Virus record (IMG/VR): IMGVR_UViG_3300033183_000491
Location: 62,001-126,000 of that record
Direction: 5' to 3' (one strand)
Length of the DNA stretch: 64,000 nt
The position numbers and the translations under genes were made by a program. How positions within the stretch are numbered: the stretch's first letter is position 1; each line of letters opens with the position of its first letter. Shown here piece after piece: positions 1 to 64,000 of the stretch. The notes under the pieces were generated by a model. It was given only the letters and a program-made list of their open reading frames with translations. It was not told the DNA's origin and did not search any database.

Positions 1-81
1 GATTTTTATTCTGCATCTAATAAGCATATTGACAAGATCATCATGTCTTTCTAATAATATTTGTTCTTTTTTGTTAGTCAT
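1..81 (-). CDS. hypothetical protein, 3'-truncated by window edge
   Basis: ATG at 81 with GAGG RBS; open frame MTNKKEQILLERHDDLVNML... runs off the edge. Confidence 0.6.
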   Translation of the reverse strand, partial: MTNKKEQILLERHDDLVNMLIRCRIKI

Positions 82-120
82 TTTAACCTCACAGATATAT
101 ACTTATAAATATGATAACAA

Positions 121-825
121 TTAACTTCTGTTAATAAAAGAATTAACTGTTACAGGCCATAATTCAGAAATTATATTTAACATTTCGTTTGCTAATTGTT
201 GAATTTCCCATTGTGCACCTTCATGAGTTCTAAGTTCAATAAACTTAAGAATATTATTTAAATTAGCTGTAGCATAATATTCAGTATATAAATTTTGTGG
301 AAGAATTCCTCTTGCTTGCTCTCTACAAACACCCACTGACAGAAGAGTATCAAATAATTTTAATGAATCTTTATGATAATTTTTAATAGCTTCTGAAACT
401 GTAACTGTTAACGGAGTTGAGCTATAATCTGTATTAAACGAAATTTCTGGATTAATTAAATCTTCAATGTTAGACGATTGTCTATTGGATTTATGTTGAG
501 TCCTAAAAGACTCAGGTTGATAGAATTCTAAATTAGAATCTGTATATCTTCGGCTGATTTCGTTATAAGACCATGTTCTATGCCTATGATGTTGAGATCT
601 AACAAAAAGTGGGACTTTAATTCTAAAGGTTGCAATATTATGCTCAAGAGTTGAAGTATGTTTATGATTAATAAGATAATTGATTAGTTTTTCATCTTTT
701 TGGTCTAAAGAGTCTTTATGAACTCCGAAAGAAACTCTTGCTGAATTTACTACGGTGATATCTTCTCCGACATGTTGTACTAATTCAATTTTACCAATAT
801 TATCATCATATAAATAATTTGTCAT
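121..825 (-). CDS. thyX: FAD-dependent thymidylate synthase ThyX
   Basis: SARVS, H.S.LEH, RHRTWSYNEISRRY signature, EQARGILP, AQWEI. Confidence 0.97.
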   Translation of the reverse strand: MTNYLYDDNIGKIELVQHVGEDITVVNSARVSFGVHKDSLDQKDEKLINYLINHKHTSTLEHNIATFRIKVPLFVRSQHHRHRTWSYNEISRRYTDSNLEFYQPESFRTQHKSNRQSSNIEDLINPEISFNTDYSSTPLTVTVSEAIKNYHKDSLKLFDTLLSVGVCREQARGILPQNLYTEYYATANLNNILKFIELRTHEGAQWEIQQLANEMLNIISELWPVTVNSFINRS

Positions 826-847
826 TAAATTTCCTCTGTTTTAATGA

Positions 848-877
848 ATTATAAATTTATAATTAAACCAATTACAC
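848..877 (-). promoter_or_regulatory. sigma70-type promoter GTGTAA-18-TATAAT
   Basis: read directly upstream of thyX; member of an 8-site family. Confidence 0.6.
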
Positions 878-880
878 TTA

Positions 881-1645
881 TTAATCTTCACTATCAGTGT
901 CATTTAATGGTTTTTCAAAGTGATAAAATGCTCCACCTGTATGTCCATCATGGATCAAAGTTGCAAAGCATCTAGCAACAGGACCTCCAAGTTTATCTTT
1001 TAGAGCTTTGTAGTAAGGATGGTTTTTAATTTCTTTCGGGATTCTCCACGAAGAAGAAGTTGAATACCCCGTATCGTACTTAATAAAATTAAATCCTGTA
1101 TTTGTACCTAGTTCGATAAAGTCTTCGTGAACTGGAAAATTTACGTGTCCAATTTTATGCTCTTTTTCAGGGGAATGAAACTGAGTATCTTTTGTGTTCA
1201 TTGGAAATCCTAATACCATTTTTCCGCCAGGACGAAGTATTCGATAAAGCTCTTTCATAATATAAGGATAGTTATGATCTTCAATATGCTCAAAAACTTC
1301 AGATGAAACCATAATATCAAACATTTCATCGTCATAAGGAAGTCCTGTTGTAATATCATGCTGTTTTAGCTGAAATTTGTTACTTTGTTTACTCCATGCC
1401 ATATCGATGTATTTTTGTTGATAATCAATACCATAATACTCTGTAAAGACAAAAAGACTTTTCATAAAGGTCCATAAACGTCCATTATAACATCCGATAT
1501 CTAAGAGTTTAGGTTGATTTTTTCCATCATATCCATTCTCTACACACCATTTCCTTACAGCTTCAACTAGGTAATTCTGTGAAAAAACAATAAATTGACA
1601 ATCAATAAGAGTTTGAGGATGTGATTTTTTTTGGATAGCAACCAT
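881..1645 (-). CDS. class I SAM-dependent methyltransferase
   Basis: LLDIGCYNG motif I, YGID, FDIMVSSEVFEHI, RILRPGG. Confidence 0.9.
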   Translation of the reverse strand: MVAIQKKSHPQTLIDCQFIVFSQNYLVEAVRKWCVENGYDGKNQPKLLDIGCYNGRLWTFMKSLFVFTEYYGIDYQQKYIDMAWSKQSNKFQLKQHDITTGLPYDDEMFDIMVSSEVFEHIEDHNYPYIMKELYRILRPGGKMVLGFPMNTKDTQFHSPEKEHKIGHVNFPVHEDFIELGTNTGFNFIKYDTGYSTSSSWRIPKEIKNHPYYKALKDKLGGPVARCFATLIHDGHTGGAFYHFEKPLNDTDSED

Positions 1646-1691
1646 TTAATTATATAACCTTTCATGATTTATTTGTTAATAAGATTATATA

Positions 1692-1720
1692 ATTTTAATA
1701 ATTAATGTTTAAATTTACAC
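1692..1720 (-). promoter_or_regulatory. promoter GTGTAA-17-TAAAAT
   Basis: upstream of the methyltransferase gene. Confidence 0.6.
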
Positions 1721-2509
1721 TAAATTTTCATCAAGGCCGTAATATAATTTTTCTGCCCATGGAATAACATCCCATTTTTTATCTGAAATGTTGTGGTGAC
1801 CTACAATACTGTAATTAGATGCTTCCTTAACAGACATAACATCTAAACTTTCACAAACAGGTTTGTCTTCTAATCCAGTAGCTTCTCTTAATGATTGTAA
1901 AAATTGTCGACAAATATCAGCAAATTCATCACCAATCATTACCGTTTTGCGACCTTTTACTCTAGAATCAGGAATATTGCAAACTTGAAGTTGTGCATCT
2001 GGATACCAGTTTTTTGTTTTTTCCCAATATTTCTCTTCAGGATGCATACAAATATCAATACCGATAGAGTACTTATTAAACTTTCCTGCATGATATGCTG
2101 CAAGACCTGTATCTAAACACTGTAAGATTTCATATTCACCTGACTTGTGATTTCTACCAATTAAGAAATGTGATGATACATGGCGACCTCTTGCCATATT
2201 AAATACATTATAACAATGTCTCGTATTTAAACCTCCCCAGTGTACGCAAATAGTAGACGGTGCTGCTTTCCTTGTATACCAGTTCTTTGTTCCATCATCA
2301 AGTTCATATAGAGGTGCAGACCAGTCAACTTCTAACGGTGCATCAATAGGAACTACTTTTCCCATATGCATAATAACTGGCATTCCATAATAGTTTTTGA
2401 CTGCATTGTGAGTTGCAGGCCCATAAACTCCGTCAGCTTTAGCGCCTACTTCTTGTTGAAGAGATGTTACATAGTCTCTATTACTGTTTAATGTACTAAA
2501 TTGTTCCAT
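1715..2509 (-). CDS. N-acetylmuramoyl-L-alanine amidase (Amidase_2) with N-terminal PG-binding motif; likely endolysin
   Basis: LQ..VG..ADGVYGP.T PG-binding motif; ICVHW, VSSHFLI, AYHAG..N..SIGID, IVGH, KWD zinc-amidase motifs. Confidence 0.88.
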   Translation of the reverse strand: MEQFSTLNSNRDYVTSLQQEVGAKADGVYGPATHNAVKNYYGMPVIMHMGKVVPIDAPLEVDWSAPLYELDDGTKNWYTRKAAPSTICVHWGGLNTRHCYNVFNMARGRHVSSHFLIGRNHKSGEYEILQCLDTGLAAYHAGKFNKYSIGIDICMHPEEKYWEKTKNWYPDAQLQVCNIPDSRVKGRKTVMIGDEFADICRQFLQSLREATGLEDKPVCESLDVMSVKEASNYSIVGHHNISDKKWDVIPWAEKLYYGLDENLV

Positions 2510-2538
2510 TTTATTTTCTTTCTAAAAATTTTTATTTA

Positions 2539-3402
2539 TTACCAATCGTCGCCTAATTCTTCACTAAATATGTCAGAATCAAATACTAAATTAGGTAACT
2601 CACGTTCGGGAATTTCATTAACATCAAAGTACGGATCATCTTCATAAACATCAGGATTTTCTACTAAGTAAAGTATCTTTTTAAGAGATAGTGAATAATG
2701 ACGTCCTCTATTATACGGTGAACTATCAAAAACTGCAATTAAAAATCTTAAAGACTCAGCGTCGTTCTCATCAAACTCTGATGAGTTTGATTGGACAAAA
2801 TCTGCGAGTGTTGAAAGTTCAGTTCTCCAATCTTCTTGCGTTAAATTTTGCAAATAATTTATATAATCTTCACTTTTTTCTTCACCTGATAGTATGTTCT
2901 TAAATGAATCGTATTTATATTCATGTTCATTTTCAATAAAATTATTGACTTCTGAACTTTTTCCTAAAACTAAAGCAAATTCTTCTGTAGAAAGACTAGA
3001 CAATTGTTTAGGTGTTAATTCAGAAATTGTCTTATTTCCCTTAGAAGGTACTGTTGTGTTTTCTATAGTATTAACAGCTCTGTCTATATTATCGTTATTA
3101 ATTTCTAAATTGTTTTTTGCTAAATAAAAGCAAGTTAAAAGAGTCAAAATCTTAATTGGTACTGCATTAGTTTTATTTTTCTTTAATAAATTTTGATTGC
3201 TATTTTTTTTATCTAATTTATAATCTAGTCTATCTTTAGACTTTAATGCTTTGTTGACTTTAGATAAATCTTTTTCGCTTGGGGTAAATCCAAGTTTTTT
3301 CTTGAAAAAGTCAAGAATCCTACCTTCTATAAGAAGATCTTCTTTATTATCTTCAAAGTAAAAAAATTCTTTTATATAATTTTCTATTAATACTTCAGAC
3401 AT
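2539..3402 (-). CDS. hypothetical protein, possible internal head protein
   Basis: 287-aa ORF; N-terminal LIENYIKE...LLIEG leader, acidic C-terminus. Confidence 0.6.
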   Translation of the reverse strand: MSEVLIENYIKEFFYFEDNKEDLLIEGRILDFFKKKLGFTPSEKDLSKVNKALKSKDRLDYKLDKKNSNQNLLKKNKTNAVPIKILTLLTCFYLAKNNLEINNDNIDRAVNTIENTTVPSKGNKTISELTPKQLSSLSTEEFALVLGKSSEVNNFIENEHEYKYDSFKNILSGEEKSEDYINYLQNLTQEDWRTELSTLADFVQSNSSEFDENDAESLRFLIAVFDSSPYNRGRHYSLSLKKILYLVENPDVYEDDPYFDVNEIPERELPNLVFDSDIFSEELGDDW

Positions 3403-3459
3403 GTTTTAATCTTTCGAGTTTATGTTTTATTAATTATATATTAATAGAAAATTATAGTT

Positions 3460-4065
3460 TTAAACTAAATCAATAGTGACATTTACAGTTCCTTTCAACG
3501 TAGGAACTCTTAGTTGCTGAACTATATTATGTTCTTTAGCTTCTTCTGCTTCCAAAAACCAATCAGCATGCCCTTTATCATGAATAAGATTCATAAAATA
3601 GTCATCAGGTTTTCCACAGTTTCTTGCCATCATTGTATATAATTTTTTATTTAATCTATCTGCTTCCCTAGCATCTGCCTTCATTTCTTCAACTTTACCA
3701 AACGCTGAAGATGAAACATCATGTATCATGAGGACAGCGTCTTTATCCATGAATCTTAAACCTTCTTCACCGAAAGAAGACAAAATTGCTCCGCAAGACA
3801 TTGCTTTCCCTTTAACAATTGTAGCGATAGGAATTGTTGAAGATTTAATCGATCCAATCATCGATAATAGAGAATAAGCTTGTCCACCATAAGAATCAAT
3901 AACTACCGGGATAACTTTTTGACCTGTGTTTTGTGCAGCGCTAACTAGAGTTGCAAATTCATTTGCAGATTCCTCAGTAAATTCATTAACTATAATAACT
4001 ACAGGGTCATTCCTAAGTTCAACTTCTTTAATAAGAGGAGATACGTCTGCAATAAAATTAATCAT
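3460..4065 (-). CDS. clpP: ClpP-like serine protease
   Basis: IDSYGG, GKAMSCGA (Ser), LMIHD (His), DWFLEAEEA (Asp). Confidence 0.92.
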   Translation of the reverse strand: MINFIADVSPLIKEVELRNDPVVIIVNEFTEESANEFATLVSAAQNTGQKVIPVVIDSYGGQAYSLLSMIGSIKSSTIPIATIVKGKAMSCGAILSSFGEEGLRFMDKDAVLMIHDVSSSAFGKVEEMKADAREADRLNKKLYTMMARNCGKPDDYFMNLIHDKGHADWFLEAEEAKEHNIVQQLRVPTLKGTVNVTIDLV

Positions 4066-4130
4066 ATTTTTTTAATAACCTTCCGTTTGTATTTGTAATA
4101 TTATAATAAGATTTTAAAGATTTTATTTAA

Positions 4131-4373
4131 TTACATCTTTTTTAATTCGTCAAGAGAAACAGATCCGATTTTTCTTGAGATTTCTTTTCCATCTTCTAGT
4201 ACTACAAATGTAGGAACATTCATAACTTGAAATTGTGTTGCTTTATCCATGTCAATTGATATATCAATTATCTTCATATTAAGTTCAGATTTGATTTCTT
4301 CATTTAACATTGATTTCATATGTCTACAAGGTCCACACCACGGTGAACTAAAAAATAGTATTTCTTTATTCAT
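4131..4373 (-). CDS. trxA: thioredoxin
   Basis: WCGPC active site, VPTF cis-Pro motif, adjacent to nrdB. Confidence 0.93.
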   Translation of the reverse strand: MNKEILFFSSPWCGPCRHMKSMLNEEIKSELNMKIIDISIDMDKATQFQVMNVPTFVVLEDGKEISRKIGSVSLDELKKM

Positions 4374-4385
4374 TGTTTTTCTTTC

Positions 4386-5351
4386 TTATCCTATTAATTC
4401 CCATCCCCAACTATCACCACTCATACCATCTGCATTATAATCAGTGACAGTTCCTTCGAAGAAGTTTTTAAAACTATCTCCGTTAATAATCCAGTCTAAC
4501 CAGTCTAAAGGATTTGTTTTTACCTTGAAGTTAGGTTTAAGTCCTAATTGAATTAATCGACGGTCAGCTAGATATCTAATATATTGTTTTACTTCTTCTT
4601 TATCTAATCCTTCAATTTGTCCCATCTCGTAAGCTAAGTCAATAACTTTATCTTCTAATTTAACAGCTTGTCGATACATTTTATAAATAGATTTTTTAAA
4701 TTCATCATTTATAATTCGTGGATGTTCTTTTACATATTCTCTAAATAATTGAGTCATTCCTTGAACATGCATTGTCTCGTCTCTAATAGACCATTCAACA
4801 ATTTCGCACATTCCTTTCATTTTTCCAAACCTTTGATAGTTTAATAACATAACAAACGCTGAAAATAGACTCATTCCTTCGTTACATGCAGACTGAGCAA
4901 GAGCCAAACCTAATCCTTTTTTAGTACTTACATCATTTTGTTGCATGAATTCAATTTTGTCACTCATTTCTTTATATTCAAGAAAGGCTCCATATTCTTC
5001 TTCGGGTAGACCAAGGGTATCATTTAAAAGAGCATAACTTCTTTGATGAGTTCCTTCTCGATTTGCAAAACTTAATAACATACTCCTAATTTCATTATTC
5101 TTAAATTTAGGAATAAATAAGTCACAATAGTTTCCACCAACTTGTACATCACTTTGAGTAAATAATCTAAGGATTTGTGTAATGTGATTTTTCTCTTCAG
5201 AAGAGATTTTTCCACCTTTCCATTGATTTACATCTTCAGCTAATTTAGCTTCCCAACTTCCCCAGTGAATTTTTTCATGACTTTCAGCTATTTCCATTGC
5301 CCATGGGTATTTAAACGGTTTATATGTTGTGTTATATTTTAGTAATGACAT
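4386..5351 (-). CDS. nrdB: class Ia ribonucleotide reductase beta subunit
   Basis: YKPFKYPW, FTQSD, EGTHQRSY (radical Tyr), EGMSLFSAF, RDETMH, NFFE...DY. Confidence 0.96.
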   Translation of the reverse strand: MSLLKYNTTYKPFKYPWAMEIAESHEKIHWGSWEAKLAEDVNQWKGGKISSEEKNHITQILRLFTQSDVQVGGNYCDLFIPKFKNNEIRSMLLSFANREGTHQRSYALLNDTLGLPEEEYGAFLEYKEMSDKIEFMQQNDVSTKKGLGLALAQSACNEGMSLFSAFVMLLNYQRFGKMKGMCEIVEWSIRDETMHVQGMTQLFREYVKEHPRIINDEFKKSIYKMYRQAVKLEDKVIDLAYEMGQIEGLDKEEVKQYIRYLADRRLIQLGLKPNFKVKTNPLDWLDWIINGDSFKNFFEGTVTDYNADGMSGDSWGWELIG

Positions 5352-5386
5352 TGTCGTTTAACCTTTGTAAAATCCTTGTATAATAA

Positions 5387-6445
5387 TTATCCTTGACAGC
5401 TTAAACATTCTTCAGGGTCAGCAAAATCTTTAAGTCTATCTTGTTCTACCTTTTGACTAACTTTTTCTGCAGAAGCACCGGCATTTGTTCTTAGATAATA
5501 TAAACCTTTTAATTTCTTTTTCCAAGCTCTAATATGAACTGCATTTACAACAGATTTATCAGTTCCAGCGGGAAAGAATAAATTAACACTTTGTCCTTGA
5601 CAAATAAACTCTTGTCTATCTCCAGCATGATCAACAATCCACCTTTGATCTAGTTCGAATGCAGTTTTAAAAACTTCTTTATGCCAATCTGACATATATT
5701 CTAAATGTTGTACAGAACCTTCAGCCAAAATAATTGATTTCCATTGTTCTTTCATCCATTCTTCAATATTATTATCATTTTCTGTGCAATAACTTCTTAG
5801 AACATTTTCTAGATGTGGATTTTTAACTAAGTAAGATCCGACTCTTGTTCTATGAGTATAGGCATTACTTTTCCAAGGTTCAATCGAAGGAGATGTACCT
5901 GCGATAATAGAAGAATTAGCGTTAGGAGCAATAGCTAATAGGTGAGAATTTCTAACATTATGACCAATACCATCCGGGCATTCACCTTTTATTTTAGATA
6001 ACTCTATTGTTTTCTGTTTTGCTTTTTCTTTAATATCCATGAATATACCTTTGTTTGCAGCAACTGCAATACCAGATTCAAACGGGATATTCTTTTTCTG
6101 TAGGTATGCGTGGAATCCCATGGCACCTAAGCCTAAACTTCTTTCAGATTGTGCAGATTTAATTGCTCTTTCTAAAGCTGGAGGTGCGTTATTAACAAAA
6201 TAAGAAATAACATTATCAAGATATTCTATAAGATCAGCAACAATTGATGTATCTTTCCATTCGTCATATTTTTCAATATTTAAAGAGCTTAAACAACAAA
6301 CTGCGCTTCTTTCAGGAGAAGTGCTAAGATGGATCTCGTTGCAATTGTGAACAAGTATATTATTTGCAAAAAAATTACTATTGTCTTTAACAGTTATATC
6401 GAAGACAGTCTCTTTAGCTTCTCTTTTAATTATTTTTAGTCCCAT
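5387..6445 (-). CDS. nrdA: NrdA C-terminal half fused to split-intein C fragment (IntC 34 aa, 6344-6445)
   Basis: MGLKII...VFDITV...FFANNILVHN then CNEI; CCLSSLN, LGLGAMG, AIAPNANSS, QGQSVN, KGLYY, CLSCQG. Confidence 0.95.
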   Translation of the reverse strand: MGLKIIKREAKETVFDITVKDNSNFFANNILVHNCNEIHLSTSPERSAVCCLSSLNIEKYDEWKDTSIVADLIEYLDNVISYFVNNAPPALERAIKSAQSERSLGLGAMGFHAYLQKKNIPFESGIAVAANKGIFMDIKEKAKQKTIELSKIKGECPDGIGHNVRNSHLLAIAPNANSSIIAGTSPSIEPWKSNAYTHRTRVGSYLVKNPHLENVLRSYCTENDNNIEEWMKEQWKSIILAEGSVQHLEYMSDWHKEVFKTAFELDQRWIVDHAGDRQEFICQGQSVNLFFPAGTDKSVVNAVHIRAWKKKLKGLYYLRTNAGASAEKVSQKVEQDRLKDFADPEECLSCQG

Positions 6446-7184
6446 ATTTCCTACCTTTTATCCATTCTTCATTATTAAGTATATCAATTTCTTTTTTACT
6501 CATTTGCCTTGAAATTTTAAGTTTTTCGTTAGAGTACCAAACTTTTCCTGATAAAGACTTAGAAAGTTTTTTACTGTGACTATTTGTTCTTTTATATTTA
6601 AAATCATCATCTTTTAAATTATACAAATCTTTCATTGCATTTACAAAACCTTTTAAACCTGATCCGTATTTTTTAAATCTAAATTTTGAATAAGACTTTG
6701 GAAAGCCATAGACTTCTGAACTATATATTTGCCACTTTCTTTTAGGTAATTGACCTTCTTTTTTAAAATAAGAAAAAGCTGCTTCTAATATTTCTTCATC
6801 TGTAAATCCTGTATATGTTGGATTTTTTTCTCCTGAAATTGCAATTGATTTTTTTCTTATCCATTCATCATATTTTTCATCGGGTACTACCCATCCTCCG
6901 TCACCGCCTATAGTCATATTATAGCCATTTTTAAAAGTATCATAATATTCTATATAATACTTTTCTTTTTCTAAGGCTTCCTCTTTAGAACTACATTCGC
7001 AAATTACTTTAGATACTATGTTTTTAGGACTGTGTTTTCTAATTGCTCTATAAAAGTGTGTATCTAATCCTGATTGTGCATTTGTAATATGTTTATGTAA
7101 TCTTTTTGACAACGTTAGTCCTGTATATCCAATATACGACTTATTTGTTTGCTTAAAAGTGTGCATATATATTATATATTTCAA
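6426..7184 (-). mobile_element. free-standing GIY-YIG homing endonuclease between the nrdA halves
   Basis: IIY...SYIGYT, conserved R, E and GYNMTIGGDG; NUMOD-like C-terminus (GEKNP, GKVW...WIKGR); TTG start with AAGGAG RBS. Confidence 0.92.
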
Positions 7185-7242
7185 AACGTCTCCTTAAGTC
7201 TGTAAATGAATTTCAATAATAAATATACATCTAGCGATCAAA

Positions 7243-8418
7243 TTAAGAAAAAACTAACTCATCGTCTTCTTTAAGATCTTTAGCTTTTACGTAGCCTCTA
7301 TTTGTAGTGTATACTTTATGATCAGGAGTACAAACTATTTTTTGACCAGACTCTTCGTCTATAATTTCAAGTACTTCCGCGTTTTTACTAATTAATCCTG
7401 CATCAGTAATTTCTTTGTATTCAATTTCTTCTGTATCAATATTGTAAGACAAAACAAAAACTTCTTTTCCTTCATTGAAAAGATTAACAACTTCTTCTAA
7501 TGATATTTGAGAATTTGGAACATTGTCAATTAATACATCAATTTTTGTATCTCCTGTTAAACAAAGATTTGAACCGTGAATTTTTAACCCTAAATCTTTT
7601 TGAAATTGTGGGAGATGTCTATTTGCTTCGTCAATAAAATTGACATAAGGCTCACCTGTCCTAAACCTAACTTGTAGTATTCTCTGCCAAAGTTGTCTTG
7701 CATCTATAGAATCTCTAATAGAACCGTCATTCGGATCAATAAGATTCCATTTTTCTCCTTTTAAAACTGCTTCCATAAAATCATCTGTAATATTTACAGC
7801 ATTATTTAGATTAAAGCATTTGCGATTTACATCACCACCAGTTGGAACTCTAATGTTAAGAAATTCAACGATATCGGGATGTGAAATATCAAGATAAGCT
7901 GCATATGAACCTTTTCTTGTTTTTCCTTGTCGATAAGCTGTCATATCGCTATCGACTGTTTTAAGAAAAGGCACTGGACCGGGAGAAATTGTACTATTTG
8001 ACCTAACGTCACTCCAATGTCCTCCAACGCCTCCTCCTTTTACAGACATCCAACGTAACTCATCTGAATGAGAGATTAGTCCTTCAAGAGAGTCATCAAC
8101 ATATGTTAAAAAACAAGAAATAGGTAATCCTCTTGTCGTTTCTCCTGGTTTAGGAGCATTTGACAGAATTGGAGAACTAAACATAAACCAGCCTTTTGAA
8201 GCATAATCATAAATTCTTTGAGCTAATTCTAAATTATTTATATTGTTTTCTTTTGTATAAAGATCACCTGAAAATGCTACAGCTGCTCTGGCAAAACTTT
8301 CTTGAGGAGATTCTTCATAATCATTCATATAATAATCTCTTAGTAAGTTTTTTGAAAAGTCTGTAAGTAAATTATCCCTATCTAAATCTATAGTAATACC
8401 ATAGCATTCTTTTTTCAT
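7243..8418 (-). CDS. nrdA: NrdA N-terminal half fused to split-intein N fragment (IntN 106 aa, 7246-7563)
   Basis: FSSPIL, PISCF, GGGVG, QGKTRKG, HPDI.EFL, TGEPY, GSNL then CLTGD...CTPDH...DLKEDDEL; no ATP cone. Confidence 0.95.
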   Translation of the reverse strand: MKKECYGITIDLDRDNLLTDFSKNLLRDYYMNDYEESPQESFARAAVAFSGDLYTKENNINNLELAQRIYDYASKGWFMFSSPILSNAPKPGETTRGLPISCFLTYVDDSLEGLISHSDELRWMSVKGGGVGGHWSDVRSNSTISPGPVPFLKTVDSDMTAYRQGKTRKGSYAAYLDISHPDIVEFLNIRVPTGGDVNRKCFNLNNAVNITDDFMEAVLKGEKWNLIDPNDGSIRDSIDARQLWQRILQVRFRTGEPYVNFIDEANRHLPQFQKDLGLKIHGSNLCLTGDTKIDVLIDNVPNSQISLEEVVNLFNEGKEVFVLSYNIDTEEIEYKEITDAGLISKNAEVLEIIDEESGQKIVCTPDHKVYTTNRGYVKAKDLKEDDELVFS

Positions 8419-8432
8419 AAATATTCCTTTAT

Positions 8433-8918
8433 TTAATCTGAACTTCCTATCTTGCCTGATTTTCTCCGGGAAGAATCGGTAATATTTAAATATTCGTCTT
8501 CATCGACAATAGAAAATTCATTGTCACATTTAACAACAACAATTTGTACAGGAAGTTTTTTATATGAATCAAGTTTATATTCTTCAGACCCTGTGTTAAT
8601 TAAATTGACAAAAACTTCCCCAGTATATCCACTATCAATTACTCCCGCTCTAACTTTAAGTGGTGTTTTAGTAATCGATCCTCTTTCTTGAATAAGAGCA
8701 ACATAACCTTTTGGAACCTTCATTTTTAATCCTGTTCCAATTAAAGATTTGTGATTCTTAGGTAAAACAGTTTGAGGAAGAATTGTAACACGATCTCCTG
8801 CGTTATATAAATCTAATCCTGCACTCTCTCCATTATATGCAGGAATATAGTCTTTTACATCTATATTATTTATATTTAAAGCTAATTTTAAACTTTCCAT
8901 TAAACAAATATTAATCAT
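8433..8918 (-). CDS. dut: trimeric dUTPase
   Basis: SAGLDL, ERGS, GVIDSGYTGE, R..G.IGSS motifs; start uncertain. Confidence 0.93.
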   Translation of the reverse strand: MINICLMESLKLALNINNIDVKDYIPAYNGESAGLDLYNAGDRVTILPQTVLPKNHKSLIGTGLKMKVPKGYVALIQERGSITKTPLKVRAGVIDSGYTGEVFVNLINTGSEEYKLDSYKKLPVQIVVVKCDNEFSIVDEDEYLNITDSSRRKSGKIGSSD

Positions 8919-10287
8919 CTTTTTTATTTACCTCTTTCCATTTTTCTCTTAATTTCTCTTTCATAGAGTGATTATCTTGAGTAACTACTTCATTTAGTGT
9001 AAGTTCAGTATCATCAAGAATATCAAATTTTGATTTTGCTGTATCGATGTTGATTGGAAAAAGCAAACCATCTCTACCAGCCCTGTTTTTTGCTACGAAT
9101 ATACGTCCTCCACCAGTTGACTTTTCCATAGGTTTTCTACTAATTGAAAGAACAACATCAGCTACTTGAGCTTTTCCATAAGATTCGCCAAGATTTTCCA
9201 AACCAACAACGTCAGATTTTGAAGAATCTTTATTAGCTTGTGAAGCTGTCCAAATAGGAATATTTAATTCAACTGCGAGGTTTCTTAGTTCAGTATATAT
9301 TAATTTTAATTCATGACGTAAAGAGTCATAAGCTTTAGAAGATTTCATAACATCAGCATAGTCAACCGTAACTAGACTTGGTTTAAATCCTTTTAAAGTA
9401 AGTTTTTCAATATGATTACGCAAAGTCATAACTGACGCAGAACCAGTTGGATATTCTTTAATAATAAGTTTTCCTAAATCCATCGATTTATATTTGTCAA
9501 TGACTTCTTGTTTTCTCTCAATGATTTCATTTGAAGGAATATCACATAAGTTCGAATCATATCTCTTACCTGTATCATGTTCTGATAATTCAAATGTATA
9601 GTGAATAACATTTTTACCAGCACGCATAGCTGCACATCCCATTGCTACCAAAAAGTGAGATTTACCAACACCTGTATTAGCTGCAATAACACCTAATTCT
9701 CCTCTTCCAAGACCACCCCTTAAAATATCAGGAGCATCAATCCTATCTAAACCTGTTGGACAAACTTGACGATTAATTTGAACAAAGCGAGCTTCAATAT
9801 CATCAAAGAAATCATGGCCTGCAGTATTAGGCATACCAACAGAAATAGCTTCTTTCATAATGTTTAAAACAGATTCATATTTTTCTGTTTGAATAAGTTC
9901 AACGCTTTGTTCTAGAGCATCGCGAAAAGCTTGTCTTTTACAAAATTCGAGTGATTTATCTTTTACATATTGTAAATCACCCATATCAGGATTTGTTTTC
10001 ATCCTGTGGAGATATTCAATGATTTGATCTCTTAAGACATGGTCTTTTGATTTAGAAAGATCTTCTTTGATAATAGTTATTAAGATTGTAAGTGTTGGAA
10101 AAGTTTTATATTTCTGATAGTATGAGTAATATCTTTCACATAGATAAGAAAGATATTTTAGATCAAAATAGTCTGAACTCATAACTTCGATCATTTGTGC
10201 AGACCAATGAACATCAGTTAACATACTTTGAAAGACTTTTTCTTGAAAAGCTTTTCCAAATTTAGAGAAGTTTTTTTCTTGACTCAT
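8911..10287 (-). CDS. DnaB/T4 gp41-like replicative helicase
   Basis: ANTGVGKS Walker A, FELSE, IIKEYPT, VDYAD, WTASQANK, KNRAGRDG. Confidence 0.94.
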   Translation of the reverse strand: MSQEKNFSKFGKAFQEKVFQSMLTDVHWSAQMIEVMSSDYFDLKYLSYLCERYYSYYQKYKTFPTLTILITIIKEDLSKSKDHVLRDQIIEYLHRMKTNPDMGDLQYVKDKSLEFCKRQAFRDALEQSVELIQTEKYESVLNIMKEAISVGMPNTAGHDFFDDIEARFVQINRQVCPTGLDRIDAPDILRGGLGRGELGVIAANTGVGKSHFLVAMGCAAMRAGKNVIHYTFELSEHDTGKRYDSNLCDIPSNEIIERKQEVIDKYKSMDLGKLIIKEYPTGSASVMTLRNHIEKLTLKGFKPSLVTVDYADVMKSSKAYDSLRHELKLIYTELRNLAVELNIPIWTASQANKDSSKSDVVGLENLGESYGKAQVADVVLSISRKPMEKSTGGGRIFVAKNRAGRDGLLFPINIDTAKSKFDILDDTELTLNEVVTQDNHSMKEKLREKWKEVNKKDD

Positions 10288-11264
10288 TAAGTATTATTCC
10301 TTAAACATGACTTAAGTGATATTAAAAAAGAATGAATATCGTAAAAATTTAAACCTTCACGATTCATTATTTTCATAAGCTTGAATTTATTGATTTTCGC
10401 TTCTTTGTTTTCATATTGAAAGTTTATTTTTTTTATTTGATCTGCGCTTAACATTGCAGAGTCTAAATACATTAACTTCCAATTTTTAATTAAATGATTT
10501 TTATTTTGTATTATATTACTAAAGAGTTTCAATTTACACCCGTTATTAATTTTTTTATCTGACTCATTAATAATATCATTAATTGATGTTTCTCTTTTCT
10601 GAATTAAATCTGGGAATCTCTTTACTATTGTTTTAATCCCTGCACCTTTGATCCCTTTGATACCATCACTAACATCTCCTGAAAAGCATCTTGCAAGACA
10701 AAAATTGTATGCTGGAACTCCCCAGTTTTCTAATACATATTCTTCATCTATTAATTGCTTTTTATTTGGAGACCAGATTTTAGTATTCTCATCTAAAAGT
10801 TGATAATAATCCTTATCAGAAGTTACTATTATATTTTTTGTATCTTGTTTTTTTGTTTTAACTAGATAAGAAATAACATCATCTGCTTCACAGTCATTTA
10901 CATATATTTGTGTAACAGGTGTATCATATAATATTTCTACTAAAATCTTTAATTGATTATCTCTATTTTCAGTTGTATCTGGAATGTCTTTATAATATTC
11001 ACTTCTATTAAGTTTTACTGGTCTACGTCCTTCTTTGTAATTTGGGTCGATGTTTCTTCTTCTCAAAGATCCTCCACCTTCCCAAGCAACGACTATTTTT
11101 TGAGGTCTAAACTTAGAAGATAAATAATCTATATTTTTAAGAAAACCAATAATTCCTCCACAAAGATTTCCATTTAAAGACTTTGTGGGGTTAGCAGCAA
11201 AATGTCTCATGAAAACATTCAGACCATCAATATAAATAATAGGTTTATCATTATAGTAAATCAA
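10287..11264 (-). CDS. 5'-3' exonuclease / flap endonuclease (T4 RNase H-like)
   Basis: IDGLN, YKEGR, EADDVI, SDKDYYQL, GDVSDGIKGIKGAG H3TH; TTG start. Confidence 0.93.
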   Translation of the reverse strand: MIYYNDKPIIYIDGLNVFMRHFAANPTKSLNGNLCGGIIGFLKNIDYLSSKFRPQKIVVAWEGGGSLRRRNIDPNYKEGRRPVKLNRSEYYKDIPDTTENRDNQLKILVEILYDTPVTQIYVNDCEADDVISYLVKTKKQDTKNIIVTSDKDYYQLLDENTKIWSPNKKQLIDEEYVLENWGVPAYNFCLARCFSGDVSDGIKGIKGAGIKTIVKRFPDLIQKRETSINDIINESDKKINNGCKLKLFSNIIQNKNHLIKNWKLMYLDSAMLSADQIKKINFQYENKEAKINKFKLMKIMNREGLNFYDIHSFLISLKSCLRNNT

Positions 11265-11288
11265 GAATTTTCCTTTTTTTAGATAATT

Positions 11289-11317
11289 AGAATATTAATA
11301 TAATTTTGTTTTTACAC
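11289..11317 (-). promoter_or_regulatory. promoter GTGTAA-17-TATTCT, overlapping a divergent plus-strand AT motif
   Basis: upstream of the exonuclease-helicase-dut-nrd operon. Confidence 0.6.
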
Positions 11318-11332
11318 TTTTAGAGAGGAAAT

Positions 11333-11770
11333 ATGTCTTATATAGAAAGAAATACTTATTTCGCTGAATTGAATGGTGCTACTTCAACTAGAATACAAGG
11401 TGGTGGAAATGGTGTAGGATCAGGAATTAAAGGAGTTTTAACGTTTTCAAGTGAAAAACACTGGATTAGTTCTAACACAGAAAATACAGATTTTACAGTA
11501 ACTTCTGAATGTTTAATTCAAGGTTCTTCACAATCAACAAATGACGGTGCTGATCTTTATCATAGATATGGTATTACAGGAAATAATTTGTCTATTGCTT
11601 ATAGTGGACAAACTAACGCTGAAGCTGCTGGGTCTTTTTCGAAAATAGATGAAGATGTATTTTCAATATCCAATGTAGGAAACTTTAGCTTTGAATTAAC
11701 TGGAAAGTATAACAGTGGTTATTTTTGTGACGAAAACTCAAAATTAGTAGTTTTAAGGTTAGGATATTAA
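11333..11770 (+). CDS. hypothetical beta-rich protein (inverted cassette, gene 1)
   Basis: GAGGA RBS; Ser/Gly/Thr-rich 145 aa. Confidence 0.75.
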   Translation: MSYIERNTYFAELNGATSTRIQGGGNGVGSGIKGVLTFSSEKHWISSNTENTDFTVTSECLIQGSSQSTNDGADLYHRYGITGNNLSIAYSGQTNAEAAGSFSKIDEDVFSISNVGNFSFELTGKYNSGYFCDENSKLVVLRLGY

Positions 11771-11771
11771 A

Positions 11772-12290
11772 GTGACATATGGACACATTTTAAAACCTGA
11801 TGTTAGTGTTGGTATAATTGATTTAGATACTGCAGGTGTTACTATTTCTAATACTGCACCTAAAGTAGAATTTAATCCAATAAATTGGAGATCATCAAGT
11901 AGTGGATCAGCTTCTGTCACTGGTATAGATAGTGATATTATTACACTTGTAGCTAATAAAAAATATTTATTACAAGCTACTTTAAGTTTTAACGCAGCAA
12001 TTGGTTATAGTGATAGAAAATATAGATGGTATAATGAGTCTACTTCTTCATGGATAGGCAAACATGGTATATGTGATGGTTCATATGAAGCATATGGAAG
12101 CATAACACTAGAAAGAATTGATGAATCTGCCAGAGCTGTTATTACTGTTGGTTCTTCCAATGTCAATGTGAGTCTAAGATATTCTGGAACAACTGCACAA
12201 TCATTTTCTGTAGGGAACAGAAATCTCTCATCTCCCTGGACATACTTAGAAGATTATGGAAGAATAGAAATATGGGAGTTTAATCAATGA
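11772..12290 (+). CDS. hypothetical beta-rich protein, possible C1q/BclA-like virion domain
   Basis: GTG start abutting the previous stop; DIITLVANKKYLLQATLSF strand pattern. Confidence 0.7.
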   Translation: MTYGHILKPDVSVGIIDLDTAGVTISNTAPKVEFNPINWRSSSSGSASVTGIDSDIITLVANKKYLLQATLSFNAAIGYSDRKYRWYNESTSSWIGKHGICDGSYEAYGSITLERIDESARAVITVGSSNVNVSLRYSGTTAQSFSVGNRNLSSPWTYLEDYGRIEIWEFNQ

Positions 12291-12748
12291 CTTATAATCA
12301 ATATATAAATAGAGAAGCTGAGTCTATTCTTTGTGAATTTAAAATGTCCTCAGACCAAAGTATAACATCTACATCGAATTATGGTCAAACTGTTGCTATA
12401 GACACAGTTAACGGTTCTAATAGTGTAACTGTTAGTAGCAATATAATTTCTTTACCTAAAGGATATGAATTCTTAATAAGATTTTTTGTTGGTATAAGTA
12501 GAAATAGTATTGGTGGTGAGTTATACGCTAAAGTAGAGTATAGTAATGGGTCGAGTGTTTTAGATGCGACTTTAGCTGAAATTGGTGGCGCTGGTAACAA
12601 TAAGTCTTCCTTGGAAGATATCACATGTGTTATTGATACTAGTAGTGAAGCAAAAGATATTGTGTATAAAGCTCATATAAACTCAGGATACACAATATCT
12701 CTACTTTCAGAACATTGTTATGGTATTATTTTAGGTTTTGAAAAATAA
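12287..12748 (+). CDS. hypothetical beta-rich protein, probable paralogue of the previous gene
   Basis: ATGA overlap; NIISLPKGYEFLIRFFVGI pattern. Confidence 0.7.
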   Translation: MTYNQYINREAESILCEFKMSSDQSITSTSNYGQTVAIDTVNGSNSVTVSSNIISLPKGYEFLIRFFVGISRNSIGGELYAKVEYSNGSSVLDATLAEIGGAGNNKSSLEDITCVIDTSSEAKDIVYKAHINSGYTISLLSEHCYGIILGFEK

Positions 12749-12749
12749 A

Positions 12750-13943
12750 TTACTTTAACATTTCAAATGCGTCTTCGTGCACTTCCATAACGTGTTCTGC
12801 AACAGCTCTAATATCTGTATAACTTTCAGGATCAATATCTGGATCTTCTGTTTCGTTCTTTCTAATCATTGCTTTTTCTAAGAGCATGTCAACATATTGA
12901 CTATATTCTGTGTGATTCATAATTTCGCCGAAATCTCCTTTGTAGAATTTCTTTTGAATAATTTGTTCACCATCAGAATTATAGACTTCTAAATGTTTCC
13001 ATGCACCATTTCCTCCTACTTCGATTGTATATCCACCAATTTCTTCTGACCCATGTTTTCTTAATACATCAAAGACTTGTTCGTGTTCTTTAATACCTTT
13101 ACCAAAGTGAATTTCAAAATTACATGTTCTAAATGGAGCTGATACTTTGTTTTTAATTGTTTTAGCAGAAACATTAATCCCGATAGGCTCTTTATCTTTA
13201 TTAAGAATTTGAGAACCTGCACCTAATTTGATACGTACTGAACTATGGAATGGTATTGCCATGCCGCCCGGTGTTGTTGTCGGATCACCATACATTGTGC
13301 CAACTTTTGTTCTAATCTGATTAAGACAAATCATAAGAACTTTTTCGTTTGCAATTACACCAGTAATTTTTCTCATACCTTTTGAAATAGCGCGCGCTTG
13401 TAAGCCAATACTTTCTTTTTCATAATCACCAGTAAGTTCTGCTCTTGGTGAAGTTGCAGCAACTGAGTCCCATATAATTGTAACAGGAACATCTTTGTCC
13501 ATCGCCTTAGCTTTAATAATAGTACTTTCAGCGATGGACAATACTTCTTCTGTACAATGTGTATCTACATAAACAAATCTTTTCTTTATATCGACACCTA
13601 GCATTCTAAGGTTTTCAACTGATGTGGCGTTTTCTGTGTCAATATAGACTACGATTCCTCCCATCTTCTGTGTCGATTTTGCGATTTGAGTTGCAATATG
13701 AGATTTACCAATACTTGGAGGACCAAAGATTTCTACGATTCTACCTTCTGGTAAACCACCATCTTTTTGATTTGATATAATATAATCTAATTGTTTAGAG
13801 CCAGTGCTGATCCATCTGTTAACGTGTGTAGGAGATTCATCAGTACTTAAATTATAAGCGACGCGAGTTCCTCTTTCTTTGTTAAGAGATTTAATGAGAT
13901 CAGATGTAAAATCATCTAATTCTTCTTTTTTCTTTTTAGCCAT
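12750..13943 (-). CDS. recA: RecA/UvsX recombinase
   Basis: ISTGS..LD, GRIVEIFGPPSIGKS, YIDTE, WDSVAA, LNQIR, TTPGG.AIPFHSSVR. Confidence 0.97.
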   Translation of the reverse strand: MAKKKKEELDDFTSDLIKSLNKERGTRVAYNLSTDESPTHVNRWISTGSKQLDYIISNQKDGGLPEGRIVEIFGPPSIGKSHIATQIAKSTQKMGGIVVYIDTENATSVENLRMLGVDIKKRFVYVDTHCTEEVLSIAESTIIKAKAMDKDVPVTIIWDSVAATSPRAELTGDYEKESIGLQARAISKGMRKITGVIANEKVLMICLNQIRTKVGTMYGDPTTTPGGMAIPFHSSVRIKLGAGSQILNKDKEPIGINVSAKTIKNKVSAPFRTCNFEIHFGKGIKEHEQVFDVLRKHGSEEIGGYTIEVGGNGAWKHLEVYNSDGEQIIQKKFYKGDFGEIMNHTEYSQYVDMLLEKAMIRKNETEDPDIDPESYTDIRAVAEHVMEVHEDAFEMLK

Positions 13944-13968
13944 TTAAATTTCTCCTTGACATGACTAT

Positions 13969-13997
13969 ATTTTAATACAGACTTCTTGGGTCTACAA
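13969..13997 (-). promoter_or_regulatory. promoter TTGTAG-17-TAAAAT
   Basis: upstream of recA, just past a terminator. Confidence 0.6.
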
Positions 13998-14006
13998 AAT
14001 TACTTT

Positions 14007-14032
14007 AAAAAAATACCAGCATTAGCTGGTAT
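14007..14032 (-). terminator. intrinsic terminator after ssb
   Basis: ATACCAGC-4nt-GCTGGTAT stem followed by a T run on the minus strand. Confidence 0.8.
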
Positions 14033-14062
14033 AGATTTCGTAATATTTTTATGAGTCTTTTT

Positions 14063-14851
14063 TTATAGAGAATCTAGATCTGCAAAGGCATCATCTAAAC
14101 TCTTGTATTTACCGTTAATTGAATCTGGGGAATCATCATCTTGTTTTTGTGAATTATAATTTCCGCCTCTTGTTGTTTCTGAAGAGGATTCTTCATCATC
14201 GTCATTAAGCCAATTATTTACGATTTTTTCAAGATCTTCGTAAGATTTAAGTTCGAAAAGGTCATTAACATCTGGGATTGTATCCAACCATTGCTTTGAC
14301 TTTGATGAATCTTCAGACAAGGGTGAATCTTTTCCACGAGGTCTTACTTCAGTTGTTGCCCACATTTGACCGGGATTTTTTGTACAAATAATACGAACGT
14401 CTCTTCCTTCATGAGGATCAGTAATATCGCCATAATCTTCATCTAACATATAATTTAGAAGAGTTTGATAGACTGATTTTCCAAATGCCCAAAGTCTAAC
14501 ACCTTTTTCTTCTTCACCTCGGACAATAACTGGAGCATAACATCTCATTTTTGGATATAGCTTTTTAGCTAATTCATATGATTCTTTAGATCCTTCATCG
14601 CGAAGTTTTGTAATAAGCTCTTGAATAGGGTCTGGTTTGTCAAATTGATAAGGAGAAAGAAGTCCTGGATTGTTACCGATGTTGTAATAGAACATAAGCT
14701 CTTTAAATGGTTGACCGTCATTATTAGGATAAGCAAGGAGTCTTACTGTTGTTTCGGATCCTTCTTCTGGTCTCCACATAACATTCTTTTTAGAATTTTG
14801 TCCACTGAGTTGACCAAGTTTTTTACGGATTGCTGCTAGATCAATAGCCAT
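14063..14851 (-). CDS. gp32-like single-stranded DNA-binding protein
   Basis: WRP, VR.LAY, DPIQE, GVRLWAFG, DYGDITDP..GRD, acidic tail DDAFADL; next to recA. Confidence 0.88.
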   Translation of the reverse strand: MAIDLAAIRKKLGQLSGQNSKKNVMWRPEEGSETTVRLLAYPNNDGQPFKELMFYYNIGNNPGLLSPYQFDKPDPIQELITKLRDEGSKESYELAKKLYPKMRCYAPVIVRGEEEKGVRLWAFGKSVYQTLLNYMLDEDYGDITDPHEGRDVRIICTKNPGQMWATTEVRPRGKDSPLSEDSSKSKQWLDTIPDVNDLFELKSYEDLEKIVNNWLNDDDEESSSETTRGGNYNSQKQDDDSPDSINGKYKSLDDAFADLDSL

Positions 14852-14869
14852 ATTGTGAAATTGCCTTTC

Positions 14870-14916
14870 ATTGTTTATTTGTTTAATTTTTTAATTGGTT
14901 AATTGTTTAATTGTTT
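14870..14916 (-). repeat. six tandem ~8-nt units (consensus AAACAATT on the mRNA) in the ssb leader
   Basis: plus strand attgttt/atttgttt/aatttttt/aattggtt/aattgttt/aattgttt. Confidence 0.8.
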
Positions 14917-14937
14917 TTGTCTACCAATTATGGAGAC

Positions 14938-14966
14938 ATTATATGTTATAAATTTTGTTTTTACAC
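14938..14966 (-). promoter_or_regulatory. promoter GTGTAA-17-TATAAT
   Basis: upstream of the ssb leader. Confidence 0.7.
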
Positions 14967-14972
14967 AAAAAT

Positions 14973-15200
14973 TTATTTATTGTTTTTTAAGTAATATTGA
15001 ACTGATTTTGTTTTTGATTTTTTGTTTTTAGAACGATGCTTTTTATCTGTTGATTTTTGATCTTTATAAATATTTTCTCCATGAGAAGCTGCAGTAGAAC
15101 CTGTACCAAGAGGGGTTGCGACTCCACCGATTGCGCCTGCACCTGAAAATTCGTTTATTAGTTTTTCTAATATTATTTCATAGATATCATCTTCTAACAT
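14973..15200 (-). CDS. small hypothetical protein
   Basis: AGGAG RBS; LINE then Gly-rich FSGAGAIGG, basic tail. Confidence 0.75.
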   Translation of the reverse strand: MLEDDIYEIILEKLINEFSGAGAIGGVATPLGTGSTAASHGENIYKDQKSTDKKHRSKNKKSKTKSVQYYLKNNK

Positions 15201-15230
15201 AATTGCTCCTTTTATAATAATCTATAAATA

Positions 15231-15836
15231 TTAAAATGGAGAAGTGTATGTGTTATCGATTCTATCTTTTTCATCTTTCATTACAGATTCATGCGCTAAT
15301 TGCATTACTAACGAAAGACGACATTTATAATAACCATAAAATTTATTATCTTCAGAGGTTAAGTCTTTAAGTAAAGAGAGAGTTTGCCATTCATCCCAAG
15401 AAAGATTAATCCCGTAATGTTGGATTATAAACAATGTCATATCATTTACTTGGTATTTAGGGCAATTTTCATTCCAATCGTAATATTGACCAAGTTTTTC
15501 TTTATGCCACTCTGATTTTGTTTCAATGAATCTGTCTTCATGGATAGTACCTACTCTTCCTAAGATTGTAAGTAAAGAACATTTTATAATAGAAGATTTA
15601 TTTAAATCATAATTTAAAGCTTTAGAAATATTATTTGCAGATTTTGCAAGTTCTAAAGAATATTCAACGAGTCCTCCAATTCCACAAAAAGGTTCTTTTT
15701 CTCTTTGTGAAAATGATCCAGTTAAAATTCTTTGGCCAAATTGATCAACGATTTTACTCACGTTTTCATCATTTAGCTTATTTAATAGGTTACTATATTT
15801 TTCCCATAAAGATTCAACGTCGCGTTCTTTATACAT
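15231..15836 (-). CDS. HD-domain-like protein with degenerate metal site
   Basis: GGLVEYSL and LLTILGRVG align with GGL.EH and LLHD.GK of YhaM-type HD proteins. Confidence 0.6.
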   Translation of the reverse strand: MYKERDVESLWEKYSNLLNKLNDENVSKIVDQFGQRILTGSFSQREKEPFCGIGGLVEYSLELAKSANNISKALNYDLNKSSIIKCSLLTILGRVGTIHEDRFIETKSEWHKEKLGQYYDWNENCPKYQVNDMTLFIIQHYGINLSWDEWQTLSLLKDLTSEDNKFYGYYKCRLSLVMQLAHESVMKDEKDRIDNTYTSPF

Positions 15837-15846
15837 TAATTTCCTT

Positions 15847-16098
15847 TTATAATTTCCATTTAATTCCTGTTACATTTTGGAATCTTTTTGTTAAGTCTTT
15901 TTTCTTATGAATCATGTCAATAGCAAGATCGATATCACAATCTTTTTTATTAAGCTCAGTCATTAAATCTTTTGATACATTTAAAAGGTTTTGCAAAACT
16001 TCTAATTGAATATCTGAACCTGAAATGTTGACAGAGATATCTTGTCCTTTTATAAATCTTGCTGCAATTTGATGTAATAAGTTCTCATTTATATTCAT
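15847..16098 (-). CDS. hypothetical protein
   Basis: 83-aa ORF with AAGGA RBS in operon. Confidence 0.75.
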   Translation of the reverse strand: MNINENLLHQIAARFIKGQDISVNISGSDIQLEVLQNLLNVSKDLMTELNKKDCDIDLAIDMIHKKKDLTKRFQNVTGIKWKL

Positions 16099-16113
16099 TT
16101 TAATTCCTTTATT

Positions 16114-17163
16114 CTAATCACATGAATTATTAAATTGTGATATAGACACAGGAAAATTACCTAAGTCTTTATCATTATATCCTTTCTTAATTATTTCTGA
16201 AAATTCATTAATATAGTCTTTTTGTATATCAAAAACAATAGCATCATGAATTATAAAAATTGGAACTGCTCTTTTTAAATCTAATTGATTAACAAGTTCA
16301 GAAAAATAAGTTAATGAAATATCAACAGCAGACGATTGGACGAAATTATTAATTATTATATTTTCTTTCTTCTCTTCTAGATTCCAAATTGGTCTTCCAA
16401 AAAAATTTCTTCGTATTCCATGGTCATCTACTTTAGACGATATTTCTAGTAAATACTCCATATTAAAAAATTCTTTGATCGTTTCAAAAATCTTTAAGGA
16501 TTTAGATGCTGATATATTCTTTAAGTTTTCGTGACTTGCACCATACAAAACTGATATTATTGCTCTTTTTATAATTGACCTATCGATATTAAACTCTAAT
16601 AACTCATTGATTTTATTGTAAATGTCTCCATCAATATCATTTCCTACTATTTTTAGACAAAACCTAGGCTCTAAATTTACAAAATCTAAACTTAGCAAAG
16701 ATCCTTCTTTAAATCTACTCTCAAATATATTTCTGCATCTTTTAGGTAATGTTAAAATGTTTGGACCATTATTTACAATAAGCCTTCCTGAAATGTTTTG
16801 AGAGTTATCAAATTCACACCTGTCAGCATAACCTTGATTAGGTTTAAATGACTTTAAATTACTTAAAATACTTTTATTTATTTCTAAAGTTTGAATTGCT
16901 TTATATGCTAACGAATTAATTTTAGATCTTTCTATATTAGAAAAGAGACTATCATAGTTTTCTAGTCTTTTAACATATCCTAGTGAATCAATTAAATTTA
17001 TATTATCTAATATTTCTTTCTTGTGATTTGTAAATTCTTCTAATAGATAATCTGGTATTACTTCTTCTTCTTCGTAATTCTCGTTATTCTGTTCGAAGAA
17101 TTTAAACATTTTCTTAAAGTGATCATTATAATTTGTATTATATATTCTAAATAATTTTTTCAT
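16114..17163 (-). CDS. small family A DNA polymerase-like protein (palm/fingers, no exonuclease)
   Basis: SGRL...PNI, motif A SLDFVNLEPR, motif B R...K.....LYG, NFFGR, N..VQSSAVD, motif C IHDA. Confidence 0.82.
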   Translation of the reverse strand: MKKLFRIYNTNYNDHFKKMFKFFEQNNENYEEEEVIPDYLLEEFTNHKKEILDNINLIDSLGYVKRLENYDSLFSNIERSKINSLAYKAIQTLEINKSILSNLKSFKPNQGYADRCEFDNSQNISGRLIVNNGPNILTLPKRCRNIFESRFKEGSLLSLDFVNLEPRFCLKIVGNDIDGDIYNKINELLEFNIDRSIIKRAIISVLYGASHENLKNISASKSLKIFETIKEFFNMEYLLEISSKVDDHGIRRNFFGRPIWNLEEKKENIIINNFVQSSAVDISLTYFSELVNQLDLKRAVPIFIIHDAIVFDIQKDYINEFSEIIKKGYNDKDLGNFPVSISQFNNSCD

Positions 17164-17169
17164 GTTTAT

Positions 17170-17198
17170 ATGATAACATAAACAATGTAAATTTACAC
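17170..17198 (-). promoter_or_regulatory. promoter GTGTAA-17-TATCAT; predicted leaderless transcript
   Basis: -10 ends 7 nt before the ATG at 17163; no SD sequence. Confidence 0.6.
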
Positions 17199-17199
17199 T

Positions 17200-20100
17200 T
17201 TATTTTTTAATATCTTCCCATTCAACATATTTAAATTTTTCCAAGTAATCTGAATTGAGTTCGTCAGATCCCTCGTCAGATTTTTTGTTTTCATTACCAT
17301 ATCTGTCTTTAACTTGTTCAAGTAATATTTTAAAAGCTGTTTCTTTTTCAATAGACTTAACATTATAGATACCAGAATTAGCTCTAGAGTTTATGATTTC
17401 TCGAAGCCAAGTATCAGCAGTTGAAATAGTATCTTGATTACCCCAAACGTGTTTTGATGTTGGTTTGTATTTTTTTATACTTAAATTATTTTTAAATTTA
17501 ACACGGGAAGCAATGCCATCACTTGGATTTAAAGAAACAGTTTTATTTTCAAGTTTTTTTTCAAGTTTTTTAATACTTTCTGGATTTGCATATTTAAAAA
17601 TTTCATTAAGACTTACTTGAGAAGTATCTTCTCCTGATAAGAGATTGAAATCTTCGTATATTTGCGATTGATTAATTATATCAATATGAAATCCATTATA
17701 TTTTTTACCATTTGGTCTTAATGGGACTCCTCGTTCATCTAAAACAATCCTTCCTTTAAACTTTTTTGTGTTTTCATCGAGGCTTTTAATTGTATTAACA
17801 TTCTTCGTTGTTATTCCATATCTATGTGGTTTTGGATAAGCCATATAATCAATACCTGCACCTACATTGTTTGCGCCTAGATTAAAACATGTTTTTATAA
17901 AAAATTGTGTTATTTTAAAGTCATCGTCATCATTAGGATCATATAAACAAACATTTTTTTGTTCACCATCAATATTTCTAACTAAATATATATCAGCAGC
18001 ATATCCTAAAGCGTGGTTCATATCTCCGCCGTGTGATCTTTTTAGTATTTTTTTTAACATATTTTTTTTGTTTCTAATATTTCCTTGAAGAAAAAGACCA
18101 AACTCTTCTACGTTTTCTGTAAGACTTCCTAAATCTTCTGTATAAAATGTATAAAATGTTTTAGCTATTTTATACCATAAATTTATTGATAAAGAACCGC
18201 CACTAATAATTTTAACTTTTTCTAAAGAAGGATAAACTTCTTGCGTCAACTTAAAAGATTCATCTATTATCTTTAATAATTTAGGCTGAATGTTGCTTCT
18301 TCTTTCAGTCCAAGCATCATATTCAAAACCATATTCTATATTACTACTCCCCGTAGGATTTTGCTTTCCATTTGGGTTATCTTCGCTAATATTATTTAAC
18401 TTTATAAATTCATCTTGGTTTCCTCCACCCACGAGATTTATTTTGTCTATTATTTCTTCTTTTATTTTTTTTATTCTATCTTTGTAAACATATCCAGTGT
18501 TTTTTAAACTTGAAAGTTTTCGCTTATCCTTTTTAGACATATTGATGCTTTTTGAAGAAGTTTTATCATTTGAAATCTTTAAAACCTGTTCGCTTTTTCC
18601 TTTAAATAAATCTTCTTCGATAATTTCATCTTCTTCAAAAACTAAAGATGACGTTCTAATAATCGAAGAATCTTCTTCAGACTCAGTGTCAGATTCTTCG
18701 ATTAAAGACCTTCTATCATAAGAGTTTTTGTTATACTCTGATTTTAAATCATATAAAATTGATGAATAATAATCTTCTCTAAATTCAGGATAAAAATATA
18801 AATTAGGATCTCTCTTGGTAAGAGTATCTCCTAATTCTTTATAGTCGATAGATAAATATTTTTTACCATAAAGATTATGTAACAAAAAAATATTTTTTTG
18901 TTTAGAGAAAATATTTTTTTTAAAAATACATTTATCTATTATCATATTAACATTGATTGAATAAGTTTCATCAATCTTATAAAATAAATTAAAATCGCTA
19001 TCTCCTGGTTTTAAATTATAATACTTTGAAAATGGTTCTGGTGTTTTTGTAAATTTCTCTTTCTCTTTAGTAAGAAGATATTCTCCGTTTATTGTATTTA
19101 AATAAATATCTGGTTCGAACAAATGAAAATTTGAATATTCATCATCTGATATTACTTGATTATTTAAAAAAACGTTTTGATTTTTTGCTATCTTATCATC
19201 TAATATAGTATATTCAAAAACAAAATAAATTTTATTGTCTTCACTTGAAAAATAAATATCTTTTATAAAGTCTATACTAGACAAACCATCTAAAGTATAA
19301 CTGTCTAGTATAGACTTTATATCTTCATAAGACATAATACTACATTCGTTAGAAATTTCGAAAGAAGTGTTTGTTAATGTCGACTTTAAAATTTCATTAT
19401 CATTTTTGTATAACTCTATACCGACTGAAGATGTTATTGATTGTCTTAAATATGTATTATTTTTATTAGATGAAAAAACTGAAAAGAAAGCCAACGAATA
19501 TTTGTTAAAAAAGTCAACCCCAGCCTTATCAGTATTATTAATTGTAAAATCTTCTCTAAGTTTAGACAGTATTTTATTGTAATCATTAAATGTTAAAGAT
19601 TTTACAGAAAAACCTACAGTTCTAGAGAAATCATTTTTATCTTTATACACATCAGAAATATTTTTTATATAAGAATAATAAAAATCTTTATTGTTATAGT
19701 TATAGAACTTCGATGTAAAATCATCGTTTTCTCCTGTTTCCAAAACTATTTCTTCTAAAGACTCATATCCTTCCATTTGGTCAATTGTTTTTGAAAAATC
19801 TATTGTATCAAAGTCTTTTCCAAGAAATAAATCTTCTGTGTTATTTAATGTTATTTGAGCTTTAATACTTGGATCCATTTTAAAAACTATTTCTTTTTGC
19901 GGAATAAAAGAAGAATGTTTTAATAGATTTTTATTTGTACCTGATAATTCAAATGCAAAAGAAAAATTTTGATCTTCAACTTCGTTATTAAATATTACTC
20001 TTCCATACGTTTCATAGTTTTTAATATTATTAAGAACATATCTAAATTCATCAATAAAAGAATAATAAGATCTACTCTTAAATTTTTCAATAATCTCAAT

Positions 20101-20286
20101 ATCAGACTCAGGAGGATTTTTTAAATAATCAATTATAGATTTGTCATTACAAAAGTTATTTAAAAATCCGTTACTGTAAAAGAATAGATTTTCCCATTTG
20201 TTAGAATAATATCCAGGAAAATGTGTTTCAAAGTTTATTTTAAAAGAATTTTCACTTTGTGAGTATTTGTCTTCTATTGAACTCAT
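17200..20286 (-). CDS. large putative baseplate/virion protein with C-terminal M15-like (LAS) peptidase motifs
   Basis: NHALGYAADI ... GFHIDI; last gene of the baseplate cluster. Confidence 0.55.
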   Translation of the reverse strand: MSSIEDKYSQSENSFKINFETHFPGYYSNKWENLFFYSNGFLNNFCNDKSIIDYLKNPPESDIEIIEKFKSRSYYSFIDEFRYVLNNIKNYETYGRVIFNNEVEDQNFSFAFELSGTNKNLLKHSSFIPQKEIVFKMDPSIKAQITLNNTEDLFLGKDFDTIDFSKTIDQMEGYESLEEIVLETGENDDFTSKFYNYNNKDFYYSYIKNISDVYKDKNDFSRTVGFSVKSLTFNDYNKILSKLREDFTINNTDKAGVDFFNKYSLAFFSVFSSNKNNTYLRQSITSSVGIELYKNDNEILKSTLTNTSFEISNECSIMSYEDIKSILDSYTLDGLSSIDFIKDIYFSSEDNKIYFVFEYTILDDKIAKNQNVFLNNQVISDDEYSNFHLFEPDIYLNTINGEYLLTKEKEKFTKTPEPFSKYYNLKPGDSDFNLFYKIDETYSINVNMIIDKCIFKKNIFSKQKNIFLLHNLYGKKYLSIDYKELGDTLTKRDPNLYFYPEFREDYYSSILYDLKSEYNKNSYDRRSLIEESDTESEEDSSIIRTSSLVFEEDEIIEEDLFKGKSEQVLKISNDKTSSKSINMSKKDKRKLSSLKNTGYVYKDRIKKIKEEIIDKINLVGGGNQDEFIKLNNISEDNPNGKQNPTGSSNIEYGFEYDAWTERRSNIQPKLLKIIDESFKLTQEVYPSLEKVKIISGGSLSINLWYKIAKTFYTFYTEDLGSLTENVEEFGLFLQGNIRNKKNMLKKILKRSHGGDMNHALGYAADIYLVRNIDGEQKNVCLYDPNDDDDFKITQFFIKTCFNLGANNVGAGIDYMAYPKPHRYGITTKNVNTIKSLDENTKKFKGRIVLDERGVPLRPNGKKYNGFHIDIINQSQIYEDFNLLSGEDTSQVSLNEIFKYANPESIKKLEKKLENKTVSLNPSDGIASRVKFKNNLSIKKYKPTSKHVWGNQDTISTADTWLREIINSRANSGIYNVKSIEKETAFKILLEQVKDRYGNENKKSDEGSDELNSDYLEKFKYVEWEDIKK

Positions 20287-20310
20287 GTTTTATCTTTCTA
20301 TCCTATAGAC

Positions 20311-23300
20311 TTAGCTTTTCTGTGCAGCGAGAGTAACGTCGTATTCTTTGAGTTTTTCATAACCCGGATCTATTGTAAGTTTAAATACTTTTTTAACTTT
20401 AGACGAACTTTTTGTTTTAGACAATTTATCTTTAATACTTTTTTCTTCTTCTGCTTCTTTTGAATTTAAAATATCTGTATAGTTTTGTAATTGACCAAAA
20501 TTGTCACCATAAGAAAGAGTTAGTCTTGTTGTAAACTTACCAGGAGATAAATTATGATCTATACCTGTGACAATGTATCTATTATCAATAGTAGTACCTG
20601 TCCCAAAATCTAAAAATATAGATTGTCCAAAGTTTACCCAAGGACATCCAAATATCTCAATACTCGCTTGAGATGGCATAATAACCAATGGAAGACTTGG
20701 ATTAATTCTACTGTTGATTAAGCTTTGATCATTTCTTTCTGGACGAGTCATAAATATTGTTGATAGTTTATTATCGTTTATTGTTGTTACATTTGCATCA
20801 ATCATTATAGAATTTTGCATTCCAAATGTTAAAGAAGGATATATTTCTTTATAAAGATCTTTTATCTCTCCAATAAAATTTTTTCTTCCTCTTAGTTTGT
20901 CTTCATTTATTGAATAAGTTCCATTTTTATTTTTAATAATGTATTCTCTCGATAAAAGAGTTTCTAATTCTTTTTTGTGTTTTACATTAAACTCTTCTAG
21001 ATTTTTTCTTGTATCACCTTCTCTTTTATTGTTTTGATAATCTATTCTATTAGCGATTAAATCACCAAAACTTCCTTTTAGATTGTTTGTATAAATTTTA
21101 TTTAAAATCTCTGAAGACGAACTAAAAGGTGAATCTATTCTGTCAAAAACTGATATTCTTAAAATTGATTTACTATTCTTGTTTGATTCTAAACTATCTG
21201 AAGATAGACAATCAAAATTTATATGAATAATAGGCATTCTAAATTCTGCTTTCGAATCTTCAGATGGTTTATCACCATAATATATTTTTTTTAGAGTTTT
21301 TGACAAGTCAGACTTAAAGCTTTTTTTATCAATTAAACTTTGTTTAGGAGAAACGGGAGATTTATAACTAGTTTTACCCTTTTTTCTTTCATATAAATCT
21401 GACAATCCTAAACTAATGTTGTCTTCAACTTGGACAAGTTTTAAAAGTATTTGTGTAATAAGAGATTCTGGCGTAATAACTGTATTATTAGAAAAAATAT
21501 CTTTTAAGAGTTCACCTAACATTTTCTTATTAATTAAAAATGAAGACAGGTTTTCATTTGCCATTAATGCGGATTTGTCATTTGCTGTGTAAAATATTGT
21601 TTGAATTTCATCAAACCTAGACTCAAATCTACCTTTAGGATTTGCTATGTAGTTTTGAACGATTGAATTTATAATTGATCCTAAACTGATATAATCTTCT
21701 GGGTTTTTTATTTGTGAATAAATCTTGTTACTTGTAGGATAAAAATGATCAATATATTCAACAGATCCCATGACGCTTTCAAGAATTTTTCTTTCATTGA
21801 CAGCTTCTAAATTATCTTGTTTTACAATTTCAGATATAACATTAACTAATTCTTCTGAGTACAGGTATATTTTTTTTAATATCTCTAATATTTCTTCAAA
21901 ATCAATTTTATTATTAATAATTTTTATTTTATAAATATTTAAAGTTGAATCAAAAAATTTTTCATCATAAGTTTCATTAGTTAAAATCTCTATAAGAGTT
22001 TTTATTTGATTTTTCCCCAAATTTTGAATTTGAAATTCAAAAAAATCATCAGAAAAAGGTCCAGTTCTTCCTTGAATGATTGTTATATATTTTGATATAT
22101 TTCTTTTTATTGACGATAAAACTCTAATCCTCGGCGAATTATAAGATATTAAGTAATCTCTTTGATCAGGTGTTAATCTTGAAGTCTCACTAAAAATTCC
22201 TTTAAATTGATTTGTATTTATCGTTATATCTTTATCTAATAGTTGACTTTGCAAACTTCTTATTTTACTTAATAAATTTTCAAATTCCGATTCTGTAATT
22301 CTGTTTCTAACAGATCTTTCAATTTTTTGATTTTTAAACTCGTGAGGACCTTTCATTGCAAGAGACAAGTCAATATTAACTTGACCAGTATTATCCATAG
22401 ATAATGAAGAGTTAACAATCATATATTTTTCTAAGATCTTTGAATTTCCAATAAAATATCCAATAGGATTTTTTACATTTTCTTGATCCGGATTCGACCA
22501 TCCATATTCAACAGCAATTTCAGCACCAAAAGCACCTAACAGGTCTGGTTTTATAAAAGCTTGAACATCGTTCATACGTGATCTATCATGTAAGACTAAA
22601 CTCATTCTAGCAGTCTTATAAGACATTAAACCTTTTGTAGGAGCAGAATTTATATTAAAACTTTTAATTGTCATCAAAGGTTGAGTAGGGTCTATAACAG
22701 TATTTTTCCTGTTTTCGTTTGGATTATTTTGTGAATAACCAACTGGTTCATCAAGATTAACCATCGTTTGTGGTGATGTAAAAATAGACATGTTTGTCTG
22801 AGTAAAACCATTTACTTTGTTACCTGAAAGGTTGTCGTAATTTGAAGTTTTGTTTTTTACGTTTCCAAACAAGAAATTATTAATTGTTGTCGAATTAGAA
22901 GAAACTTTTAATTCTTTACTTTTATCGTTTGACGATATTGAAGGAATAATAAAAGTTGCATTAAAATAAGGATATGATCTGTTTAGTTCGAGAGTAGTTA
23001 ATCCATTAAAGAATGTTGATAATTCTAGACTGTTTTGTGAGCCAACTCTTATACTCGGATTGCTAATTAATATTGAAGAAACAGAAGTATTTTCTTTCGT
23101 AGGATTTGATACTTTTTTATTTAAATTATACTCTTTAAAAGTTGTTTTTAAAGAATTAAAGTTTGTCTTCGTGTTTTTGCTCGTTGAAACTCCTGCAAAA
23201 GACGAAAGGGATTTTATATCTCTTTTAAAAGGAGGATAACTGCCTATAATTTTTGATCCCGTAGATCCTATAACAAGACCCATATTAAAATGGTCTTTTG

Positions 23301-23736
23301 AGTCATGACCAAATAAAATGTTTTTTAATACTTTTTGATTTTTAGAACTACTAGTCCAAAGTTTATTTTTAGTATAGTCTGTATGGACAAAACAAAAAGA
23401 TCTTTTAAGAAACTCTATAATTTCATTTTTTTGTTCATCACTGAATATTTGACTGTCACCCGTTCCTGCATTAATTACATTACACATAAATTCTAAGATT
23501 TCATACGTTGTGTAACCAATATTTGTTAACGACTGAAAAATGTAAGAAATTAAGTCATAAAACTCTTCTTTTGATTTAATAGAGTCTGATTCTTCTCCTA
23601 AAACAATTCCTTTTTTTAAAACTTCAGAAGATTTAACTATTTGTATAAAGTTTTCAATATTGCTTCTTTTTAATACAGAGTGTATTTTTCCATATGAGTT
23701 CTCTGATTTAATATTAGAATATACTCTTCCACTCAT
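20311..23736 (-). CDS. baseplate hub-like protein (gp27/late control D type)
   Basis: VEYGWS and C-terminal SIEIFGCP...GQ.IF....IDNRYIVTGIDHNLSPGKFTTRL; synteny. Confidence 0.65.
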   Translation of the reverse strand: MSGRVYSNIKSENSYGKIHSVLKRSNIENFIQIVKSSEVLKKGIVLGEESDSIKSKEEFYDLISYIFQSLTNIGYTTYEILEFMCNVINAGTGDSQIFSDEQKNEIIEFLKRSFCFVHTDYTKNKLWTSSSKNQKVLKNILFGHDSKDHFNMGLVIGSTGSKIIGSYPPFKRDIKSLSSFAGVSTSKNTKTNFNSLKTTFKEYNLNKKVSNPTKENTSVSSILISNPSIRVGSQNSLELSTFFNGLTTLELNRSYPYFNATFIIPSISSNDKSKELKVSSNSTTINNFLFGNVKNKTSNYDNLSGNKVNGFTQTNMSIFTSPQTMVNLDEPVGYSQNNPNENRKNTVIDPTQPLMTIKSFNINSAPTKGLMSYKTARMSLVLHDRSRMNDVQAFIKPDLLGAFGAEIAVEYGWSNPDQENVKNPIGYFIGNSKILEKYMIVNSSLSMDNTGQVNIDLSLAMKGPHEFKNQKIERSVRNRITESEFENLLSKIRSLQSQLLDKDITINTNQFKGIFSETSRLTPDQRDYLISYNSPRIRVLSSIKRNISKYITIIQGRTGPFSDDFFEFQIQNLGKNQIKTLIEILTNETYDEKFFDSTLNIYKIKIINNKIDFEEILEILKKIYLYSEELVNVISEIVKQDNLEAVNERKILESVMGSVEYIDHFYPTSNKIYSQIKNPEDYISLGSIINSIVQNYIANPKGRFESRFDEIQTIFYTANDKSALMANENLSSFLINKKMLGELLKDIFSNNTVITPESLITQILLKLVQVEDNISLGLSDLYERKKGKTSYKSPVSPKQSLIDKKSFKSDLSKTLKKIYYGDKPSEDSKAEFRMPIIHINFDCLSSDSLESNKNSKSILRISVFDRIDSPFSSSSEILNKIYTNNLKGSFGDLIANRIDYQNNKREGDTRKNLEEFNVKHKKELETLLSREYIIKNKNGTYSINEDKLRGRKNFIGEIKDLYKEIYPSLTFGMQNSIMIDANVTTINDNKLSTIFMTRPERNDQSLINSRINPSLPLVIMPSQASIEIFGCPWVNFGQSIFLDFGTGTTIDNRYIVTGIDHNLSPGKFTTRLTLSYGDNFGQLQNYTDILNSKEAEEEKSIKDKLSKTKSSSKVKKVFKLTIDPGYEKLKEYDVTLAAQKS

Positions 23737-24020
23737 TACGATATCTCTTTTTTAAGATTAATAATTTCGTTTAAACTAATAGGGATTCTTAAAACAACAC
23801 CTTCAGGAACTTGAAGCCACCACCCTATTCCACTTGCTGCTGCGATAATCCACCAATTATTTGCATCACCATAATACTCGTTTGCATAATGATCTAACCT
23901 TTTACCTTCTTCAGATATTACAAGCTCATACTGGATTAAATCATTTTCTACAGCTTTGTAAACATGAGGTGATATATTAATAAATTTTCCTCTAACTAAT
24001 TTGTATTTATCAATAGCCAT
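23736..24020 (-). CDS. LysM-type baseplate wedge protein (gp53/X-like)
   Basis: RLDHYANEYYGDANNWWIIAAAS....G..LRIP. Confidence 0.85.
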   Translation of the reverse strand: MAIDKYKLVRGKFINISPHVYKAVENDLIQYELVISEEGKRLDHYANEYYGDANNWWIIAAASGIGWWLQVPEGVVLRIPISLNEIINLKKEIS

Positions 24021-26869
24021 TATTTATTACCAGTCAATCCGTCTCTTCCATAAGACAAAGTATTATTAATTGATCCTACATCATAAATTGGAGCTCTCAT
24101 AATTCCTTCATGGTCAAGACCTGGAGCAATATCGTGTATTGGAGAGAATCCTAGAGTTATTTTTACTGAATGTGGCGCAAGAGATCCTCTATTATCTCCT
24201 TCAGTAGAGTTGTTTGTCTCCCATGTCGAATCTTGAAATTCAACATTTAAATTTGTTATAAATCCTGCGAGACCTTGTCCGTAAGATGAACTAAATGATG
24301 CTGAATATGGATTGTTTATTGAAGAATCGTCACCTATTACGGTCGACAGAACTACACTATCGTCTATTGAATCATAGAATTCTTTCTTTAATAAACTTTC
24401 TTTGTTTCTCATTCTTTCAATTTTATCTGAAATTTCTACTGCTTTTTTTGGAATCGCAATAATTTCCGATCTTTCATCTTGGTCTATACTTAAAGATGTT
24501 TTAATTAGTAAAAAAATAAAGTTTTTATCTAATTCAAAAAGACGTAAATCTTGTGAAAATGAAGGCTCTCTTGTAAACTCTCCTGTCAAAACAAATTTTT
24601 TATCATTATCTTTTACAAAACCTCCTGGATCAACTTTCCCAGATACAACTTGACTTATTAAAATCTTTTTTATAAAAATTGTCTCTATTGTTGGATCAAA
24701 GTTATTAATATTTTTTTCTAGATTAGTAAAAATTAAATTTCCTTCTTCGAGATTTATTTCTTTACCTTCTAAAGATTTGTTTTTATATATTCTTACACCA
24801 TTACTGGATTTAACACCATTTTTTTCAACCTTGAAATCCATTAAAAACTTTAATCTTTCAACATCTTCAGGGTCTTCTTCAAAGTTATTACTTGTAATTA
24901 AGTCAATTGAATCATTAATATAAGTTAAGTCTCTAACTGAGTCTTCACTTAATACGTAATATTCATCTAGCGAAGAAACCTTATAAGATAAAATCTTGTC
25001 ATTTAAAGTAACAGTATTTTCTATTTCTTTAATAGAATCTAAAGTAGATTTTTTATATTTTTTATTTCCGTGGAGTCTTTTTAAGTTATTAAAGCTATAA
25101 TTTGTTTTAAAAACATCACCAACTCTAAGTCTTATAAGAGGAGAAGATGTTGGCATTTGTGTAAATGGAAATCTAAAGTCTTTGTCAAATTTTTTATTGT
25201 TAGAAGGTATACCTTGAGACCACTGTGGGTAAACCATTGAAACTATTTTGTTAATTTGATACCACATTAAATCGTGGTCTGATTTTTCCATAGAAACTAA
25301 AGAGAAAGTTAAATTAATATTTCTTGTTGTTTTAATATAATGTTTAACATCATCAATTCTTCCGTATCCGGATGAACTACTATATTCTGGTGAAAAAGAA
25401 TCTGAAATAGAGTCTAAAAACGCGTGCATAGAAATAATTTCATTTGTTCTTAAATCATGAAAATAAAAAGGCATATATTCATTACCTAAATATTGTTCTA
25501 CTTTTCTTACTAAGTCTCTTGGAAGTCTCTTAGAACTTTTTCCGTGCAAGTCAGAAGCAAAATTCTTTTGTTGTTTTATAGAAGATTTACTAAGTCTGTA
25601 TTTTAAATACTCATCAGACTTAAGTAATTGTGGAAGACTCCCGATAGAAGTTTTAAAAGTAGTATCTTTAATAACATCGTTTTCTCTCCACCTATATTCA
25701 TGATCGTCATTTGGCCCATTAGACAAACCACCTCGATTAACACTATTTCTTTTTTCAAGATCTGATTTATCCCTTTCAGGGTTAATATTACCTAACCTTG
25801 AAGCGTTAAACATTCTTGATCTTTGATCTTTATAGCTTAAATTATACATCCTGTCTTTATTAAAAATCAAATAACCAATATTAATTCTTTCAACGATGAA
25901 TTTAAAGTAATATTGGCTAAATTCTATAAAAAATTTATCAAGAAAATTTTCAGATTCATTTTCTTTTGCATTGTATAAAATTTCTGAATGCCAGTAAGAT
26001 TCTTGTTGAAATTTCCTTATTAATAAAAAAACTCGATTACGTCCTACTTTTGAAAAACCAAGTAATGAATTTTTAAGATAGGTATATATAACGTCAATTG
26101 ACCCAGAAAAACTAGATAGATTTCCTTCATAAGAACTAGTTAAACTAGGAAATTTTGGGTCCGTGTTTATAAATTTGTCTAATCCAATAATAAAATAGTT
26201 AACAAGTCTTGAGAATTCATTTTCTCTTAAAACATTATCGTTCATGTTAATAATTTTACTGAAATAGTAATGTATTGGTTTAAACAAAGATGGTTTAATA
26301 TTTTTACTGAACCAGAAGTCTTTATTTAAGATATGATAAACACCTAAATAAATAATTGATTCAACAATATAATCAAATAAAAACAAAATATTTGTAAGAT
26401 CAACACCTTTTGGAGAAAGGATAATTCCTAAAGAGTTTAGTTCAACACCAGCAATCATTTCAAGTTCTTCAGCATAGATTGATTTTTGATTATCATTTTC
26501 TAAAAATACTGAATTGTATTGTCCATAATATTTGATTGGTTTATTTGGGTCATGCCCAAAAGAAGGATTAACTAAAATGTTTGTTTGTCCTTCTGCATTT
26601 GTTTTTTCTGGAAAAAGATTTCCTTCTTTAATATTAGCTTTTTCTTCTCCAAGAACGTTACTTTTACTAGTATCTCTTCCTGTAGCTAAAGATATTGCGC
26701 CAGTAGGTAGTCTTGGTCTAGCATAGAGTTTGTTTCTTAAATTGTCAAAAGAATCATAGTTTTGAAGTATTTGTTGGGACACATTACTTGCATCTAATTT
26801 ACTTTCTCCACCATCAGATATATCTTTATCTATGATTTTTCCGCTTGGGTCCAACACATACTTTGGCAT
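24020..26869 (-). CDS. baseplate / tail-tube initiator-like protein with large insertions
   Basis: AFLDSISDSFSPEY....YGR.D...Y..T.R.I.LTF, P..RLRVGD, GFITNL; follows tape measure. Confidence 0.65.
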   Translation of the reverse strand: MPKYVLDPSGKIIDKDISDGGESKLDASNVSQQILQNYDSFDNLRNKLYARPRLPTGAISLATGRDTSKSNVLGEEKANIKEGNLFPEKTNAEGQTNILVNPSFGHDPNKPIKYYGQYNSVFLENDNQKSIYAEELEMIAGVELNSLGIILSPKGVDLTNILFLFDYIVESIIYLGVYHILNKDFWFSKNIKPSLFKPIHYYFSKIINMNDNVLRENEFSRLVNYFIIGLDKFINTDPKFPSLTSSYEGNLSSFSGSIDVIYTYLKNSLLGFSKVGRNRVFLLIRKFQQESYWHSEILYNAKENESENFLDKFFIEFSQYYFKFIVERINIGYLIFNKDRMYNLSYKDQRSRMFNASRLGNINPERDKSDLEKRNSVNRGGLSNGPNDDHEYRWRENDVIKDTTFKTSIGSLPQLLKSDEYLKYRLSKSSIKQQKNFASDLHGKSSKRLPRDLVRKVEQYLGNEYMPFYFHDLRTNEIISMHAFLDSISDSFSPEYSSSSGYGRIDDVKHYIKTTRNINLTFSLVSMEKSDHDLMWYQINKIVSMVYPQWSQGIPSNNKKFDKDFRFPFTQMPTSSPLIRLRVGDVFKTNYSFNNLKRLHGNKKYKKSTLDSIKEIENTVTLNDKILSYKVSSLDEYYVLSEDSVRDLTYINDSIDLITSNNFEEDPEDVERLKFLMDFKVEKNGVKSSNGVRIYKNKSLEGKEINLEEGNLIFTNLEKNINNFDPTIETIFIKKILISQVVSGKVDPGGFVKDNDKKFVLTGEFTREPSFSQDLRLFELDKNFIFLLIKTSLSIDQDERSEIIAIPKKAVEISDKIERMRNKESLLKKEFYDSIDDSVVLSTVIGDDSSINNPYSASFSSSYGQGLAGFITNLNVEFQDSTWETNNSTEGDNRGSLAPHSVKITLGFSPIHDIAPGLDHEGIMRAPIYDVGSINNTLSYGRDGLTGNK

Positions 26870-26874
26870 GACGT

Positions 26875-27141
26875 TTATCCTTTAATAATAGGCTTATCTT
26901 TTAAATATTCATCCAAGTCAACGTCTTTTGAGCTTTTTATGTTTTTGACGTTTTCTTCTGTTACACCTTTTTCAAATTTATTATGTATTGTATCAATATG
27001 TCTATTAAACTTTGCAGACACAATTTCTGATGCTTTCTTTTTATCTATTTCTAAGACTTGAGAATATACTTCAGACATCATCTCTTTAATTTGATCTAGT
27101 TCTTTTAAGTTTAACAATTCTTTTTTAAAATCAATATTCAT
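26875..27141 (-). CDS. hypothetical protein
   Basis: 88-aa ORF filling the gap in the tail operon. Confidence 0.7.
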   Translation of the reverse strand: MNIDFKKELLNLKELDQIKEMMSEVYSQVLEIDKKKASEIVSAKFNRHIDTIHNKFEKGVTEENVKNIKSSKDVDLDEYLKDKPIIKG

Positions 27142-27147
27142 TTATTT

Positions 27148-30100
27148 TTATATTCCTGCGAATTCTGTTGATCCACCCATTGGGTTTCTCGTTGCATTAT
27201 CATTTAATCCTTCTTGTCCTTTTAATAATGAAGGATTCTTTAAAGCCTTTGTTAATCCAGCACCCGGTAAATAAGGAACCATTATTGTTGCAATCGTTTG
27301 ACCGTCTATATTTAGTACTAAAGGTCTTTCACTAACTTGTTGATTCTGCTGAACTGTACTTGAAGATTTTCTTTCTGAAGGTTGCATTATTGACCTTGCC
27401 AACATTGATGCAACATTACCAGAATACCTAATTGCCTCAACAACAGGTCCTCCTCCCATTCCCGCAAGAATTTGATCATTGTCTGCTAAATTTGTCACAG
27501 ACATTCCCGATGGTCCGCTTTGAACAACAGATTGTCCTCCAAATAAATCTCCAAACCAATCTTTCGCTGAACTTTGTCTAATAATAATTGAGTTTTCTTC
27601 TAGTTTGTTAAATAGATTATTTAATTTAGTATCGTAACTATTTAACATCTCATTAACATAAGATTCTGACGCGTCGTATAATAATTTTAATAACTCATCT
27701 TTTTTTTCGTTATCTTTGACTTGATTTCTAATTATAGCTTCTAAAGTTCCAATAGCACCCGCCTGCTCAGAGTCATATCCTTTTCTTAACTTTTCTTCTA
27801 GATTCATAGCACGGGCATCTTTATCTGTAAATTCAAATCTTTTTGCTATATTGTAATCTCTAACAGTTGATTTTTTTAAAGAATTAGTAGCTATCCCTAC
27901 AGTTGAAGATAAGACTGATCCTAGCCATGTGCTTTCTATCGCTTTTGAGGCTGCCTCAAAAGCGATATCAACAATAGTTGTTGTCATATCATAAATAAAT
28001 TTAAAAATTGGTTTTCCTAACTGGAAAAATGAAGGGATAACTTTTGTAGTTACTGTATTTAATACTTTTTGTATTGATAATTCTAATGCTTCTGCTTCTT
28101 TATCGTCCAAAGAAAATATAGTCTTAAAGTTTTCACTAAGATTTGTAAATTTTGTATTACCATCAATAAAATCTACTAAAGTCTCAAATCCTGATGCTAA
28201 TGTATCAACAATCCCGGGACCAATTGCTGCGAATCCTTTCATAAATTGCCCGACAAGTTTTGTTCCCGTTAAGAATAAAGTAGAACCAGGATTATTTGGA
28301 TTGTTTTTTATATTATTAAAATCAAAAGTCTTTTTTAACAATAAAGAAAAGTTATTTTGTGCTTTTAATAAATTACTATTATCTTTAAAAGATTCGCCCA
28401 AAATCTTAGCAAGGTTATCCATGAAAGGTTTAACTGTTTTTGTTAATATATTTTTATTAAAAAGACCTTTTTTGCTAGACGTTCCATCACCAATAAGCTT
28501 TGTTAATGTGTCTTCAATTGGTTTAAATGCAGACTTAAAAGACGACATCATTTTATTATCTTTACCAAAGCCGATTGCTGTTAAATAAAAATCTTCCATT
28601 GTTTTGGAAACTTCAATAAATTTATCTCCAATACCTGAAGCTAGGACGATCGAAGTCCTTAAGCCTTTAAAGAAAGATTCAAAGAAAGAAGTTTCTTGCA
28701 TAATATTCTTTATTTCTTGTAAAGATCCTGACATTTCTTTGAATGCTTTAAGTTGTTTTGCTTCTGGCGTATTTTCCTGCATCTTTTTCATTGCAGCTTC
28801 ATAAGACATACCAGCATCTCTGAAATCAAACAAAGACTTGAGAGCCATTTGAGAAAGTCCTGTTGTTGAAGCAATTAAAGATTTTTCGTGACGATTTAGT
28901 TGTTCAAAGGATCTCCCTGTTGACATCATCGCGTTTCTTAAATCTTCAAAAATCTCTTGAGGATTTTCAGCTCGAATTAATTTAAGAGCATCAAGATTCA
29001 TTCCAAAAGATTGCGACAACATCGCAGCCATTTGAGCAGCAGATTCAAACGTATCTAACTTTGAAAACATACCTGCGGCATCTTGTGCTGATAATCCCAT
29101 CTTAGTCAAAGATTCAGACGTTTCTAATAATTCTTTCGAAGATAAATGTCCAAAATCTTGAATATTTCTTCTCATTACTAAGAAATTTCTTGATATAATT
29201 TTTTGGTTTACCCCAGATGTCTTTGAAACATCATTAAGTTCCATCTGCATCTTTAATAAAACTGTATTTATGTGTTGTCCACTCTTTACAGCTTCTTGAG
29301 AAAAATATGCAACATCTTCAGCGCTTGCACCAATTGCTCTTAAACTTTTTTCTAAGAAATTAAATTGACTTGCGTTTCCTCCTACTATCTTCGATAAACT
29401 TTTACCAAAGATATCAGCATAAACTCCCATTTCGCTTAATCTTTTTGCTAATGCTTGTAATCTATTAGCAACACCTTGAGCGCCTTTTCCAAATAAAATA
29501 ACGCTTTCACTTGTTATATCTCTAAATTCTAATAAACTACTTTTAGATGCTTCAGCAAAACTTTTAATTGCACTACCTGCACCACTACCATATTTCTCTG
29601 AAATATCGAACATTTCTTTTGTAGCTTCAACAGCAGTCCCAATTGTCATCACCAAGTCTTGTCTTAAAGAATTCCCCATCTTTGCAGCTAATCCTGCAAT
29701 CTTTAAAGGTAATGTCGACATGAACTTTACAAAGCGAGTAGCATACTTCATTGATTGAGTAAAAAGAGAAATAAAACCACCTAAAACTAGTTTTGTACCA
29801 AGTATAAAAGGATTTTGAAATAAACTCGTAAAAGATCTATTTACTTTGTTAAAAACATTAAAAGCCATCTTTGGAATAGAAAACAATCCTCCTAATATTC
29901 CTTTTGTCCAAGCTATTTCGTCTTTAAATTCATTAGAGATTTGATACCCTAATTTTTTAAAGGACATCGATGTTTTTAAAAGAAATGTATTAAGTTTACC
30001 AAGAGAATCTTTATTCTCATTTATTTTTTTATTTAAAACACTAAAAGCTTCTTCAATATTTTTACTATTCTTTTTATATAAATTTTCTGATTCTTCAATA

Positions 30101-30279
30101 GATTTTGTAAATTCTTTGTACTTGTCTTTAAGTTTATCTGTTAAACTTATTCTGACTTTGAAAGATTCTATAAATTTTTCTTGGATATCTTTTTGTAATT
30201 GACTCTCTTCATTTAGTTCACTTGTAGCTTTTTTAAGAGCATTAATCATTTCTAATTGGATTTGAGCAGAATCTGACAT
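27148..30279 (-). CDS. tape measure protein
   Basis: 1043 aa helical Ala/Leu/Met-rich, FDTFE.AA-like repeat region, C-terminal LNIDG; follows tail chaperones. Confidence 0.82.
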   Translation of the reverse strand: MSDSAQIQLEMINALKKATSELNEESQLQKDIQEKFIESFKVRISLTDKLKDKYKEFTKSIEESENLYKKNSKNIEEAFSVLNKKINENKDSLGKLNTFLLKTSMSFKKLGYQISNEFKDEIAWTKGILGGLFSIPKMAFNVFNKVNRSFTSLFQNPFILGTKLVLGGFISLFTQSMKYATRFVKFMSTLPLKIAGLAAKMGNSLRQDLVMTIGTAVEATKEMFDISEKYGSGAGSAIKSFAEASKSSLLEFRDITSESVILFGKGAQGVANRLQALAKRLSEMGVYADIFGKSLSKIVGGNASQFNFLEKSLRAIGASAEDVAYFSQEAVKSGQHINTVLLKMQMELNDVSKTSGVNQKIISRNFLVMRRNIQDFGHLSSKELLETSESLTKMGLSAQDAAGMFSKLDTFESAAQMAAMLSQSFGMNLDALKLIRAENPQEIFEDLRNAMMSTGRSFEQLNRHEKSLIASTTGLSQMALKSLFDFRDAGMSYEAAMKKMQENTPEAKQLKAFKEMSGSLQEIKNIMQETSFFESFFKGLRTSIVLASGIGDKFIEVSKTMEDFYLTAIGFGKDNKMMSSFKSAFKPIEDTLTKLIGDGTSSKKGLFNKNILTKTVKPFMDNLAKILGESFKDNSNLLKAQNNFSLLLKKTFDFNNIKNNPNNPGSTLFLTGTKLVGQFMKGFAAIGPGIVDTLASGFETLVDFIDGNTKFTNLSENFKTIFSLDDKEAEALELSIQKVLNTVTTKVIPSFFQLGKPIFKFIYDMTTTIVDIAFEAASKAIESTWLGSVLSSTVGIATNSLKKSTVRDYNIAKRFEFTDKDARAMNLEEKLRKGYDSEQAGAIGTLEAIIRNQVKDNEKKDELLKLLYDASESYVNEMLNSYDTKLNNLFNKLEENSIIIRQSSAKDWFGDLFGGQSVVQSGPSGMSVTNLADNDQILAGMGGGPVVEAIRYSGNVASMLARSIMQPSERKSSSTVQQNQQVSERPLVLNIDGQTIATIMVPYLPGAGLTKALKNPSLLKGQEGLNDNATRNPMGGSTEFAGI

Positions 30280-30338
30280 ATCTAAGTACTCACTTTAAAG
30301 GTATGATATAAATATTATCAAAAGAAAAACATAAAGAT

Positions 30339-30567
30339 TTAAAATTGTTTTTTAAATATATTTCTTGTGTTGTTTTGGCTTGGAGTACTTTGATTATTAT
30401 AATGATTTTGTTCTTGTTCTAATGTTTCTTTAAGTTTTCCTATAAACCAAGTTCTTTTCCATATTGGAAGGTTATAAGCATCTTTATAGCTGAAATTTAT
30501 GTGTTTCATAAGAACAAATAATTGTTCAAGAATGACGTCTTTGTTTTCAGGAGTCAGGCCAAAAAAA
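30339..30567 (-). CDS. tail assembly chaperone C-terminal segment (gp51/GT-like), probably reached by frameshift
   Basis: FFGLT...LEQLFVLMKH..FSY.DAYNLPIWKRTWF; overlaps the end of the upstream gene at a T7 run. Confidence 0.7.
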
Positions 30568-31386
30568 CGAGGCTCCGATTGGCAAATCAACCTCACTTTC
30601 TTCATGACAGTGTGAGCATAGCATATGAGATTTCATTTCAACTCCTGGTTCATGTTCGTCCAGGAATCTTCTAAGGGCAAGCGAATCTCTTGCAGGCATA
30701 TTTTGAACAAACAAACTAATTTTATTCTTATCAGAGATATTTTCAATTGAGAGAATAGAACGAGAAAGTCTATCTGTTACAGAACTCTCAACATTAAAGC
30801 CACTCTTTTTCTTTCTTTCATTGATGATCATCATTTCTCTTTCATCATGACCATTTAAGAATTTAACTTTTACGTTTTTCTTTGTGACAGGAAGTTGAAC
30901 TTCAAAAATGTTTTGTCCTATTTCAACAGGGTCAACTTGAAGTCTTTTAATAGGGAGACTTGAAAGATCAAAAGTTGATTTATTAGTCTTAGAACATTCT
31001 GGACATCCAATTTCTAGTGTGTAATCTGAGCCGTATCCTGTAATTCTAAGTGCAATAAGAAGAGCATTTCTATCACCTGAAATTAAATCGTCTGGGTCAA
31101 TAGATTTGTCAATTAAGCAGCTTTTAATAAGTTTTGAAATAACTGTTCCGTTTTTAATATAAGCTCTTGAAGTTAAAATATCTTCTTCTTTAGCTGTCAT
31201 TGGTTTGATTTCAAGAGTTTCTGTTCCAAGTAGGCTATCATTATTATAAATAACACCTCTTGATGGAAGAGGAACTGCTTCTGCTGCAATATCAATACCG
31301 AAGTCGTCAAGCATTACATTGCTTTTTTTAATAGGCCCACGATCATCAATATCAGATGGTTTAATTGGCTCATCTAATTTATTCAT
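30547..31386 (-). CDS. baseplate hub / tail assembly chaperone (T4 gp26-like)
   Basis: LPSRG..Y, MTAKEEDIL, GDRNALL..R...YG, CPEC and CSHC zinc pairs, FFWP end. Confidence 0.85.
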   Translation of the reverse strand: MNKLDEPIKPSDIDDRGPIKKSNVMLDDFGIDIAAEAVPLPSRGVIYNNDSLLGTETLEIKPMTAKEEDILTSRAYIKNGTVISKLIKSCLIDKSIDPDDLISGDRNALLIALRITGYGSDYTLEIGCPECSKTNKSTFDLSSLPIKRLQVDPVEIGQNIFEVQLPVTKKNVKVKFLNGHDEREMMIINERKKKSGFNVESSVTDRLSRSILSIENISDKNKISLFVQNMPARDSLALRRFLDEHEPGVEMKSHMLCSHCHEESEVDLPIGASFFWPDS

Positions 31387-31406
31387 CTTATCTCCAAATA
31401 TACATA

Positions 31407-34400
31407 CTATCTATTTACATTAATTATACCAATATTATTTTCATCTGTAAAATCATTTACGTTATTTATTAGATTATTAATTTGTATATTTTGGAAGAAA
31501 TCTTCATTTAAATTGTCTCCAAACAAAGAGAATCCAACATTACCTGAAATTGTATGTTCGAGATCTTCTAAGTTTGTTTTGTTTAAATTTGTAATAGGGA
31601 TATCAACAAAGTAATTTTTAATAATGCCTGATTGTCTGTAATTGTCAAAGAAATTTGTTAATTCAATAGAGAGTTGAGCTCTTGTATTTGCTAAAGGATT
31701 TGTCGACGAAGTCATATTAAATAGAACAGTATCATTATTAACAATAGGTTGAGTTATTAATAGATTCTTAAGATTTCTTTTTATATTTAAATAAATTCTG
31801 ACATTGTGAAACAGAGAAAATATATTTTTTCTTTGATTAATTAAAGTATTTGCTGAAAGTGGTTTTATTTTTTTATTAGCAGATAGAGTCCCGATAGGGT
31901 TAACAATATATTCTTTATTTTTTGTTTTTGTTAAGAGATTATCAAAATCATTATTTGAATAAATAAATTTAGAGTTTACAGGATTAGTAAATGTAATTAG
32001 ATTATTGTTATAATTTATACTATCGAGAGGCTGACTAATACTTTGACTTTGAGAAAGAGAATTTATAAATAACATAGAAGAAGGAACTTCTAGATTTAAA
32101 TCATCAACAACAGCTTCACATCTATTAAAAGTACTAATACTAAATCTAGAATTTAAGAATCTTAGTTTTTGCTGATCTAAACTAGTTTCAGTTCCATTAA
32201 TTAAACTAGATTTAACTTCATCTCTTTCATCTAATAAGTCAACTATATTTTTATCTAAATTATTAAAATAATATGTATCTTTAATTAAATTTTCATTCGA
32301 ATCGTACTCTAAAGTATCAAATACATATAAGAAATTTGAATCATCTCTTGATTTAACAACAATATCATCAACAATTTCAGGAGTATTAATACCTGGAATA
32401 TAGAAAACATCACATCTAAAATTATCATTATCTAATGCAATATCTTTAGCAACTTTATATGCATAAGTTGTTTGTCCTACAGTCTGATTAGGTATTTCAC
32501 CATCATATTCTCTTAAACAAGATTCATTAAGCATTTTTCTTTTATATTCATCAAGAATATTAATTCCATCAAACCCGCCATAAGAAAAGAAATCAAAACT
32601 TAAAAATCTCGAAGCAATTGCATCAGCTTCTGTTTCAGAATTAAGAACTTCATTAACATTAATATAATTAAAAGAATCAGGAATATGATCGATATCAGAC
32701 AAATCTTTTCCATCTCTTCTATAGAAAGAATATTGCCACTTATCATTTGTTGTTAATTCATTGGGAAGATATAAAATCTTTTCTAAATGAAAAAATCCAT
32801 TTTGACTATCACTATCAGTATCTTCTAAAGGTGTAATCCAAAACTTTTGATCTCTAAAGTCTTGAAAATATTTCGTATAACTGTGATAAAAATTATATTC
32901 ATCAGAAGAACTTTGCTGAAATGTGTCGAACATAAACTTATATGTATCGTTTTGCCCAACTAGAGAAACATCTTTAATTTCTCCTTTTAATGTTTTATCA
33001 AATTGAACTCCCCAATAACTATTGTCAATGTCATAATTTATTTTATTGTCACTAATTTCATTAATTTTTCTATTTGCGACATATAGTATCGGGTTCTGCA
33101 TTACAGAAACATCGTCTGTTACATCCAGATTACTCTCGTTTATGTTCAAATGAGGATATGGAAAAAATCCACATGGAATCAAAAAAGATTCATTCTGCAT
33201 ATATTCTACATCATCATGTATTTCAACATAAATGTGGTTATTTGTTTTTTTATAGTCACCAACATGAATAACTTCTTTTGTATTCAAATCATAGTATTCA
33301 TATTCTGTCCCAATAATCTTCCCTATATAATTTTCACTTTTAGGATTTAAATCTAAGTCTCTAAAAGACATTAAATTCATAAAAGAGTTATTTTTATAGT
33401 CGTATTTATATACAATTAAATCGAATATTGACCAAGATTCTCTTTGATCTCTTTTAAAAGATTTACCTAGTCTTCTTGGGATTATTCTAAATCTATATTT
33501 GTTTCCTTTTTTACCATCTGAATATGAATGGAATCTAAACAGTTTTTTACATTCATTATGAAAATTCTGTCTAAAACCTTCTTGTCTATATAAAGGTTGG
33601 GAAACGACCCAAGGTGTTTTTGCTTTTTTATAAATACTTTCAAACGATTCAAAATTAACTGTAGGATTGGAACCACTATCAATTTCTTCATTCCAATTAT
33701 TTATACCTACTGTAACAAAATGTCTACTATTATCAGCATCACTTTTAACTGTCTGATTAAATGAACTAATGTTTCTAAATGATGCGTAATTTAAATTTCC
33801 TTTTTCAAGATAATAATCTGGTGATGTATTAAAATAGCTTTCAAAATAATTCTTTTTTAAATATCGGTTTGTTTCATCAGGAAATTCTAAAATAACTTTG
33901 TTTTTATTAAGAACGCCTTGTAAATATATTTTTGGATTTTTTAATGAAGACTCAGTATTACCATATTCAATAGAGTTATTACTACTAACTGAAGATAGTT
34001 TGTTGTATAAATCTTCTTGTTTAAAAGTGTCAAGTTCATCTGATTGCAGTTTAAACTTTGTTCCTTTTGCTGCAAAAACAATGTCAGTAATTAAACCTAG
34101 TTTTGTAATTGAAGAATCACCTGTAATTTGCTCAATATAGTCTCTATAAGGAGAAACATATCCGTCTAAATCTATATTTTCATAATATGATCCGAAAAAA
34201 GTAGTTTTTCCTTTACTTCCACCAGAAACAGCAAAAGAATTATCACCTTTGATTCCAGATGTTATACTTCCTTTTAAAACGTCATCGCCAACAATAAAAC
34301 CAGCATGTTCATATTTGTTTTGAGAGTTTAAGCCGTTTCCATCACCAATACCAAGAACTCTTGTATAAGTTAATTGATTACCATTATTTGACAACCAGAT

Positions 34401-34646
34401 GTTTGAAGTTAAAGGACCATATTGATCTTTTTGATATTCAAAGTCACCAAATATGTTTTCCCACGTATTTAAAGTTGCTTCAGACTTTCCAAAAGACAAT
34501 ATTTGTTGTGGAACAAAAGCAGGACCCATATTAGCTGTACCAACAACTGAAAGTGTTTCTTCAGTTAATGATACTGTTACCTCTTCTTTAAAAGAGTTAG
34601 GTGTTACAATATGACCACTTATTTGTGAATTGTTGACATTTGACAT
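31407..34646 (-). CDS. divergent tail sheath paralogue 3
   Basis: VGTA..GPAFVP, TRVLG.G, AKTPW, FRFH...DG, GGFDGIN, NVR motifs shared with the other two sheaths. Confidence 0.8.
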   Translation of the reverse strand: MSNVNNSQISGHIVTPNSFKEEVTVSLTEETLSVVGTANMGPAFVPQQILSFGKSEATLNTWENIFGDFEYQKDQYGPLTSNIWLSNNGNQLTYTRVLGIGDGNGLNSQNKYEHAGFIVGDDVLKGSITSGIKGDNSFAVSGGSKGKTTFFGSYYENIDLDGYVSPYRDYIEQITGDSSITKLGLITDIVFAAKGTKFKLQSDELDTFKQEDLYNKLSSVSSNNSIEYGNTESSLKNPKIYLQGVLNKNKVILEFPDETNRYLKKNYFESYFNTSPDYYLEKGNLNYASFRNISSFNQTVKSDADNSRHFVTVGINNWNEEIDSGSNPTVNFESFESIYKKAKTPWVVSQPLYRQEGFRQNFHNECKKLFRFHSYSDGKKGNKYRFRIIPRRLGKSFKRDQRESWSIFDLIVYKYDYKNNSFMNLMSFRDLDLNPKSENYIGKIIGTEYEYYDLNTKEVIHVGDYKKTNNHIYVEIHDDVEYMQNESFLIPCGFFPYPHLNINESNLDVTDDVSVMQNPILYVANRKINEISDNKINYDIDNSYWGVQFDKTLKGEIKDVSLVGQNDTYKFMFDTFQQSSSDEYNFYHSYTKYFQDFRDQKFWITPLEDTDSDSQNGFFHLEKILYLPNELTTNDKWQYSFYRRDGKDLSDIDHIPDSFNYINVNEVLNSETEADAIASRFLSFDFFSYGGFDGINILDEYKRKMLNESCLREYDGEIPNQTVGQTTYAYKVAKDIALDNDNFRCDVFYIPGINTPEIVDDIVVKSRDDSNFLYVFDTLEYDSNENLIKDTYYFNNLDKNIVDLLDERDEVKSSLINGTETSLDQQKLRFLNSRFSISTFNRCEAVVDDLNLEVPSSMLFINSLSQSQSISQPLDSINYNNNLITFTNPVNSKFIYSNNDFDNLLTKTKNKEYIVNPIGTLSANKKIKPLSANTLINQRKNIFSLFHNVRIYLNIKRNLKNLLITQPIVNNDTVLFNMTSSTNPLANTRAQLSIELTNFFDNYRQSGIIKNYFVDIPITNLNKTNLEDLEHTISGNVGFSLFGDNLNEDFFQNIQINNLINNVNDFTDENNIGIINVNR

Positions 34647-34709
34647 TTAACATCCTGTTTTTAACTTTATTATATAACTATTAATGTAGGTTAAAAAACA
34701 GGATGTTAA
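34647..34709 (-). promoter_or_regulatory. ~19-bp inverted repeat covering the sheath-3 RBS, with an AT motif in the loop
   Basis: TTAACATCCTGTTTTTAAC (34647-34665) / GTTAAAAAACAGGATGTTAA (34690-34709). Confidence 0.75.
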
Positions 34710-34725
34710 TATTTAATGATTTAAA

Positions 34726-35214
34726 TTAGTATTGAAGTACGCAGTTATCAAATCTGATTGTTAAAGAAATGTCTGCTGGTGCTTCATCATCATATGAAAG
34801 ATCACTAAAGTTTGCATTAGTTAAGAAAGCTCCTTTAATATCCCAAAGTTCAACAACTGTTCCAACAGGATCAAGCATCTTAAGTTGACAATCTCTTTTA
34901 TAGAAATCTGCATAACCAGCTCTACCACTAACAGATTCATAGTGTGTACGAATCCATTCCATAACTTGTTGCGCTCCACTTGGCGCAATAGGATCGTGAA
35001 GAGTAACATTCATTTGTTCGAATGTCATCTTACCTGCAACATATCTTTTTGCATTGATAAAGTTAATTTCTTGCTCACCAATTGAAAATGAAGGTCGACT
35101 AGCAGACTTAAGGATAAAGGCATCAATACCCTCAATTGCGAAGACCCATCTGTTCTTTCTTTTTGGCTCAAACTTATTCGGAATCATTTCCGTGACTGAA
35201 AGCGTCTCTGCCAT
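34726..35214 (-). CDS. tail tube protein (gp19-like)
   Basis: FEPKR.NRW, RP, DPIAPS..Q.VMEW, YKRD..L..LDP.G..VE.W...GAF. Confidence 0.92.
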   Translation of the reverse strand: MAETLSVTEMIPNKFEPKRKNRWVFAIEGIDAFILKSASRPSFSIGEQEINFINAKRYVAGKMTFEQMNVTLHDPIAPSGAQQVMEWIRTHYESVSGRAGYADFYKRDCQLKMLDPVGTVVELWDIKGAFLTNANFSDLSYDDEAPADISLTIRFDNCVLQY

Positions 35215-35249
35215 TTTATTATCTCCTAAAATTCTTTATATTATATATA

Positions 35250-38200
35250 TTAGTCTATTGAATTAGTTACAACGAAATCAAGTGAAATAAACTCTACAGA
35301 TTTGGTAGGTTGCAAATAAACTTTACCACGAATTGTATTGTTTTCAATATCATTTTGAGTTGTTGTTGATGTATCAATTTGAACTTTATAACGTTCTACA
35401 CCTTGACGTGCCTGAACTTCTGACATGATCGGCTCAACGAGTGAACTAAATCTATTAAGAGTTGAAGCTCTATTCGGCTCGAATAAGAGTGTATTAGCAA
35501 CTGCCTTAACTCTACGACGAATGTTAATCAAAAGTCTACGAACATTAATTCGATCAAGAGCTGATTGATTTTGTAACAAAGTCTTTTGTCCAAATGCATA
35601 AACCTCGTTTGTACGTCCTGATGGAACATAAATTGGATTAATGTCTGCATCATAAAGATCATTTAACAAATCTCGATTCATTTGAACCTTTGCATTACTT
35701 GCATTTAAACGTCCACGAGTTAAACCAGCTGGAGCAAACCAAGGATCAGCTAATGTATCATTTTGACTCATAACACCAAGTATACATACTGACGGAGGAA
35801 CCTGAATTGGTGTGTTATTTGACGATCTTCTTGAAATAACATCTGGGAAATATGCAGCTGCAAAAGATGTATCCAATCCACGATTTTCAAATGTTGTAAT
35901 TGTTTGACCAACGTGAGGCTTAATATCTGATGATGTAATAACTGCAGAATTCTTATCAGATTCTTGAATATCCATAACCAACATTGCATCAAATCTGCTT
36001 TCGCAAGCTGTAATTGCATAATCTGTTACTAAAGGTTCACGAATACCAGGAATTGCTAACAACTGAATCTCTGTTGCACTCTTATCTGAAAGAACGTCAA
36101 TTGCTCTCTTGTAAGATTCAACAGTTGGGCCAGTAAACTTGTTTGATCCTACCACTTCCTCGTTAGCTTCACGATGAGCAGCAACTGTACTTAAAGCAGC
36201 TTTTTCCTTGTTAAAGATATTAAGACCATCAAATCCACCTTGCATTAAACAACGGAACTTAAGAAACTTAACATTACCACCCTTAGCTGCAGTTGAAATG
36301 TCAAATGCAGAAAGATTAGAATTGTCACTCGAACCAGATCTTTCATAAACAGCTGATGCCCAATCTGACCCATCCCAGAAAATATTCTCAAGAGAGAAAG
36401 ATTCACTAGACAATTTAGAGAAAGAATAAGTTCCCATATCAGGATAAAATTTTGTCCAAGATCTAATACTTGGATTAAGTCTAATCTCACCTAACTCTTT
36501 ATGAAGACCACCATTTTCTTTCTTTGCAAATTTAACGCCCCACGCCAAATCAGAAGATGGTGATACAGATACACCAGATTGTCTCGTTAATGTCTTTACG
36601 AAAGGTAAAGGTAAAACCTCAAGATTCTCAAGAGTGTTTACTAGAAGTAAACGTGATTCACCTGATCCATTTGTTCCTGATTCATCAAATAATCCTGTAT
36701 AACCTGTGTTAAGTGTTACATACTCTGAGAATCCACAAGGAAGAGTCACATAATCCAAGTCACCAGACATAAGCTCTTCAGACATTTCAACCCAAACATA
36801 TTTGTTTCGAAGTTCAAAATCTCCATCTTCAACGAGCTTTCCTTTCTTGAAATCATAATAAACATTCTTGTTACCAATAACTCTACCAATAAAGTTTCTA
36901 TGGTCTGGGTCAAGTGTTAAATTCTTCCAAGACACAATAGACTCACCCTTGACAGGATCACTATCAAAACTCTCTAATGATAAACTAAATGTTGCCCACT
37001 CAGACGCTGTTGAACCTAGTCTTAAATCTGAAATAAGGATTCTAAATCTATCGTTTGCTATTGCACCATCATCTTGTGCATGTAGTCTAAATAGTTTCTT
37101 TGTTTGTCCACCAAACTTTTGAGACATAATCCAAGGAGATTTTGCTGTTCTGAATCTTGTGTCAAAGCCTTCAAAATTAGGACTGTCAGCTGTTTCAGTA
37201 TTTCTTGATCCTTGTGACGGTAAACAGAAAGCAGCAGTTTCTGAACTAGCTGCGGTATTTGTAGACGTATATACACCTGTTACATCAATTACTGAAACGT
37301 CTGGATCAACGTCCCAATGAGCATATAAATAATGTCCACATTCTTCAATCTTTTCTGGGTCTGTGTTTAAAACTTTAGCAAAGTAATTAACACTTTCAGG
37401 ATCAAATGAACAAGTTAAAACTGCTGGATGATCAGTGTTACTAAACCCATTTAATAAAACTGTAAAAGAATTATTATCTACTTTACCTAATTCGTAACCA
37501 ATTAAATCAGAAGCCTCAGTGCCACCAAAGTTTCTTAAAGTACCTTCGCTAGTTACAGATTTTCTTGCATCTGCATCTGTAGTAGAGACAGATGTGTATG
37601 TTCCATCTGTAACGTCTAATGTAGCTTTAACTCCTTGAGGAGTCATAAGTAGACCTCGAATTACAGGAATAGCTGATCCACTTCCTCCAGTTAAGTTTAA
37701 TTGTTGAATTCCAAAACTACTATCAATCCTTGTTCCATTAAATGAAGCCTTTATTGGAGAACCTTTTATTTTTAAAATAATACTATCACTAAAGAAATTA
37801 CCAACATCTGAATTAGTCTTTGCTTCAAGACTAAGATACATTAGATAAATATTACTTTCATCCTGAACTGCGTCGCTTATGATACCAAATGGTCTAATAT
37901 TTTGATCAGTTTGACTATTTCCAATAGTATCTCTTAAAACATCTTGAATTCTATTAACTGTTTCAACTTGATTTGTATTGTCGATTTCAATTTGATAATA
38001 TCCACTTACTAGAGTACCATTAACTGTTCCATCTGTATACTCAACAAATTTGTATCTTACTGTAGTATCTGTTGCAGTATTAAGAGATTTAAAATCAAAA
38101 GAAAATTCATTCCCGATTAAAGTATCACTAATATCAAATTCCAAGAAAAAAGTACTATTTTCAGTAATATTAGACCCAGTAGTATCAACTGTTGAGGATG

Positions 38201-39623
38201 TATTATCAATATCACTTACATTAACAAAGTTTGTAATCGCGCCTTTTAAAGAACTTGTAATAGTTAATGTTCCATTATTATTATTTACAAATGTATACGT
38301 AGGATCTCCTTGACCATCTAATTGGTTTGCTTCAGCAGCAGCTCGTCCAAAAGTAATAGCTTCAGCTATTCTTCCCGCTATATTTGTATTATTACCTAAT
38401 TGGTTTGAAATACCAATAACAACATTTCCTTGAGTATTGTCTCTAGCAGCTGCTGAATCTTGTGTTGTATCAATTCTAATTGTTAAATCATTTCCTAAAA
38501 TATCTGTTATAACAATAGTATCATCATTTAATGGGTTGCCAGAAATTGTAAGAGTAACAATTTCTGCAACTGCAGGTGTGTCGTAAATAGGACCAAGTGC
38601 AAGCTGAGTTTCTAAATCTGTTCCACTTGAAGAACTATTCCCTAATGATGAAAGGGTAATCGACCCTTCTGTATCTGTATTTAAGAAATATTTAACACTT
38701 GTATTTGTAGATTCTCCTGTTCCAACGTGACTAATTTCAATAAAGTTACTAACTAAATCTTTTGTAATAACATTTAAATAGTTTGATGATAAAATTTTAC
38801 TTGAGGGAAAAGCTATTCCTAATTCGCTTTGTCCACTAAATGCTTTTTCTAATTGACTTAAAAATCCGTCAATATCTAAACCATTAATACCGACGGATAT
38901 CTCATGTGGATCTGACTCTGTCCCAGCAGAATCAGTCAAATCTTCAGGGGTGATAGTTGATGATCCTGTTAAGAAAATAAATTTAAGCCATTTAATATCA
39001 CTTTCACCTACAGCTTTAATTAAAATAAAATCATCGTTTGAAGGTAACTCATCTCCAAGAGTAATTTTTAATCTAGAAGAAACATTCGAACTTTGAAGTC
39101 CTGCATCTTTTAAGAATTCACTTCCAGCAGCATCTTTCATGAAACATCCTAAGAAGTGTGTTCTTCCGACATCTTTTGCAGCAGTTTTTGAAGCTGCAGC
39201 ATTAGGTCCTGATTCATAAGCTGCATGTTGATTATCTGTTAAATCTGTTCCATCGTATGAAACTGAGTCACCAACGATAAAACCAGCACCTTGTGTTTTT
39301 TTATTTGAATCTAATGTACCGTCGCCATCACCAACGCCAAGAACTCGAACGTAAGCTCCAGCTTGAGCATTTCTCATCCATTCATTAATAGCAAGAGGAC
39401 CAAAGAGATTGGCGTTGCTATCTTGGCTAACTTCTGAAAGAGATCCGAAAATGTCTCCGAATTGTTGTGTATTTGCGAATGTTTTTGGTACGAAAGCAGG
39501 GCCACGTTTAGCAGGCCCTACAACTGCAGCAGGAACACCTTGAGGTAGAACTTCTTGGTCCCTAACTTGTGATAAATCTATTTCTCTTAGAGTAACTCTT
39601 GCTGAGCCTTGATTATCGGCCAT
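35250..39623 (-). CDS. tail sheath protein 2 with a large internal insertion
   Basis: EIDLS, GPAFVP, PWFAPAG..RG, INPI, FGQKTL, SALDRINVRRL, LFEPN, PTKSVEFI. Confidence 0.93.
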   Translation of the reverse strand: MADNQGSARVTLREIDLSQVRDQEVLPQGVPAAVVGPAKRGPAFVPKTFANTQQFGDIFGSLSEVSQDSNANLFGPLAINEWMRNAQAGAYVRVLGVGDGDGTLDSNKKTQGAGFIVGDSVSYDGTDLTDNQHAAYESGPNAAASKTAAKDVGRTHFLGCFMKDAAGSEFLKDAGLQSSNVSSRLKITLGDELPSNDDFILIKAVGESDIKWLKFIFLTGSSTITPEDLTDSAGTESDPHEISVGINGLDIDGFLSQLEKAFSGQSELGIAFPSSKILSSNYLNVITKDLVSNFIEISHVGTGESTNTSVKYFLNTDTEGSITLSSLGNSSSSGTDLETQLALGPIYDTPAVAEIVTLTISGNPLNDDTIVITDILGNDLTIRIDTTQDSAAARDNTQGNVVIGISNQLGNNTNIAGRIAEAITFGRAAAEANQLDGQGDPTYTFVNNNNGTLTITSSLKGAITNFVNVSDIDNTSSTVDTTGSNITENSTFFLEFDISDTLIGNEFSFDFKSLNTATDTTVRYKFVEYTDGTVNGTLVSGYYQIEIDNTNQVETVNRIQDVLRDTIGNSQTDQNIRPFGIISDAVQDESNIYLMYLSLEAKTNSDVGNFFSDSIILKIKGSPIKASFNGTRIDSSFGIQQLNLTGGSGSAIPVIRGLLMTPQGVKATLDVTDGTYTSVSTTDADARKSVTSEGTLRNFGGTEASDLIGYELGKVDNNSFTVLLNGFSNTDHPAVLTCSFDPESVNYFAKVLNTDPEKIEECGHYLYAHWDVDPDVSVIDVTGVYTSTNTAASSETAAFCLPSQGSRNTETADSPNFEGFDTRFRTAKSPWIMSQKFGGQTKKLFRLHAQDDGAIANDRFRILISDLRLGSTASEWATFSLSLESFDSDPVKGESIVSWKNLTLDPDHRNFIGRVIGNKNVYYDFKKGKLVEDGDFELRNKYVWVEMSEELMSGDLDYVTLPCGFSEYVTLNTGYTGLFDESGTNGSGESRLLLVNTLENLEVLPLPFVKTLTRQSGVSVSPSSDLAWGVKFAKKENGGLHKELGEIRLNPSIRSWTKFYPDMGTYSFSKLSSESFSLENIFWDGSDWASAVYERSGSSDNSNLSAFDISTAAKGGNVKFLKFRCLMQGGFDGLNIFNKEKAALSTVAAHREANEEVVGSNKFTGPTVESYKRAIDVLSDKSATEIQLLAIPGIREPLVTDYAITACESRFDAMLVMDIQESDKNSAVITSSDIKPHVGQTITTFENRGLDTSFAAAYFPDVISRRSSNNTPIQVPPSVCILGVMSQNDTLADPWFAPAGLTRGRLNASNAKVQMNRDLLNDLYDADINPIYVPSGRTNEVYAFGQKTLLQNQSALDRINVRRLLINIRRRVKAVANTLLFEPNRASTLNRFSSLVEPIMSEVQARQGVERYKVQIDTSTTTQNDIENNTIRGKVYLQPTKSVEFISLDFVVTNSID

Positions 39624-39665
39624 ATCTATAGTCTCCTGTTATTCTTTAAATCTTTATATTATATA

Positions 39666-42600
39666 TTAGGGAAATTCAACACCTGCGTTTGTAATAACAA
39701 AATCAATTGCAATAAATTCAACAGCACGTGTTGGGACGATAACAATTTTACCATTTAATCGATTATTGTCAACATCTTCAGATGTATTATTTGTATCATC
39801 CATGATAACCCTGAAGTCTTCAATCCCTTGATTAACTTGAATTGAAGATAATTGTGAATTTGAGCTTTGAACGAACCTTGCTCTCGTTTCACTGTTATTT
39901 TGTTCGAATAAAAGCCCTTGAGCAATTAATTCGATTCTTCTCTTAACTTCTAGGACCAAACGACGTACGTTAACGCGATCAAGAGCTGTTCTTGCTAGTT
40001 GTGAAGTCTTTTGTCCAAAGATAACAAATTGTTTGTTCGGGAAGTTTGCAATAGGATTAATACGTGCTTCGTAAAGAGTATCACGATCTTCTGCATTTAA
40101 TCTAACATCGATTGCCTGAATTGTTTCGAGTGTTCCTCTTGTAAATCCTGCAGGAGCAAACCAAGGTTGTGCAACATCATCAGTCTTAGCTAATGCACCA
40201 AGAGCAATAATTGATGGTGGAACCTTAATCATTCTTCTACTTGCTAAAGCTGCTGTTTCATCATCGCTAAAGTCTAAGATCTTAACGTCAGGGAAATAAG
40301 ATGCTGTATAAGATGAATTAACTTCTCTACGATCAAATGCTCCAGCTGTTTCATCAACATCAGGTCTACTTGAAGAAAGTCCTTTTTCATTCACAAAGAC
40401 TCTAAATCCATCTGTATCGAATTGTTGGATGTCCATTAGGTAAAGAGATTTTCCAAATTCTTCGCTCTTTAATTTAACTCTATCAGTAATGAATGGATCT
40501 CTAATTCCTGGAAGAAGAAGAACATTATGATTAACAACCATTTCGTCAGTCATTAAATTAACAGCATTCATGTAAGATGCAACAACATTGTTTTCATCTT
40601 CAGCACCTTGCATAGCAGCAGCTGTTGTAAGCGCAAGACCACTGTCAAATCCAGATGAACTTGCTTTACCTTGATCAGCTAAATCAGAACCTGCTCCTTT
40701 TTGTGTCAATTCAATCGATGCAGCGCGATCTGTCATGTAATATGAGTCGCTGTCTAAGATATTAAGTCCATCAAATCCACCAAAGAAAGGAGCTGTAAAC
40801 TTAGCTGCAACGCTATACTTATTAAACTTAGTTACATCCTCTGCTAAAAGTTTTGCTAATGACATTCTAACAGATTGAACTTCAACTGATGTATCTTCAC
40901 CTGAAAGAGCGTCTTTTGAATCTGTAACTGTGAAATTAATTGTATGATTAGAAGAATCATATAGTTTTGATCCAACATCTGCATTTCTTATATAAACAGC
41001 ATCTTTAAATAGTTCTGAAACTGAACCCTTGAGAGCATCAACTCTAAGGTCAGCAGAACTTCCATCGTCTGCAAGAGGAGTTTTAAAACAAACTTTTGCT
41101 AAACTGAATTTGTTATTGTTATGAGAATCTGCCTTTGATCTTGACCAAACATCAGTATCTGCACTTAAAAACTTTGTATAATTCTCTAGGAGTTGATTAA
41201 ACTCTGTACTGTGATTAGGATTATCAATGTCTTTAATTCTTGTTGACATTAAACCCCAGTGAAGACTTAAATCAACAGATTCAGAAGGTGATGCTTCACC
41301 TGTAAACGTTTGATTATATGAAAGACCTCCTGTTTTAATACTTCCTTTTGTAATCTTAAATCTACTTGGTAAAGGAGGCATAACAGATTTATTTAGATTT
41401 GATGCTGGGTTACTATCTGTAAATGTAGTCCAAAGTGCTGTCGAAGAGTCTTTACCCTCTGCGTTTAATAAAAGAGCAGGAACTCCACGATAACCGAATG
41501 GAAGAGCTTTTTGTGGAGCTTCTCCATTTAAGACATCATCACTTACAACAACTCTAACTCTTGTTGAATTATTAGAGAATGATCCTTCACGAATTAATCT
41601 TCTTTCAGATTCTTGTGCTTCAAAATTATAATAAATCTTTTGATCACCAATAACATTACCAATAAATGATTCTGAATTGGGATCTAATGAACAATTTGTA
41701 AATGTTTCATAAACAATTTGAGCTTCATCTGTATCTCTTAAATCTCTTACCGAAACTGTGAATGTTCCATATTCGCTTGTTGGATCATTACTTGCTCTTA
41801 GATTCGAAATAGAAATCTTATATTTATTACTTGCATATGCACCATCATCTAATGATTCAAAGTGGAATAAATCGTATTCTTTATCACCAAAAGGTTGAGA
41901 GATAAACATTGGCGTTTCTGGAGTTGTAAACTTATTTTCAAAGTTAGCATACTTACTTAAATAATTTACTCCGCTAACATCATCATTTCCTCTTAAGAGA
42001 GCAACAGCTTGTCCGACGTTTGAAGCAACTTCTACATCAACAGGAAAATGTGCATATAATAAGACTTTATGTTCATCAAAAGCTAAAGGATCTGTATTTA
42101 AAACTTTTGAGATATAGCTTGAACTAGATGGATCTAATGAAATGTCTCTAGTATAAATTGAACCTGCATCGTTTCTAATATCTAAAGTAAATAATCCAGA
42201 TGTTTCATCAGAAGTTTCGACGTCAGCGTTTGTTCCTACTTTTAAGTGAACATCTTTATGAACAAAAATCATTGCTCTAACTAATTCGACAATACCATCT
42301 CCAGCATTACCTAAACCATCTGTTAAATCATTGTCCATGTCTGTTGTATGAGAATTATTGTCGTTAAAGTTACCTAAAGCAAGATGTTCTGCGTTATCTA
42401 ATTTATGCTTTGCAGCAAGAAAAAAGACGCTGCCTTTTCCTGATGCATCGTCTGAACTAAGTTTGAATCCTGCATTGACTGAAGGTGATCCTATAGAGTA
42501 TCCACTTCCAAGAGTTCTACAAAAAGTAAGAGCTTTACCGTTGTTTCTAAAAAATTCTGTTGCTGCGTGTCCGCCAAGCATGCGTCTGTCAGGTGCTCCG

Positions 42601-42773
42601 AAGATTCGAGTGTATTCTTCAATTGATGAAACAGTAGTTGGTACAAATGCTGGACCTCTTTCAGAAGGACCAATAACACCGACAGGTGTTGCTGTGTTTC
42701 TAAAAATAGGTCTACTGATTATTTCAATTTCACGCTCAAAAAAACCTGGAGACTTAAATGTCTGCTCTGCCAT
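39666..42773 (-). CDS. tail sheath protein 1
   Basis: SPGFFEREI, GPAFVP, PWFAPAG, INPI, GQKT, ALDRVNVRRL, PTRAVEFI. Confidence 0.94.
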   Translation of the reverse strand: MAEQTFKSPGFFEREIEIISRPIFRNTATPVGVIGPSERGPAFVPTTVSSIEEYTRIFGAPDRRMLGGHAATEFFRNNGKALTFCRTLGSGYSIGSPSVNAGFKLSSDDASGKGSVFFLAAKHKLDNAEHLALGNFNDNNSHTTDMDNDLTDGLGNAGDGIVELVRAMIFVHKDVHLKVGTNADVETSDETSGLFTLDIRNDAGSIYTRDISLDPSSSSYISKVLNTDPLAFDEHKVLLYAHFPVDVEVASNVGQAVALLRGNDDVSGVNYLSKYANFENKFTTPETPMFISQPFGDKEYDLFHFESLDDGAYASNKYKISISNLRASNDPTSEYGTFTVSVRDLRDTDEAQIVYETFTNCSLDPNSESFIGNVIGDQKIYYNFEAQESERRLIREGSFSNNSTRVRVVVSDDVLNGEAPQKALPFGYRGVPALLLNAEGKDSSTALWTTFTDSNPASNLNKSVMPPLPSRFKITKGSIKTGGLSYNQTFTGEASPSESVDLSLHWGLMSTRIKDIDNPNHSTEFNQLLENYTKFLSADTDVWSRSKADSHNNNKFSLAKVCFKTPLADDGSSADLRVDALKGSVSELFKDAVYIRNADVGSKLYDSSNHTINFTVTDSKDALSGEDTSVEVQSVRMSLAKLLAEDVTKFNKYSVAAKFTAPFFGGFDGLNILDSDSYYMTDRAASIELTQKGAGSDLADQGKASSSGFDSGLALTTAAAMQGAEDENNVVASYMNAVNLMTDEMVVNHNVLLLPGIRDPFITDRVKLKSEEFGKSLYLMDIQQFDTDGFRVFVNEKGLSSSRPDVDETAGAFDRREVNSSYTASYFPDVKILDFSDDETAALASRRMIKVPPSIIALGALAKTDDVAQPWFAPAGFTRGTLETIQAIDVRLNAEDRDTLYEARINPIANFPNKQFVIFGQKTSQLARTALDRVNVRRLVLEVKRRIELIAQGLLFEQNNSETRARFVQSSNSQLSSIQVNQGIEDFRVIMDDTNNTSEDVDNNRLNGKIVIVPTRAVEFIAIDFVITNAGVEFP

Positions 42774-42828
42774 ACTAGTTCTCCTAATATCTAAATTATT
42801 TATCTATTCTAATTATACATTAAATATT

Positions 42829-44058
42829 CTAATTATCTTTAATCGAGATATTAAAAATAGATTCTGCATATTTTTGATCATAAATTGTTTCTCCAGAAGA
42901 ACTTGCGACACCTTTAATTTCTATAATGTTGCCTTTACTGTCCTTATGGATAACTTTTCTTTGTTTTTTAGAATTTGAGCTTCTTTCTCCTACAAAATCA
43001 TAAACTTCTAAATTAGATTCACCAACTGCAAAAGCTGAAGATTTATCTGTATTATGTAGGTTATCTAAAGAGTCTAAAGCGTTGACTCCAATTCTTTGTG
43101 CAACAGGTTGTAAGTCTTCGTCTAGAATTGGATCAAGAATTCTAGAGTTTGGATCGTTGCTTTGAATACCACCTAGATGAGGATCTAGTTGTGAAGGATT
43201 ATCAAGAATTTCAAATGAAACTTGAGGAGCACTTGTTAAAGATTTAATTCCAACTTTTCCACCAGTTATATTAGGTGCAAGAATATATCCTGTTGCTCCA
43301 ACTGTCATACTATATTTAATATATCGTTCTGCATCAGTGTAATCTGCATAATTAGTATCTTGAGAAAAAGAACTTTCGACAAATGCTGGGAACCAATAGC
43401 CTTTCTTACTTTCTATACGAAATTGTTGTCCAGGATTAAGCGTGTAAGCACTCATGATTGATTCTAATATATTGTTCATTTGTTGAGTAAAAGATGACCA
43501 GATTGTAATCTCGTAACTTGCTCCAAAATATTTAACTGGTGGTATTTCTATTGTCTCATAGATATTGTTATTTATTTGTGGTTTAAGGCTATAAGAAGAT
43601 TTTTGTGAATCTGTATTGACTGAAGTGTGATTTAAACTTTTGAAACCTTCAAAATTATTAAGTTGACGATATTCTGTATTATTTTCAGCGATTCGTCTAA
43701 TAAATGTTTCTGGAAGCATTTCATTATTAGCAATACCTTTTTGAGGTTTATTTTCAAGATTTGTTCTTGTAATAGATATTAAAGGTAAGATTAAAGCACC
43801 AGATTTATCTGTAATAGGTTGTTTTCTTCTTAAGATTGCAAATCTTTCACCTGTTGCAAATATAACAGGAATTTTTTTAACTTCACCTTGAATCTCAAAA
43901 AATAAAGGAATTTGTTTGTTAAAAAGATTAAAAATAGCAAAGTCTAAATCTTCAATACCACATGAAGGAATAACATAATCATATGCTTTATTTGTATCTT
44001 CATATCCGCTTATAATTGAAGAGTTATCTTCTGTTGTTTTATCATATCTTGTTGACAT
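42829..44058 (-). CDS. tail terminator / sheath stabiliser (gp15-like)
   Basis: IPVIFA.GERF, LPLISI.R, YEITIW....QMN; between neck and sheath genes. Confidence 0.72.
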   Translation of the reverse strand: MSTRYDKTTEDNSSIISGYEDTNKAYDYVIPSCGIEDLDFAIFNLFNKQIPLFFEIQGEVKKIPVIFATGERFAILRRKQPITDKSGALILPLISITRTNLENKPQKGIANNEMLPETFIRRIAENNTEYRQLNNFEGFKSLNHTSVNTDSQKSSYSLKPQINNNIYETIEIPPVKYFGASYEITIWSSFTQQMNNILESIMSAYTLNPGQQFRIESKKGYWFPAFVESSFSQDTNYADYTDAERYIKYSMTVGATGYILAPNITGGKVGIKSLTSAPQVSFEILDNPSQLDPHLGGIQSNDPNSRILDPILDEDLQPVAQRIGVNALDSLDNLHNTDKSSAFAVGESNLEVYDFVGERSSNSKKQRKVIHKDSKGNIIEIKGVASSSGETIYDQKYAESIFNISIKDN

Positions 44059-44714
44059 TATTCATCTCCATAAAAAGATGTTCCGATTCCATTAACACTT
44101 TTAACAGACCCATCAGGAGCAACTTTTTTAGGTCCACTAATTGGTGCATCAAGAACACCATCTTTTTGAAGTTGTCTAACATCATGATCAGGTTTACCAC
44201 GTTGTTGCTCAAAAGTTGTTTGAACAGCGTTGTCTTCAAGATATGCTTCAGATGTTGGTCCAAGTGCATTCTTGTAGATATTTTCTATTCTTGTTTGTTT
44301 TGCAGTAAGTTTTATTGATGCTGCACGTTCAACTTGTCCATAAATAAGTTTATCAAAAACAAATGAAGTAATTTCAAAAAAGAATTCTCCATAAGAAATA
44401 AAATCACCTTGTTTGACATCGATTTCTCTATCAATTAAATCTCTATGATGCAAATAAGCTGTGATAACTTTGATTTGTTCATGACCAAACTGAGTTGTTT
44501 TAACTTCAGAAGGTTGCCAATCAACTAAACATTCTATTAAAATAGGTGGGTTAAATATTTTATGAATTGCTTCTTCATAAATGTCATGAACATCAGATAA
44601 ATCTTCTCTTATAGTATAATAATAGATTTTTTGACCTGCAACATCTTTAATAACTTCTTTTGTTAAATCTGAAAAGAAGTCTGCTTCTTTTTGTCCTAAA
44701 AATAATCTAGCCAT
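44058..44714 (-). CDS. neck / head-closure protein (gp14-like)
   Basis: E.I..V.GQ.I.YY, IYEEA..K.F, GDF..YG..FFEI; synteny. Confidence 0.75.
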   Translation of the reverse strand: MARLFLGQKEADFFSDLTKEVIKDVAGQKIYYYTIREDLSDVHDIYEEAIHKIFNPPILIECLVDWQPSEVKTTQFGHEQIKVITAYLHHRDLIDREIDVKQGDFISYGEFFFEITSFVFDKLIYGQVERAASIKLTAKQTRIENIYKNALGPTSEAYLEDNAVQTTFEQQRGKPDHDVRQLQKDGVLDAPISGPKKVAPDGSVKSVNGIGTSFYGDE

Positions 44715-44718
44715 TTTA

Positions 44719-46290
44719 TTATCCTATAATGATTGCTCTACCATTAGGAACAGGGACTCTTCGAAGAATATTTAACATTGCTTCTGATTGAGCTGCATCT
44801 GCTTCTAATAATTTTTGATAAGTTAATTTATCTAAAGTCTCTGTAAGTGTTTCACTTAATTTTGTTTTATCTTCTCTTCCTTGATTAATTAAATCACTAC
44901 CATTTAATTGAACATCACTTCCAGGAATTGGAACAGCACTAAACTTTGATCTAATTAATCCAAGAGTTTCTTTACAAAGAGCTAATGTATACTGTCTAAT
45001 CCATTGTCTACTCATTTGATTAATCTTACTAAAGTTAATATTTCCAAAAGGAATATTTGACAAATTTGAAACGCCGTCAATTGATGAATCATCATAAGGA
45101 AGATTAGGTTTAAAGGGATCTGAAGGGAAAGAAAACTTAATAAATAAATTTTGTGGATTGTCTTGCGTTGGTCGTGGAAAGATTCTTAATTCTTGACCTT
45201 GTAATTTATAACTATAATTACTTCTTCTTACTCTATTCGATATATCTAATTGTCCTGCTCTTAATAAGTCTTCAAATACAGGAAGAACATAAAAGACAGT
45301 CTCAGGAGTAAATGACTCAAAAGAGAATTGATTATTTAAATAGTTTATAGCTGAAGTTGTATCAAAGAATCGATATGCAGCTTGAGGAGAGAAATGGAAT
45401 ATCTCGTTAATCTTTAATTTTGAAGGTGTTGCTGATGGTAGTATTTTATCTTTATATACAGGATTAAATATAGATAATTGATTTTCATCGTAATTATATT
45501 CATCTAATTTTAATTCTTTACCTTCAAAAGGAATAATCAAATCTTTATAAACATTATAGTCTTGTTTATCATGTTCTAATTCAATATATCCTCTTATTGC
45601 ATTACTTACTCCTCCTACAAATGCATCAGAAGCGTAAGGTTCAGCTCTTCTAATAAGATAATCTAAAGTTTCTCTTGGGAATCTTTGTTCTTGTCCATTA
45701 GGACCAATCCTCTTATCAACGATAGGAGAAACTTCACCAGCTGAAGTCCCTGATAATTCTTCGATCTCAAGTGGTAATAAAATTATACTTATAGAACCAT
45801 CAGAATTTGTCTCTGTTTTGTATTTACCTTTTTTATTTTGAATTCTAAACCTTGGGTCATTTGGGTCTTGTATAAGTAAAACCTGAACATCTTCAGCGAT
45901 ATCTGATTGTTCATTACCTAAACTATCAAATTCGTGATTATTAACTATATCACTCGCAGTTTGTCCTTCATCTAACCAATAATAATGCCCAAATTTATTT
46001 TTCTTGAAAGTCTCACTTGGTCCAGATTGAAGACCAAGAATATTTGACATATAAGATTCTGCTTGATGAGTGTTTATTTGTCTTGAATATTCTAGTGTTG
46101 CTTCTTCAAAGTTTGCCCATATCTGTTTACTTGTCAATTCAACAGTCATAATGTCATCACCAAGACGTCTTTTCACATATAATACAATACTATCAGCCTC
46201 TTCCTGAAAGTGTGTGTCGTCATCAAATGCTCCAAAAGGTGTTGGTTTTCCATCAGTTGGACTGTTTAATATATCATAAAACGAAGCCAT
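44719..46290 (-). CDS. neck / head-tail adaptor (gp13-like) with insertions
   Basis: RRLG....VELT..Q, WIRQY.LAL.KE.LG.IRSKF..VP.PG....LNG. Confidence 0.82.
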   Translation of the reverse strand: MASFYDILNSPTDGKPTPFGAFDDDTHFQEEADSIVLYVKRRLGDDIMTVELTSKQIWANFEEATLEYSRQINTHQAESYMSNILGLQSGPSETFKKNKFGHYYWLDEGQTASDIVNNHEFDSLGNEQSDIAEDVQVLLIQDPNDPRFRIQNKKGKYKTETNSDGSISIILLPLEIEELSGTSAGEVSPIVDKRIGPNGQEQRFPRETLDYLIRRAEPYASDAFVGGVSNAIRGYIELEHDKQDYNVYKDLIIPFEGKELKLDEYNYDENQLSIFNPVYKDKILPSATPSKLKINEIFHFSPQAAYRFFDTTSAINYLNNQFSFESFTPETVFYVLPVFEDLLRAGQLDISNRVRRSNYSYKLQGQELRIFPRPTQDNPQNLFIKFSFPSDPFKPNLPYDDSSIDGVSNLSNIPFGNINFSKINQMSRQWIRQYTLALCKETLGLIRSKFSAVPIPGSDVQLNGSDLINQGREDKTKLSETLTETLDKLTYQKLLEADAAQSEAMLNILRRVPVPNGRAIIIG

Positions 46291-46369
46291 ATTAACTCCT
46301 ATAATTTTTATTTTCTTATCTAATTATAAAAGTTTTCATAAAACAATCAAATTAACAGACTACGAATAC

Positions 46370-46407
46370 AAAAAAACCCCTAAAACAATAATGTTAATTA
46401 GGGGTTT
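46370..46407 (-). terminator. intrinsic terminator
   Basis: AAACCCCTAA...TTAGGGGTTT stem plus T run. Confidence 0.75.
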
Positions 46408-46439
46408 AAAAATTTTATATTTTTTAATTAAATTAATTT

Positions 46440-46673
46440 TTATGCAAATGTTGCTGATGTATCATTTCCATCTGAGGTGCCATCCCCTGTTGGAATTGAA
46501 GTTGATAATGTCAATGCTGTTCCATTATTGTTAACATGTAGGTAGTATTGTGTACCACCTGCAGATGTTAAAACGATATATCCTGGCTTGTCAGAGTCAT
46601 TATTATCAATAATGAATCCTTCACCTGTCTCTTGAACTAAACCTTTTTTATCTGTGACTACGACTTTTGGCAT
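46440..46673 (-). CDS. small putative virion protein
   Basis: AGGAG RBS; MPKVVVTDKKGLVQ, beta-rich. Confidence 0.75.
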   Translation of the reverse strand: MPKVVVTDKKGLVQETGEGFIIDNNDSDKPGYIVLTSAGGTQYYLHVNNNGTALTLSTSIPTGDGTSDGNDTSATFA

Positions 46674-46709
46674 TTTATATCTCCTTTTTTTCTTTATTAT
46701 TTTAAGTTA

Positions 46710-47144
46710 TTATACCAATTTGAGTTGTGAAGACTCGTATAAATAAGTCTTACCTGGGTTTCTTTCGCTTTTTACTTCGAAATAACCTTTACGATTAATC
46801 GAAATAACCTTTCCACGTTTTCCAGAAGGCATTATTACTAATGATCCAATCTCTACAACACGTGGTGCTGGTGTAACAGCTTGAACTGCTACTTCTTCAA
46901 CAACAGTTTCAATAACAGGTTCTGCAACCGGTTCAACAACTGGTGCTGGTTCTGGTGCTGGTTCTGGTGGTGGTGGAGGCAACTCTTCTTGAACTGGTTC
47001 TGATGCAACCTTTTCAACTGCTTTTTTAGATGCAGCCTTTTTAGGCTCCTCAACCTTAGGCTCAATAACTTCTTTTTTAGGAGATTCTACTACGTCTTCT
47101 ACTTTTTTCTTTGACGTAGACCTTCTTCCTCTACTTGTTGCCAT
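46710..47144 (-). CDS. hypothetical protein: basic N-terminus, Pro/Glu/Val linker, C-terminal KOW/SH3-like barrel
   Basis: start moved to ATG 47144 (AAGGAGG RBS); IGSLV....GKRGKVI pattern. Confidence 0.7.
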   Translation of the reverse strand: MATSRGRRSTSKKKVEDVVESPKKEVIEPKVEEPKKAASKKAVEKVASEPVQEELPPPPPEPAPEPAPVVEPVAEPVIETVVEEVAVQAVTPAPRVVEIGSLVIMPSGKRGKVISINRKGYFEVKSERNPGKTYLYESSQLKLV

Positions 47145-47170
47145 AACTTCCTCCTTATAGGATAACTTGT

Positions 47171-47222
47171 CCACATGATTCCAATGCGCTGGTGGGGTCA
47201 GCTGTTATGTTTGCATTGGGCC
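47171..47222 (-). ncRNA. candidate structured 5' leader (nested stems plus possible pseudoknot)
   Basis: CCAATGC/GCATTGG and GCTG/CAGC stems; loop CCAC complementary to downstream GTGG; GC-rich island in AT-rich DNA. Confidence 0.45.
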
Positions 47223-47247
47223 TATTATTATATATTAGTTTAAATAC

Positions 47248-47272
47248 AAAAAAAGTGCAATTAAGCACCTTT
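47248..47272 (-). terminator. probable intrinsic terminator
   Basis: GTGC/GCAC stem plus T run. Confidence 0.55.
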
Positions 47273-47290
47273 ATAAATTAATTTTTTATA

Positions 47291-47530
47291 TTACTCAGAA
47301 TCTGAGTCAGTCTCTGGTAGGCTTACAGTTGCTTCAGCCTCATCACCTTGCGCACCATCATCTTGTGCTGCAGCTGCCTGTCTCTCTTGTTCTTCACGAG
47401 GAACCAAACGATCAATTGACTCTTGGAGGGTATGAGCATCTTGTAGAGAAAAAGCGCCACGTCGTTGAGCTACTTGAACAGCGGAGAGTAGTACGTTAAC
47501 AGATTGAACTTGTTCTGGTGATAGTTGCAT
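47291..47530 (-). CDS. hypothetical protein
   Basis: AAGGA RBS; L..AVQVAQRRGAFSL.DA helical motif, acidic tail. Confidence 0.8.
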   Translation of the reverse strand: MQLSPEQVQSVNVLLSAVQVAQRRGAFSLQDAHTLQESIDRLVPREEQERQAAAAQDDGAQGDEAEATVSLPETDSDSE

Positions 47531-47604
47531 ATTATTATATCCTTTATAAATAAATTTTTTAATTTAAATTAATTGATTAATCCCCGTTGATTAACCATGT
47601 GCAT

Positions 47605-47633
47605 ATAATAATCACGACAAATCAAATGTACAA
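47605..47633 (-). promoter_or_regulatory. promoter TTGTAC-17-TATTAT
   Basis: upstream of the 47291-47530 gene. Confidence 0.55.
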
Positions 47634-47657
47634 TTATTTTTTAAAAAAAATTAACTC

Positions 47658-47894
47658 TTAATTTCTTTCACTAAGGCGTGAATATTCTTCCTTAATAAGA
47701 CGATTAAGATACTCAGGTGTAACTTTAACTGGTTGATTTTGAATAGCTGAATATTCTTCTTTGATAAGTCTATTAAGATACTCAGGTGTAACTTTAACTG
47801 TTTTGCTTTCTTGAAAAGATTGTCTTTTTTCCATTTTAACATTATTCATTTCTTCAAGAGCGATTCTTCTTAAGTTTTCTGCTGTAAGCTTCAT
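47658..47894 (-). CDS. small protein built of three K.T.E.L.R.I.EE repeats; likely prohead core protein
   Basis: MKLTAENLRRIALEE plus VKVTPEYLNRLIKEEYS twice (69-bp period, 47679-47800). Confidence 0.75.
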   Translation of the reverse strand: MKLTAENLRRIALEEMNNVKMEKRQSFQESKTVKVTPEYLNRLIKEEYSAIQNQPVKVTPEYLNRLIKEEYSRLSERN

Positions 47895-47906
47895 AATTTA
47901 TTTCCT

Positions 47907-48173
47907 TTATTTATCAGATTTTTTATTTAATTCTTTTTCAACTTGAGTTAGTTTAGTATCTATTTTAGCCAATGCTACTTTGATTTCTTGAACAGAGCTC
48001 AATAATTCCTGAAGGACTGATTCTGTTTGTGAAGCTCTATGTTCTAATGAAGAAACTCTCGCCTTTAGTTCTGCCATTTCTTCAGCATTTTGTTTTGAGT
48101 CTTTGTGCCACGAGTAAAATAGACCTAAGACTGACAGGACTGTTCCTACTGAAAGTACTAGATTTGGTTCCAT
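47907..48173 (-). CDS. holin-like membrane protein (N-terminal TM plus coiled coil)
   Basis: LVLSVGTVLSVLGLFYSW TM segment then heptad repeats. Confidence 0.5.
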   Translation of the reverse strand: MEPNLVLSVGTVLSVLGLFYSWHKDSKQNAEEMAELKARVSSLEHRASQTESVLQELLSSVQEIKVALAKIDTKLTQVEKELNKKSDK

Positions 48174-48224
48174 AGACTTCTCCCTAAAATCTTTATAATA
48201 ATAATTATTACTATAGAATTTATT

Positions 48225-48737
48225 TTATTTAGATATCGTCATAATAAGTGCACCTAATCCTGCACCAACGAATGCTGAAATGCTTGAAAAGATTAAAACT
48301 TTCTTTTCTTCAGAGTTTAATTTTTTCTCTAAAACTATTTTATCGAGTCTTAATTGTTCGTTTTTATCTTCAATAGTTTTAACTCTTTGGTCGCAATCTT
48401 CTTGACATTTAGCTAAATCTTCTTGACAAGATTCATCAACAACATCAACAAGTGATCCACAACTTCTTTCACACCTTTCTAAAATACCTGTAATGATTTT
48501 TCTATCTTGAATTGTTAAAATATATCCTTGATGTTTTGCTATTTCGCCTTTTAAAACAAAAGATTCGTCTCTAAATCTTTCTTTTACTATTAATTCAATA
48601 GACTTAGGTTGTGTAACTAATTCTGACCTTTTTAAGACTAACGGGTTTGACTCAAGAGTATAATTTGGAACTTGAGCTGCTGAAGATGTTATTAAAGAAA
48701 AAATGACTGTTAATGAAGTGAATATATTTTTAAACAT
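48225..48737 (-). CDS. exported Cys-containing coiled-coil protein with C-terminal TM (spanin-like)
   Basis: signal peptide ending SAA-Q, five Cys, C-terminal hydrophobic helix. Confidence 0.45.
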   Translation of the reverse strand: MFKNIFTSLTVIFSLITSSAAQVPNYTLESNPLVLKRSELVTQPKSIELIVKERFRDESFVLKGEIAKHQGYILTIQDRKIITGILERCERSCGSLVDVVDESCQEDLAKCQEDCDQRVKTIEDKNEQLRLDKIVLEKKLNSEEKKVLIFSSISAFVGAGLGALIMTISK

Positions 48738-48738
48738 T

Positions 48739-49095
48739 TTACTTGCAAACTCCTCTTATTTTACAGATTGGGCAATGAATATCAGGATCAAAATCACTCC
48801 CATTAGAAGCTTCTTCGATATCTAATGCACACTCAGCATTAAGATCTTGTCTTAATTTTTGCAAAGATTTCTTTCTTTCAGTAGCACATTTTGTTCTTTG
48901 AGTTTTAAGTTGTTCAGATAGTTTATCTCTATCTTTTGATATGTCTTCGCAAACAACAGACTTAATACAAAGAGGAGCTGTTGCTCTTCCTGCCCAAAAT
49001 GATAAAGCACCTATTACTAAAAATCCAATAAATACTTGTACTGTTTTGTCTTTTAAAAGAATTAAAAATTCTTTCGCGTTACTTAAATCAATCAT
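48739..49095 (-). CDS. N-terminal TM, Cys-rich coiled-coil protein (i-spanin-like)
   Basis: VFIGFLVIGALSFWAGR TM, coiled coil, seven Cys. Confidence 0.45.
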   Translation of the reverse strand: MIDLSNAKEFLILLKDKTVQVFIGFLVIGALSFWAGRATAPLCIKSVVCEDISKDRDKLSEQLKTQRTKCATERKKSLQKLRQDLNAECALDIEEASNGSDFDPDIHCPICKIRGVCK

Positions 49096-49185
49096 AAATT
49101 TGTCTCCTATTTAAAATTAATTATAAAACATATATTAATAATATATAATAAAGAATCATATTAATATTTTTTAAGGAGAAATAAT

Positions 49186-49626
49186 ATGAAAAAAGTAAGA
49201 ACAATTATTTTAGCACTTCTAGTATTAGTTACAACTCTTGCAGCAGGATGTGATGATGACAAAGAAAAGTCAGAAGAAGATCCTCAAGCTGGTCAAGAAG
49301 TTTCTTGTGTAGCTGGTGAAGAAGTAGTTGATCCTGACGCAGAACCTCCTGTTGAAGCTGGCGAAGAAGTAGACCTAGTTGATCCAGTAGCAGGTGAAGA
49401 ACCTCCTGTTGAGGTGGGTGAAGAAGTTGATACAGACCCTGCGGGCGAAGAAGTAGTTGAACCACAACCAGAGGCTGGTACTGAGGTTGATCCTGTAGAT
49501 CCAGAGGCTGGTGAAGAAGTTGAACCTGCTCCTGAAGCTGGTGTAGAAGAAACTACTGAAGAAGTTCCTGCGGGTGAAGCAAGTGAGCCAGTTGATCCAG
49601 CTCCTCAAGCTGGCGAGCCTGGATGA
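49186..49626 (+). CDS. lipoprotein with acidic AGEE repeats
   Basis: AAGGAG RBS; MKK, hydrophobic stretch, lipobox LAAG-C; about ten AG(E/Q/T/V)E-type units. Confidence 0.85.
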   Translation: MKKVRTIILALLVLVTTLAAGCDDDKEKSEEDPQAGQEVSCVAGEEVVDPDAEPPVEAGEEVDLVDPVAGEEPPVEVGEEVDTDPAGEEVVEPQPEAGTEVDPVDPEAGEEVEPAPEAGVEETTEEVPAGEASEPVDPAPQAGEPG

Positions 49627-49861
49627 TATAATTTATCTTTTTAACACGATTTAATCGTTTAAATTGATATTCTTCCTTAGAAGCGATGGAGCGATTCATC
49701 GCTTTTTTTATGAGAGTAAATCGACAAGGTCTTCTTGATCTTGTATATTTAGCACCTCCTTTTAATTCTCCATTATGCTGTTTTAATCTTCTTTCTGGGT
49801 CTGTTGTTATACCACAATACAAAGAATTATCATTACAGATCAAAACATATAAATACCACAA
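49553..49861 (-). CDS. small GIY-YIG nuclease (UPF0213/SLX1-like)
   Basis: YLYVL.C....LYCGITTDP.RRL.QHNG...GGAKYTR..RP, A.KEE..FK. Confidence 0.88.
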   Translation of the reverse strand: MWYLYVLICNDNSLYCGITTDPERRLKQHNGELKGGAKYTRSRRPCRFTLIKKAMNRSIASKEEYQFKRLNRVKKINYIIQARQLEELDQLAHLLHPQELLQ

Positions 49862-50008
49862 AATTCTTCCTTACGTTTCCTTCTTGTTAAAGAAAGTGTG
49901 AAAATCTAACAAGTCAATTGGCATTACGACACTCTTTATACGCTACCACACTTCTTCTTCGCATAATATATAAAGCGCATTCAATAAGGCAAGAATATCT
50001 AGATTATA

Positions 50009-50533
50009 TTAACTCTTTTTTACTTTGTAATATTTTTCTTTTGAAATTGTTGGACTAAAGAAAGCTAAACGATTACCTTCTGGGTCAATGATATGAAAAG
50101 AAGCATCTCCCCACGGGTTTTCAACAAGATCTCCTAAGGTAATATTTTTCTTTTTCATTTTATCATAAAATTTATAAACATCATTAACTTTTACTGAAAG
50201 TGATACGTTTCCATGGAAATTCTTATTTGAATAATTTCTTCTTCCTTTCGAAAACAATTCAATTAAATTTCCTCCAACATTGATTTGAGTTCCATCCCCA
50301 TCAGAATATCTCCAATACCTAACTACAGGAAACTCTAATATTTGGTTATAAAACCTAACCATTTCTTCCATGTTTTTTACATAAATATGAACTCTAACTT
50401 CACGTGAATAAGCATTCCATTTATTGGCTAAATCAATTCCGATTTCTTTTGCAGAATCAACTTCAGATTTAGTAGGTGATGTATTAATTTTTTTTACTTG
50501 TTTCTTTTTATCTTCTTGATTATAAAACGGCAT
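50009..50533 (-). CDS. VOC / glyoxalase family protein
   Basis: V.N.EE...FY..ILEF, V.DV..FY, PWGD..F.I.DPEGNRL; start likely ATG 50533. Confidence 0.88.
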   Translation of the reverse strand: MPFYNQEDKKKQVKKINTSPTKSEVDSAKEIGIDLANKWNAYSREVRVHIYVKNMEEMVRFYNQILEFPVVRYWRYSDGDGTQINVGGNLIELFSKGRRNYSNKNFHGNVSLSVKVNDVYKFYDKMKKKNITLGDLVENPWGDASFHIIDPEGNRLAFFSPTISKEKYYKVKKS

Positions 50534-50534
50534 A

Positions 50535-50912
50535 TTACTTTTCTTTCTTTTCTCCACCTAAAGGATATTTTTTCCAAGCAAACTTTTCCCTATTATCTAA
50601 ATAGTAATCTAAATCATCACAGTTCCATGCTTCTTGTTCAAATCTTATAGATAAGTAAGATTCTCTATTAAAACCTTTTCTGCATAAAATAGAAGCCCAG
50701 AAATAATCAAATAAATAAACTGCTATAAATCCAATAAACCAAAGCTCTTTATATTGCAAATAATGAATTGTCTCGTGTCTTTTAGTTCTATCAGATAATT
50801 CTCCTTGACAAAACACCCATGGACCTAATGTTATCGCCCATATCTCTATTGGAGCAAATTTACTTAAATAAACAGGGACTTTGCTGTTTTCAAAAAACTT
50901 TGGATATTTCAT
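50535..50912 (-). CDS. HExxH-containing hypothetical protein
   Basis: AITLGP, RHETIH..Q, Y..I.FEQEA. Confidence 0.75.
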   Translation of the reverse strand: MKYPKFFENSKVPVYLSKFAPIEIWAITLGPWVFCQGELSDRTKRHETIHYLQYKELWFIGFIAVYLFDYFWASILCRKGFNRESYLSIRFEQEAWNCDDLDYYLDNREKFAWKKYPLGGEKKEK

Positions 50913-50913
50913 G

Positions 50914-51141
50914 TTAATAACTATTTAAAATTTCTTCGTCTTCAAATGAAATTGATGTATCTATATCGTCTCCTGATAAATCTTCATCTTCTGGAGCTTC
51001 TTCATTTTCAAACTCAGGTCCTTTAGAAGGCTCTTCTTCACCTAATGGGTCTTCTCCAAACTCATTAAAACTAGGTCTTTCTTCAGTGTCTTCTTTTAAA
51101 AATTTTCTCCAAGATTCCATTATAAGTTTTGTATTATTCAT
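50914..51141 (-). CDS. small acidic protein with KLIMESWRKFL.E leader
   Basis: 75-aa ORF. Confidence 0.7.
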   Translation of the reverse strand: MNNTKLIMESWRKFLKEDTEERPSFNEFGEDPLGEEEPSKGPEFENEEAPEDEDLSGDDIDTSISFEDEEILNSY

Positions 51142-51169
51142 TTTTTAACTTCTTTCTTTTAAATATTTA

Positions 51170-52918
51170 TTAATAGTCATCGCCAAAATCAAAATCATCA
51201 TATGATGGTATTTCAAAATCGTCATATAAATCTTCGTCATCTCCCATTAAATCGTCTTTTAGCTTTCTATAATATTCTTCTTCTTCTTCTGGAGACATTT
51301 CTTCTTTTTTCGAAGAAGATTTTATTTTTTTATAAACTATATTTTTAAATTTATCTGAAAGTGGTGAAACTGTTTCGAGATTTTCTAGGATTTTATCAAT
51401 TATTCCAATACAAAGATTTTTGTCTTCTTGACTATCAATAAAATCATCAAAAGAATAAGTAACTCCAAATCCATCATCAGATCTAGATAATTCTTCAATT
51501 TCACCTTCAACTTCATCTGTCAAATAATTTAAACTAGTTTTACATTGAACGTCACTTTTAATTATAGGATATTGATTATATAAATCTAATATTGCTCTAG
51601 ATTTAAATAATAATGTAAATAGATGCAATCCTAATGATGAATTGAATTTTCTTATTTTAGAAACAACGTCAGATTCTCCCGGGATTGTTGTTATAACATT
51701 CATTTCGCATAATTTAATCTCGTCAATAACTAATTTTAAGCATTCAACGATTGTGCTATTTTTATTTTCGCTCTTTAAATTGTCAACGAATTCTTTAATT
51801 TCATTTTTTAATTTTTCGTAAGCTTCGGGAGATTTAATCATAATTCCACTTGATTCATATGATCCAAAATCAATAACGTTTAAATTTGGGTCTTCTGAGT
51901 CAACTGAATAGAGAGATTTTTTAGCAAAGTGAATAAAATTATTCTTGTCCCAAATAAAATTATTTGCATCTTCAAGTAATCTAGGATCACTAGATGCATC
52001 TTCTTTAATTTTTTCTAAAGCCATACTATAAGATTCAGATAATTCTGGTGTAGAATTAGAAGTTAACTCAGACTTAAGTCTATTATAGAAATTATCTGTT
52101 ACATATTCTCCACAAATGTCATCATTAAAAGCATCAACAGATGCTCCACCATTTAATTCTGGTTCAATTCTGTTTTTGTAAGCTTTAAATCCAATACAAA
52201 CTTTTCTAAATTCATCATCTCCTCTAAAGATATTATTATTTTTAACAATATAATAAAGATTTATTTTGTCTCTTTCATAATAATCTTCAAAGAGATTTGC
52301 TTTACCTGTTTTTGCTGTACACCAAGTTATTTTAGGACCTTTTACTCCTCGAGGCGCATCTTTTTCTCTTGTTCCATCATACATTCCATGAGCCCATGCC
52401 ATTGATCCAACTATATTTAAAGGTTTTACAGCGACGATATTTTCATCTTTGTAAACAATTTTTGCATTTGTTGGATTATTCATAATATAATCACTTACAG
52501 CTTTAGTGATACCAGACTTTTCACCTGAGTCTTGAATATCGTAATCTAAATCGATAATACTATAGTTTCCTGAAATGAGATCAGATTTATCTTCTTGTTT
52601 TAATGAATTAAACTTTGTCTTACTATGTAAGATACAAACAGAGATTCTTTCTAAGAGAGATAAAGAAGAATCAGATTCAACTAAGTCTTGCAATAAAACA
52701 TTTTGATAATTTACTAATTCTTTATGATGTTGTCTTATTAAGTCAATACTAGAATCCAATGAATCATCAGTAGACCACTTTTGTTTAATTCTTTCTACAA
52801 AATCTTTAAGTTTATATGCTTCATTTAAAAGACTTTTGTCAGATTTAACATTAATATCATTATAAAGATATTCTCTCCAACCTTCTAATAAAACTTTAAT
52901 ATTTTTATTTGACTCCAT
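51170..52918 (-). CDS. hypothetical protein with PcfJ-like WCT motif and LLEGWREYL leader
   Basis: VAVKP....S...TWCTA....N.F..Y....LYY. Confidence 0.65.
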   Translation of the reverse strand: MESNKNIKVLLEGWREYLYNDINVKSDKSLLNEAYKLKDFVERIKQKWSTDDSLDSSIDLIRQHHKELVNYQNVLLQDLVESDSSLSLLERISVCILHSKTKFNSLKQEDKSDLISGNYSIIDLDYDIQDSGEKSGITKAVSDYIMNNPTNAKIVYKDENIVAVKPLNIVGSMAWAHGMYDGTREKDAPRGVKGPKITWCTAKTGKANLFEDYYERDKINLYYIVKNNNIFRGDDEFRKVCIGFKAYKNRIEPELNGGASVDAFNDDICGEYVTDNFYNRLKSELTSNSTPELSESYSMALEKIKEDASSDPRLLEDANNFIWDKNNFIHFAKKSLYSVDSEDPNLNVIDFGSYESSGIMIKSPEAYEKLKNEIKEFVDNLKSENKNSTIVECLKLVIDEIKLCEMNVITTIPGESDVVSKIRKFNSSLGLHLFTLLFKSRAILDLYNQYPIIKSDVQCKTSLNYLTDEVEGEIEELSRSDDGFGVTYSFDDFIDSQEDKNLCIGIIDKILENLETVSPLSDKFKNIVYKKIKSSSKKEEMSPEEEEEYYRKLKDDLMGDDEDLYDDFEIPSYDDFDFGDDY

Positions 52919-52962
52919 TATACACCTTATTACTATACAACGTTTTTATTATATAATATATA

Positions 52963-54360
52963 TTAACTCAGTAACCATATATTACTCCCGCATCCCCAAA
53001 CTTTATATAGATTCATTTCAAAAGCTTTTTCTCTTTCGCATTTATTAAGATCTGACTTAACAATAAATCTATCATACCTTTGTCTCCCGTCAGTATACCA
53101 ATAATCGATACCTGTTTCGCCATAATATTTAAAGCCTACTTTTTCATATCCTAATCCTTCACCAAATCTTCGATCTGCATAAGTCATCAAAGGATATTCA
53201 TAGTTTTCTTTAAATCTTTTTAAAAGTTTTCCTAATCCACCAACAACAACAGTATTTAGTTTAGAAGCAAACCTGCTTATTTCATAATAACCTTTCCATT
53301 TCTTTTGTCTAGGTTTTCTAAATCCAATAGCTGATATTAATTCTTCTTTATAAAACAATCCAAGTCTAATACTACTATTAACAGATCCACTAATATGACT
53401 CTTATTCATAAAAAGATCAAACTCTTTTTTACCAATTTCTTTAACAACACATTTTCTTGCCCATATCTTATTACAAAGTCCAAGTCTATTATTAATCATA
53501 CTTTTGCAGATCTCTCTTTTATATTCCCATTCATCAGAGAATATATGCATTAACTTCATCCCTAAAGACTTACATTCTTTTGTTTTCCAAATCATATCTT
53601 CTTTGTTTGTCGAATCAACAACTTCAGAGTGCCAATATAAACCATTATATTCAATTCCAAAATTCTTCTGTTTTAATGAAATGTCGATTTCTTTAGGTTT
53701 AATCAAATTTCTATCTCCATTAATAACAGAATCAAATCCTAAACTTTTTACATATTCATATATTTCTATCTCAGCTGCGCTTTTATTTATTGGATAACAC
53801 TTAGGACATAATGATCCTCTTTCAAATGATTGCAAAGTTTTCTTACAAATAAAATTACATTTTTTACATTTAAATTCTAAATACTGATGTTGTCTACTGA
53901 AATATTCTTCGACAGGTGTTAATATTTCAAATTCTTCATTTCTATCTAAGATTCTTTGTAAAACTTCGTAGCTTCCTAATTGTTTAGTCATGCTAATTCT
54001 ATTTTTAGTTTTTGATGTATGTTTCTTTCCCCAGAAAGGATTATCTTTACCTGACAAGCCTTTTATTCTATCATCGTCTAATTTTGTTTTTCCTTTATTC
54101 CAAGACTCAGACTTACCGCCTTTTTTCCCGCCTTCTTTCATTGCAAGTTTTCCACAATCTTTACAATATTTTTTAAAAGAAAACGCTACATACCTAGTCT
54201 CTTTTCCACAATTAAAGCATCCCTTGTAATCTTTGCAAATATATTCTCTTGTGTATTCTTTACTACTTAATTTATGTTCACTTCTCAAGTGATTACTAAA
54301 TTTTTTTCCTTCACCCTCAAAATCACATAAATAACATTTCATATCATTATACCTTTTCAT
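52963..54360 (-). mobile_element. Hef-like (Vsr/PD-(D/E)XK) homing endonuclease with Zn fingers and NUMOD3 repeats
   Basis: CxxC pairs, SWNKG, NPFWGKKHT, S.AE.EI, EIDI.....IEYNGLYWH, FSDEW, ARKC, YADRR...G..Y...GF. Confidence 0.82.
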
Positions 54361-54382
54361 GGTCTTTGTATAAATATCAAAT

Positions 54383-54411
54383 ATTATAAATTTAATTTTT
54401 CTTTTTTACAA
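54383..54411 (-). promoter_or_regulatory. promoter TTGTAA-17-TATAAT
   Basis: upstream of the endonuclease, immediately after the capsid terminator. Confidence 0.7.
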
Positions 54412-54414
54412 TAC

Positions 54415-54438
54415 AAAAAAACCAGCAAAAGCTGGTTT
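54415..54438 (-). terminator. intrinsic terminator after the major capsid gene
   Basis: AAACCAGC-4nt-GCTGGTTT plus T run; same core stem as at 14013-14032. Confidence 0.82.
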
Positions 54439-54474
54439 AATGTCACCCTAGGGTGCTAGCCACCAAAACTTATC

Positions 54475-56283
54475 TTAGATAACGTTCATGTCGAGGCATG
54501 TAACTGTTCCGTAGAAGTCAGCGCGGACCATCTTCTTACCGTAACGAGTCATAACACCCTTACGTGGTGTGAAATCCTCTGGTTGGAAGATGGTTGGTGT
54601 TACGATGAGTGGTACGTATGGAGCATAAACGAAGCCAGTCTCTAGGTAAGAACCACCTTTGTAACCAACGAGGATCTTGTTGCGTGGGAAGTATGGGTCT
54701 TTGTAAACTGTGAAACGGTTTGAAAGTGAACCAACCTTCTCTGCACCCATTGTGAAAGGAGCACCAACTTGTCCGTCACCGTCAAGGCTGTAGCTTGGGC
54801 GGTAAAGAACAGAAGCTTCAAGGATTGTAGCAACATCAGGAGAAACCACGATGAAGTTAGCAGAACCACGAAGAGTCTTTCTGTGGATTTCATTAGCAAC
54901 GTCGATAACAGTCTCTGTTAGGGTCTCATACCATTCACGAACTGTACCAGTGAATGCTGGACCAGGGGTGAGTGTAGAAGCACGTGCAATCTCTGCACCT
55001 GTACGCTTGTTAACGAATTTACCAGGTGAACGACTCCAGAAGAAGTTAGCACCTTGTGCACCTGTAAGAAGATCGCCAAGAATCTCACGATCGATTTCAA
55101 GAGCAATCTGCTCTGAAAGGATTTGTGTGAGCTCGACCTCTGCATCCATTGAGTGGTATGCGTTAAGGTCTTGCGCAAGCTCAGGACTCCAACGAGCACG
55201 GAGCTTACGTGTTTGTGCTGTTACTGGGATTGACTCGATCTTAATATCAATCTCTGGGATTGCAGATGGGTTAAGATCAGTAGGAGTTTCTGGCTGCAAG
55301 AATTCCATTGCTGGATCAACATCAACACCACCAACGCTGTTAGCAATACCTTCTGCACCATCAGCAGCTACGTATTCAACTGCTAAGACATTAAGATTAT
55401 TGTCAGCGCCACCTTTTGCTCTTAAAGCTTCTGTTGATGAGGTAGCACTTGTTTGAACGAGGAAAAGAACTCTATCACCAGCAACTGCATCAGCTTTAAA
55501 TAATGCGAGTGTATCACCTGTACCAACCTTTGAAACTTTTCTTACATTGTGTGAAAGACCACCTTGAAGTTTTTGCGCTGCAGAAATTTCAACAGAAATA
55601 GCAGCTGCATCATCTTCAATTGTTGCTTTTGCTGTCTTAATAAGAGAAAGATCAGCACCTGTAAGTGAAGATGTCGGACATAGAACAAATTGGAATGTGC
55701 TGCTCGAAGCTGCATCAATAACTGCTGAGTCATAATCAACAAGTGCTAAGTGAACTGCGTCAGTTGGATCAAATTTTGCAGTCTCTAAAAGAGCACCGTG
55801 AGCAACGTCTACAGATTTATGCTCGCGAGAGAAACCACTACCTACAAGATCGTATTGACCACCAAGAGCGTCAGCGCCACCTTGAATAGCCTTACCTGAA
55901 GGGCCACCATAGATTGACTCAGTTGTTTGGTGAGGACCTTCAACTGAACCGTATGTGTAATCTAGGTAGAAAAGGAGACCGCTTGGAAGGCTCATTGGTT
56001 GAATTGAAACGAGTTCATTTGCAATAAGACCACCAAAAACACGACGAACGATTGGGAATGCAATGTTTGAGAAACCACCAACATCGCCGCCATTCATTGT
56101 GCTGCTTTCGCGAAGAACTTGAGCAGCTTGGTTTTCTAGAAGAGTAGCCATGTTTTCACGGCTTGTTTCTTCCATGCCACGGAGAAGACCAGTGCGAGAC
56201 CATTTCTCAACGAGGCGCTTATTTTGTTGGCCTACGTGGCGGTCTCTAATACCTTCAGTTAACTTTTGTAATGAAAAACTCAT
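54475..56283 (-). CDS. major capsid protein (T4 gp23-like)
   Basis: KW..TGLL, LLENQ, PIVRR, VSIQPM..PSGL.F, RKLRA.WS.E.AQDL.AYH..DAE.EL, YAPYVP, F.PRKGVMTRY. Confidence 0.97.
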   Translation of the reverse strand: MSFSLQKLTEGIRDRHVGQQNKRLVEKWSRTGLLRGMEETSRENMATLLENQAAQVLRESSTMNGGDVGGFSNIAFPIVRRVFGGLIANELVSIQPMSLPSGLLFYLDYTYGSVEGPHQTTESIYGGPSGKAIQGGADALGGQYDLVGSGFSREHKSVDVAHGALLETAKFDPTDAVHLALVDYDSAVIDAASSSTFQFVLCPTSSLTGADLSLIKTAKATIEDDAAAISVEISAAQKLQGGLSHNVRKVSKVGTGDTLALFKADAVAGDRVLFLVQTSATSSTEALRAKGGADNNLNVLAVEYVAADGAEGIANSVGGVDVDPAMEFLQPETPTDLNPSAIPEIDIKIESIPVTAQTRKLRARWSPELAQDLNAYHSMDAEVELTQILSEQIALEIDREILGDLLTGAQGANFFWSRSPGKFVNKRTGAEIARASTLTPGPAFTGTVREWYETLTETVIDVANEIHRKTLRGSANFIVVSPDVATILEASVLYRPSYSLDGDGQVGAPFTMGAEKVGSLSNRFTVYKDPYFPRNKILVGYKGGSYLETGFVYAPYVPLIVTPTIFQPEDFTPRKGVMTRYGKKMVRADFYGTVTCLDMNVI

Positions 56284-56326
56284 ATGTTTTATCCTTTATT
56301 TATATAAATTAAATCTGTTAAAATTC

Positions 56327-57868
56327 TTAGTTCTTAATACCAGCAAGAGTTGCCCAGCGATCAAGTGCAGCAGATTCATTTAGAGTTTGTGCACTACGAA
56401 CAGGTTGTGAAGAAGAGTTAAGTGGTCTTCTTACAGAACCTTCTGCTAAGTTATTCTTCCTAGTTGGGTTTGCAATTGACTTAGAGAGGCTTTCAAATAG
56501 GATTTTAGCTTCACCAAGTGTTTTTGCGTTGTCGAGAGACTCAACAATGTGACGTTGTTGTTTCATTGAGAGTTCTCTGTTTTGCATGAGCTTGTTAGCG
56601 TAAAGAAGCTTCGCGTTGAATAGGTTCATTTCAGTGAGTTGGTCCTTCATTCCACGAAGAGCCTTTTTGTATTGAGAAAGCTTGCTTTCTAGCATACGAT
56701 TCATGCGTACAACTTTTGCAGCTTTAGTTTTCATCTCGTGCAATTTGTTAAGTTCAACACCATCAACAAATGCCTCACCCTCAATAGAACCTCCTCCAAA
56801 GTGTGAAGCTACATCTTTTGCTTCACCTTCACGAAGAGCCTTCATTCTACCAATTTCTCTTTTAAGCATATTTTCATCGATTTCTAGAATACGATCACGT
56901 GATTCGTACATACCTTCTTCTTTTGGCTCTTCTTCACCTTCTTCTTCACCTTCTTCTTCACCTTCTTCTTCAGAAGGTTTCTCAGTTTCGAAAAGAGCTT
57001 CGTCGATTTCAAGTTCTAGTTCTTCGCCAACATTCTCGTCTTCTTCAACAAGACCTGCAGCAATTGCTAATTCACGAACTGTAGTCTGGTCGGTGATTTC
57101 TAGTTCTTCACCTTCTTCTTCGACTTCTTCGACTTCTTCGACTTCTTCGACTTCTAGATCTTCATCTGCTTCTGCAGGTTGTTCCTCAGGAGCTTCTTCA
57201 CCAGCTTCATCTCCTGGAAGATCTGCAGCTTCATCACTTAAATCTAGTTCTTCTTCGTCACCGTCAGCTTCAAATAGATCCATCTCTAAAAGATCTGACA
57301 AGCTTTCGTTAAGATATTTACTATTAGAACGTCTTCTAGACATATTCTCTATCTCCTTGTTTAATTTATAGAATTCTTTTAAAAGTTCTTTATCACTTCT
57401 AATTATACTGTTTGTTTTTAAATTTGTTACTTCATTAAGTAAATTTTTATATAGAACAACAACTCTAGGTTTAGTCTGATGAAATAAGTTAGAGCTTTCT
57501 GATATTGTTATTGCCTTTTGAAGCGATTTAAGACTCTCTTTAAGAGATTCTAGTTTTTGGTGAGCTGCTTCTTTTTTTGCATTAGAATTAATTAATTTGT
57601 TTAATATTCTTCTAGACTCTGCATTAAGTTCAACTTTGTTTTCTTCTGTTTCTTCAACAGATTCATAATTGCTGCACTCTTCTGTCGTTTCTTCAGATTC
57701 TTCGACAGGACTATCAGTTTCTTCTTTTGATTCAAATAATCTTTTCTCAACTAAACTTTTGATTTGTGGAGAAATAGATTCAACAATATGTTGTTTGACC
57801 TTTTCTTCAGCAGCAAGTTTAATTTCTTCTGCAGCTTTAATTGCTTCGTTATATAATGTACTACTCAT
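56327..57868 (-). CDS. prohead core scaffold protein (gp22-like)
   Basis: upstream of capsid gene; acidic coiled coil, E.NL.NAKLLY.N, RW..LAGI C-terminus. Confidence 0.85.
   Translation of the reverse strand: MSSTLYNEAIKAAEEIKLAAEEKVKQHIVESISPQIKSLVEKRLFESKEETDSPVEESEETTEECSNYESVEETEENKVELNAESRRILNKLINSNAKKEAAHQKLESLKESLKSLQKAITISESSNLFHQTKPRVVVLYKNLLNEVTNLKTNSIIRSDKELLKEFYKLNKEIENMSRRRSNSKYLNESLSDLLEMDLFEADGDEEELDLSDEAADLPGDEAGEEAPEEQPAEADEDLEVEEVEEVEEVEEEGEELEITDQTTVRELAIAAGLVEEDENVGEELELEIDEALFETEKPSEEEGEEEGEEEGEEEPKEEGMYESRDRILEIDENMLKREIGRMKALREGEAKDVASHFGGGSIEGEAFVDGVELNKLHEMKTKAAKVVRMNRMLESKLSQYKKALRGMKDQLTEMNLFNAKLLYANKLMQNRELSMKQQRHIVESLDNAKTLGEAKILFESLSKSIANPTRKNNLAEGSVRRPLNSSSQPVRSAQTLNESAALDRWATLAGIKN
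56928..57155 (-). repeat. coding tandem repeats in the scaffold gene (EEEG x3-4; EEV x4)
   Basis: 12-bp unit at 56928-56972 and 9-bp unit ttcttcgac at 57116-57151. Confidence 0.85.
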
Positions 57869-57928
57869 GATAAAACCTATAATTTATATTATTTATATAT
57901 ATTAGAATTTTTGTTTTTTTATTAAACA

Positions 57929-58786
57929 CTAAATTTGTTTAACAATTCCTGCTCTTAAATTATCCAAAAATTCTTGATCAGACGTTGCATTTAAAATTTC
58001 AAAAGAAGATAATTTACCATTTTCTAAACTATTATAGTTAAATTTCGATAAAGGTGTATCAATAGTTTCTTCTCCCGAAGTTGTAGGAGTCATATCAATT
58101 TCAATGTCACCTTTAGGAGTACTTCCTTTAATTTTTACTTTGACTTTTTTTTGTCCGTAACCTTTATTATTAATACCATGACGTCCTGTGGGAAGATGTC
58201 CTGGAGGTGCTGCGTTTGCAGTATTTGTTGAAGCCATTGCATTTTTATACATGCTTCCTTTACCAGTAGACCTAACTGCAATACTTCCACTCATATATTT
58301 TTCAGACAAGATAACTTCTTTTATATAATCTTTAAGGTCGTTTTCCATTAAAGTATTCCCTTGGATTTCATGTCCTGCAGAAAGTCCTATAACACCAGCA
58401 ATACTATTTCCTAGGCCACCTAAACTAGAGATATCTGTACCTTTTTTAGCTAAACTATCTGATGCTCTTCTCTGGTATGATGTATGAGCTTTACTTTCAA
58501 TATCAGATTCGAATTCATTAAAATCAGATTCATTATCTCCAATAAGACCTGCATATAAAGCTAAATCTTTTACTGTAGTTTGAGAATTTATTTTGTAACT
58601 TTTTGTTTCTAATTCTTCTTCATCCCATTGGCCTTTTGGAGAGCTTAAAGCGTCACCCATATTCCAATTAGAACCAATTCCTTTACCGGGGCCTCCACCT
58701 AAAGATCCAATTCCTAATCCCGTTCTAGAATCGTAATTAAACGACCCTCCGAAAGAATTAGGATTAGTTGAACTGAAATTAGACAT
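57929..58786 (-). CDS. hypothetical Gly-rich head-region protein
   Basis: 285-aa ORF sharing a motif with the scaffold. Confidence 0.75.
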   Translation of the reverse strand: MSNFSSTNPNSFGGSFNYDSRTGLGIGSLGGGPGKGIGSNWNMGDALSSPKGQWDEEELETKSYKINSQTTVKDLALYAGLIGDNESDFNEFESDIESKAHTSYQRRASDSLAKKGTDISSLGGLGNSIAGVIGLSAGHEIQGNTLMENDLKDYIKEVILSEKYMSGSIAVRSTGKGSMYKNAMASTNTANAAPPGHLPTGRHGINNKGYGQKKVKVKIKGSTPKGDIEIDMTPTTSGEETIDTPLSKFNYNSLENGKLSSFEILNATSDQEFLDNLRAGIVKQI

Positions 58787-58799
58787 ATCTTCTTAAATC

Positions 58800-59381
58800 T
58801 TATTCAGGTTGAGAGTAATTAATGTTTGGATCTTCTGAAGGGTTTTTAGCTTCACCTAAAACTGGTCGAGATACATTTGAATTAACGCCTGATGAGTTAT
58901 AGTGAGAACTAAAATAAGTTCCTATTGTTGAAGCTTGAGTCCCTGGCTCATTTCTATCATCTCTCCAACCAAAACCTTTATTCTGTCTTTCAGCAGGAAT
59001 TGTAGCAACTCCACTAGTTTCAGCTGTAAGATTATTAATGTCTGGCGCAATAAGATTTGGACCTTTTCTAGACGGTTTATCTTTTGCACTTCCTAGATCA
59101 TCATACATTGAAAGAGCATTACCATGTGCAAAGTCAATTGCAGGAATAAAATCAGGGTTTCCACTTTCACCGGGTAAAGAAGAATCTAAACTATTCATTG
59201 TATTTACTGATGCAGTAAGTATTTCTGATCTCATATCGGGAAAAAGAAGACTTGATTGAGATGCAACTCCCATTGTACTAGTACTTCCATTTTGATATGA
59301 TTCTCTTTGGCGCTCTATTTGTTTATTAAATGTTGTTGCATTAACAAAGTCTTCAGCACCTGATTTTCTATATCCAGCCAT
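58800..59381 (-). CDS. hypothetical head-region protein
   Basis: 193-aa ORF, likely largely disordered. Confidence 0.75.
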   Translation of the reverse strand: MAGYRKSGAEDFVNATTFNKQIERQRESYQNGSTSTMGVASQSSLLFPDMRSEILTASVNTMNSLDSSLPGESGNPDFIPAIDFAHGNALSMYDDLGSAKDKPSRKGPNLIAPDINNLTAETSGVATIPAERQNKGFGWRDDRNEPGTQASTIGTYFSSHYNSSGVNSNVSRPVLGEAKNPSEDPNINYSQPE

Positions 59382-59412
59382 AATAAAGCCCTTTCAGAGT
59401 TAAAATAAAAAC

Positions 59413-59703
59413 TTATATACCTTTAATTATACGTCTTCTAAGCTCTCTTTTAACTTCTTGAAGAGTTTTTAGTTCTTCAACCATTTTAGCTTCTTTGATT
59501 TTACATGCTTGATAATAGTCCATACATTGTGCAAGACTATTAGCATAATCAGATGGGCCAACCTCTTTTACTTTGTTACTAACCTCTGAAGGGTGTTTTG
59601 CTTTTAACTCAAGTGTTTCATTAAGAAGATCTTTCTCTTCTAAGACCATTCTTCTAATTGTTTCAGGTGTAACTTTAATAAGCTTTTCTCTATTTCTAGA
59701 CAT
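59413..59703 (-). CDS. hypothetical protein with KVTPE.IRR.V.EE motif
   Basis: GGAG RBS; motif shared with the 47658 gene. Confidence 0.78.
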   Translation of the reverse strand: MSRNREKLIKVTPETIRRMVLEEKDLLNETLELKAKHPSEVSNKVKEVGPSDYANSLAQCMDYYQACKIKEAKMVEELKTLQEVKRELRRRIIKGI

Positions 59704-59785
59704 AAATTAACTCCATTAATTGTATTTTCATTAATTAATATATTCTTAAATATATCTAAAAAAATAAATTTTATTTTATTCAACA

Positions 59786-60202
59786 TTATTTATCCGAAAA
59801 TGCTAATGATGCCCAATTACTTGATGATCCACCAAACATTTCCATTGGGTCACTTTCGCTAACTGCTTGGCTAAAAACATCGATATTTTTTGCTGAAAAT
59901 TTGTTTGGTTGGTCAGCAGTGTTTTGCTCTTGTAAAGTTGTTTGCGCAGTATCTTCTAAAATCGAAGCCATAACAGGATCTTTTGTTGCTTGAGATATAA
60001 TCTGTTTTGTTTTCTTTTCAAAGTTTGGATTTAACACCTTGTTTGAAGATTCTTTTTTAACAGAGACATTTTCGTAATTACTTTTAACATTAAGACTTTC
60101 ATTTAGAGAAGTTGTATCTCCTTCACTAAGACCTTCAGCTAACAGTTCTACTAAACACTCTTTTACAATGCTTTTAAGCATACTTCTACTTACTTTTGCC
60201 AT
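59786..60202 (-). CDS. hypothetical protein with LKSIVKEC leader
   Basis: 138-aa ORF in the head operon. Confidence 0.78.
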   Translation of the reverse strand: MAKVSRSMLKSIVKECLVELLAEGLSEGDTTSLNESLNVKSNYENVSVKKESSNKVLNPNFEKKTKQIISQATKDPVMASILEDTAQTTLQEQNTADQPNKFSAKNIDVFSQAVSESDPMEMFGGSSSNWASLAFSDK

Positions 60203-60208
60203 TAATCA

Positions 60209-60607
60209 TTAACTCCAGTCTAACATTGACTCTGGGACAGATTTAGAAGAATCAATATGAGTTAACCCAGCTATTACACTTACAGTAGCATTCACTGTTG
60301 TTTTTACCCATATTTTAGAACATCTTAACTCTAATCTTAAAATATGAGTATCAGCAGGAACAGTAAAGTATTGATCTGCAATGGGTTGGTCAACGTTAGG
60401 TTCATCAGCTGCAGCAGTAAAATATACATCGACTGCGACATTTGATGAAATCGTTATCCATCTAGTTACTCTTGGAAATTCAAAAGTATCTACAGTATTA
60501 TTAATAGACTTTGTTTTACAAAAAGGCAAACCACTAAGTTGATATTCGGGAACACTTGTAGCACTTGGACTTGGCCATCTTGTGTTATTTATATTATGAT
60601 CAGACAT
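60209..60607 (-). CDS. putative virion protein
   Basis: start ATG 60607 coupled (TAATG) to the protease stop; VPEYQLSGLPF, FP.VTRWI beta-rich. Confidence 0.7.
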   Translation of the reverse strand: MSDHNINNTRWPSPSATSVPEYQLSGLPFCKTKSINNTVDTFEFPRVTRWITISSNVAVDVYFTAAADEPNVDQPIADQYFTVPADTHILRLELRCSKIWVKTTVNATVSVIAGLTHIDSSKSVPESMLDWS

Positions 60608-61209
60608 TATTTCCACTCCAATATATCATTGAATATTCTATCTATTCTGTCTGACTTGTTAAAGACATTATTAATTGCATTTGGTTCAATCTCTTTTCCT
60701 TCACGCATCATAAATGCACCAGGAGTTGAAGGTTCAGAAACAAAATCCCAACATATTAATTGAAAATCATCCTGAACGATTTGCATGTCACCTTGCGTTC
60801 TAGTACTTCCAACACCCCTTGAAGAAATACCTAATGTGACTCCACTTTCAACCAAAGACTGAAGTATTTTTCCACTAGGAGTATTTAGAATTTCTACTGT
60901 ACCATAGACAATATTACCTTCCATGTAAGCTTCTTTAATATTATGTGAAGCGTTTTTTAATTCAACAACAGAAGAATCTGGATGGTCTAGTTCACCAAGA
61001 GCTCTATTTTCTTTAATAAACTTTTGATAATTTGTGATTTCTCTTTCAAGGATATTACGAGGATAAACTCTACCATTTTGATTAAGAGTTTCTGCTTTTT
61101 GGAGAATCCCTTTCATAATCAAAGGTTGACCTTTTTCTCTTTGTTCTTTAATAATCTTTGGGTCATATTCAAAATTAACCCATTCTGTGATAAGTCTTTG
61201 AGCTCCCAT
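60607..61209 (-). CDS. prohead core protease (T4 gp21-like)
   Basis: NQNGRVYP, ALGELDHP, SH.I, TPSG, GISSRGVGS, DFVSEPSTPGA. Confidence 0.95.
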   Translation of the reverse strand: MGAQRLITEWVNFEYDPKIIKEQREKGQPLIMKGILQKAETLNQNGRVYPRNILEREITNYQKFIKENRALGELDHPDSSVVELKNASHNIKEAYMEGNIVYGTVEILNTPSGKILQSLVESGVTLGISSRGVGSTRTQGDMQIVQDDFQLICWDFVSEPSTPGAFMMREGKEIEPNAINNVFNKSDRIDRIFNDILEWK

Positions 61210-61210
61210 T

Positions 61211-62041
61211 TTAATCTCCTAGTACTTCTTCTTTTAATTTGCCAATTGTTAAAAATCTTTGTAAGTTTTCTTTTGACATATCATTAATGTCTAAATTAGA
61301 TATGTTTCTTTTAACTTCGTTATATTTTTCTAATAGTATTTGATTGTTACAATCACTTATATAATTTTCTAGGAGGTGATTACAAGAATTTTTAACTGCC
61401 TGATATTTTTGAGATAGATTATCTTCATTATCTTTAATGTAAAGAGAGATTATTTCTCTTTGTGTTTCGTTGAGTTTTGAACTATATTTTTTCTCAAACA
61501 TTTCATTCATTATTTTATAAGTAAGTTTGTCAACTTTTTTCGGAGTAATTTCATTAGAAATAAGTTCTCTTTTACTTGTTAAATTTTCATGAAGTTTTAT
61601 TTCATATTCAGTTACAATGTCAAATTGAGGAGATTGATTTCTCCATTCATTTAATAGTGTCTGAATTGTTGCATATCGTCTATAGTCTTTAACTTTTCTT
61701 TCGAATATAACACCTTTTCCAAAAGTATAGTTTAAATCTCTTATTAAAGTAGATTTTTCTTCTTCTAAAATTTTATTGTCAAACATATGATTACAAGCTT
61801 TTTTAGCTTCTTTAATAATAGATGTAGCTAAAGTATCAGAAATCTCTTGAGTTTCTGAAAGTGCTTTGAATAACTTGTATTCTTTAAATAATTGTGATCC
61901 TTCTTTGAAATTATTTTTAATAATATCAATTGCAGCTTCGGCATTAGATTTATCATTTTCCATTAGACTTTCACAAACAAAATTAATAATTTGTTCATAT
62001 ATAATTCCAATGTTTCTTTTTTTATTATGATTCTTCGCCAT
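61211..62041 (-). CDS. hypothetical protein between portal and protease
   Basis: HNKKRNIG..YE N-terminus; start likely 62041 or 62044. Confidence 0.75.
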   Translation of the reverse strand: MAKNHNKKRNIGIIYEQIINFVCESLMENDKSNAEAAIDIIKNNFKEGSQLFKEYKLFKALSETQEISDTLATSIIKEAKKACNHMFDNKILEEEKSTLIRDLNYTFGKGVIFERKVKDYRRYATIQTLLNEWRNQSPQFDIVTEYEIKLHENLTSKRELISNEITPKKVDKLTYKIMNEMFEKKYSSKLNETQREIISLYIKDNEDNLSQKYQAVKNSCNHLLENYISDCNNQILLEKYNEVKRNISNLDINDMSKENLQRFLTIGKLKEEVLGD

Positions 62042-64000
62042 CATCACTTCCCTTATTTTCAAACATATTATCGTCTATAATTATATCATAATCTTTGTCG
62101 TTATTTTCTTTTAATAATTTATTTGTATTAATATTTAAAGAATCAGACATTCTTTCTAAATCTTTTGACATTCTAAAAGAGATTTGTTTATCAATAAAAT
62201 CATTAATAACCGGACTTTGTGGCATTACATTGTCATTAAGTCCTGAAGAATAAAGCCCTAAACTTTCAGATGAATCTACTGATATTGGATTTAGAGTTCC
62301 ACCGTAACCTTTTTCAGACGAAGCTGATGCGAGTGGGTTTTGTGATTTTCCTTTTTTCTTAGAGGCTACTCTTGTAAATTTACCTCTAGTTTTTGGTGAA
62401 GCTTTTATCGGGTTTTTATCATTGTTTGATCCCGCATTTTTCATATCTTCAGCGTCCATTTCTTCAATCATTTCGTCATATTGAGAAAGTTCTTCTTCAG
62501 ACATTAAATTACCATTTTTAATCTCTCCAGAGAATAAATCAACTCCCCCACCTATTTCTTCAGGGGCTTGTTGATCTTGTTGACCTTCATCACCAAAAAT
62601 ATCTGAATCTGACTCTGGGAGCTGTAATCCTTCTAGCTCCATTTCTCTAAGTTTGTCTTTTTCTCTACCTTTTTCAATTCGAGAAATTTCATCATCGTTA
62701 AGGTCAATAATATGTTTTCTAATCCACTCTCTATCTACAAAACCTTCGGGAGCTTGAGAAGCTATTTCAAATTTAGTTCTTATTAGCTCTAGTTTTTGTT
62801 GTTGAGCAACACTTGAAGGATTACAAAGTTTAAGCTCGAAGTCTAAAATAGATTCATTTGTATAACCATGTGAATATAAATGAATCATTGCTATTTTGTT
62901 TAATTCAGATATTAATGTTTTTTGAATTCTTTGAATAGTTCTACTGAATCTGATATCTTCTTGTGCAAGAGTTGCTTTAGACCCGATGTCTTCATCATAA
63001 CCCAAATAAGCTTTAGGAATTTTAAGTGCAGCAAATAGTTTTTTCTGAATATATTCAACATCTTCGATCGCTGTAGTATTTGAACCTCCAGCGAGTGTAT
63101 CAATCCTTGTTCCACTTTCTCCACCTCTTACTGGTAAGAAATAATCTTCATCAACTGAAAGTGGGTTATATCTTAAGTCTACTTGTCCTGTATTTTTGTC
63201 GACAACTGCATTTCTTTTAAGAGAACTTTGAGCTTGTTCAAGATAGTCAGATATATTTTCAGGAGGAATATTACCTACGTCAATATAAAAAACTCTTCTT
63301 TCAGGAGATCTAATGACTCTGTAAACAAGCATGGCATCTTCAATAAGGATTAATTGACGCCAGACTCTTCTTGCTCCTTCAAGTACAGAAGCTCCATAAG
63401 GTAAAAATGCGTCATTACCTAGAAGTCTAAAGTGAGAAACTTGCCAGTTTTCTAAAACTCTATTTCCTTGTGTAACCCATCTAAAGCGGACTGCACCCGG
63501 ATCATCAGGGTCAAATCCTTCTTCTCTTTCAATCTCAGAAATAGGAATTGGAAAACAATTAACAACACCAAATTCAGGATGAATATCATTAAACAGAAAG
63601 AAATCTCCATATTTACATAAGTTTCTTACCCACATAACGAGATTAAAGTCAATATTAAGAGTATCATAAAAAAGTTCGTTTAGAAGTTTTTTGATCATTC
63701 TGTTTTCTGAATAGATGTTTAGTATATTACCTTCAACATCAGGAGAAACACATTCTTCAGCATAAATGTCTAACGCCGAAGCTATTTCTGGTGTTCCTTC
63801 CATTTCTGAAAAGTCTGAATATCTTGCCATTCTGTCATAAGAACCGTAAGCTCTAAGAGTACTATTATAAACATCACTGTGAGCTTTTTTAAAAACTTCT
63901 AACGAAGATTTTGAATATGATTGCTTATTTAAGTTTTTAACTTTTCTTTTAACAACAGGACCTGATCTAAAAAGGTCTGTTAGTTTTTTGAATAAGTTAT
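62025..64000 (-). CDS. portal protein (T4 gp20-like), 5'-truncated by window edge
   Basis: EI..ALD.YA.E, KYGDFF, L.EDAMLVYR..R.PERRVFYIDVGN, EDYFLP.RGG..GT.I.TL; frame stays open upstream of 63830 to the edge. Confidence 0.96.
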   Translation of the reverse strand, partial: NLFKKLTDLFRSGPVVKRKVKNLNKQSYSKSSLEVFKKAHSDVYNSTLRAYGSYDRMARYSDFSEMEGTPEIASALDIYAEECVSPDVEGNILNIYSENRMIKKLLNELFYDTLNIDFNLVMWVRNLCKYGDFFLFNDIHPEFGVVNCFPIPISEIEREEGFDPDDPGAVRFRWVTQGNRVLENWQVSHFRLLGNDAFLPYGASVLEGARRVWRQLILIEDAMLVYRVIRSPERRVFYIDVGNIPPENISDYLEQAQSSLKRNAVVDKNTGQVDLRYNPLSVDEDYFLPVRGGESGTRIDTLAGGSNTTAIEDVEYIQKKLFAALKIPKAYLGYDEDIGSKATLAQEDIRFSRTIQRIQKTLISELNKIAMIHLYSHGYTNESILDFELKLCNPSSVAQQQKLELIRTKFEIASQAPEGFVDREWIRKHIIDLNDDEISRIEKGREKDKLREMELEGLQLPESDSDIFGDEGQQDQQAPEEIGGGVDLFSGEIKNGNLMSEEELSQYDEMIEEMDAEDMKNAGSNNDKNPIKASPKTRGKFTRVASKKKGKSQNPLASASSEKGYGGTLNPISVDSSESLGLYSSGLNDNVMPQSPVINDFIDKQISFRMSKDLERMSDSLNINTNKLLKENNDKDYDIIIDDNMFENKGSDDGEES

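Follow-up and report, generated by a model that had tools for sequence, protein, structure and literature searches.

How can a phage obtain a working ribonucleotide reductase (RNR) from an nrdA gene that is broken at its catalytic cysteine, with an endonuclease gene lying in the break? The locus that raises this question lies in a window of 64,000 nucleotides (positions 62,001 to 126,000 of IMG/VR record IMGVR_UViG_3300033183_000491), and its features, all on one strand, are as follows.

7243..8418, minus strand: ORF of the nrdA N-extein and IntN, 391 aa (285-aa N-extein plus 106-aa IntN)
7564..8418, minus strand: nrdA N-extein, 285 codons, C-terminus ...KIHGSNL
7243..7563, minus strand: IntN, 106 codons, CLTGDTK...TPDHK...DDELVFS, stop codon at 7243-7245
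7185..7242, minus strand: spacer of 58 nt, with an AAGGAG ribosome-binding site 5 nt upstream of a TTG start
6426..7184, minus strand: free-standing GIY-YIG homing endonuclease gene, 252 codons, TTG start
5387..6445, minus strand: ORF of IntC and the nrdA C-extein, 352 aa (34-aa IntC plus 318-aa C-extein)
6344..6445, minus strand: IntC, 34 codons, MGLKII...NFFANNILVHN
5387..6343, minus strand: nrdA C-extein, 318 codons plus stop, first residue Cys+1 of CNEIHL
4386..5351, minus strand: nrdB (RNR small subunit, 321 aa), directly downstream of the C-extein, Pfam Ribonuc_red_sm E 3e-69

The ORF list contains three consecutive minus-strand ORFs with exactly these limits (7243-8418, 6426-7184 and 5387-6445). 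The junction codons, located by hand, are Leu-1 at 7566-7564, Cys1 at 7563-7561, the terminal Asn at 6346-6344 and Cys+1 at 6343-6341. The first-pass annotation had described an N half that ends in GSNL and runs into a 106-residue IntN with Cys1 and a TPDH block, and a C half in which a 34-residue IntC ending in HN precedes CNEI; ORFs 7243-8418 and 5387-6445 read as described. IntN has a net charge of -14 and ends at a stop codon, and the IntC ORF has its own ATG and ribosome-binding site. The 3' end of the endonuclease gene overlaps the IntC ORF by 20 nt (6426-6445), and the overlap is equal at loci L004, L005, L006 and L008. Intact nrdB, thioredoxin, dUTPase and thymidylate synthase genes flank the fractured nrdA.

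The RNR barrel domain (Pfam) is divided between the two outer ORFs, the N half matching profile positions 2-212 and the C half 376-523. The all-alpha domain lies in the N-extein, as does the beginning of the catalytic barrel with the PISCF cysteine (Cys102), and this extein aligns with PDB 6dqw up to ...SNLC; the C-extein also carries a CC pair, a YY pair and a C-terminal CLSC. Together they represent the short form of NrdA without an ATP-cone, consisting of all-alpha and barrel domains with the NLCxE radical loop, the YY pair and a C-terminal CxxC. The best solved relatives of the C half were 6dqw (E 9e-61) and 6dqx (E 1.5e-57), which we take to be class Id alpha subunits, and the enzyme is a class I RNR, since nrdB lies directly downstream of the C-extein. 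In solved RNR alpha chains, the residue that aligns with Cys+1 is the Cys of the NLC(S/T)E motif, and published NrdA loci have their insertion immediately N-terminal to the thiyl-radical Cys (Dassa et al. 2009, NAR 37:2560), both in keeping with the earlier placement of the insertion at that residue. By alignment, the ligation-site Cys+1 is the catalytic thiyl-radical cysteine, and it is a sound inference that dNTP synthesis would depend on splicing.

Would joining of the exteins restore an ordinary enzyme? We compared 80 of the approximately 600 IMG/VR nrdA loci of the clade. In at least 32 close intein-less phage alleles (IMG/VR), the exteins abut gap-free and in frame at GSNL/CNEIHL, and therefore splicing would give a normal NrdA. 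The predicted spliced protein has 603 aa and 68.1 kDa, which agrees with the rebuilt NLCNE and the NrdA of about 603 residues anticipated by the first-pass annotation. The three-part insertion was also present in at least nine other contigs (ten including the window). Because at least 32 intein-less alleles abut exactly and at least nine other contigs share the insertion, the three-part arrangement is not a product of chance.

Both intein pieces matched Pfam Intein_splicing: IntN covers profile positions 9-93 (E 6e-9) and IntC covers 126-155 (E 3e-6, alone below the gathering score). The splicing residues of a class 1 intein (Cys1, the His of block B TPDH, the terminal HN and Cys+1) are all kept in the window and are likewise conserved in most of the 40 IntN clusters that we found. 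IntN is 89% identical to P0010, an NrdA-2-like database allele that differs by one IntN residue from the construct published by Pinto et al. The published NrdA-2 sequence itself was taken from the machine-read supplement of Pinto et al. (2020, Nat Commun 11:1529), in which small reading errors were resolved via the DNA printed alongside. Counted by hand, 13 of approximately 105 IntN residues differ from it (about 88-89% identity), as do 2 of 33 IntC residues (94% identity). The window intein is thus, as judged from these alignments, an allele of NrdA-2, similar but not near-identical, and the earlier description of the fragments as near-identical was an overstatement. NrdA-2 shows cis-splicing of 75-98% and trans activity that is orthogonal to other inteins (Pinto et al. 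2020). We infer the splicing activity of the window allele by analogy with NrdA-2, the experimentally shown case, to which it is 88-94% identical.

The likeness to NrdA-2 extends to the host protein, the insertion point directly before the thiyl-radical Cys (junction SNL/CNE; Pinto et al. 2020, supplement), the split position, the lengths of IntN (~105 aa) and IntC (~34 aa), the acidic IntN, and an endonuclease gene between the halves whose 3' end overlaps the IntC ORF; the difference is that NrdA-2 is known from a short GOS assembly, whereas the window allele sits in a 239.5-kb phage contig. NrdJ-1 (GOS; structure 8ubs) is a homologous intein (IntN match E 1e-17) that has the blocks TPDH..YT.NRGYV...DDELV and NFFAN.ILVHN in common with the window intein, but its host is a class II RNR, its site lies one residue further C-terminal (Dassa et al. 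2009), and it was orthogonal to NrdA-2 in trans-splicing tests (Pinto et al. 2020, supplementary data 2). RNR inteins that are contiguous and contain a LAGLIDADG-type domain (for example at loci L041 and L042) occupy the identical insertion point, GSNL/C...(H/G)N/CNEIHL, but they are single ORFs that splice in cis, with the endonuclease as an in-frame domain. Their intein is unrelated or distant, with no tblastn match to the window IntN or IntC.

The endonuclease assigned to the gap between the halves by the first-pass annotation was confirmed by profile searches, with matches to GIY-YIG (Pfam PF01541, E 4e-9, residues 2-89, profile positions 1-78 of 78) and to the PHROG 314 homing endonuclease family (E 3e-26). 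Its motifs are YIIY at 3, YIGYT at 17, KR at 27-28, EKEKYY at 72 and GYN at 87, which supply the GIY and YIG pair at a spacing of about 10 residues and the conserved Arg, Glu and Asn; its C-terminal half is basic and the whole protein has a net charge of +20. This layout resembles that of I-TevI-like phage endonucleases, in which an N-terminal GIY-YIG catalytic domain of ~90 aa precedes a basic C-terminal part with a presumed DNA-binding role, but the window endonuclease is not intron-encoded and has no significant NUMOD. Neither NUMOD nor other DNA-binding domains matched it in Pfam even at E 10, and sequence search found no relatives among solved structures. Full-length relatives with at least 66% identity were always located inside a fractured nrdA. 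Custom HMMs run on six-frame ORFs detected no second intein or endonuclease copy in the window.

This arrangement has a published name. In the fractured genes NrdA-1 to NrdA-7, a split intein has a GIY-YIG or Vsr-like endonuclease between its halves, and in 15 published loci the 3' end of the endonuclease overlaps the IntC ORF by 6-69 bp (Dassa et al. 2009). The window likewise has two same-strand ORFs with the 5' part upstream, IntN and IntC at the break, an endonuclease between them and a 3' overlap. By its sequence layout, the locus is a fractured gene as defined by Dassa et al. (2009), and, as the arrangement was described in 2009, it adds a further natural instance to a kind already known, as the first-pass annotation had also recognized. 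The endonuclease 5' UTR of 15 of the 16 published loci contains an RNA hairpin, in many cases together with a TATAAATA late-promoter element (Dassa et al. 2009). Upstream of the window endonuclease, the fold of 7150-7275 was no better than that of shuffled sequences (z 0.24), and the TATAAATA element is absent from the spacer. The hairpin with TATAAATA is a frequent but non-defining feature of fractured genes, and the window instead has a conserved motif, a stretch of ~30 nt (7202-7234) in the spacer that is conserved in all eight fractured loci aligned. A phage promoter in the spacer was considered and rejected, as two conserved spacer motifs recur in the window no more than expected by chance. 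In DNA this rich in AT, a scan for sigma-70-type promoters and terminators carried little information, with 34 promoter-like sites versus 23 expected, and no terminators.

The best explanation, to which we assign a probability of about 0.85, is that the locus is a fractured class I nrdA whose halves are trans-spliced and whose cassette was spread by GIY-YIG homing. Two precursors, N-extein-IntN (44 kDa) and IntC-C-extein (40 kDa), would be translated separately, and the endonuclease would be translated from its TTG with the strong ribosome-binding site. The acidic IntN and IntC would then associate and trans-splice via Cys1, the block B His, the terminal His-Asn and Cys+1, releasing the intein pieces and joining ...GSNL to CNEIHL... 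in an ordinary 603-aa NrdA. During co-infection, the endonuclease would presumably cut nrdA alleles without the insertion, and repair would copy the whole IntN-endonuclease-IntC cassette into them.

We then evaluated the divergence of the cassette. All three parts are under purifying selection (dN/dS of 0.08-0.17 for IntN, 0.12-0.19 for the endonuclease and 0.03-0.15 for IntC), with extein values of 0.05-0.16. Across six lineages, the DNA identity of the cassette is 84-94% versus 72-81% for the exteins, and its dS is 3-6 times lower (0.24-0.44 versus 1.1-2.1), showing that the cassette is much younger than its exteins, although this age gap can be sized only roughly because the extein dS is saturated. 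The cassette boundaries are sharp, with extein codons diverging within 1-6 nt of both junctions. I-TevI cuts some 20 nt from its insertion site, and such cutting usually co-transfers flanking markers. Boundaries this sharp would be unexpected if the cutting were I-TevI-like, because flanking markers are usually dragged along. On the extein tree, the five complete fractured alleles imply four or more gains or losses over branches with good support, and all five have intein-less sisters; among the loci listed, the alleles nearest to the window exteins are also intein-less. Multiple losses from an ancestral cassette are compatible with the tree alone, and the dS contrast is the sole argument against them. 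An in-frame deleted endonuclease with a 100-aa remnant (L003) and a split locus without an endonuclease (L084) are decay stages expected of a homing cycle. Judging from these sequence comparisons, IntN, endonuclease and IntC appear to travel together, as one cassette, from one nrdA allele to another.

The identities of IntN and the endonuclease fall together (95/89, 92/79, 70/66, 56/35 and 41/40%), which fits a long-standing association better than repeated capture, and an endonuclease/split-intein pair is present, one residue further along, in a cultured Klebsiella jumbo phage. We lean, by a modest degree, toward the view that IntN, endonuclease and IntC may form one composite mobile element that now homes as a unit into the intein-less nrdA of co-infecting marine phages, and in which GIY-YIG and split-intein lineages have been paired over a very long divergence. 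To our knowledge, homing of a fractured-gene cassette as a unit has no earlier demonstration. The most serious competitor bears on nothing but the mobility step: the endonuclease would have entered a contiguous mini-intein at one time in the past, intein-less nrdA would not be its target, and gene conversion among phages that carry the cassette, or another constraint, would account for the low divergence of the cassette. This is the published model of 'intein-targeted invasion', in which Dassa et al. (2009) proposed that an endonuclease once invaded an intein and nothing beyond, and the co-divergence of endonuclease and intein over long distances fits it as well. We nevertheless consider it unlikely, as no contiguous mini-intein allele of the window intein was found among the 80 nrdA loci, the low-divergence block spans both intein halves and stops exactly at the extein junctions, and the nearest relatives of fractured alleles are intein-less at four separate places in the tree.

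A different objection is that the halves might assemble non-covalently and need no splicing, with the intein pieces serving only as a docking module, given that split-intein halves bind tightly to each other. The precedent is nrdA of Aeromonas phage Aeh1 (Friedrich/Gibb/Edgell; Crona et al. 2010, PMC3045599), which is likewise encoded by two ORFs separated by a free-standing endonuclease gene whose 3' end overlaps the downstream half. As described in Dassa et al. (2009), the Aeh1 halves work without splicing. However, the Aeh1 gene has no intein, its halves assemble non-covalently, its endonuclease is of the HNH mobE type, and its break point is elsewhere. Against such assembly here, the residues required for splicing persist both in the window and in the majority of the 40 IntN clusters, NrdA-2, 88-94% identical, splices efficiently (Pinto et al. 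2020), and an unspliced complex would leave 140 intein residues attached, at the barrel's centre, to the cysteine that bears the radical; the idea is very improbable.

Still less credible is a dead gene, in which the endonuclease insertion destroyed nrdA and left decaying pseudogene fragments, as might be suspected from the Campylobacter phage nrdA genes with related inteins that are annotated as disrupted or degenerating: both ORFs are intact with low dN/dS (0.05-0.16 in the exteins, 0.03-0.17 in the intein), the arrangement persists in at least ten contigs and ~40 protein clusters, and the flanking nrdB, thioredoxin, dUTPase and thymidylate synthase genes are intact. Finally, a group I intron carrying the GIY-YIG gene (such introns of phage nucleotide-metabolism genes often house one; Dassa et al. 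2009) or translational bypass (a formal alternative named there) is the least plausible of all, as RNA-level joining is unsupported by the Rfam search of 5000-9000 (neither strand gave a match, with E values of up to 1 allowed), the insertion begins and ends precisely with intein blocks A and G and is in frame with the exteins, and a stop codon follows IntN while IntC starts from its own ATG and ribosome-binding site.

The fractured, trans-spliced nrdA proposed here lies in a myovirus-like contig of a large uncultured marine phage, which encodes portal, capsid, sheath and tube proteins together with replication and nucleotide metabolism genes. No close relative in culture was found for either the phage or the locus; among cultured relatives, the best nrdA DNA match was 66%, in the exteins only, and the best UvsX match was 36%. 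The significance lies in three modest points, and the understanding of inteins or RNR is unchanged. The NrdA-2-type fractured gene is now seen in a long, recognisable phage contig, whereas the loci first described came from short metagenomic assemblies whose source was unknown. Protein engineers who employ NrdA-2 for orthogonal splicing can draw on the ~40 natural IntN variants, with IntC variants retrievable from the respective loci, as a panel, and the empty alleles are natural substrates for endonuclease tests, for which the natural decay stages (deleted endonuclease, none) are likewise supplied. The ten or more cassette-bearing contigs and over 30 empty alleles provide population-level evidence that split intein and endonuclease spread together, and composite homing, if true, would be a protein-level analogue of the 'collaborative homing' by introns and free-standing endonucleases.

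Three consecutive ORFs, all on the minus strand, occupy positions 5387-8418 in the ORF listing of the window, and nrdB lies directly after the last of them.

7243-8418, minus: N-terminal half of nrdA with IntN, 391 aa; RNR all-alpha, barrel profile positions 1-212 and the N part of an intein-splicing profile (Pfam)
7202-7234, minus: ~30-nt spacer motif CTAGATGTATAT...TTGAAATTCATTTAC, between IntN and the endonuclease gene
6426-7184, minus: GIY-YIG endonuclease, 252 aa; TTG start, with AAGGAG 5 nt before it
5387-6445, minus: IntC with the C-terminal half of nrdA, 352 aa; the last 30 positions of the intein profile, then barrel positions 376-523 (Pfam)
4386-5351, minus: nrdB

Division of the ORFs at the motifs yielded an N-extein of 285 aa ending in GSNL, an IntN of 106 aa (CLTGDTK...TPDHK...DDELVFS), an IntC of 34 aa (MGLKII...NNILVHN) and a C-extein of 318 aa beginning with CNEIHL. 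The predicted product of the joined exteins is 603 aa (68.1 kDa computed), the size claimed in the first-pass annotation. Residues 2-89 of the endonuclease ORF comprise the full GIY-YIG catalytic domain (Pfam), and this ORF, which shares a 20-nt overlap with the IntC ORF, also matches PHROG homing-endonuclease families. The ORFs, Pfam and PHROG thus confirm the split nrdA with IntN, IntC and an intervening GIY-YIG gene that had been proposed here. The computed net charges are −14 for IntN, +1 for IntC and +20 for the endonuclease. Within the IntN coding region, ~320 nt upstream of the endonuclease start, 7500-7529 (minus) matches a sigma-70 promoter at 11 of 12 positions (TTGACA, 18 nt, TATCAT); since such matches are common in AT-rich DNA, this is only a lead.

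This arrangement corresponds to the "fractured gene" that Dassa et al. 2009 described at 26 GOS loci, 7 of them NrdA. There, GIY-YIG or Vsr-like endonuclease genes separate the split-intein halves, and in 15 loci the 3′ end of the endonuclease gene extends into the downstream ORF. The earlier interpretation, a fractured nrdA of a known arrangement, is thus supported, and the locus is a further natural example of that kind. A hairpin precedes the endonuclease in 15/16 of the published loci (Dassa et al. 2009), whereas the 5′ UTR of the window's endonuclease folded no better than shuffled sequences and lacked TATAAATA, which we looked for there. In place of the hairpin, the window spacer carries the ~30-nt motif, which is conserved in 8/8 fractured loci, including the divergent L008 contig, and showed neither a recurrence elsewhere in the window nor a significant hairpin.

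The split intein NrdA-2 has the junction SNL/CNE, splices in cis with 75-98% efficiency and is orthogonal in trans-splicing to eleven other inteins (Pinto et al. 2020). Compared with its sequence in the supplement of that paper, the window differs at 13 of ~105 IntN residues and 2 of 33 IntC residues, and its IntN is 89% identical to that of P0010, a database allele with one IntN residue different from the Pinto construct. The window intein is therefore a natural NrdA-2 allele of the same family, although the "near-identical" of the first-pass annotation was too strong. An IntN query of 5.8 billion proteins returned 40 clusters of N halves, all terminating at one position.

To define the insertion site, we scanned IMG/VR with the nrdA N half, obtaining at least 80 loci, and searched these by tblastn with the five parts of the window locus. 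The exteins of L009-L040, and of most loci at greater distance, were contiguous without a gap in a single ORF, and the intein-less junctions all read ...GSNL·C(N/S)E(I/V)..., with variation confined to third-codon positions and a few neighboring residues. Because the intein-less exteins abut at GSNL·C, the limits of the window insertion are the exact intein boundaries. Two more distant loci on phage contigs, the GC-rich L041 (5869-8883) and the AT-rich L042 (5986-8661), encode one-piece nrdA precursors with large inteins (~370 and ~320 aa, respectively) bearing LAGLIDADG-like motifs at exactly the same point (GSNL·C...N·CNEIHL), consistent with the remark that RNRs harbor inteins most often at this site (Dassa et al. 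2009).

Dassa et al. 2009 place the split inteins of the NrdA loci immediately N-terminal to the thiyl-radical cysteine, and the location at the catalytic cysteine was upheld here by PDB alignments. The N half aligned with 6dqw as far as ...SNLC, and hn·CNEI of the C half aligned with n-l-CSEI of the same chain. The alignment of the C-extein with the Thermotoga maritima class II enzyme 1xje began at query residue 35 (Cys+1) and chain residue 322, a cysteine that we take to be the radical cysteine of that enzyme. The window NrdA is a short form without the ATP-cone; its top matches among solved structures are 6dqw and 6dqx, presumably class Id alpha subunits. The PISCF cysteine is located in the N half, while the radical cysteine, the CC and YY pairs and the C-terminal CLSC are in the C half, so the active site is incomplete in either fragment, and splicing would be required for NrdA activity. 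The halves might instead assemble non-covalently without splicing, as in phage Aeh1, but the conservation of all splicing residues and the splicing of NrdA-2 make this unlikely.

We next consider the mobility of the cassette, which is present in at least 10 IMG/VR contigs (window, L002-L008, L088, L092). Across six lineages, the DNA identity of the cassette is 84-94%, versus 72-81% for the surrounding exteins, and dS between the window and L004, L005 and L007 is 0.24-0.44 in IntN, the endonuclease and IntC, versus 1.1-2.1 in the exteins. The drop in identity is abrupt: extein codons already differ within 1-6 nt of each junction, and these flanking codons track the extein lineage, not the cassette. 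A maximum-likelihood tree built from 63 joined exteins put the five complete fractured alleles in four places, each allele with intein-less sisters, and well-supported branches forced at least four changes; the nearest extein relatives of the window are intein-less (81-83% DNA identity). The L008 cassette has diverged to the same extent as its exteins (72%) and represents an older lineage. Full-length endonuclease relatives at least 66% identical were found only within fractured nrdA, the next matches being at most 41% identical and confined to the catalytic domain. Among fractured loci at greater distance, divergence of the endonuclease accompanies that of the intein (IntN, endonuclease and IntC: 56%, 35% and 65% in L081/L082; 41%, 40% and 50% in Klebsiella phage KP13-7).

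Taken together, these comparisons of sequences are in keeping with a homing cycle whereby the endonuclease would mobilize the whole split intein into empty nrdA alleles, its probable target; the very sharp cassette boundaries are a point that this cycle does not fully explain. Apparent decay stages are also consistent with homing. In L003, on the same contig as L095, a 100-aa in-frame endonuclease remnant (3546-3848) joins the first ~66 and last ~34 residues and still includes the TTG start region as well as the part that overlaps the beginning of IntC, suggesting that the ends were kept for expression of the C half. In the Logan contig L084, the endonuclease is absent from the split nrdA, leaving an 88-nt spacer with a 12-bp hairpin. 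The dN/dS values of 0.03-0.19 across all three cassette parts indicate that the intein and endonuclease are both functional. A pseudogene is disfavored, as neither half is disrupted and both evolve under purifying selection, and a group I intron was rejected, since an Rfam search of positions 5000-9000 on both strands matched no RNA family even at E up to 1.

The window is phage DNA, from a contig of 239,550 bp (IMGVR_UViG_3300033183_000491). It encodes structural proteins (baseplate hub, tail tube, two giant tail-sheath paralogues, major head protein, head protease and portal) and a group for nucleotide metabolism and replication (thymidylate synthase, a methyltransferase, a ClpP-like protease, thioredoxin, NrdB, dUTPase, DnaB-like helicase, 5′-3′ exonuclease, UvsX and SSB). 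No close deposited phage was found; the nrdA exteins share 66% DNA identity with Methylophilales phage Melnitz and pelagiphages, and UvsX is 36% identical to that of a Microcystis phage.

16114-17163, minus: stand-alone partial family A DNA polymerase, 349 aa; Pfam positions 107-357 of 381
17200-34646, minus: five ORFs of 949-1141 aa between the replication and tail tube/sheath genes
35250-42773, minus: tandem tail-sheath paralogues, 1457 and 1035 aa; C-terminal parts match PHROG tail-sheath families
52963-54360, minus: 465-aa ORF adjoining the major head protein gene; PHROG homing/HNH endonuclease, E 6e-77 and 4e-72

Because the polymerase ORF is partial and the 1028-aa ORF upstream of it has no recognizable domain, this polymerase is possibly split or very divergent. 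The five large ORFs had no PHROG match at E 1e-5, and the two tested had no Pfam match. The PHROG matches of the 465-aa ORF span nearly its full length, with only weak Pfam matches to NUMOD3 and Mom; either the ORF encodes a second mobile endonuclease or, alternatively, these PHROGs could be mislabelled.

Related split inteins occur in other phages. In L084 (Logan ERR14173702_13029), the uvsX recombinase gene upstream of the split nrdA (1-900) also seems to be divided by a split intein that lacks an intervening endonuclease: its N piece terminates in ...KVEDLKEGDDVE, and the C piece, after an 83-nt gap, begins MKIAKITPVG...NGVKSHN·TGIMYS. UvsX is absent from the host proteins listed by Dassa et al. 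2009. In Campylobacter phage CPt10 (NC_027996.1) and other Campylobacter phages, two small ORFs inside nrdA are flanked by sequences related to IntN (~48%, residues 36-104) and IntC (59%). The annotation treats this nrdA as a disrupted pseudogene, but it may be a further fractured gene and not a dead remnant. In KP13-7 (OP617745.1, 29349-36654), a cultured 358-kb jumbo phage, nrdA is divided among at least seven ORFs. Three of these, annotated "hypothetical protein", are parts of the fractured gene. Its N piece ends in a related IntN (...QSNLC·CVTGE...DDEIISL), its GIY-YIG endonuclease is 40% identical, and its IntC and extein read ...EILVHN·CEIDLPS, so that the insertion appears to lie one residue after the radical cysteine, as in NrdJ-1.

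The advance over the published fractured genes is useful but incremental. It consists of the evidence for mobility of the cassette as a whole, its decay stages, the long phage contig around it and the relatives that lie unannotated in cultured jumbo phages; the fractured gene of the culturable KP13-7 would be amenable to direct experiments.

What the first reader, a model, noticed from the sequence alone, without database searches (positions are those of the whole stretch)
15231..17198. Operon of a minimal PolA-like protein, a small protein and a dead HD domain
Seen: a 349-aa protein keeps PolA motifs A (D..LE.R), B (R...K....YG) and C (HD, with E changed to A) but has no 3'-5' exonuclease and a very short thumb. 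It is followed closely by an 83-aa ORF and an HD-fold protein whose metal ligands are replaced (H to Y, HD to TI). Inference: not the replicase. It could be an accessory gap-filling, error-prone or template-independent polymerase, with the dead HD protein as a nucleotide-binding partner. I know of no described function for this trio.
Basis: partly seen in the sequence, partly recalled or inferred. Interest (0 to 1): 0.68.

Follow-up and report, generated by a model that had tools for sequence, protein, structure and literature searches.

The report
Exo-less phage PolA with dead HD partner
A 240-kb marine phage that has its own Pol III-type replicase also carries a stripped-down Pol I-type DNA polymerase. 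Its gene is almost always followed by a YhaM-like HD nuclease gene, which in this lineage has lost its metal-binding residues but is still strongly conserved.

Summary
Window 16114-17163(-) encodes a 349-aa family A polymerase domain (Pfam above cut-off; KlenTaq Z 25). It has no 3'-5' exonuclease domain, a reduced thumb and motif C 'HDA'. Window 15231-15836(-) encodes a YhaM-type HD domain (Z 16.8) whose H and HD ligands are Y and TI.

New context:
1. The 239.5-kb genome also encodes a Pol III alpha (family C) gene, split by an intein, and a DnaG-type primase. The PolA-like protein is therefore not the only polymerase.
2. The conserved unit is the pair, not the trio. 74 of 80 related viral loci have the HD gene just downstream; the 83-aa gene is in only 14.
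3. Distant clades keep canonical H..H[D/E]..K ligands. The dead form falls on one well-supported branch of the polymerase tree, yet is more conserved than the polymerase.
4. Synteny (PolA, SSB, RecA, FEN, DnaB, RNR) matches 'divPolA1' of Yutin et al. 2024, so the polymerase is a variant of a described but uncharacterised kind. I found no description of the HD partner.

Best reading: an accessory gap-filling or repair polymerase. Its former trans 3'-exonuclease partner has become a non-catalytic accessory protein. Physical binding is not shown.

The parts
16114..17163 (-). 349-aa family A DNA polymerase consisting of the pol domain only (compact palm, fingers and thumb). It has no 3'-5' or 5'-3' exonuclease domain, motif C is H-D-A, and motif B position B3 is Ile.
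   Evidence: ORF. Pfam PF00476 at 41.6 bits against cut-off 34.3. Model pLDDT 91.9. Foldseek E 1e-10 to Taq and Klenow. VIA Z 25.0 over 330 residues. Catalytic residues invariant in 50 homologues and 80 loci.
15847..16098 (-). 83-aa conserved small protein of unknown fold, inserted between the polymerase and HD genes in one subclade only.
   Evidence: ORF. Homologues of 82-84 aa at the same place in 14 of the 80 loci, plus L005; median dN/dS 0.32. Absent where the PolA and HD genes abut. No Pfam, PHROG or Atlas lead.
15231..15836 (-). 201-aa stand-alone YhaM-type HD domain with its metal ligands replaced (Y59, T90, I91, R94). H111 is kept, and Cys51, Cys86 and Cys125 are invariant in this clade.
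   Evidence: Model pLDDT 89. YhaM 9h3f_A Z 16.8 over 173 residues. Broad family profile A3 hits only YhaM/Cbf1 in the PDB, E 2.7e-5. Ligand columns. Atlas cluster 'HD domain-containing protein', TM 0.89. Mean column identity 76%.
14973..15200 (-). 75-aa ORF with an AGGAG ribosome-binding site. It belongs to a family encoded directly after the HD gene in most related loci, either alone or as the N-terminus of a protein of about 500 aa. Function unknown.
   Evidence: jackhmmer hits right after the HD gene in most loci. No Pfam family.
14063..14851 (-). Context: gp32-like single-stranded DNA-binding protein.
   Evidence: Pfam gp32 2.3e-10 and PHROG 1192. Same position in relatives.
12750..13943 (-). 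Context: RecA/UvsX recombinase.
   Evidence: Pfam RecA 2.9e-63.
10287..11264 (-). Context: stand-alone 5'-3' exonuclease (FEN), the Pol I 5'-nuclease function encoded as a separate gene.
   Evidence: Pfam 5_3_exonuc_N 2e-28.
8911..10287 (-). Context: DnaB-type replicative helicase.
   Evidence: Pfam DnaB_C 1.1e-23.

Best explanation
Shown:
- The 349-aa protein is a catalytically intact family A DNA polymerase reduced to its pol domain. It lacks proofreading.
- It is encoded at the head of the phage's recombination and replication module: SSB, RecA, FEN, DnaB, dUTPase, RNR.
- The genome also encodes a Pol III alpha-type polymerase and a DnaG-type primase elsewhere.
- The polymerase gene is followed on the same strand, usually within a few bases, by a YhaM-type HD-domain gene.
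- In distant clades that HD protein keeps the canonical metal ligands. In the window's clade they were lost, and the protein stayed highly conserved.

Inferred:
- The polymerase plays the Pol I role for this phage. It fills short gaps during Okazaki-fragment maturation, excision repair (UvdE and Fpg are encoded) and possibly D-loop extension, working with the stand-alone FEN and the ATP-dependent ligase. Pol III alpha does the bulk synthesis.
- The ancestral HD partner acted in trans on 3' ends, as a YhaM-like 3'-5' exonuclease for proofreading or end cleaning.
- In this lineage the HD protein has become a non-catalytic accessory protein that still binds the 3' end or single-stranded DNA, or the polymerase itself.
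- The 83-aa protein is a late, lineage-specific addition.
For: - Polymerase identity and intact active site.
- No exonuclease domain.
- Second polymerase and primase in the genome. Pol III alpha is also present in 3 of 5 related partial records, including both from the distant clade, and PolB in none.
- Pol III alpha is far more conserved than the PolA-like protein between the two closest genomes: 94% and 86% against 66%.
- Pol I-like division of labour: FEN genes, ligase and UvdE, Fpg.
- Pair conservation: the HD gene lies downstream on the same strand within 1.13 kb in 74 of 80 loci. In 33 of them the gap is estimated at -16 to +21 nt, i.e. the genes abut or overlap; L002 and L004 do too.
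- HD identity.
- Canonical ligands in the distant clade and Pfam HD hits just below the cut-off.
- The dead state sits on one branch of the polymerase tree (support 100/95, 35 rows) that has since diversified widely.
- The dead HD protein is more conserved than the polymerase: mean column identity 76% against 45%.
- YhaM is a ssDNA-specific 3'-deoxyribonuclease, and its HD-to-AA mutant binds ssDNA more strongly (PMC12107432).
Against: - No experiment exists and no expression data were found.
- The complex prediction gave no answer, so binding between the two proteins is unproven.
- The PolA-like gene, not Pol III alpha, sits inside the conserved replication module. Yutin et al. read this as a sign that divPolA1 takes part in replication itself.
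- No beta clamp was found for Pol III alpha, so its status as sole replicase is also an inference.
- The motif C Glu is Ala family-wide, which in Klenow mutants lowers catalysis (established knowledge, not tested here). The rate may be low or the metal chemistry altered.
- In B. subtilis, deleting yhaM gave no mutator phenotype (PMC5627055), so there is no precedent for YhaM as a proofreader.
- Flavobacterium phage immuto and Microcystis phage Mel-JY01 have a syntenic PolA but no detectable HD partner.
Confidence: 0.5

Rival explanations
1. The PolA-like protein, with the HD protein as accessory subunit, is a true replisome polymerase. It would act as a co-replicase with Pol III alpha, for example extending primers on one strand as in the DnaE/PolC division of labour, or even as the main replicase.
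For: It heads the conserved module of SSB, RecA, FEN, DnaB and RNR. Pol III alpha lies 27 kb away among mixed genes. Yutin et al. argue the same for divPolA1 (PMC11348598). No beta clamp was found. Active-clade partners could supply proofreading.
Against: It has a short thumb and no proofreading in this clade. It evolves much faster than Pol III alpha: 66% identity against 94% and 86%. Pol III alpha is kept functional through an intein arrangement.
Confidence: 0.2
2. It is an error-tolerant translesion polymerase for UV-damaged or oxidised templates in surface-ocean phages. It would be analogous to the exonuclease-less family A enzymes Pol theta and Pol nu.
For: No proofreading and a reduced thumb. 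The genome carries UvdE and Fpg. The family comes from marine metagenomes, including Tara samples.
Against: The steric-gate Glu, the O-helix R/K/Y and Q276 are all canonical and invariant. Ile or Leu at B3 is linked with slower but more accurate synthesis (PMC6302109). No Pol theta-like inserts appear in the model.
Confidence: 0.12
3. The HD protein is not dead but rewired. Clade-specific Cys51, Cys86 and Cys125 together with the retained His111 would bind a metal such as Zn. That metal could keep a 3'-end-processing activity or stabilise the fold.
For: C51, C86, H111 and C125 are invariant in the dead clade. Positions 86 and 125 are Val and Leu or Ile in the canonical clade. Position 86 lies one helical turn before the former HD dyad. 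The protein is very strongly conserved.
Against: Cys3His sites are usually structural rather than hydrolytic. The Lys of HDxGK is also changed to Arg.
Confidence: 0.12
4. It is a CcPol-MP-like primase: an exonuclease-truncated PolA that gains de novo priming from a small partner protein encoded just downstream.
For: The exonuclease domain is reduced to a few helices and the thumb is short, as in CcPol (PMC10061031, PMC10201439). A small gene follows the polymerase: the 83-aa ORF here, and a 140-210-aa 'middle' protein in 29 loci of the distant clade.
Against: The genome has a DnaG-type primase. The small proteins are not conserved across the family, and 33 loci have none between the PolA and HD genes. 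No Cch2/MCM helicase follows. No OB fold has been shown.
Confidence: 0.04

Closest known systems
divPolA1 of Flavobacterium phage vB_FspM_immuto and relatives (Yutin et al. 2024, PMC11348598)
   Same: [quoted passage not shown] Its thumb is truncated and it has no exonuclease activity. It is followed by the same genes, SSB, RecA, FEN, DnaB and RNR. The regular polymerase lies near GroEL and nucleotide-metabolism genes, as here. Motif C also has Asp-Ala.
   Different: Immuto's protein is 441 aa and keeps an inactivated exonuclease domain, whereas this one is 349 aa with the domain gone. Sequence similarity is marginal: hhalign E 0.012, and the family HMM finds nothing. Immuto has no detectable HD partner. 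The published marine members could not be fetched.
Pol I large fragment (Klenow, KlenTaq, Bst)
   Same: Same fold over 330 residues (Z 25). Motifs A and B and the motif C Asp are the same. The presumed gap-filling role with a 5' nuclease is the same.
   Different: There is no 3'-5' exonuclease domain, and the 5' nuclease is a separate gene. The protein is about 125 residues shorter over the aligned range. Motif C Glu is Ala, and B3 is Ile.
CcPol-MP primase-polymerase of SCCmec and other Bacillota mobile elements (PMC7581432, PMC10061031)
   Same: It is a PolA reduced to the pol domain with a remnant of the exonuclease helices and a short thumb. It is encoded in an operon with a small partner that changes its properties.
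   Different: The CcPol partner is an OB-fold SSB followed by a helicase, and the elements are Bacillota islands. Here the conserved partner is an HD domain, the hosts are marine phages, and a DnaG-type primase is present.
Split T7-like exo/pol genes, for example cyanophage S-SBP1 (PMC10201439)
   Same: A pol-only PolA gene lies next to a gene that supplies, or once supplied, the 3' exonuclease function in trans.
   Different: There the neighbour is the cognate DnaQ-like exonuclease domain separated by a frameshift. Here the neighbour has an unrelated HD fold.
YhaM / Cbf1 3'-5' exonuclease (PDB 9h3f, 9o7t; PMC12107432)
   Same: The HD domain has the same sub-type (Z 16.8; profile E 2.7e-5). 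Canonical-clade orthologues keep the H..HD..K..H..H pattern.
   Different: There is no N-terminal OB domain. In the window protein the catalytic H and HD are replaced. The oligomeric state is unknown.

Membership tests
Family A DNA polymerase (PF00476) | Profile match above the curated cut-off | tested here: met
   41.6 bits against 34.3; 41.1 bits in the genome scan.
Family A DNA polymerase (PF00476) | Klenow-type palm, fingers and thumb fold | tested here: met
   VIA Z 25.0, rmsd 3.2 A, 330 residues against KlenTaq. Foldseek E 1e-10.
Family A DNA polymerase (PF00476) | Catalytic Asp of motif A and motif C, and motif B R..K..Y-G | tested here: met
   D160, D307, R195, K199, Y207 and G208 are invariant in 50 homologues and 80 loci.
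Family A DNA polymerase (PF00476) | Motif C Glu after the Asp (HDE) | tested here: not met
   Ala in 78 of 80 loci and Ser in 2. At least 90% Ala in alignment A1.
divPolA1 (Yutin et al. 2024) | Encoded in addition to a regular polymerase | tested here: met
   Pol III alpha at genome 46232-51081. Also present in 3 of 5 related records.
divPolA1 (Yutin et al. 2024) | Conserved downstream replication genes | tested here: met
   The order of SSB, RecA, FEN, DnaB and RNR is the same in the window and in immuto_3-5A.
divPolA1 (Yutin et al. 2024) | Sequence relatedness to published members | tested here: inconclusive
   hhalign against immuto gene 1 gives E 0.012 and is collinear over 225 columns. 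The family HMM finds no hit. GOV-bin members are not in the collection.
divPolA1 (Yutin et al. 2024) | Inactivated 3'-5' exonuclease domain still present | tested here: not met
   The model begins at the equivalent of Taq 373 and Klenow 442, so only the last helices of that domain remain.
CcPol-MP primase | OB-fold partner and Cch2-type helicase directly downstream | tested here: not met
   The downstream genes are the 83-aa ORF (in a subclade only), HD, the 75-aa ORF and SSB. The fold of the 83-aa protein was not predicted.
CcPol-MP primase | De novo priming activity | not testable with these tools
   Needs biochemistry. A DnaG-type primase gene is present.
HD superfamily, YhaM type | HD-domain fold closest to YhaM | tested here: met
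   Z 16.8 over 173 residues; the next HD proteins score 9.7 or less. Profile hit to YhaM/Cbf1 at E 2.7e-5.
HD superfamily, YhaM type | Metal ligands H...HD...(H, H, D) | tested here: not met
   The window protein has Y59, T90 and I91. The same columns are H, H and D/E in the canonical clade and in most of about 140 representatives.
HD superfamily, YhaM type | N-terminal OB domain of YhaM | tested here: not met
   The 201-aa protein aligns to YhaM residues 103-288 only. Family members are about 190-210 aa.
HD superfamily, YhaM type | 3'-5' exonuclease activity | not testable with these tools
   Needs an assay. Activity is predicted to be absent here and present in the canonical-clade orthologues.

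The most novel reading that the evidence does not exclude
The minimal PolA and the YhaM-type HD protein form a two-subunit polymerase of a kind not described before. In ancestral clades a non-DnaQ HD nuclease supplies 3'-end editing in trans. In the window's clade that nuclease has been converted into an obligatory non-catalytic subunit: a 3'-end or ssDNA clamp, possibly with a rewired Cys3His metal site.
Probability: 0.22. Interest if true: 0.75.

Novelty: new variant of a known kind. Interest (0 to 1): 0.55.

Why it matters
Family A polymerases are workhorses of replication, repair and biotechnology. This family is widespread in marine viral metagenomes: more than 200 protein clusters in one search and 226 viral loci in another. 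It is close to the smallest natural PolA with a complete, conserved active site.

Its constant companion is an HD nuclease of the YhaM type rather than a DnaQ-type proofreader, which suggests an alternative solution to 3'-end editing. The one-time loss of the nuclease's metal ligands, followed by long retention under strong constraint, is a clean natural example of an enzyme turned into a pseudo-enzyme partner.

It also bears on an open question raised for divPolA1 phages: which of their two polymerases does what.

Tried and rejected
- Complex prediction of the PolA-like and HD proteins: score 0.00, verdict 'no answer'. I do not use it as evidence either way.
- Single-sequence search for related loci: no relatives found. 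The alignment-based scan worked.
- tblastn against the phage collection with the window protein and with a distant-clade member: only generic PolA hits at 22-28% identity. The 201-aa protein found nothing meaningful.
- Pfam and PHROGs gave nothing for the 201-aa, 83-aa, 75-aa and 1028-aa proteins. Pfam also gave nothing for the distant-clade 'middle' proteins or the longer forms of the 75-aa family.
- The narrow HD profile A2 against PDB sequences gave no hit. The broad profile A3 did.
- Protein Atlas search for the 83-aa protein: no usable hit.
- RNA sequencing runs: none was listed.
- 'The PolA-like protein is the only polymerase, and perhaps one half of a split gene': rejected once Pol III alpha was found. 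The family is uniformly about 350 aa in more than 100 clusters.
- 'It is the phage's primase': made unlikely by the DnaG-type zinc-ribbon gene.
- A weak RNase_T hit lies inside a DinG/XPD-type helicase and is not a proofreader candidate.
- Moraphages (PMC12619734) are a different, PolB-encoding lineage.
- The promoter and terminator scan was no better than shuffled sequence.
- MK892584 is not held in the collection.
Full report
**What is in the sequence.** The window is bases 62001-126000 of a 239,550-bp viral record with direct terminal repeats. It is estimated complete and has 29% G+C. On the minus strand, packed tightly, lie:
- a 1028-aa ORF with no family match (17200-20286);
- the 349-aa PolA-like gene (16114-17163);
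- an 83-aa ORF (15847-16098);
- the 201-aa HD-like gene (15231-15836);
- a 75-aa ORF (14973-15200);
- then gp32-like SSB, RecA/UvsX, a 5'-3' exonuclease (FEN), DnaB, dUTPase and ribonucleotide reductase.

The spacers inside the group are 15, 10 and 30 nt, each with an AAGGA or AGGAG site. Beyond the 1028-aa ORF come tail and baseplate genes.

**The polymerase.**
- The 349-aa protein passes Pfam's DNA_pol_A cut-off (41.6 bits against 34.3).
- A family profile aligns it to Aquifex and Taq Pol I from residue 91 or 116 to the C-terminus.
- Its model is confident (pLDDT 91.9). It superposes on KlenTaq with Z 25.0, rmsd 3.2 A and 330 residues, model 1-347 against Taq 373-829 and Klenow 442-926.
- The whole pol domain is therefore there in compact form. 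It is preceded only by the equivalent of the last helices of the exonuclease domain, and the thumb is a short helical hairpin.
- More than 200 homologues, nearly all 347-357 aa, come from marine metagenomes.
- In 50 of them and in 80 viral loci, the motif A Asp and Glu, the O-helix Arg, Lys and Tyr-Gly, Gln276 and the motif C His-Asp are invariant. The residue after the motif C Asp is Ala in 78 of 80 loci. Position B3 is Ile or Leu.
- This is an enzyme under selection for catalysis. The 'HDA' motif is a family signature and not a lesion.

**It is not the only polymerase.**
- The genome has no PolB and no Pol I-type exonuclease domain.
- It does have a family C polymerase. A 931-aa ORF carries the PHP, Pol III alpha NTPase and finger domains, and a 358-aa ORF carries the HhH domain. 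A 328-aa endonuclease-like ORF separates them (genome 46232-51081).
- Comparison with the closest relative shows that the two pieces are the two exteins. About 93 extra residues lie at the end of the first piece. A 37-residue leader ending GILQSN|S begins the second. This is a split-intein 'fractured gene', so the product is probably rejoined.
- Pol III alpha is 94% and 86% identical in its two matched stretches between these two genomes, against 66% for the PolA-like protein.
- Pol III alpha is also present in 3 of 5 related partial records, including both from the distant clade. PolB is in none.
- A DnaG-type zinc-ribbon primase gene lies at genome 131461-132510.
- The genome also encodes an ATP-dependent ligase, UvdE, Fpg and a second FEN.

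**The HD protein.**
- It has no Pfam or PHROG match.
- Its model is confident (pLDDT 89). It matches the HD domain of YhaM (9h3f_A) at Z 16.8, rmsd 2.9 A over 173 of 201 residues. This is far above the other rows, which are all HD proteins at Z 9.7 or less (Foldseek agrees).
- An exhaustive profile search found 542 representative relatives, mostly stand-alone proteins of about 190-210 aa.
- A profile of 74 of them hits only YhaM/Cbf1 in the PDB (E 2.7e-5).
- The nearest Atlas clusters are viral. One of them is annotated as HD.
- YhaM is a Mn-dependent, ssDNA-specific 3'-deoxyribonuclease that forms hexameric rings. Its HD-to-AA mutant is dimeric and binds ssDNA more tightly (PMC12107432).

**Co-conservation.**
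- In four metagenomic contigs the 201-203-aa gene follows the polymerase gene, abutting or overlapping it in two of them. The 83-aa ORF is present only in the closer relative.
- In 80 IMG/VR loci with PolA-like genes at 27-66% identity, an HD-family gene lies downstream on the same strand within 1.13 kb in 74.
  - 33 have an estimated gap of -16 to +21 nt, so the genes abut or overlap.
  - 14 have a gap of 250-300 nt that holds an 83-aa homologue.
  - 27 have a larger gap.
- In the distant clade the gap holds another conserved protein of 140-210 aa with no known family (29 loci).
- The 83-aa gene is real (dN/dS about 0.3), but it is a subclade-specific insert.
- The 75-aa ORF after the HD gene also has homologues at that position in most loci. 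They are often the N-terminus of a protein of about 500 aa.

**History of the dead site.**
- Partners in the distant clade have H59, H90, D/E91, K94, H111 and H132, and they score just under Pfam's HD cut-off.
- Partners in the window's clade have Y/F59, S/T/A/L/V90, I/V/E/D91 and R94. They keep H111 and have gained Cys86 and Cys125.
- On a maximum-likelihood tree of 68 polymerase sequences, the 35 rows with a dead partner are one side of a single branch (support 100/95). Duplicates and fragments under 250 aa were left out. That clade has since diverged by more than one change per site.
- Within it the HD protein is more conserved than the polymerase: mean column identity 76% against 45%.
- A protein kept this well after losing its ligands is doing something that does not need them. 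Partial erosion of the site is also seen in other branches.

**Interpretation.**
- The best-supported reading is a Pol I-like division of labour. Pol III alpha with DnaB and the DnaG-type primase replicates. The pol-only PolA, with the separate FEN and ligase, fills gaps in lagging-strand maturation, excision repair and perhaps recombination intermediates.
- The HD neighbour was ancestrally a trans-acting 3' exonuclease or end cleaner for a polymerase that has none. In this clade it persists as a non-catalytic accessory.
- Identity and context are shown. The role, the ancestral activity and the physical interaction are inferred.
- The complex prediction returned no answer.
- The main rival is that the PolA-like enzyme is itself part of the replisome, since it, and not Pol III alpha, sits in the conserved replication module. 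Translesion synthesis, a rewired metal site in the HD protein and CcPol-like priming are lesser rivals.

**Comparison with the literature.**
- Yutin et al. 2024 (PMC11348598) described 'divPolA1', an extra divergent PolA in Flavobacterium phage immuto and related large phages and marine bins. Its thumb is truncated, its exonuclease is dead and the same downstream genes follow it. Their 'regular' polymerase (family A, B or C) sits near GroEL and nucleotide-metabolism genes, as Pol III alpha does here.
- Immuto_3-5A shows the same gene order. Its 441-aa protein also has Asp-Ala in motif C. It is only marginally similar in sequence (hhalign E 0.012) and has no HD partner.
- Microcystis phage Mel-JY01 has a 408-aa homologue annotated as hypothetical (E 1e-14 to 1e-16), also without an HD partner nearby.
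- The 19-cluster PolA classification (PMC10201439) lists only two exonuclease-less kinds: split T7-like genes and CcPols. CcPol-MP (PMC7581432, PMC10061031) shows that a truncated PolA can acquire new properties from a small partner.
- YhaM has been tested as a trans proofreader for DnaE in B. subtilis, and no mutator effect was seen (PMC5627055).
- I found no description of a PolA-HD pairing.

**Verdict.** The polymerase is a further-reduced variant of a recently described but uncharacterised kind. The conserved YhaM-type partner and its conversion to a pseudo-enzyme are the new elements.

Noticed in passing
window 5387-8418 (-): The ribonucleotide reductase large subunit is a 'fractured gene'. 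It consists of an N-part with an N-intein (7243-8418), a free-standing GIY-YIG endonuclease (6426-7184), and a C-intein with the C-part (5387-6445). Relatives have a single ORF of 593-601 aa.
   Followed up: partly
outside the window: genome 46232-51081 (-), loci L010/L103: Pol III alpha is split in the same way by a 328-aa DUF559/Vsr-like zinc-finger ORF. The two pieces carry intein-like ends, and the second piece starts with 37 residues ending GILQSN|S. The closest relative is joined at this site but is split at another site, near residue 162.
   Followed up: partly
window 14973-15200 (-): The 75-aa ORF has an acidic N-terminus, a Gly-rich middle and a Lys-rich tail. It belongs to a family encoded right after the HD gene in most related loci. 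In many relatives it is the first 80 or so residues of a protein of 490-560 aa with no Pfam match.
   Followed up: partly
loci L065-L101, between the PolA-like and HD genes: A conserved protein of 140-210 aa sits between the two genes in 29 loci of the distant clade. Its N-terminal motif resembles FIRKQIRRIL. It has no Pfam match and is absent from the window's clade.
   Followed up: partly
window 17164-17199: A perfect 12-bp palindrome, TGTAAATTTACA (17186-17197), lies in the 36-nt spacer before the polymerase gene. That gene has no Shine-Dalgarno sequence, whereas the next three genes have AAGGA or AGGAG.
   Followed up: no
window 17200-20286 (-): The 1028-aa ORF directly upstream has no Pfam or PHROG match. 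Its homologous position in relatives holds proteins of 483-969 aa. It probably belongs to the structural block that follows.
   Followed up: no
outside the window: genome 1-62000 and 182000-230000: The genome carries an unusually rich repair and metabolism set for a phage: UvdE, Fpg, ATP-dependent ligase, two FENs, two ThyX, GroEL, adenylosuccinate synthetase and lyase, GMP reductase/IMPDH, AdoHcy hydrolase, PIN-PhoH, a DinG/XPD-type helicase and an RNA ligase. No beta clamp N-domain was found.
   Followed up: partly
loci L019/L020: A canonical member of the stand-alone HD family (214 aa) lies among glycosyltransferase and methyltransferase genes on phage-like contigs, with no PolA-like gene nearby. 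The HD family is therefore wider than the polymerase pairing.
   Followed up: no

What the first reader, a model, noticed from the sequence alone, without database searches (positions are those of the whole stretch)
31407..42773. Three full-length tail-sheath paralogues around a single tube gene
Seen: 1035, 1457 and 1079 aa proteins share colinear motifs (GPAFVP, R.LG.G, TP/SPW, F.F....DG...N.Y/F, GGFDG.N, NVR). Two keep the canonical C-terminal WFAPAG/GQKT/RRL core. The third has lost WFAPAG and GQKT and is more AT-rich. T4-like myophages normally encode one sheath. Inference: a heteropolymeric or position-specialised sheath, as in multi-sheath contractile injection systems (Afp/PVC), with paralogue 3 as a low-copy initiator or terminator ring.
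Basis: partly seen in the sequence, partly recalled or inferred. Interest (0 to 1): 0.72.

Follow-up and report, generated by a model that had tools for sequence, protein, structure and literature searches.

The report
Three tail-sheath paralogues, one specialised
An uncultured 240-kb marine T4-like phage, and at least 65 related loci, encode two ordinary tail-sheath proteins plus a third, strongly remodelled sheath-fold protein that is conserved, weakly expressed and grouped with the baseplate genes, so a phage tail sheath can be built from specialised subunits as in bacterial injection machines.

Summary
Three sheath-family ORFs flank one tube gene: S1 (39666-42773, 1035 aa), S2 (35250-39623, 1457 aa) and S3 (31407-34646, 1079 aa). 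S1 and S2 are canonical sheaths. S3 has no Pfam, PHROG, NCBIfam or PDB-sequence match, yet aligns colinearly with sheaths (hhalign E 1e-82) and its confident AF2 model matches solved sheaths at Z up to 28.6.

S3 is not decaying. About 70 orthologue clusters exist, 57 loci carry complete ORFs, and dN/dS is 0.10-0.20. The order gp15-S1-S2-tube-S3-hub holds in about 65 loci. Sister phages have two sheaths and more distant ones have one, in the same frame.

S3 branches with the S2 lineage. It has lost PWFAPAG and GQKT, and its conservation pattern is inverted: the handshake arms and C-terminal core, most conserved in S1 and S2, are least conserved in S3.

S3 lies behind an expression boundary, a covarying hairpin that buries its weak Shine-Dalgarno sequence (a terminator in distant relatives). 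It also behaves as an exchangeable divergence island.

Best reading, inferred and not shown: S1 and S2 form the bulk sheath, and S3 is a low-copy specialised ring, probably at the baseplate end like Pvc4. This is a new variant of a known kind.

The parts
39666..42773 (-). S1, a canonical tail sheath paralogue (1035 aa) with N-terminal arm MAEQTFKSPGFFEREIE
   Evidence: Pfam PF04984 and PF17482 above cut-off, PHROG 23 at 4e-52. Groups with the first sheath (Sa) of two-sheath phages at 100/100 support. N-arm, C-core and C-arm identity among orthologues is 0.87-0.95.
35250..39623 (-). S2, a canonical tail sheath paralogue (1457 aa) with a distinct, near-invariant N-terminal arm (GSARVTLREIDLSQV) and a large variable insertion
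   Evidence: PF17482 above cut-off, PHROG 23 at 8e-45. 30% identical to S1. Groups with Sb of two-sheath phages. The C-terminal domain has 81% mean column identity over 35 orthologues.
37413..39287 (-). S2-specific insertion (about aa 113-737), variable in length and sequence
   Evidence: Absent from S1 and S3 in the alignment; S2 orthologues range from 1169 to 1590 aa. It is a divergence island between close genomes. No Pfam match; only weak sheath beta-sandwich leads from the Atlas search.
34726..35214 (-). Tail tube protein (gp19-like, 162 aa)
   Evidence: PHROG 4542 at 2e-28; PF06841 at 2.9e-5, below the cut-off. It is the only such hit in the genome. 77-96% identical among orthologues; dN/dS 0-0.06.
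34647..34709 (-). Conserved RNA hairpin in the tube-S3 spacer. 5' arm 34694-34709; loop containing the TATATAATA box at 34668-34676; 3' arm 34647-34662, which contains the S3 SD (AGGA) and abuts the ATG.
   Evidence: MFE -19.2 kcal/mol, z -4.84. In 19 loci it forms a 14-bp helix with 95.4% of cells paired, against 40-52% in slid controls. Seven pairs show double-sided changes, reached by 0 of 500 shuffles.
31407..34646 (-). S3, a divergent sheath-fold paralogue (1079 aa) and founder of an unannotated family
   Evidence: No Pfam, PHROG, NCBIfam or PDB-sequence hit. hhalign against sheaths gives prob 100, E 1e-82, colinear over 28-1041. AF2 pLDDT 87.7, pTM 0.88. Foldseek and VIA top hits are all sheaths, Z up to 28.6. 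About 70 orthologue clusters; dN/dS 0.10-0.20.
30547..31386 (-). Baseplate hub-like protein (PF12322 T4_baseplate), 20 nt downstream of S3
   Evidence: PF12322 at 4e-18, PHROG 150 'baseplate hub'. It always follows S3; in two- and one-sheath relatives it follows the tube. No terminator-like element at S3>hub (0/29).
42829..44058 (-). gp15-like tail sheath stabiliser/terminator, upstream of S1
   Evidence: PF16724 at 1.3e-6, above the cut-off. Conserved in position in one-, two- and three-sheath relatives.
39657..39665 (-). TATATAATA promoter-like box upstream of S2, followed by a strong AGGAG SD
   Evidence: The box is about 10-fold enriched upstream of same-strand ORF starts (10 of 29 hits against 3.3% by chance).
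35239..35247 (-). TATATAATA promoter-like box upstream of the tube gene, followed by a strong AGGAG SD

Best explanation
The locus encodes a three-member sheath gene family in a deep-branching T4-like jumbo phage.

Shown: S1 and S2 are ancient tandem duplicates that both keep every canonical sheath feature. Each has its own near-invariant handshake arms and a strong ribosome-binding site. S3 is a later offshoot of the S2 lineage. It keeps the complete sheath fold but has lost the PWFAPAG and GQKT core motifs. It is under purifying selection, but the constraint has shifted away from the lattice-forming arms and C-terminal core. S3 sits on the baseplate-hub side of an expression boundary: a hairpin that buries its weak Shine-Dalgarno sequence, or a terminator in distant relatives.

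Inferred: S1 and S2 co-polymerise as the bulk contractile sheath in an ordered pattern, and the S2 insertion forms an outward decoration. S3 is made in small amounts together with baseplate-hub proteins. It forms a single specialised ring at the baseplate end of the sheath, between the gp25-type initiator or tube-initiator level and the first S1/S2 disc, in the way Pvc4 does in PVC particles. S3 is translated mainly from transcripts that start at the promoter-like box inside the hairpin loop. Read-through RNA from the abundant S1-S2-tube messages keeps the SD paired, as for T4 genes e, soc and 49.
For: - **Homology and fold:**
- **Maintenance:** about 70 orthologue clusters, 57 complete ORFs with dN/dS 0.10-0.20 where dS is unsaturated, and invariant residues along the whole length.
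- **Conserved synteny:** gp15-S1-S2-tube-S3-hub in about 65 loci.
- **Origin:** Sa+S1 100/100 and (S3,(Sb,S2)) 96/94. AU tests do not reject S3+S2 as a clade (p 0.13) and marginally reject S3 with S1 (p 0.03). The S3 profile hits S2-like genes best, and complete two-sheath genomes have no third copy.
- **Inverted constraint:** N-arm, C-core and C-arm identity is 0.95/0.87/0.89 in S1 and 0.88/0.86/0.90 in S2, against 0.37/0.29/0.27 in S3.
- **Expression:** median SD duplex dG is -4.0 for S3 against -7.0 to -7.3 for S1, S2, tube and hub. RBS accessibility is 0.31 for S3 against 0.38 for S1 and 0.49-0.60 for S2, tube and hub (52 contexts). The hairpin covaries.
- **Boundary:** terminators after the tube in 17 of 25 two-sheath spacers, and none at S1>S2, S2>tube or S3>hub in three-sheath loci. 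The S3-hub gap is about 19 nt.
- **Composition:** S3 resembles low-copy gp13/gp15, not S1, S2, tube or capsid.
- **Precedents:** PVC (Pvc4 initiator ring; Pvc2/Pvc3 alternating, with a knob on Pvc3; PMC12546770), the PaBG two-component sheath (PMC7412058) and T4 SD-sequestering hairpins with internal late promoters (PMC3014915).
Against: - There is no direct evidence that any of the three proteins is in virions, of their ratio, or of where S3 sits.
- The complex prediction (gp25-like plus the three C-terminal domains) gave no answer.
- The hub protein is presumably also low-copy yet has a strong SD, so SD strength alone does not measure copy number.
- The gp25-like protein is better conserved (47-79% identity) than the S3 arms that would have to dock on it.
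- S3's most variable part is the domain that faces the tube in ordinary sheaths, which a simple initiator-ring model does not obviously predict.
- The bimodal, cassette-like divergence of S3 suggests an additional or different role under diversifying pressure.
- The statistics on spacers are not phylogenetically independent.
- The metatranscriptome data were uninformative.
Confidence: 0.5

Rival explanations
1. S3 is a sheath-derived protein that has left the sheath. It would be an exposed, exchangeable tail or baseplate accessory, such as a fibre-docking or host-surface-contacting collar, or an adaptor to a variable partner. Its diversity would be driven by host range or by host defence, not by a structural initiator role.
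For: S3, like the S2 insertion, is a sharply bounded divergence island between otherwise 82-97% identical genomes. The pattern is bimodal, which suggests allele replacement. dS of S3 is far above its neighbours in some pairs. Constraint on the lattice elements is lost. S3 evolves fastest of all genes in the block.
Against: S3 keeps the full sheath core fold, including the basic 'NVR' helix and the INPI and LF motifs. The most variable part is the inner C-terminal domain, not the outer domains. dN/dS of 0.1-0.2 shows no pervasive positive selection. This reading overlaps the best explanation rather than excluding it.
Confidence: 0.22
2. All three proteins are bulk lattice subunits, giving a repeating three-component sheath in which S3 is present in amounts comparable with S1 and S2.
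For: All three share the fold and are colinear. All three genes carry the same TATATAATA box 21-33 nt upstream of the start.
Against: S3 lacks PWFAPAG and GQKT and has poorly conserved arms and core. It has a weak, sequestered SD. It lies behind the terminator or hairpin boundary and has the composition of low-copy proteins. Two-sheath sister phages build tails without it.
Confidence: 0.08
3. S3 forms the neck-proximal, last ring of the sheath, contacting the gp15 terminator.
For: A specialised end ring could in principle sit at either end, and no tool result here bears directly on location.
Against: The gene order runs neck (gp13, gp14-like, gp15), then S1-S2, tube, S3, hub, which places S3 with the baseplate genes. 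S3 is transcriptionally joined to the hub gene and not to gp15. gp15 is equally present in one- and two-sheath relatives that lack S3. In PVC the specialised ring is at the baseplate.
Confidence: 0.08
4. S3 is a non-structural sheath mimic, for example a decoy against a host defence that senses sheath or tube proteins, or it is a decaying duplicate.
For: Fast evolution, cassette-like exchange and loss of polymerisation motifs.
Against: Decay is excluded: ORFs are intact in 57 loci, dN/dS is 0.1-0.2, and the predicted fold is confident. A 1079-aa decoy that keeps the whole multi-domain architecture, sits inside the tail module and is co-transcribed with the hub gene is unparsimonious.
Confidence: 0.05

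Closest known systems
PVC/Afp extracellular contractile injection systems (Pvc2, Pvc3, Pvc4; Afp2, Afp3, Afp4)
   Same: Both have three sheath-fold paralogues in one locus. One paralogue (Pvc4) forms a single 'sheath initiator' ring at the baseplate. The other two build the trunk in alternating layers, and one of them (Pvc3) carries an extra outward knob (PMC12546770). S3, S1 and S2 with its insertion mirror this division.
   Different: The origins are independent. The phage paralogues arose by duplication inside a T4-like phage lineage. The proteins are three times larger. The gene order differs, with S3 lying after the tube gene. The positions of the phage proteins have not been determined.
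Pseudomonas jumbo phage PaBG two-component tail sheath
   Same: It is a phage with two sheath proteins that arose by duplication, and both were found in virions (PMC7412058; Kurochkina 2018 as cited there).
   Different: It belongs to another phage lineage. It has two proteins of about 547 aa with 38% identity, and no divergent third paralogue. Its two sheath genes are numbered far apart (gp76 and gp213).
T4 gp18 sheath with gp25 initiator and gp15 terminator
   Same: S1 and S2 are gp18 homologues. The genome also encodes gp15-like, gp19-like and gp25-like proteins and a T4-type baseplate hub protein.
   Different: T4 uses one sheath protein for all discs. Here there are three, and the third lacks the conserved C-terminal motifs.
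T4 translational control of genes e, soc, 49 and I-TevI by SD-sequestering hairpins with an internal late promoter
   Same: The hairpin holds the SD in its 3' arm. A promoter-like box (TATATAATA, or TATAAATA in some relatives) lies in the loop or the 5' strand, so only locally initiated RNA would expose the SD (PMC3014915).
   Different: Here it would separate a structural gene from upstream structural messages, giving dosage control rather than early-versus-late timing. Promoter activity is untested.

Membership tests
Contractile tail sheath proteins (gp18 / Pfam Phage_sheath_1 and Phage_sheath_1C) | Sequence match to the Pfam C-terminal sheath domain PF17482 above the gathering score | tested here: not met
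   For S3 there is no Pfam, PHROG, NCBIfam or PDB-sequence hit. S1 (33.7 bits) and S2 (31.5 bits) pass the 26.9-bit cut-off.
Contractile tail sheath proteins (gp18 / Pfam Phage_sheath_1 and Phage_sheath_1C) | Sheath core fold (N-terminal plus C-terminal core domains) | tested here: met
   The S3 AF2 model (pLDDT 87.7) matches KP1, pyocin R2, T4, PVC and AFP sheaths at Z 24-28.6 over residues about 26-1042. hhalign against the S1/Sa/Sb profile gives prob 100, E 1e-82.
Contractile tail sheath proteins (gp18 / Pfam Phage_sheath_1 and Phage_sheath_1C) | Conserved C-terminal core motifs of this lineage (PWFAPAG, FGQKT, NVRRL) | tested here: not met
   S3 has lost PWFAPAG and GQKT and keeps only NVR, INPI-like N916 and LF975-976. 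S1 and S2 keep all of them as invariant columns.
Contractile tail sheath proteins (gp18 / Pfam Phage_sheath_1 and Phage_sheath_1C) | Polymerises around the tube in virions and contracts | not testable with these tools
   This is an uncultured phage. The complex prediction gave no answer.
Multi-sheath organisation of the PVC/Afp type (works-like comparison) | Three sheath-fold paralogues encoded together with the tube | tested here: met
Multi-sheath organisation of the PVC/Afp type (works-like comparison) | One paralogue restricted to a single baseplate-proximal ring | not testable with these tools
   Only indirect support: S3 is co-located and apparently co-expressed with the hub gene, has a weak and sequestered SD, and has lost lattice constraint.
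Multi-sheath organisation of the PVC/Afp type (works-like comparison) | Common descent with Pvc2-4 / Afp2-4 paralogues | tested here: not met
   S1, S2 and S3 are each other's closest relatives. They arose within a series of one-, two- and three-sheath T4-like phages in one syntenic frame.
T4-type SD-sequestering hairpin with internal late promoter | Conserved helix that includes the SD or start region | tested here: met
   A 14-bp helix, 95.4% paired in 19 loci, with 7 covarying pairs. z -4.84 in the window. In the 8 spacers of the second design the CCT:AGG pairing is in the MFE structure every time, but those stems are weak.
T4-type SD-sequestering hairpin with internal late promoter | Functional promoter inside the hairpin, with differential translation of long and short transcripts | not testable with these tools
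   A TATATAATA box lies in the loop 21 nt from the ATG, and the box is enriched upstream of genes. The only RNA run was uninformative.
gp25-type sheath initiator (GPW_gp25) | PF04965 domain | tested here: not met
   S3 has none. A separate 162-aa gp25-like gene lies at G000:C1:160288-160557, so S3 adds to the canonical initiator rather than replacing it.

The most novel reading that the evidence does not exclude
S3 defines a previously unannotated family of sheath-derived proteins. It would form a dedicated, low-copy interface ring in a phage tail and also be an exchangeable, hypervariable cassette. A part of the contraction machinery would then be swapped between genomes like a host-range module, perhaps tuning the triggering of contraction or evading a host defence that senses sheath proteins. 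Together with an obligately two-component (S1/S2) bulk sheath, this would show that phage sheaths have repeatedly evolved the division of labour so far known only from eCIS particles.
Probability: 0.2. Interest if true: 0.8.

Novelty: new variant of a known kind. Interest (0 to 1): 0.62.

Why it matters
Contractile phage tails are usually described as homopolymers of one sheath protein. This locus, and the graded series of one-, two- and three-sheath relatives around it, shows that environmental T4-like phages commonly duplicate the sheath gene. In one widespread marine jumbo-phage clade a third copy has been remodelled into something new while keeping the fold.

The result gives a function-level annotation to about 70 clusters of 'hypothetical' 1,100-aa proteins. 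It offers a natural system for asking how heteromeric sheaths are ordered and how contraction is initiated. It also provides a phage counterpart to the Pvc4/Afp4 initiator ring that arose independently.

The covarying SD-sequestering hairpin is a clean, testable example of dosage insulation between adjacent structural genes.

Tried and rejected
- **Neutral decay of S3:** rejected (dN/dS 0.10-0.20; intact in 57 loci).
- **Complex prediction:** the gp25-like protein with the C-terminal domains of S3, S1 and S2 gave 'no answer' (score 0.00, controls not run). It is not used as evidence.
- **AF2 model of S1:** too poor to use (pLDDT 45.6) because the alignment had only 10 sequences. No direct S1-S3 structural comparison was therefore possible.
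- **Metatranscriptome:** one run, kept as contigs, covered only the conserved tube gene, mostly from relatives, plus one low-depth contig bridging tube, spacer and S3. It is uninformative on relative expression.
- **T4 late promoter TATAAATA:** no copy lies on the coding strand in the intergenic spacers upstream of S1, S2, tube or S3 in the window. The sigma-70 and terminator scan found no more sites than shuffles did.
- **Uninformative scans:** NCBIfam on 10 neighbours, Pfam on the S2 insertion and the ESM Atlas on the S2 insertion.
- **RNAalifold on the second spacer design:** Single-sequence folds show the expected pairing but with weak stems.
- **First locus search:** The search for related loci with S3 as a single protein found nothing. 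The family alignment was needed.
- **ORFs downstream of the hub:** the small and large ORFs show no paralogy to one another.

Full report
**What is there.** The window is bases 62001-126000 of a 239,550-bp viral contig with direct terminal repeats. It is a deep-branching T4-like phage with a gp23 capsid protein and a gp20 portal, as well as UvsX, a gp41-type helicase and a gp32-type SSB. It is remote from cultured phages: the best capsid matches are a 484-kb uncultured phage at 40% and Rhodothermus phage RM378 at 34%. On the minus strand lie, in order:
- a gp13-like gene and a 218-aa ORF;
- gp15-like, 42829-44058;
- S1, 39666-42773 (1035 aa);
- S2, 35250-39623 (1457 aa);
- the tube gene, 34726-35214;
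- S3, 31407-34646 (1079 aa);
- a T4_baseplate (PF12322) hub-like gene, 30547-31386.

S1 and S2 hit the sheath families. S3 hits nothing in Pfam, PHROGs, NCBIfam or PDB sequences.

BLASTP gives S1-S2 5e-85, S2-S3 6e-41 and S1-S3 2e-17. A profile of 49 S3 orthologues aligns colinearly with a sheath profile (S3 28-1041 against S1 27-1014) at probability 100 and E 1e-82. PWFAPAGF and FGQKT are replaced in S3, while INPI (N916), the NVR helix (R950) and LF (975-976) are kept. The AF2 model of S3 is confident (pLDDT 87.7, pTM 0.88). Its best PDB matches are all contractile sheaths: T4 gp18, Klebsiella KP1, phiKZ, pyocin R2, AFP and PVC. Z reaches 28.6, and the alignments span residues about 26-1042. 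The genome holds exactly these three sheath-family genes.

**S3 is maintained, not decaying.** About 70 clusters of full-length orthologues exist, at 64% down to 27% identity. Fifty-seven fetched loci carry complete S3 ORFs. In pairs where dS is unsaturated (0.05-0.56), dN/dS is 0.10-0.20. For comparison, the tube is at 0-0.06, the hub at 0.007-0.09, and S1 and S2 at 0.02-0.47. S3 is nevertheless the fastest-evolving gene of the block: 57% identity to its L008 orthologue, where S1 is 78%, S2 64% and the tube 96%.

**Distribution and origin.** The order gp15-S1-S2-tube-S3-hub is found in every one of about 65 loci long enough to show it. A sister group has two tandem sheaths, then the tube, then the hub: about 44 loci in a scan that reached its 600-match limit, including complete genomes of 305 and 369 kb. 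More distant relatives, about 28 loci, have a single sheath in the same frame, as does Microcystis phage Mel-JY01.

In a 25-sequence tree, S1 groups with the first sheath of two-sheath phages (100/100). S3 groups with the S2/Sb lineage (96/94) on a long stem of 2.03 substitutions per site, and its internal topology mirrors those of S1 and S2. AU tests do not reject S3 as sister to the S2 of three-sheath phages (p 0.13) and marginally reject an origin from S1 (p 0.03). Complete two-sheath genomes contain no third copy. So the S1/S2 duplication is old and widespread, and S3 is a later, clade-specific addition inserted between the tube and the hub.

**Shift of constraint.** Among six genomes, the most conserved parts of S1 and S2 are the N-terminal arm (0.95 and 0.88 mean pairwise identity), the C-terminal core (0.87 and 0.86) and the C-terminal arm (0.89 and 0.90). 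From what is known of sheath lattices, these are the elements that make the handshake mesh and contact the tube. In S3 the same parts are the least conserved (0.37, 0.29, 0.27), and the best-conserved parts are residues 31-114 and 368-506. S1 and S2 have different N-terminal arms, MAEQTFKSPGFFEREIE and GSARVTLREIDLSQV, each nearly invariant within its own family. That is what one would expect if each arm has its own fixed docking site in an ordered two-component lattice, but this is an inference. S2 also carries a variable insertion of about 470-620 aa, and S2 orthologues range from 1169 to 1590 aa.

**Expression signals.** S1, S2 and the tube are each preceded by an AT-rich box and a strong AGGAG SD. 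The tube-S3 spacer is the longest in the block and holds a long hairpin. Its 3' arm contains the weaker S3 SD and abuts the ATG: 5' arm 34694-34709, 3' arm 34647-34662, MFE -19.2 kcal/mol, z -4.84. In 19 related loci the helix is 95.4% paired, against 40-52% in slid controls, and 7 of 14 pairs show compensatory changes, a level reached by 0 of 500 shuffles.

Over 52 non-redundant contexts the S3 SD is weaker, with median duplex dG of -4.0 against -7.0 to -7.3 kcal/mol. Its RBS is also less accessible, at 0.31 against 0.38 for S1 and 0.49-0.60 for S2, tube and hub. These contexts are related, so the p-values overstate independence.

The loop carries TATATAATA 21 nt before the ATG. The same box lies 24 and 33 nt before the tube and S2 starts, and it is about 10-fold enriched upstream of genes in this genome. 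Distant relatives instead have a stem plus T-run terminator after the tube, then an AT-rich box. Others have CCTAYTTATAAATA, containing the T4 late-promoter octamer, pairing with AATAGG at the SD. In two-sheath phages 17 of 25 tube>hub spacers carry a terminator. In three-sheath loci none was found at S1>S2, S2>tube or S3>hub. S3 therefore belongs to the baseplate-hub side of an old expression boundary, about 19 nt from the hub gene.

This layout matches the documented T4 mechanism for genes e, soc, 49 and I-TevI. There, read-through RNA hides the SD and transcripts from a late promoter within the structure are translated (PMC3014915). That it works this way here is an inference.

S3's AT-richness is mostly a matter of amino-acid composition: GC12 is 0.33 against 0.44 in S1 and S2. 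Its GC3 (0.14) resembles gp13 and gp15 rather than the tube (0.26) or the capsid protein (0.30).

**Cassette behaviour.** Between otherwise close genomes, S3 is either as similar as its flanks or drops to about 71-77% nucleotide identity while the flanks stay at 82-96%. The edges of the drop are sharp, at the tube/S3 and S3/hub junctions. The S2 insertion behaves in the same way. dS of S3 can be several-fold that of its neighbours, for example 1.40 against 0.22-0.66 for L008 versus L021. This points to allele replacement by recombination and remains unexplained by a purely structural role.

**Interpretation.** The best-supported reading has three parts:
- S1 and S2 together form the bulk sheath.
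- S3 is a low-copy, specialised sheath-derived ring associated with the baseplate end.
- S3's dosage is kept low by transcriptional and translational insulation from the S1-S2-tube messages.

The closest known analogue is the PVC particle. There Pvc4 is a sheath-fold 'sheath initiator' ring, and Pvc2 alternates with Pvc3, which carries an extra knob (PMC12546770). The resemblance is convergent, because the phage paralogues arose within their own lineage. [quoted passage not shown] I found no description of a three-sheath phage or of the S3 family, although the library does not cover all journals.

**Limits.** Nothing here shows virion presence, stoichiometry or position. The single complex prediction gave no answer, the S1 model was too poor to use, and the RNA data were uninformative. 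The genome also keeps a canonical gp25-like initiator, so S3 would be an extra layer and not a replacement.

Noticed in passing
window 37413-39287 (-), S2 residues about 113-737: S2 carries a large insertion that varies in length (S2 orthologues range from 1169 to 1590 aa). It is a sharply bounded divergence island between close genomes. It has no Pfam match, and the Atlas search gave only weak sheath beta-sandwich leads.
   Followed up: partly
L008 vs L021, L006 vs L029/L028, L053 vs L060 (S3 genes and flanks): S3 divergence is bimodal. It either matches its flanks or drops to about 71-77% nucleotide identity while the tube and hub stay at 82-96%, and dS is also elevated. This suggests allele replacement by recombination.
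   Followed up: partly
window 34668-34676, 35239-35247, 39657-39665 (-) and 7 other sites in G000: The box TATATAATA lies 0-80 nt upstream of a same-strand ORF start in 10 of its 29 occurrences, against 3.3% expected by chance. It is a candidate promoter element of this phage.
   Followed up: partly
window 52963-54360 (-): A 465-aa ORF beside the gp23 capsid gene has weak, below-cut-off Pfam hits to a NUMOD3 motif and a Mom-family domain. It may be a mobile endonuclease-like or DNA-modification gene.
   Followed up: no
window 16114-17163 (-) and 7243-8418 (-): A 349-aa ORF matches only the C-terminal part of a DNA polymerase family. A 391-aa ORF matches only an internal part of the ribonucleotide reductase large subunit. 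Both may be split genes.
   Followed up: no
G000:C1 about 206.8-218.6 kb (outside the window): A run of small plus-strand ORFs has GC3 of 0.29-0.63, against a genome median of 0.17. This is a compositionally foreign island.
   Followed up: no
L144, L168, L169: Distant single-sheath relatives have two adjacent tube-like ORFs between the sheath and the hub genes, so tube duplication occurs in place of sheath duplication.
   Followed up: no
window 17200-30605 (-); same layout in L003-L009: Downstream of the hub gene, small ORFs (82-94 aa) alternate with very large ones (about 850-1250 aa and more). The layout is conserved in all loci, but there are no family matches and no detectable paralogy among them.
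   Followed up: partly
L054:10493-11616: S3 is split into two overlapping ORFs near a contig end. It is the only interrupted S3 seen, and may be a frameshift or an assembly error.
   Followed up: no
window 34510-34776: One near-identical contig (2 differences in 267 nt) from a marine metatranscriptome spans the tube 3' end, the hairpin spacer and the S3 5' end. Read-through RNA, or carried-over DNA, across the hairpin therefore exists.
   Followed up: partly

What the first reader, a model, noticed from the sequence alone, without database searches (positions are those of the whole stretch)
34647..34709. Hairpin that hides the sheath-3 RBS, with a promoter-like motif in its loop
Seen: a ~19-bp inverted repeat with one bulge. 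The gene-proximal arm contains the CAGGA RBS and abuts the ATG at 34646. The 24-nt loop holds ATAGTTATA, a variant of the motif found before structural genes. Established: T4 e, soc and I-TevI use this logic, where long transcripts fold over the RBS and transcripts starting inside the hairpin do not. Inference: abundant tube read-through mRNA is silenced for sheath 3, keeping it low-copy.
Basis: partly seen in the sequence, partly recalled or inferred. Interest (0 to 1): 0.66.

Follow-up and report, generated by a model that had tools for sequence, protein, structure and literature searches.

The report
Hairpin hiding sheath-3 ribosome site
A conserved RNA hairpin between the tail-tube gene and a third sheath-like gene of an uncultured marine jumbo phage buries that gene's ribosome-binding site, the same trick phage T4 uses, but it is unproven that a promoter in the loop bypasses it.

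Summary
On the minus strand, a 19-bp stem with one bulge (arms 34709-34690 and 34665-34647) and a 24-nt loop fills the tube/sheath-3 spacer. Its 3' arm carries the AGGA Shine-Dalgarno and ends at the ATG (34646). It folds far better than shuffles (z -4.8).

Twenty-six distinct relatives from marine viromes all keep a hairpin over the SD, and often over the AUG, with different arm sequences. The evidence for selection is:
- 87% of aligned cells are paired, against 38-52% when partners are slid.
- 8 of 18 pairs show compensatory double changes.
- There are many G-U pairs, and the mRNA-sense strand folds better than the antisense in 20 of 26.

So the structure is selected in the mRNA. Opening the initiation region costs about 20 kcal/mol on a read-through transcript and about 4 on a transcript starting at -18.

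The promoter-in-loop idea is plausible but unproven:
- The loop carries the exact TATATAAT found upstream of tube and sheath-2.
- A loop block (AATAG.TAT) is invariant while the arms vary.
- The phage encodes a sigma-70-family factor.
- Objective motif tests, however, do not beat AT-rich shuffles, and no RNA data were obtainable.

Sister clades carry a canonical terminator plus promoter at the same junction. This is a new member of the T4 e/soc/49/I-TevI kind. "Low copy" is untested.

The parts
34726..35214 (-). Tail tube gene (162 aa, T4 gp19-like). Its stop codon lies 16 nt upstream of the hairpin.
   Evidence: phrog_4542 2e-28; PF06841 2.9e-5. About 600 relatives in IMG/VR.
34690..34709 (-). 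5' arm of the hairpin (anti-SD strand; contains UCCU opposite AGGA; one bulged U).
   Evidence: Co-varies with the 3' arm in relatives.
34666..34689 (-). 24-nt A/T-rich loop.
34674..34682 (-). Loop block AATAGTTAT. Invariant as AATAG.TAT in 8 distinct relatives whose arms differ.
   Evidence: alignment A3.
34669..34676 (-). TATATAAT, a -10-like element 3 nt before the 3' arm. A start about 7 nt downstream (around 34664-34660) would fall inside the 3' arm. This start site is inferred.
   Evidence: There is no -35 partner.
34647..34665 (-). 3' arm of the hairpin. It carries the Shine-Dalgarno and the spacer and ends at the ATG.
   Evidence: P(paired) of the SD region is 1.00.
34653..34656 (-). 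Shine-Dalgarno AGGA of sheath-3, 6 nt before the ATG.
   Evidence: AGGA->AGGG and GGAA variants are matched by UCCU->CCCU and UUCC changes in the 5' arm of relatives.
34644..34646 (-). Start codon of sheath-3.
   Evidence: The N-terminus is conserved in relatives (A1).
31407..34646 (-). Sheath-3: a 1079-aa divergent tail-sheath paralogue. The last ~200 aa have no detectable sheath C-terminal domain.
   Evidence: BLASTP 4e-41 and 8e-14 to the two sheath genes. No Pfam or PHROG hit. hhalign of the C-terminus is negative.
35234..35247 (-). TATATAATATAAAG, a promoter-like motif directly upstream of tube.
   Evidence: 2 matches against 0.07 expected. The spacer is highly conserved in relatives.
39652..39665 (-). 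The same 14-mer directly upstream of sheath-2.

Best explanation
The spacer between the tube gene and the third sheath-like gene encodes an mRNA hairpin.

On any transcript that enters from upstream (from the tube, sheath-2 or sheath-1 promoters), the 5' arm pairs with the Shine-Dalgarno, the spacer and, in many relatives, the AUG of sheath-3. Ribosomes then cannot initiate there, although RNA polymerase can continue into the downstream baseplate genes.

Sheath-3 is translated mainly from transcripts that begin inside the hairpin, just downstream of the -10-like TATATAAT at the 3' edge of the loop. Such transcripts lack the 5' arm and have an open initiation region. Sheath-3 dosage is thereby set by its own weak promoter and is uncoupled from the heavy transcription of sheath and tube.

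Shown here (computationally and comparatively): the structure, its selection in the mRNA sense, and occlusion of the initiation region.

Inferred: the internal start site, and the dosage purpose.
For: Structure:
- z -4.83; perfect 16+3 bp arms.

Conservation:
- All 26 distinct tube->sheath-3 spacers fold with z -3.5 to -11.
- Mean P(SD paired) is 0.94.

Covariation on a structure-blind MAFFT alignment:
- 87% of cells are paired, against 38-52% when partners are slid.
- 8 of 18 pairs show double changes.
- Covariation score is 0.256 against 0.05-0.08 slid; 0 of 500 shuffles reach it.

RNA sense:
- 75 G-U pairs out of 662.
- The sense strand is more stable than the antisense in 20 of 26, by a mean of 5.7 kcal/mol.

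Energetics:
- Opening -14..+6 costs 20.2 kcal/mol on the long form and 4.3 on a transcript starting at -18. The means over 26 are 17.8 and 3.6.

Wider clades:
- Three more divergent clades also occlude the SD with unrelated stems: L059/L061, L033/L050/L054 and L056.
- Other clades place a canonical terminator plus TATATATAATTAGA plus a free RBS at the same junction. Uncoupling sheath-3 from tube is therefore the conserved logic, and sheath-3 has its own promoter elsewhere.

Read-through:
- No intrinsic terminator lies at the site.
- The next convincing intergenic terminator on this strand is at 14032-14013.

Promoter:
- The same TATATAAT sits upstream of tube and sheath-2.
- It is biased 15 sense to 4 antisense in upstream regions.
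- The loop block is invariant while the arms vary.
- The phage encodes a sigma-70-family factor with regions 1.2, 2 and 3.

Precedent: T4 e, soc, 49 and I-TevI (PMC3014915).
Against: - There is no transcript data.
- Similarity of the loop to the conserved tube-upstream consensus is not better than shuffles.
- A generic -10 pattern is found in 6 of 26 loops against 5.5 expected.
- ATAG.TAT is rare upstream of other genes.
- There is no -35 element.
- In several relatives the best -10-like element overlaps the 3' strand of the stem or lies very close to the SD, so a start site would leave a very short leader.
- The upstream promoters look like the same class, so T4-style temporal gating would not apply.
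- At least one other SD-occluding hairpin in this genome (gene at G000 167075) has its promoter-like element upstream of the whole hairpin. A different opening mechanism therefore exists or is needed there.
Confidence: 0.5

Rival explanations
1. Translational coupling. The hairpin keeps sheath-3 closed unless a ribosome finishing the tube gene sits on the stop codon and melts the base of the stem. Sheath-3 is then made as a fixed small fraction of tube from the same polycistronic mRNA, and no internal promoter is needed.
For: In 23 of 26 relatives the stem starts 0-10 nt after the tube stop codon (0 nt in 10 of them). The bases melted first are those paired with the AUG and the spacer. Some opening mechanism is needed, because the closed form costs about 18-20 kcal/mol.
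Against: In the window the stem starts 16 nt after the stop, and in L089/L091 23 nt after it. That is beyond the reach of a terminating ribosome (established footprint, from general knowledge). The 5' arm lies wholly outside the tube reading frame, so elongating ribosomes never cross it. The SD itself sits mid-stem and would stay paired. Coupling does not explain the invariant loop block.
Confidence: 0.17
2. Processing or stability element. The long duplex is an RNase III-type site or a 3' exonuclease barrier. It defines and stabilises the 3' end of the abundant tube mRNA. Cleavage either destroys or, alternatively, frees the sheath-3 initiation region.
For: Stems of 19-29 pairs are long enough for RNase III (general knowledge). 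Every related lineage has some structured element right after tube, usually a terminator, so marking the end of tube mRNA is a conserved need.
Against: A barrier or cleavage site has no need to include the SD and AUG. Yet all 26 relatives, and three further clades with unrelated stems, place the SD in the 3' arm. The compensatory changes track SD variants.
Confidence: 0.15
3. A transcription terminator or attenuator that happens to overlap the RBS.
For: Sister clades have a canonical terminator at this position.
Against: There is no U-tract after the stem, and the stem is A/U-rich with a 24-nt loop. The scan finds no terminator here. The same genome uses classical G/C stem plus U-run terminators (14032-14013 and about 54437-54415). 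No promoter-like spacer follows to restart the downstream genes.
Confidence: 0.05
4. A DNA-level palindrome (an operator for a dimeric regulator, or a cruciform) or an antisense RNA structure.
For: Two or three other SD-containing palindromes in this genome lie between divergent genes and could act as DNA sites.
Against: There are 75 G-U pairs. The sense strand folds better than the antisense by a mean of 5.7 kcal/mol, in 20 of 26. Symmetry at the DNA level is therefore not what is conserved. The arms are not a repeated family in the genome.
Confidence: 0.03

Closest known systems
Phage T4 genes e (lysozyme), soc, 49 and I-TevI: an RBS-sequestering hairpin with a late promoter between the 5' strand and the RBS (review PMC3014915)
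   Same: The SD and/or AUG are paired with an upstream strand on long transcripts. A -10-only promoter-like element sits inside the structure, so transcripts starting there would lack the 5' strand. The element lies in a phage with T4-type head and tail genes.
   Different: Internal initiation is not demonstrated here. The phage has no gp55, gp45 or gp44 homologue, and the motif is TATATAAT rather than TATAAATA. The upstream genes are themselves late structural genes with the same motif, so the role would be dosage insulation rather than early/late timing.
Terminator plus promoter module at the same tube/sheath-3 junction in sister clades (loci L012, L026-L032, L036)
   Same: Same genomic position. 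The same outcome is expected: sheath-3 expression is uncoupled from tube transcription.
   Different: Those use a G/C stem plus U-run, then TATATATAATTAGA and an unpaired RBS. The window clade has no U-run and buries the RBS instead, so polymerase can read on.
Translational coupling through RBS-masking structure, e.g. RNA phage MS2 coat/replicase (general knowledge, not checked here)
   Same: The downstream cistron is closed by long-range or local pairing. The stem is close to the upstream stop codon in most relatives.
   Different: The masking strand is not inside the upstream reading frame. In the window it starts 16 nt past the stop codon.
Intercistronic stabiliser hairpins and RNase III sites of polycistronic mRNAs, e.g. 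T7 RNase III sites (general knowledge, not checked here)
   Same: A long duplex immediately after a very highly expressed gene.
   Different: Those do not need to contain the next gene's SD. Here inclusion of the SD is the conserved feature.

Membership tests
T4-type RBS-sequestering hairpin with internal promoter | The SD and/or AUG of the regulated gene are base-paired in a stable helix on transcripts from upstream. | tested here: met
   P(SD paired) is 1.00 in the window and 0.94 on average in 26 relatives. The opening cost is 20 kcal/mol. Covariation supports the helix.
T4-type RBS-sequestering hairpin with internal promoter | A promoter lies between the 5' strand and the RBS, so that its transcripts lack the 5' strand. 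| tested here: inconclusive
   For: an exact TATATAAT in the loop, shared with tube and sheath-2 upstream, and an invariant loop block. Against: motif tests do not beat shuffles and there is no -35. No RNA data.
T4-type RBS-sequestering hairpin with internal promoter | Upstream transcription reads through into the structure. | tested here: inconclusive
   There is no intrinsic-terminator-like site between tube and sheath-3, and promoter-like motifs lie upstream of tube and sheath-2. This rests on sequence only.
T4-type RBS-sequestering hairpin with internal promoter | Long transcripts are poorly translated and short ones well translated. | not testable with these tools
   Needs reporters or toeprinting.
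T4-type RBS-sequestering hairpin with internal promoter | A gp55-dependent late promoter (TATAAATA). | tested here: not met
   No gp55, gp45 or gp44 homologue by tblastn at E<1. The phage instead has a sigma-70-family gene.
Intrinsic (rho-independent) terminator | A short G/C-rich stem followed by a U-run. | tested here: not met
   No site is reported at 34647-34709. The tail after the stem is AUGUCAAAUG.
Any curated Rfam family | A score at or above the gathering threshold. | tested here: not met
   Best hits score 20-22 bits against thresholds of 52-140 bits.
Phage tail sheath (for the regulated gene) | Homology to sheath N-terminal and central regions. | tested here: met
   BLASTP 4e-41 (residues 266-873) and 2e-15 (residues 33-157) to the 1457-aa sheath.
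Phage tail sheath (for the regulated gene) | The sheath C-terminal domain (PF17482). | tested here: not met
   No Pfam hit at E<=1 on the last 299 aa. hhalign of a 6-sequence profile against the sheath-1 C-terminus gives probability 1%. The profile is shallow, so divergence beyond detection is possible.

The most novel reading that the evidence does not exclude
The hairpin is a 'translational insulator' that replaces a terminator. It lets polymerase from the strong sheath and tube promoters run on to feed about 20 kb of downstream baseplate and fibre genes, while one gene in the middle (sheath-3) is excluded from that flux and dosed only from its own promoter inside the loop. This would be dosage control among co-timed late genes rather than temporal control. 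It appears to have been reinvented with unrelated stems in at least four clades of uncultured Far-T4-like marine phages.
Probability: 0.35. Interest if true: 0.6.

Novelty: new member of a known kind. Interest (0 to 1): 0.45.

Why it matters
- It gives a clean, covariation-backed example of cis-acting translational control in an abundant but uncultured marine phage lineage, where almost nothing is known about gene regulation.
- It marks the third sheath paralogue as a protein whose dose is specially controlled, which is a clue to its structural role.
- The same junction is solved by terminator plus promoter in sister clades and by RBS burial here. That makes a natural experiment on how phages set the stoichiometry of tail parts.

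Tried and rejected
- T4 late machinery: tblastn with T4 gp55, gp45, gp44, gp62, RegA, gp46, gp47 and RpbA found nothing at E<1. There was no RNAP beta match. The PF00940 search was uninformative because its controls also failed.
- PWM refinement of the promoter motif drifted into the Shine-Dalgarno and was abandoned.
- Canonical sigma-70 -35/-10 scans gave fewer or no more hits than shuffles.
- Match of the spacers to the tube-upstream consensus averaged 4.9 mismatches against 5.5 for shuffles, which is not significant.
- A generic -10 regex in the loops gave 6 observed against 5.5 expected.
- The pattern ATAGWTAWAWAAT has 2 exact hits against 0.27 expected. It was designed post hoc, and with 1 mismatch it gives 8 against 7.9.
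- Codon adaptation and GC3 as an expression proxy were not informative. Even the capsid gene ranks low.
- Rfam found nothing.
- A repeated or mobile-element origin of the arms is rejected, because the arm 12-mers occur only here.
- A direct search with whole sheath-3 in IMG/VR found nothing. An N-terminal alignment was needed.
- The GenBank phage collection holds no close relative of sheath-3.

Full report
**Setting**

The window is bases 62001-126000 of a single 239,550-bp virus record with terminal repeats, 29% G+C. Nearly all genes in the window are on the minus strand.

The finding lies in a tail module. On the minus strand the order is:
- sheath-1 (39666-42773, 1035 aa);
- sheath-2 (35250-39623, 1457 aa);
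- a gp19-type tube (34726-35214);
- a 79-nt spacer;
- a 1079-aa ORF (31407-34646);
- a T4-type baseplate hub (30547-31386).

The 1079-aa ORF has no Pfam or PHROG hit, even in pieces. It is nevertheless clearly a sheath paralogue: BLASTP gives 4e-41 and 2e-15 to sheath-2 and 8e-14 to sheath-1. Its last ~200 residues do not detectably match the sheath C-terminal domain.

The capsid protein is a distant gp23 relative. Its closest matches are uncultured huge phages and Rhodothermus phage RM378, the cultured reference of the uncultivated 'Far-T4' group (PMC4360716). I treat that placement as tentative.

**The observation**

Read on the minus strand, the 5' arm is 34709-34690, the loop is 34689-34666 (24 nt) and the 3' arm is 34665-34647. 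The ATG follows at 34646.
- The arms are 16 nt of perfect complement plus three more pairs after a single bulged base.
- The 3' arm contains CAGGA and ends at the ATG.
- The loop contains ATAGTTATA and, overlapping it, TATATAAT.
- The fold is far better than chance: -21.1 against -9.2 +/- 2.5 kcal/mol, z -4.83, with 0 of 200 shuffles as good.

**Is the hairpin selected?**

The tube protein has about 600 relatives in IMG/VR. I combined an alignment of sheath-3 N-termini, the IMG/VR scans and one metagenome scan. This gave 26 distinct tube->sheath-3 spacers whose sheath-3 N-termini are 53-68% identical to the window's.

Folding:
- Every one folds into a hairpin whose 3' arm holds the SD.
- z ranges from -3.5 to -11, and mean P(SD paired) is 0.94.
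- In most the AUG is paired too.

Arm sequences differ, including at the SD. AGGA, AGGG and GGAA variants are matched by UCCU, CCCU and UUCC in the 5' arm.

On a MAFFT alignment made without reference to structure:
- An 18-pair helix has 87% of cells paired, against 38-52% when partners are slid by 1-3 columns.
- 8 pairs show changes on both sides.
- The covariation score is 0.256 against 0.05-0.08, and 0 of 500 shuffles reach the observed values.

The relatives carry 75 G-U pairs among 662. The mRNA-sense strand folds better than its complement in 20 of 26, by a mean of 5.7 kcal/mol. What is conserved is therefore an RNA structure in the mRNA, not a DNA palindrome or an antisense RNA.

More divergent clades, with sheath-3 about 30% identical, also bury the SD, using unrelated stems:
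- a 20-bp stem in L059/L061;
- a 9-bp stem in L033/L050/L054;
- a 7-bp stem in L056.

**What the structure does to translation**

The computed cost of opening positions -14 to +6 is 20.2 kcal/mol on a transcript entering from the tube gene. It is 4.3 kcal/mol on a transcript starting at -18. The means over 26 relatives are 17.8 and 3.6.

By the established relation between initiation-region stability and expression (general knowledge), the long form should be essentially silent. Sheath-3 is conserved, so something must open it.

**Is it a terminator?**

No.
- There is no U-run after the stem, and the stem is A/U-rich with a large loop.
- The terminator scan reports nothing at the site.
- The same genome uses textbook terminators elsewhere: 14032-14013, and about 54437-54415 after the capsid gene.
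- No convincing intergenic terminator lies on this strand between those two.

Polymerase that passes the tube gene should therefore run on through the baseplate genes.

Other clades of the family put a canonical terminator immediately after tube. Where sheath-3 is present they follow it with TATATATAATTAGA and an unpaired RBS. Many relatives lack sheath-3 altogether and go from tube through a terminator to the hub.

The conserved logic at this junction is thus 'do not let tube-level expression spill into the next gene'. Sheath-3 demonstrably has its own promoter-like element in sister clades. In the window clade the hairpin fills the whole spacer, so any sheath-3 promoter must lie inside it.

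**The promoter-in-loop claim**

In favour:
- The loop ends with TATATAAT. This is the same 8-mer that lies directly upstream of tube and sheath-2 as TATATAATATAAAG, which has 2 matches against 0.07 expected.
- It sits at comparable distance from the ATG.
- Genome-wide this 8-mer is the most strand-biased word in upstream regions, 15 sense against 4 antisense. 17 of its 75 copies lie within 60 nt upstream of an ORF, and one immediately precedes a tRNA-like sequence, which was not checked with a tRNA tool.
- A start about 7 nt downstream would fall in the first bases of the 3' arm.
- In an 8-sequence subclade whose arms differ, the only invariant block apart from the start codon is AATAG.TAT in the loop. 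This points to sequence-specific recognition.
- The phage encodes a sigma-70-family protein with regions 1.2, 2 and 3. It has no gp55, gp45 or gp44 homologue.

Against:
- In this A/T-rich sequence the objective tests fail. The best ungapped match to the conserved tube-upstream consensus averages 4.9 mismatches against 5.5 for shuffles.
- A generic -10 pattern is present in 6 of 26 loops against 5.5 expected.
- ATAG.TAT is rare upstream of other genes.
- There is no -35 element.

RNA reads could not be obtained. I therefore rate internal initiation at about even odds.

**Rivals**

1. *Coupling.* In 23 of 26 relatives the stem begins 0-10 nt after the tube stop codon, so a terminating ribosome could melt the pairs that hold the AUG. 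In the window the distance is 16 nt, and in L089/L091 it is 23 nt. The masking strand is never inside the tube frame.
2. *RNase III site or 3'-end stabiliser.* This cannot be excluded. It does not explain why the SD is always inside the stem.
3. *Terminator.* Disfavoured, as above.
4. *DNA palindrome.* Disfavoured by the G-U and strand asymmetry.

**Genome-wide context**

SD-occluding hairpins are enriched at gene starts in this genome, with 5 observed against 0.4 expected at a strict cut-off. The class is mixed, though:
- Two or three are palindromes between divergent genes whose RBS and start sequences mirror each other.
- One, the gene at G000 167075, has a promoter-like AATAGGTATAAT upstream of the entire hairpin.

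The sheath-3 case is the only one between two co-oriented structural genes.

**Comparison and verdict**

The arrangement works like the T4 e/soc/49/I-TevI initiation regions (PMC3014915).

As a member of that kind:
- RBS sequestration is met.
- The internal promoter is inconclusive.
- gp55-type promoter identity is not met.
- Differential translation is untestable here.

The upstream genes carry the same promoter-like motif. If the model holds, the role would therefore be dosage insulation among late genes rather than early/late timing.

That sheath-3 is 'low-copy' is an inference without data. Codon usage was uninformative.

I file the finding as a new member of a known kind, well supported as a regulatory RNA structure and of moderate interest.

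Noticed in passing
window 31407-32020 (C-terminal ~200 aa of sheath-3): The third sheath paralogue aligns to sheath-2 only up to residue ~873. Its C-terminus has no detectable sheath C-terminal domain (no Pfam hit; hhalign probability 1%). It may be a non-polymerising or specialised sheath-like protein.
   Followed up: partly
loci L025, L035, L040-L080: Many relatives go tube -> terminator -> baseplate hub with no sheath-3. The third sheath gene is therefore an accessory insertion present in only part of the lineage.
   Followed up: partly
window 35215-35249 and relatives: The 35-nt sheath-2/tube spacer is almost invariant across relatives (TAATATATAGATATATAAAGAATTTTAGGAGA...). It is far more conserved than the neighbouring coding sequence.
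   Followed up: partly
window 42774-42828 and loci L125-L204: Upstream of sheath-1 there are two direct copies of ATAATTAGA (ATAAATAGA in relatives) about 20 nt apart. They are conserved over many relatives. The second copy, (C/T)ATAATTAGA, matches the promoter-like element that follows the terminator in front of sheath-3 in sister clades.
   Followed up: partly
G000:C1:52553-52622 and 184130-184203 and ~18435-18520 (outside the window): Spacers between divergent genes are near-perfect palindromes in which both genes share mirrored RBS and start sequences (e.g. AAAAAAGGATTATTATG on both strands). The purpose is unknown.
   Followed up: no
G000:C1:166990-167080 (outside the window): A 17-bp perfect hairpin buries the GGAGA SD of a 126-aa gene that also starts TTAAATGTCA. 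A promoter-like AATAGGTATAAT lies upstream of the whole hairpin, so its own transcript would be closed.
   Followed up: no
G000:C1:25962-26711, minus strand (outside the window): A phage-encoded sigma-70-family factor (regions 1.2, 2 and 3; no region 4 detected). No T4 gp55, gp45 or gp44 homologue and no RNA polymerase beta subunit were found.
   Followed up: partly
window 52963-54360: A homing/HNH endonuclease gene (phrog_3339, 6e-77) sits directly after the major capsid gene and its terminator.
   Followed up: no
window 14013-14032 and ~54415-54437, minus strand: Two textbook intrinsic terminators (ACCAGC...GCTGGT plus 7 U) bracket about 40 kb of co-oriented structural genes.
   Followed up: partly
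window 4066-4385, minus strand: An unlisted small ORF in this 320-nt gap encodes a thioredoxin-like protein (WCGPC motif).
   Followed up: no
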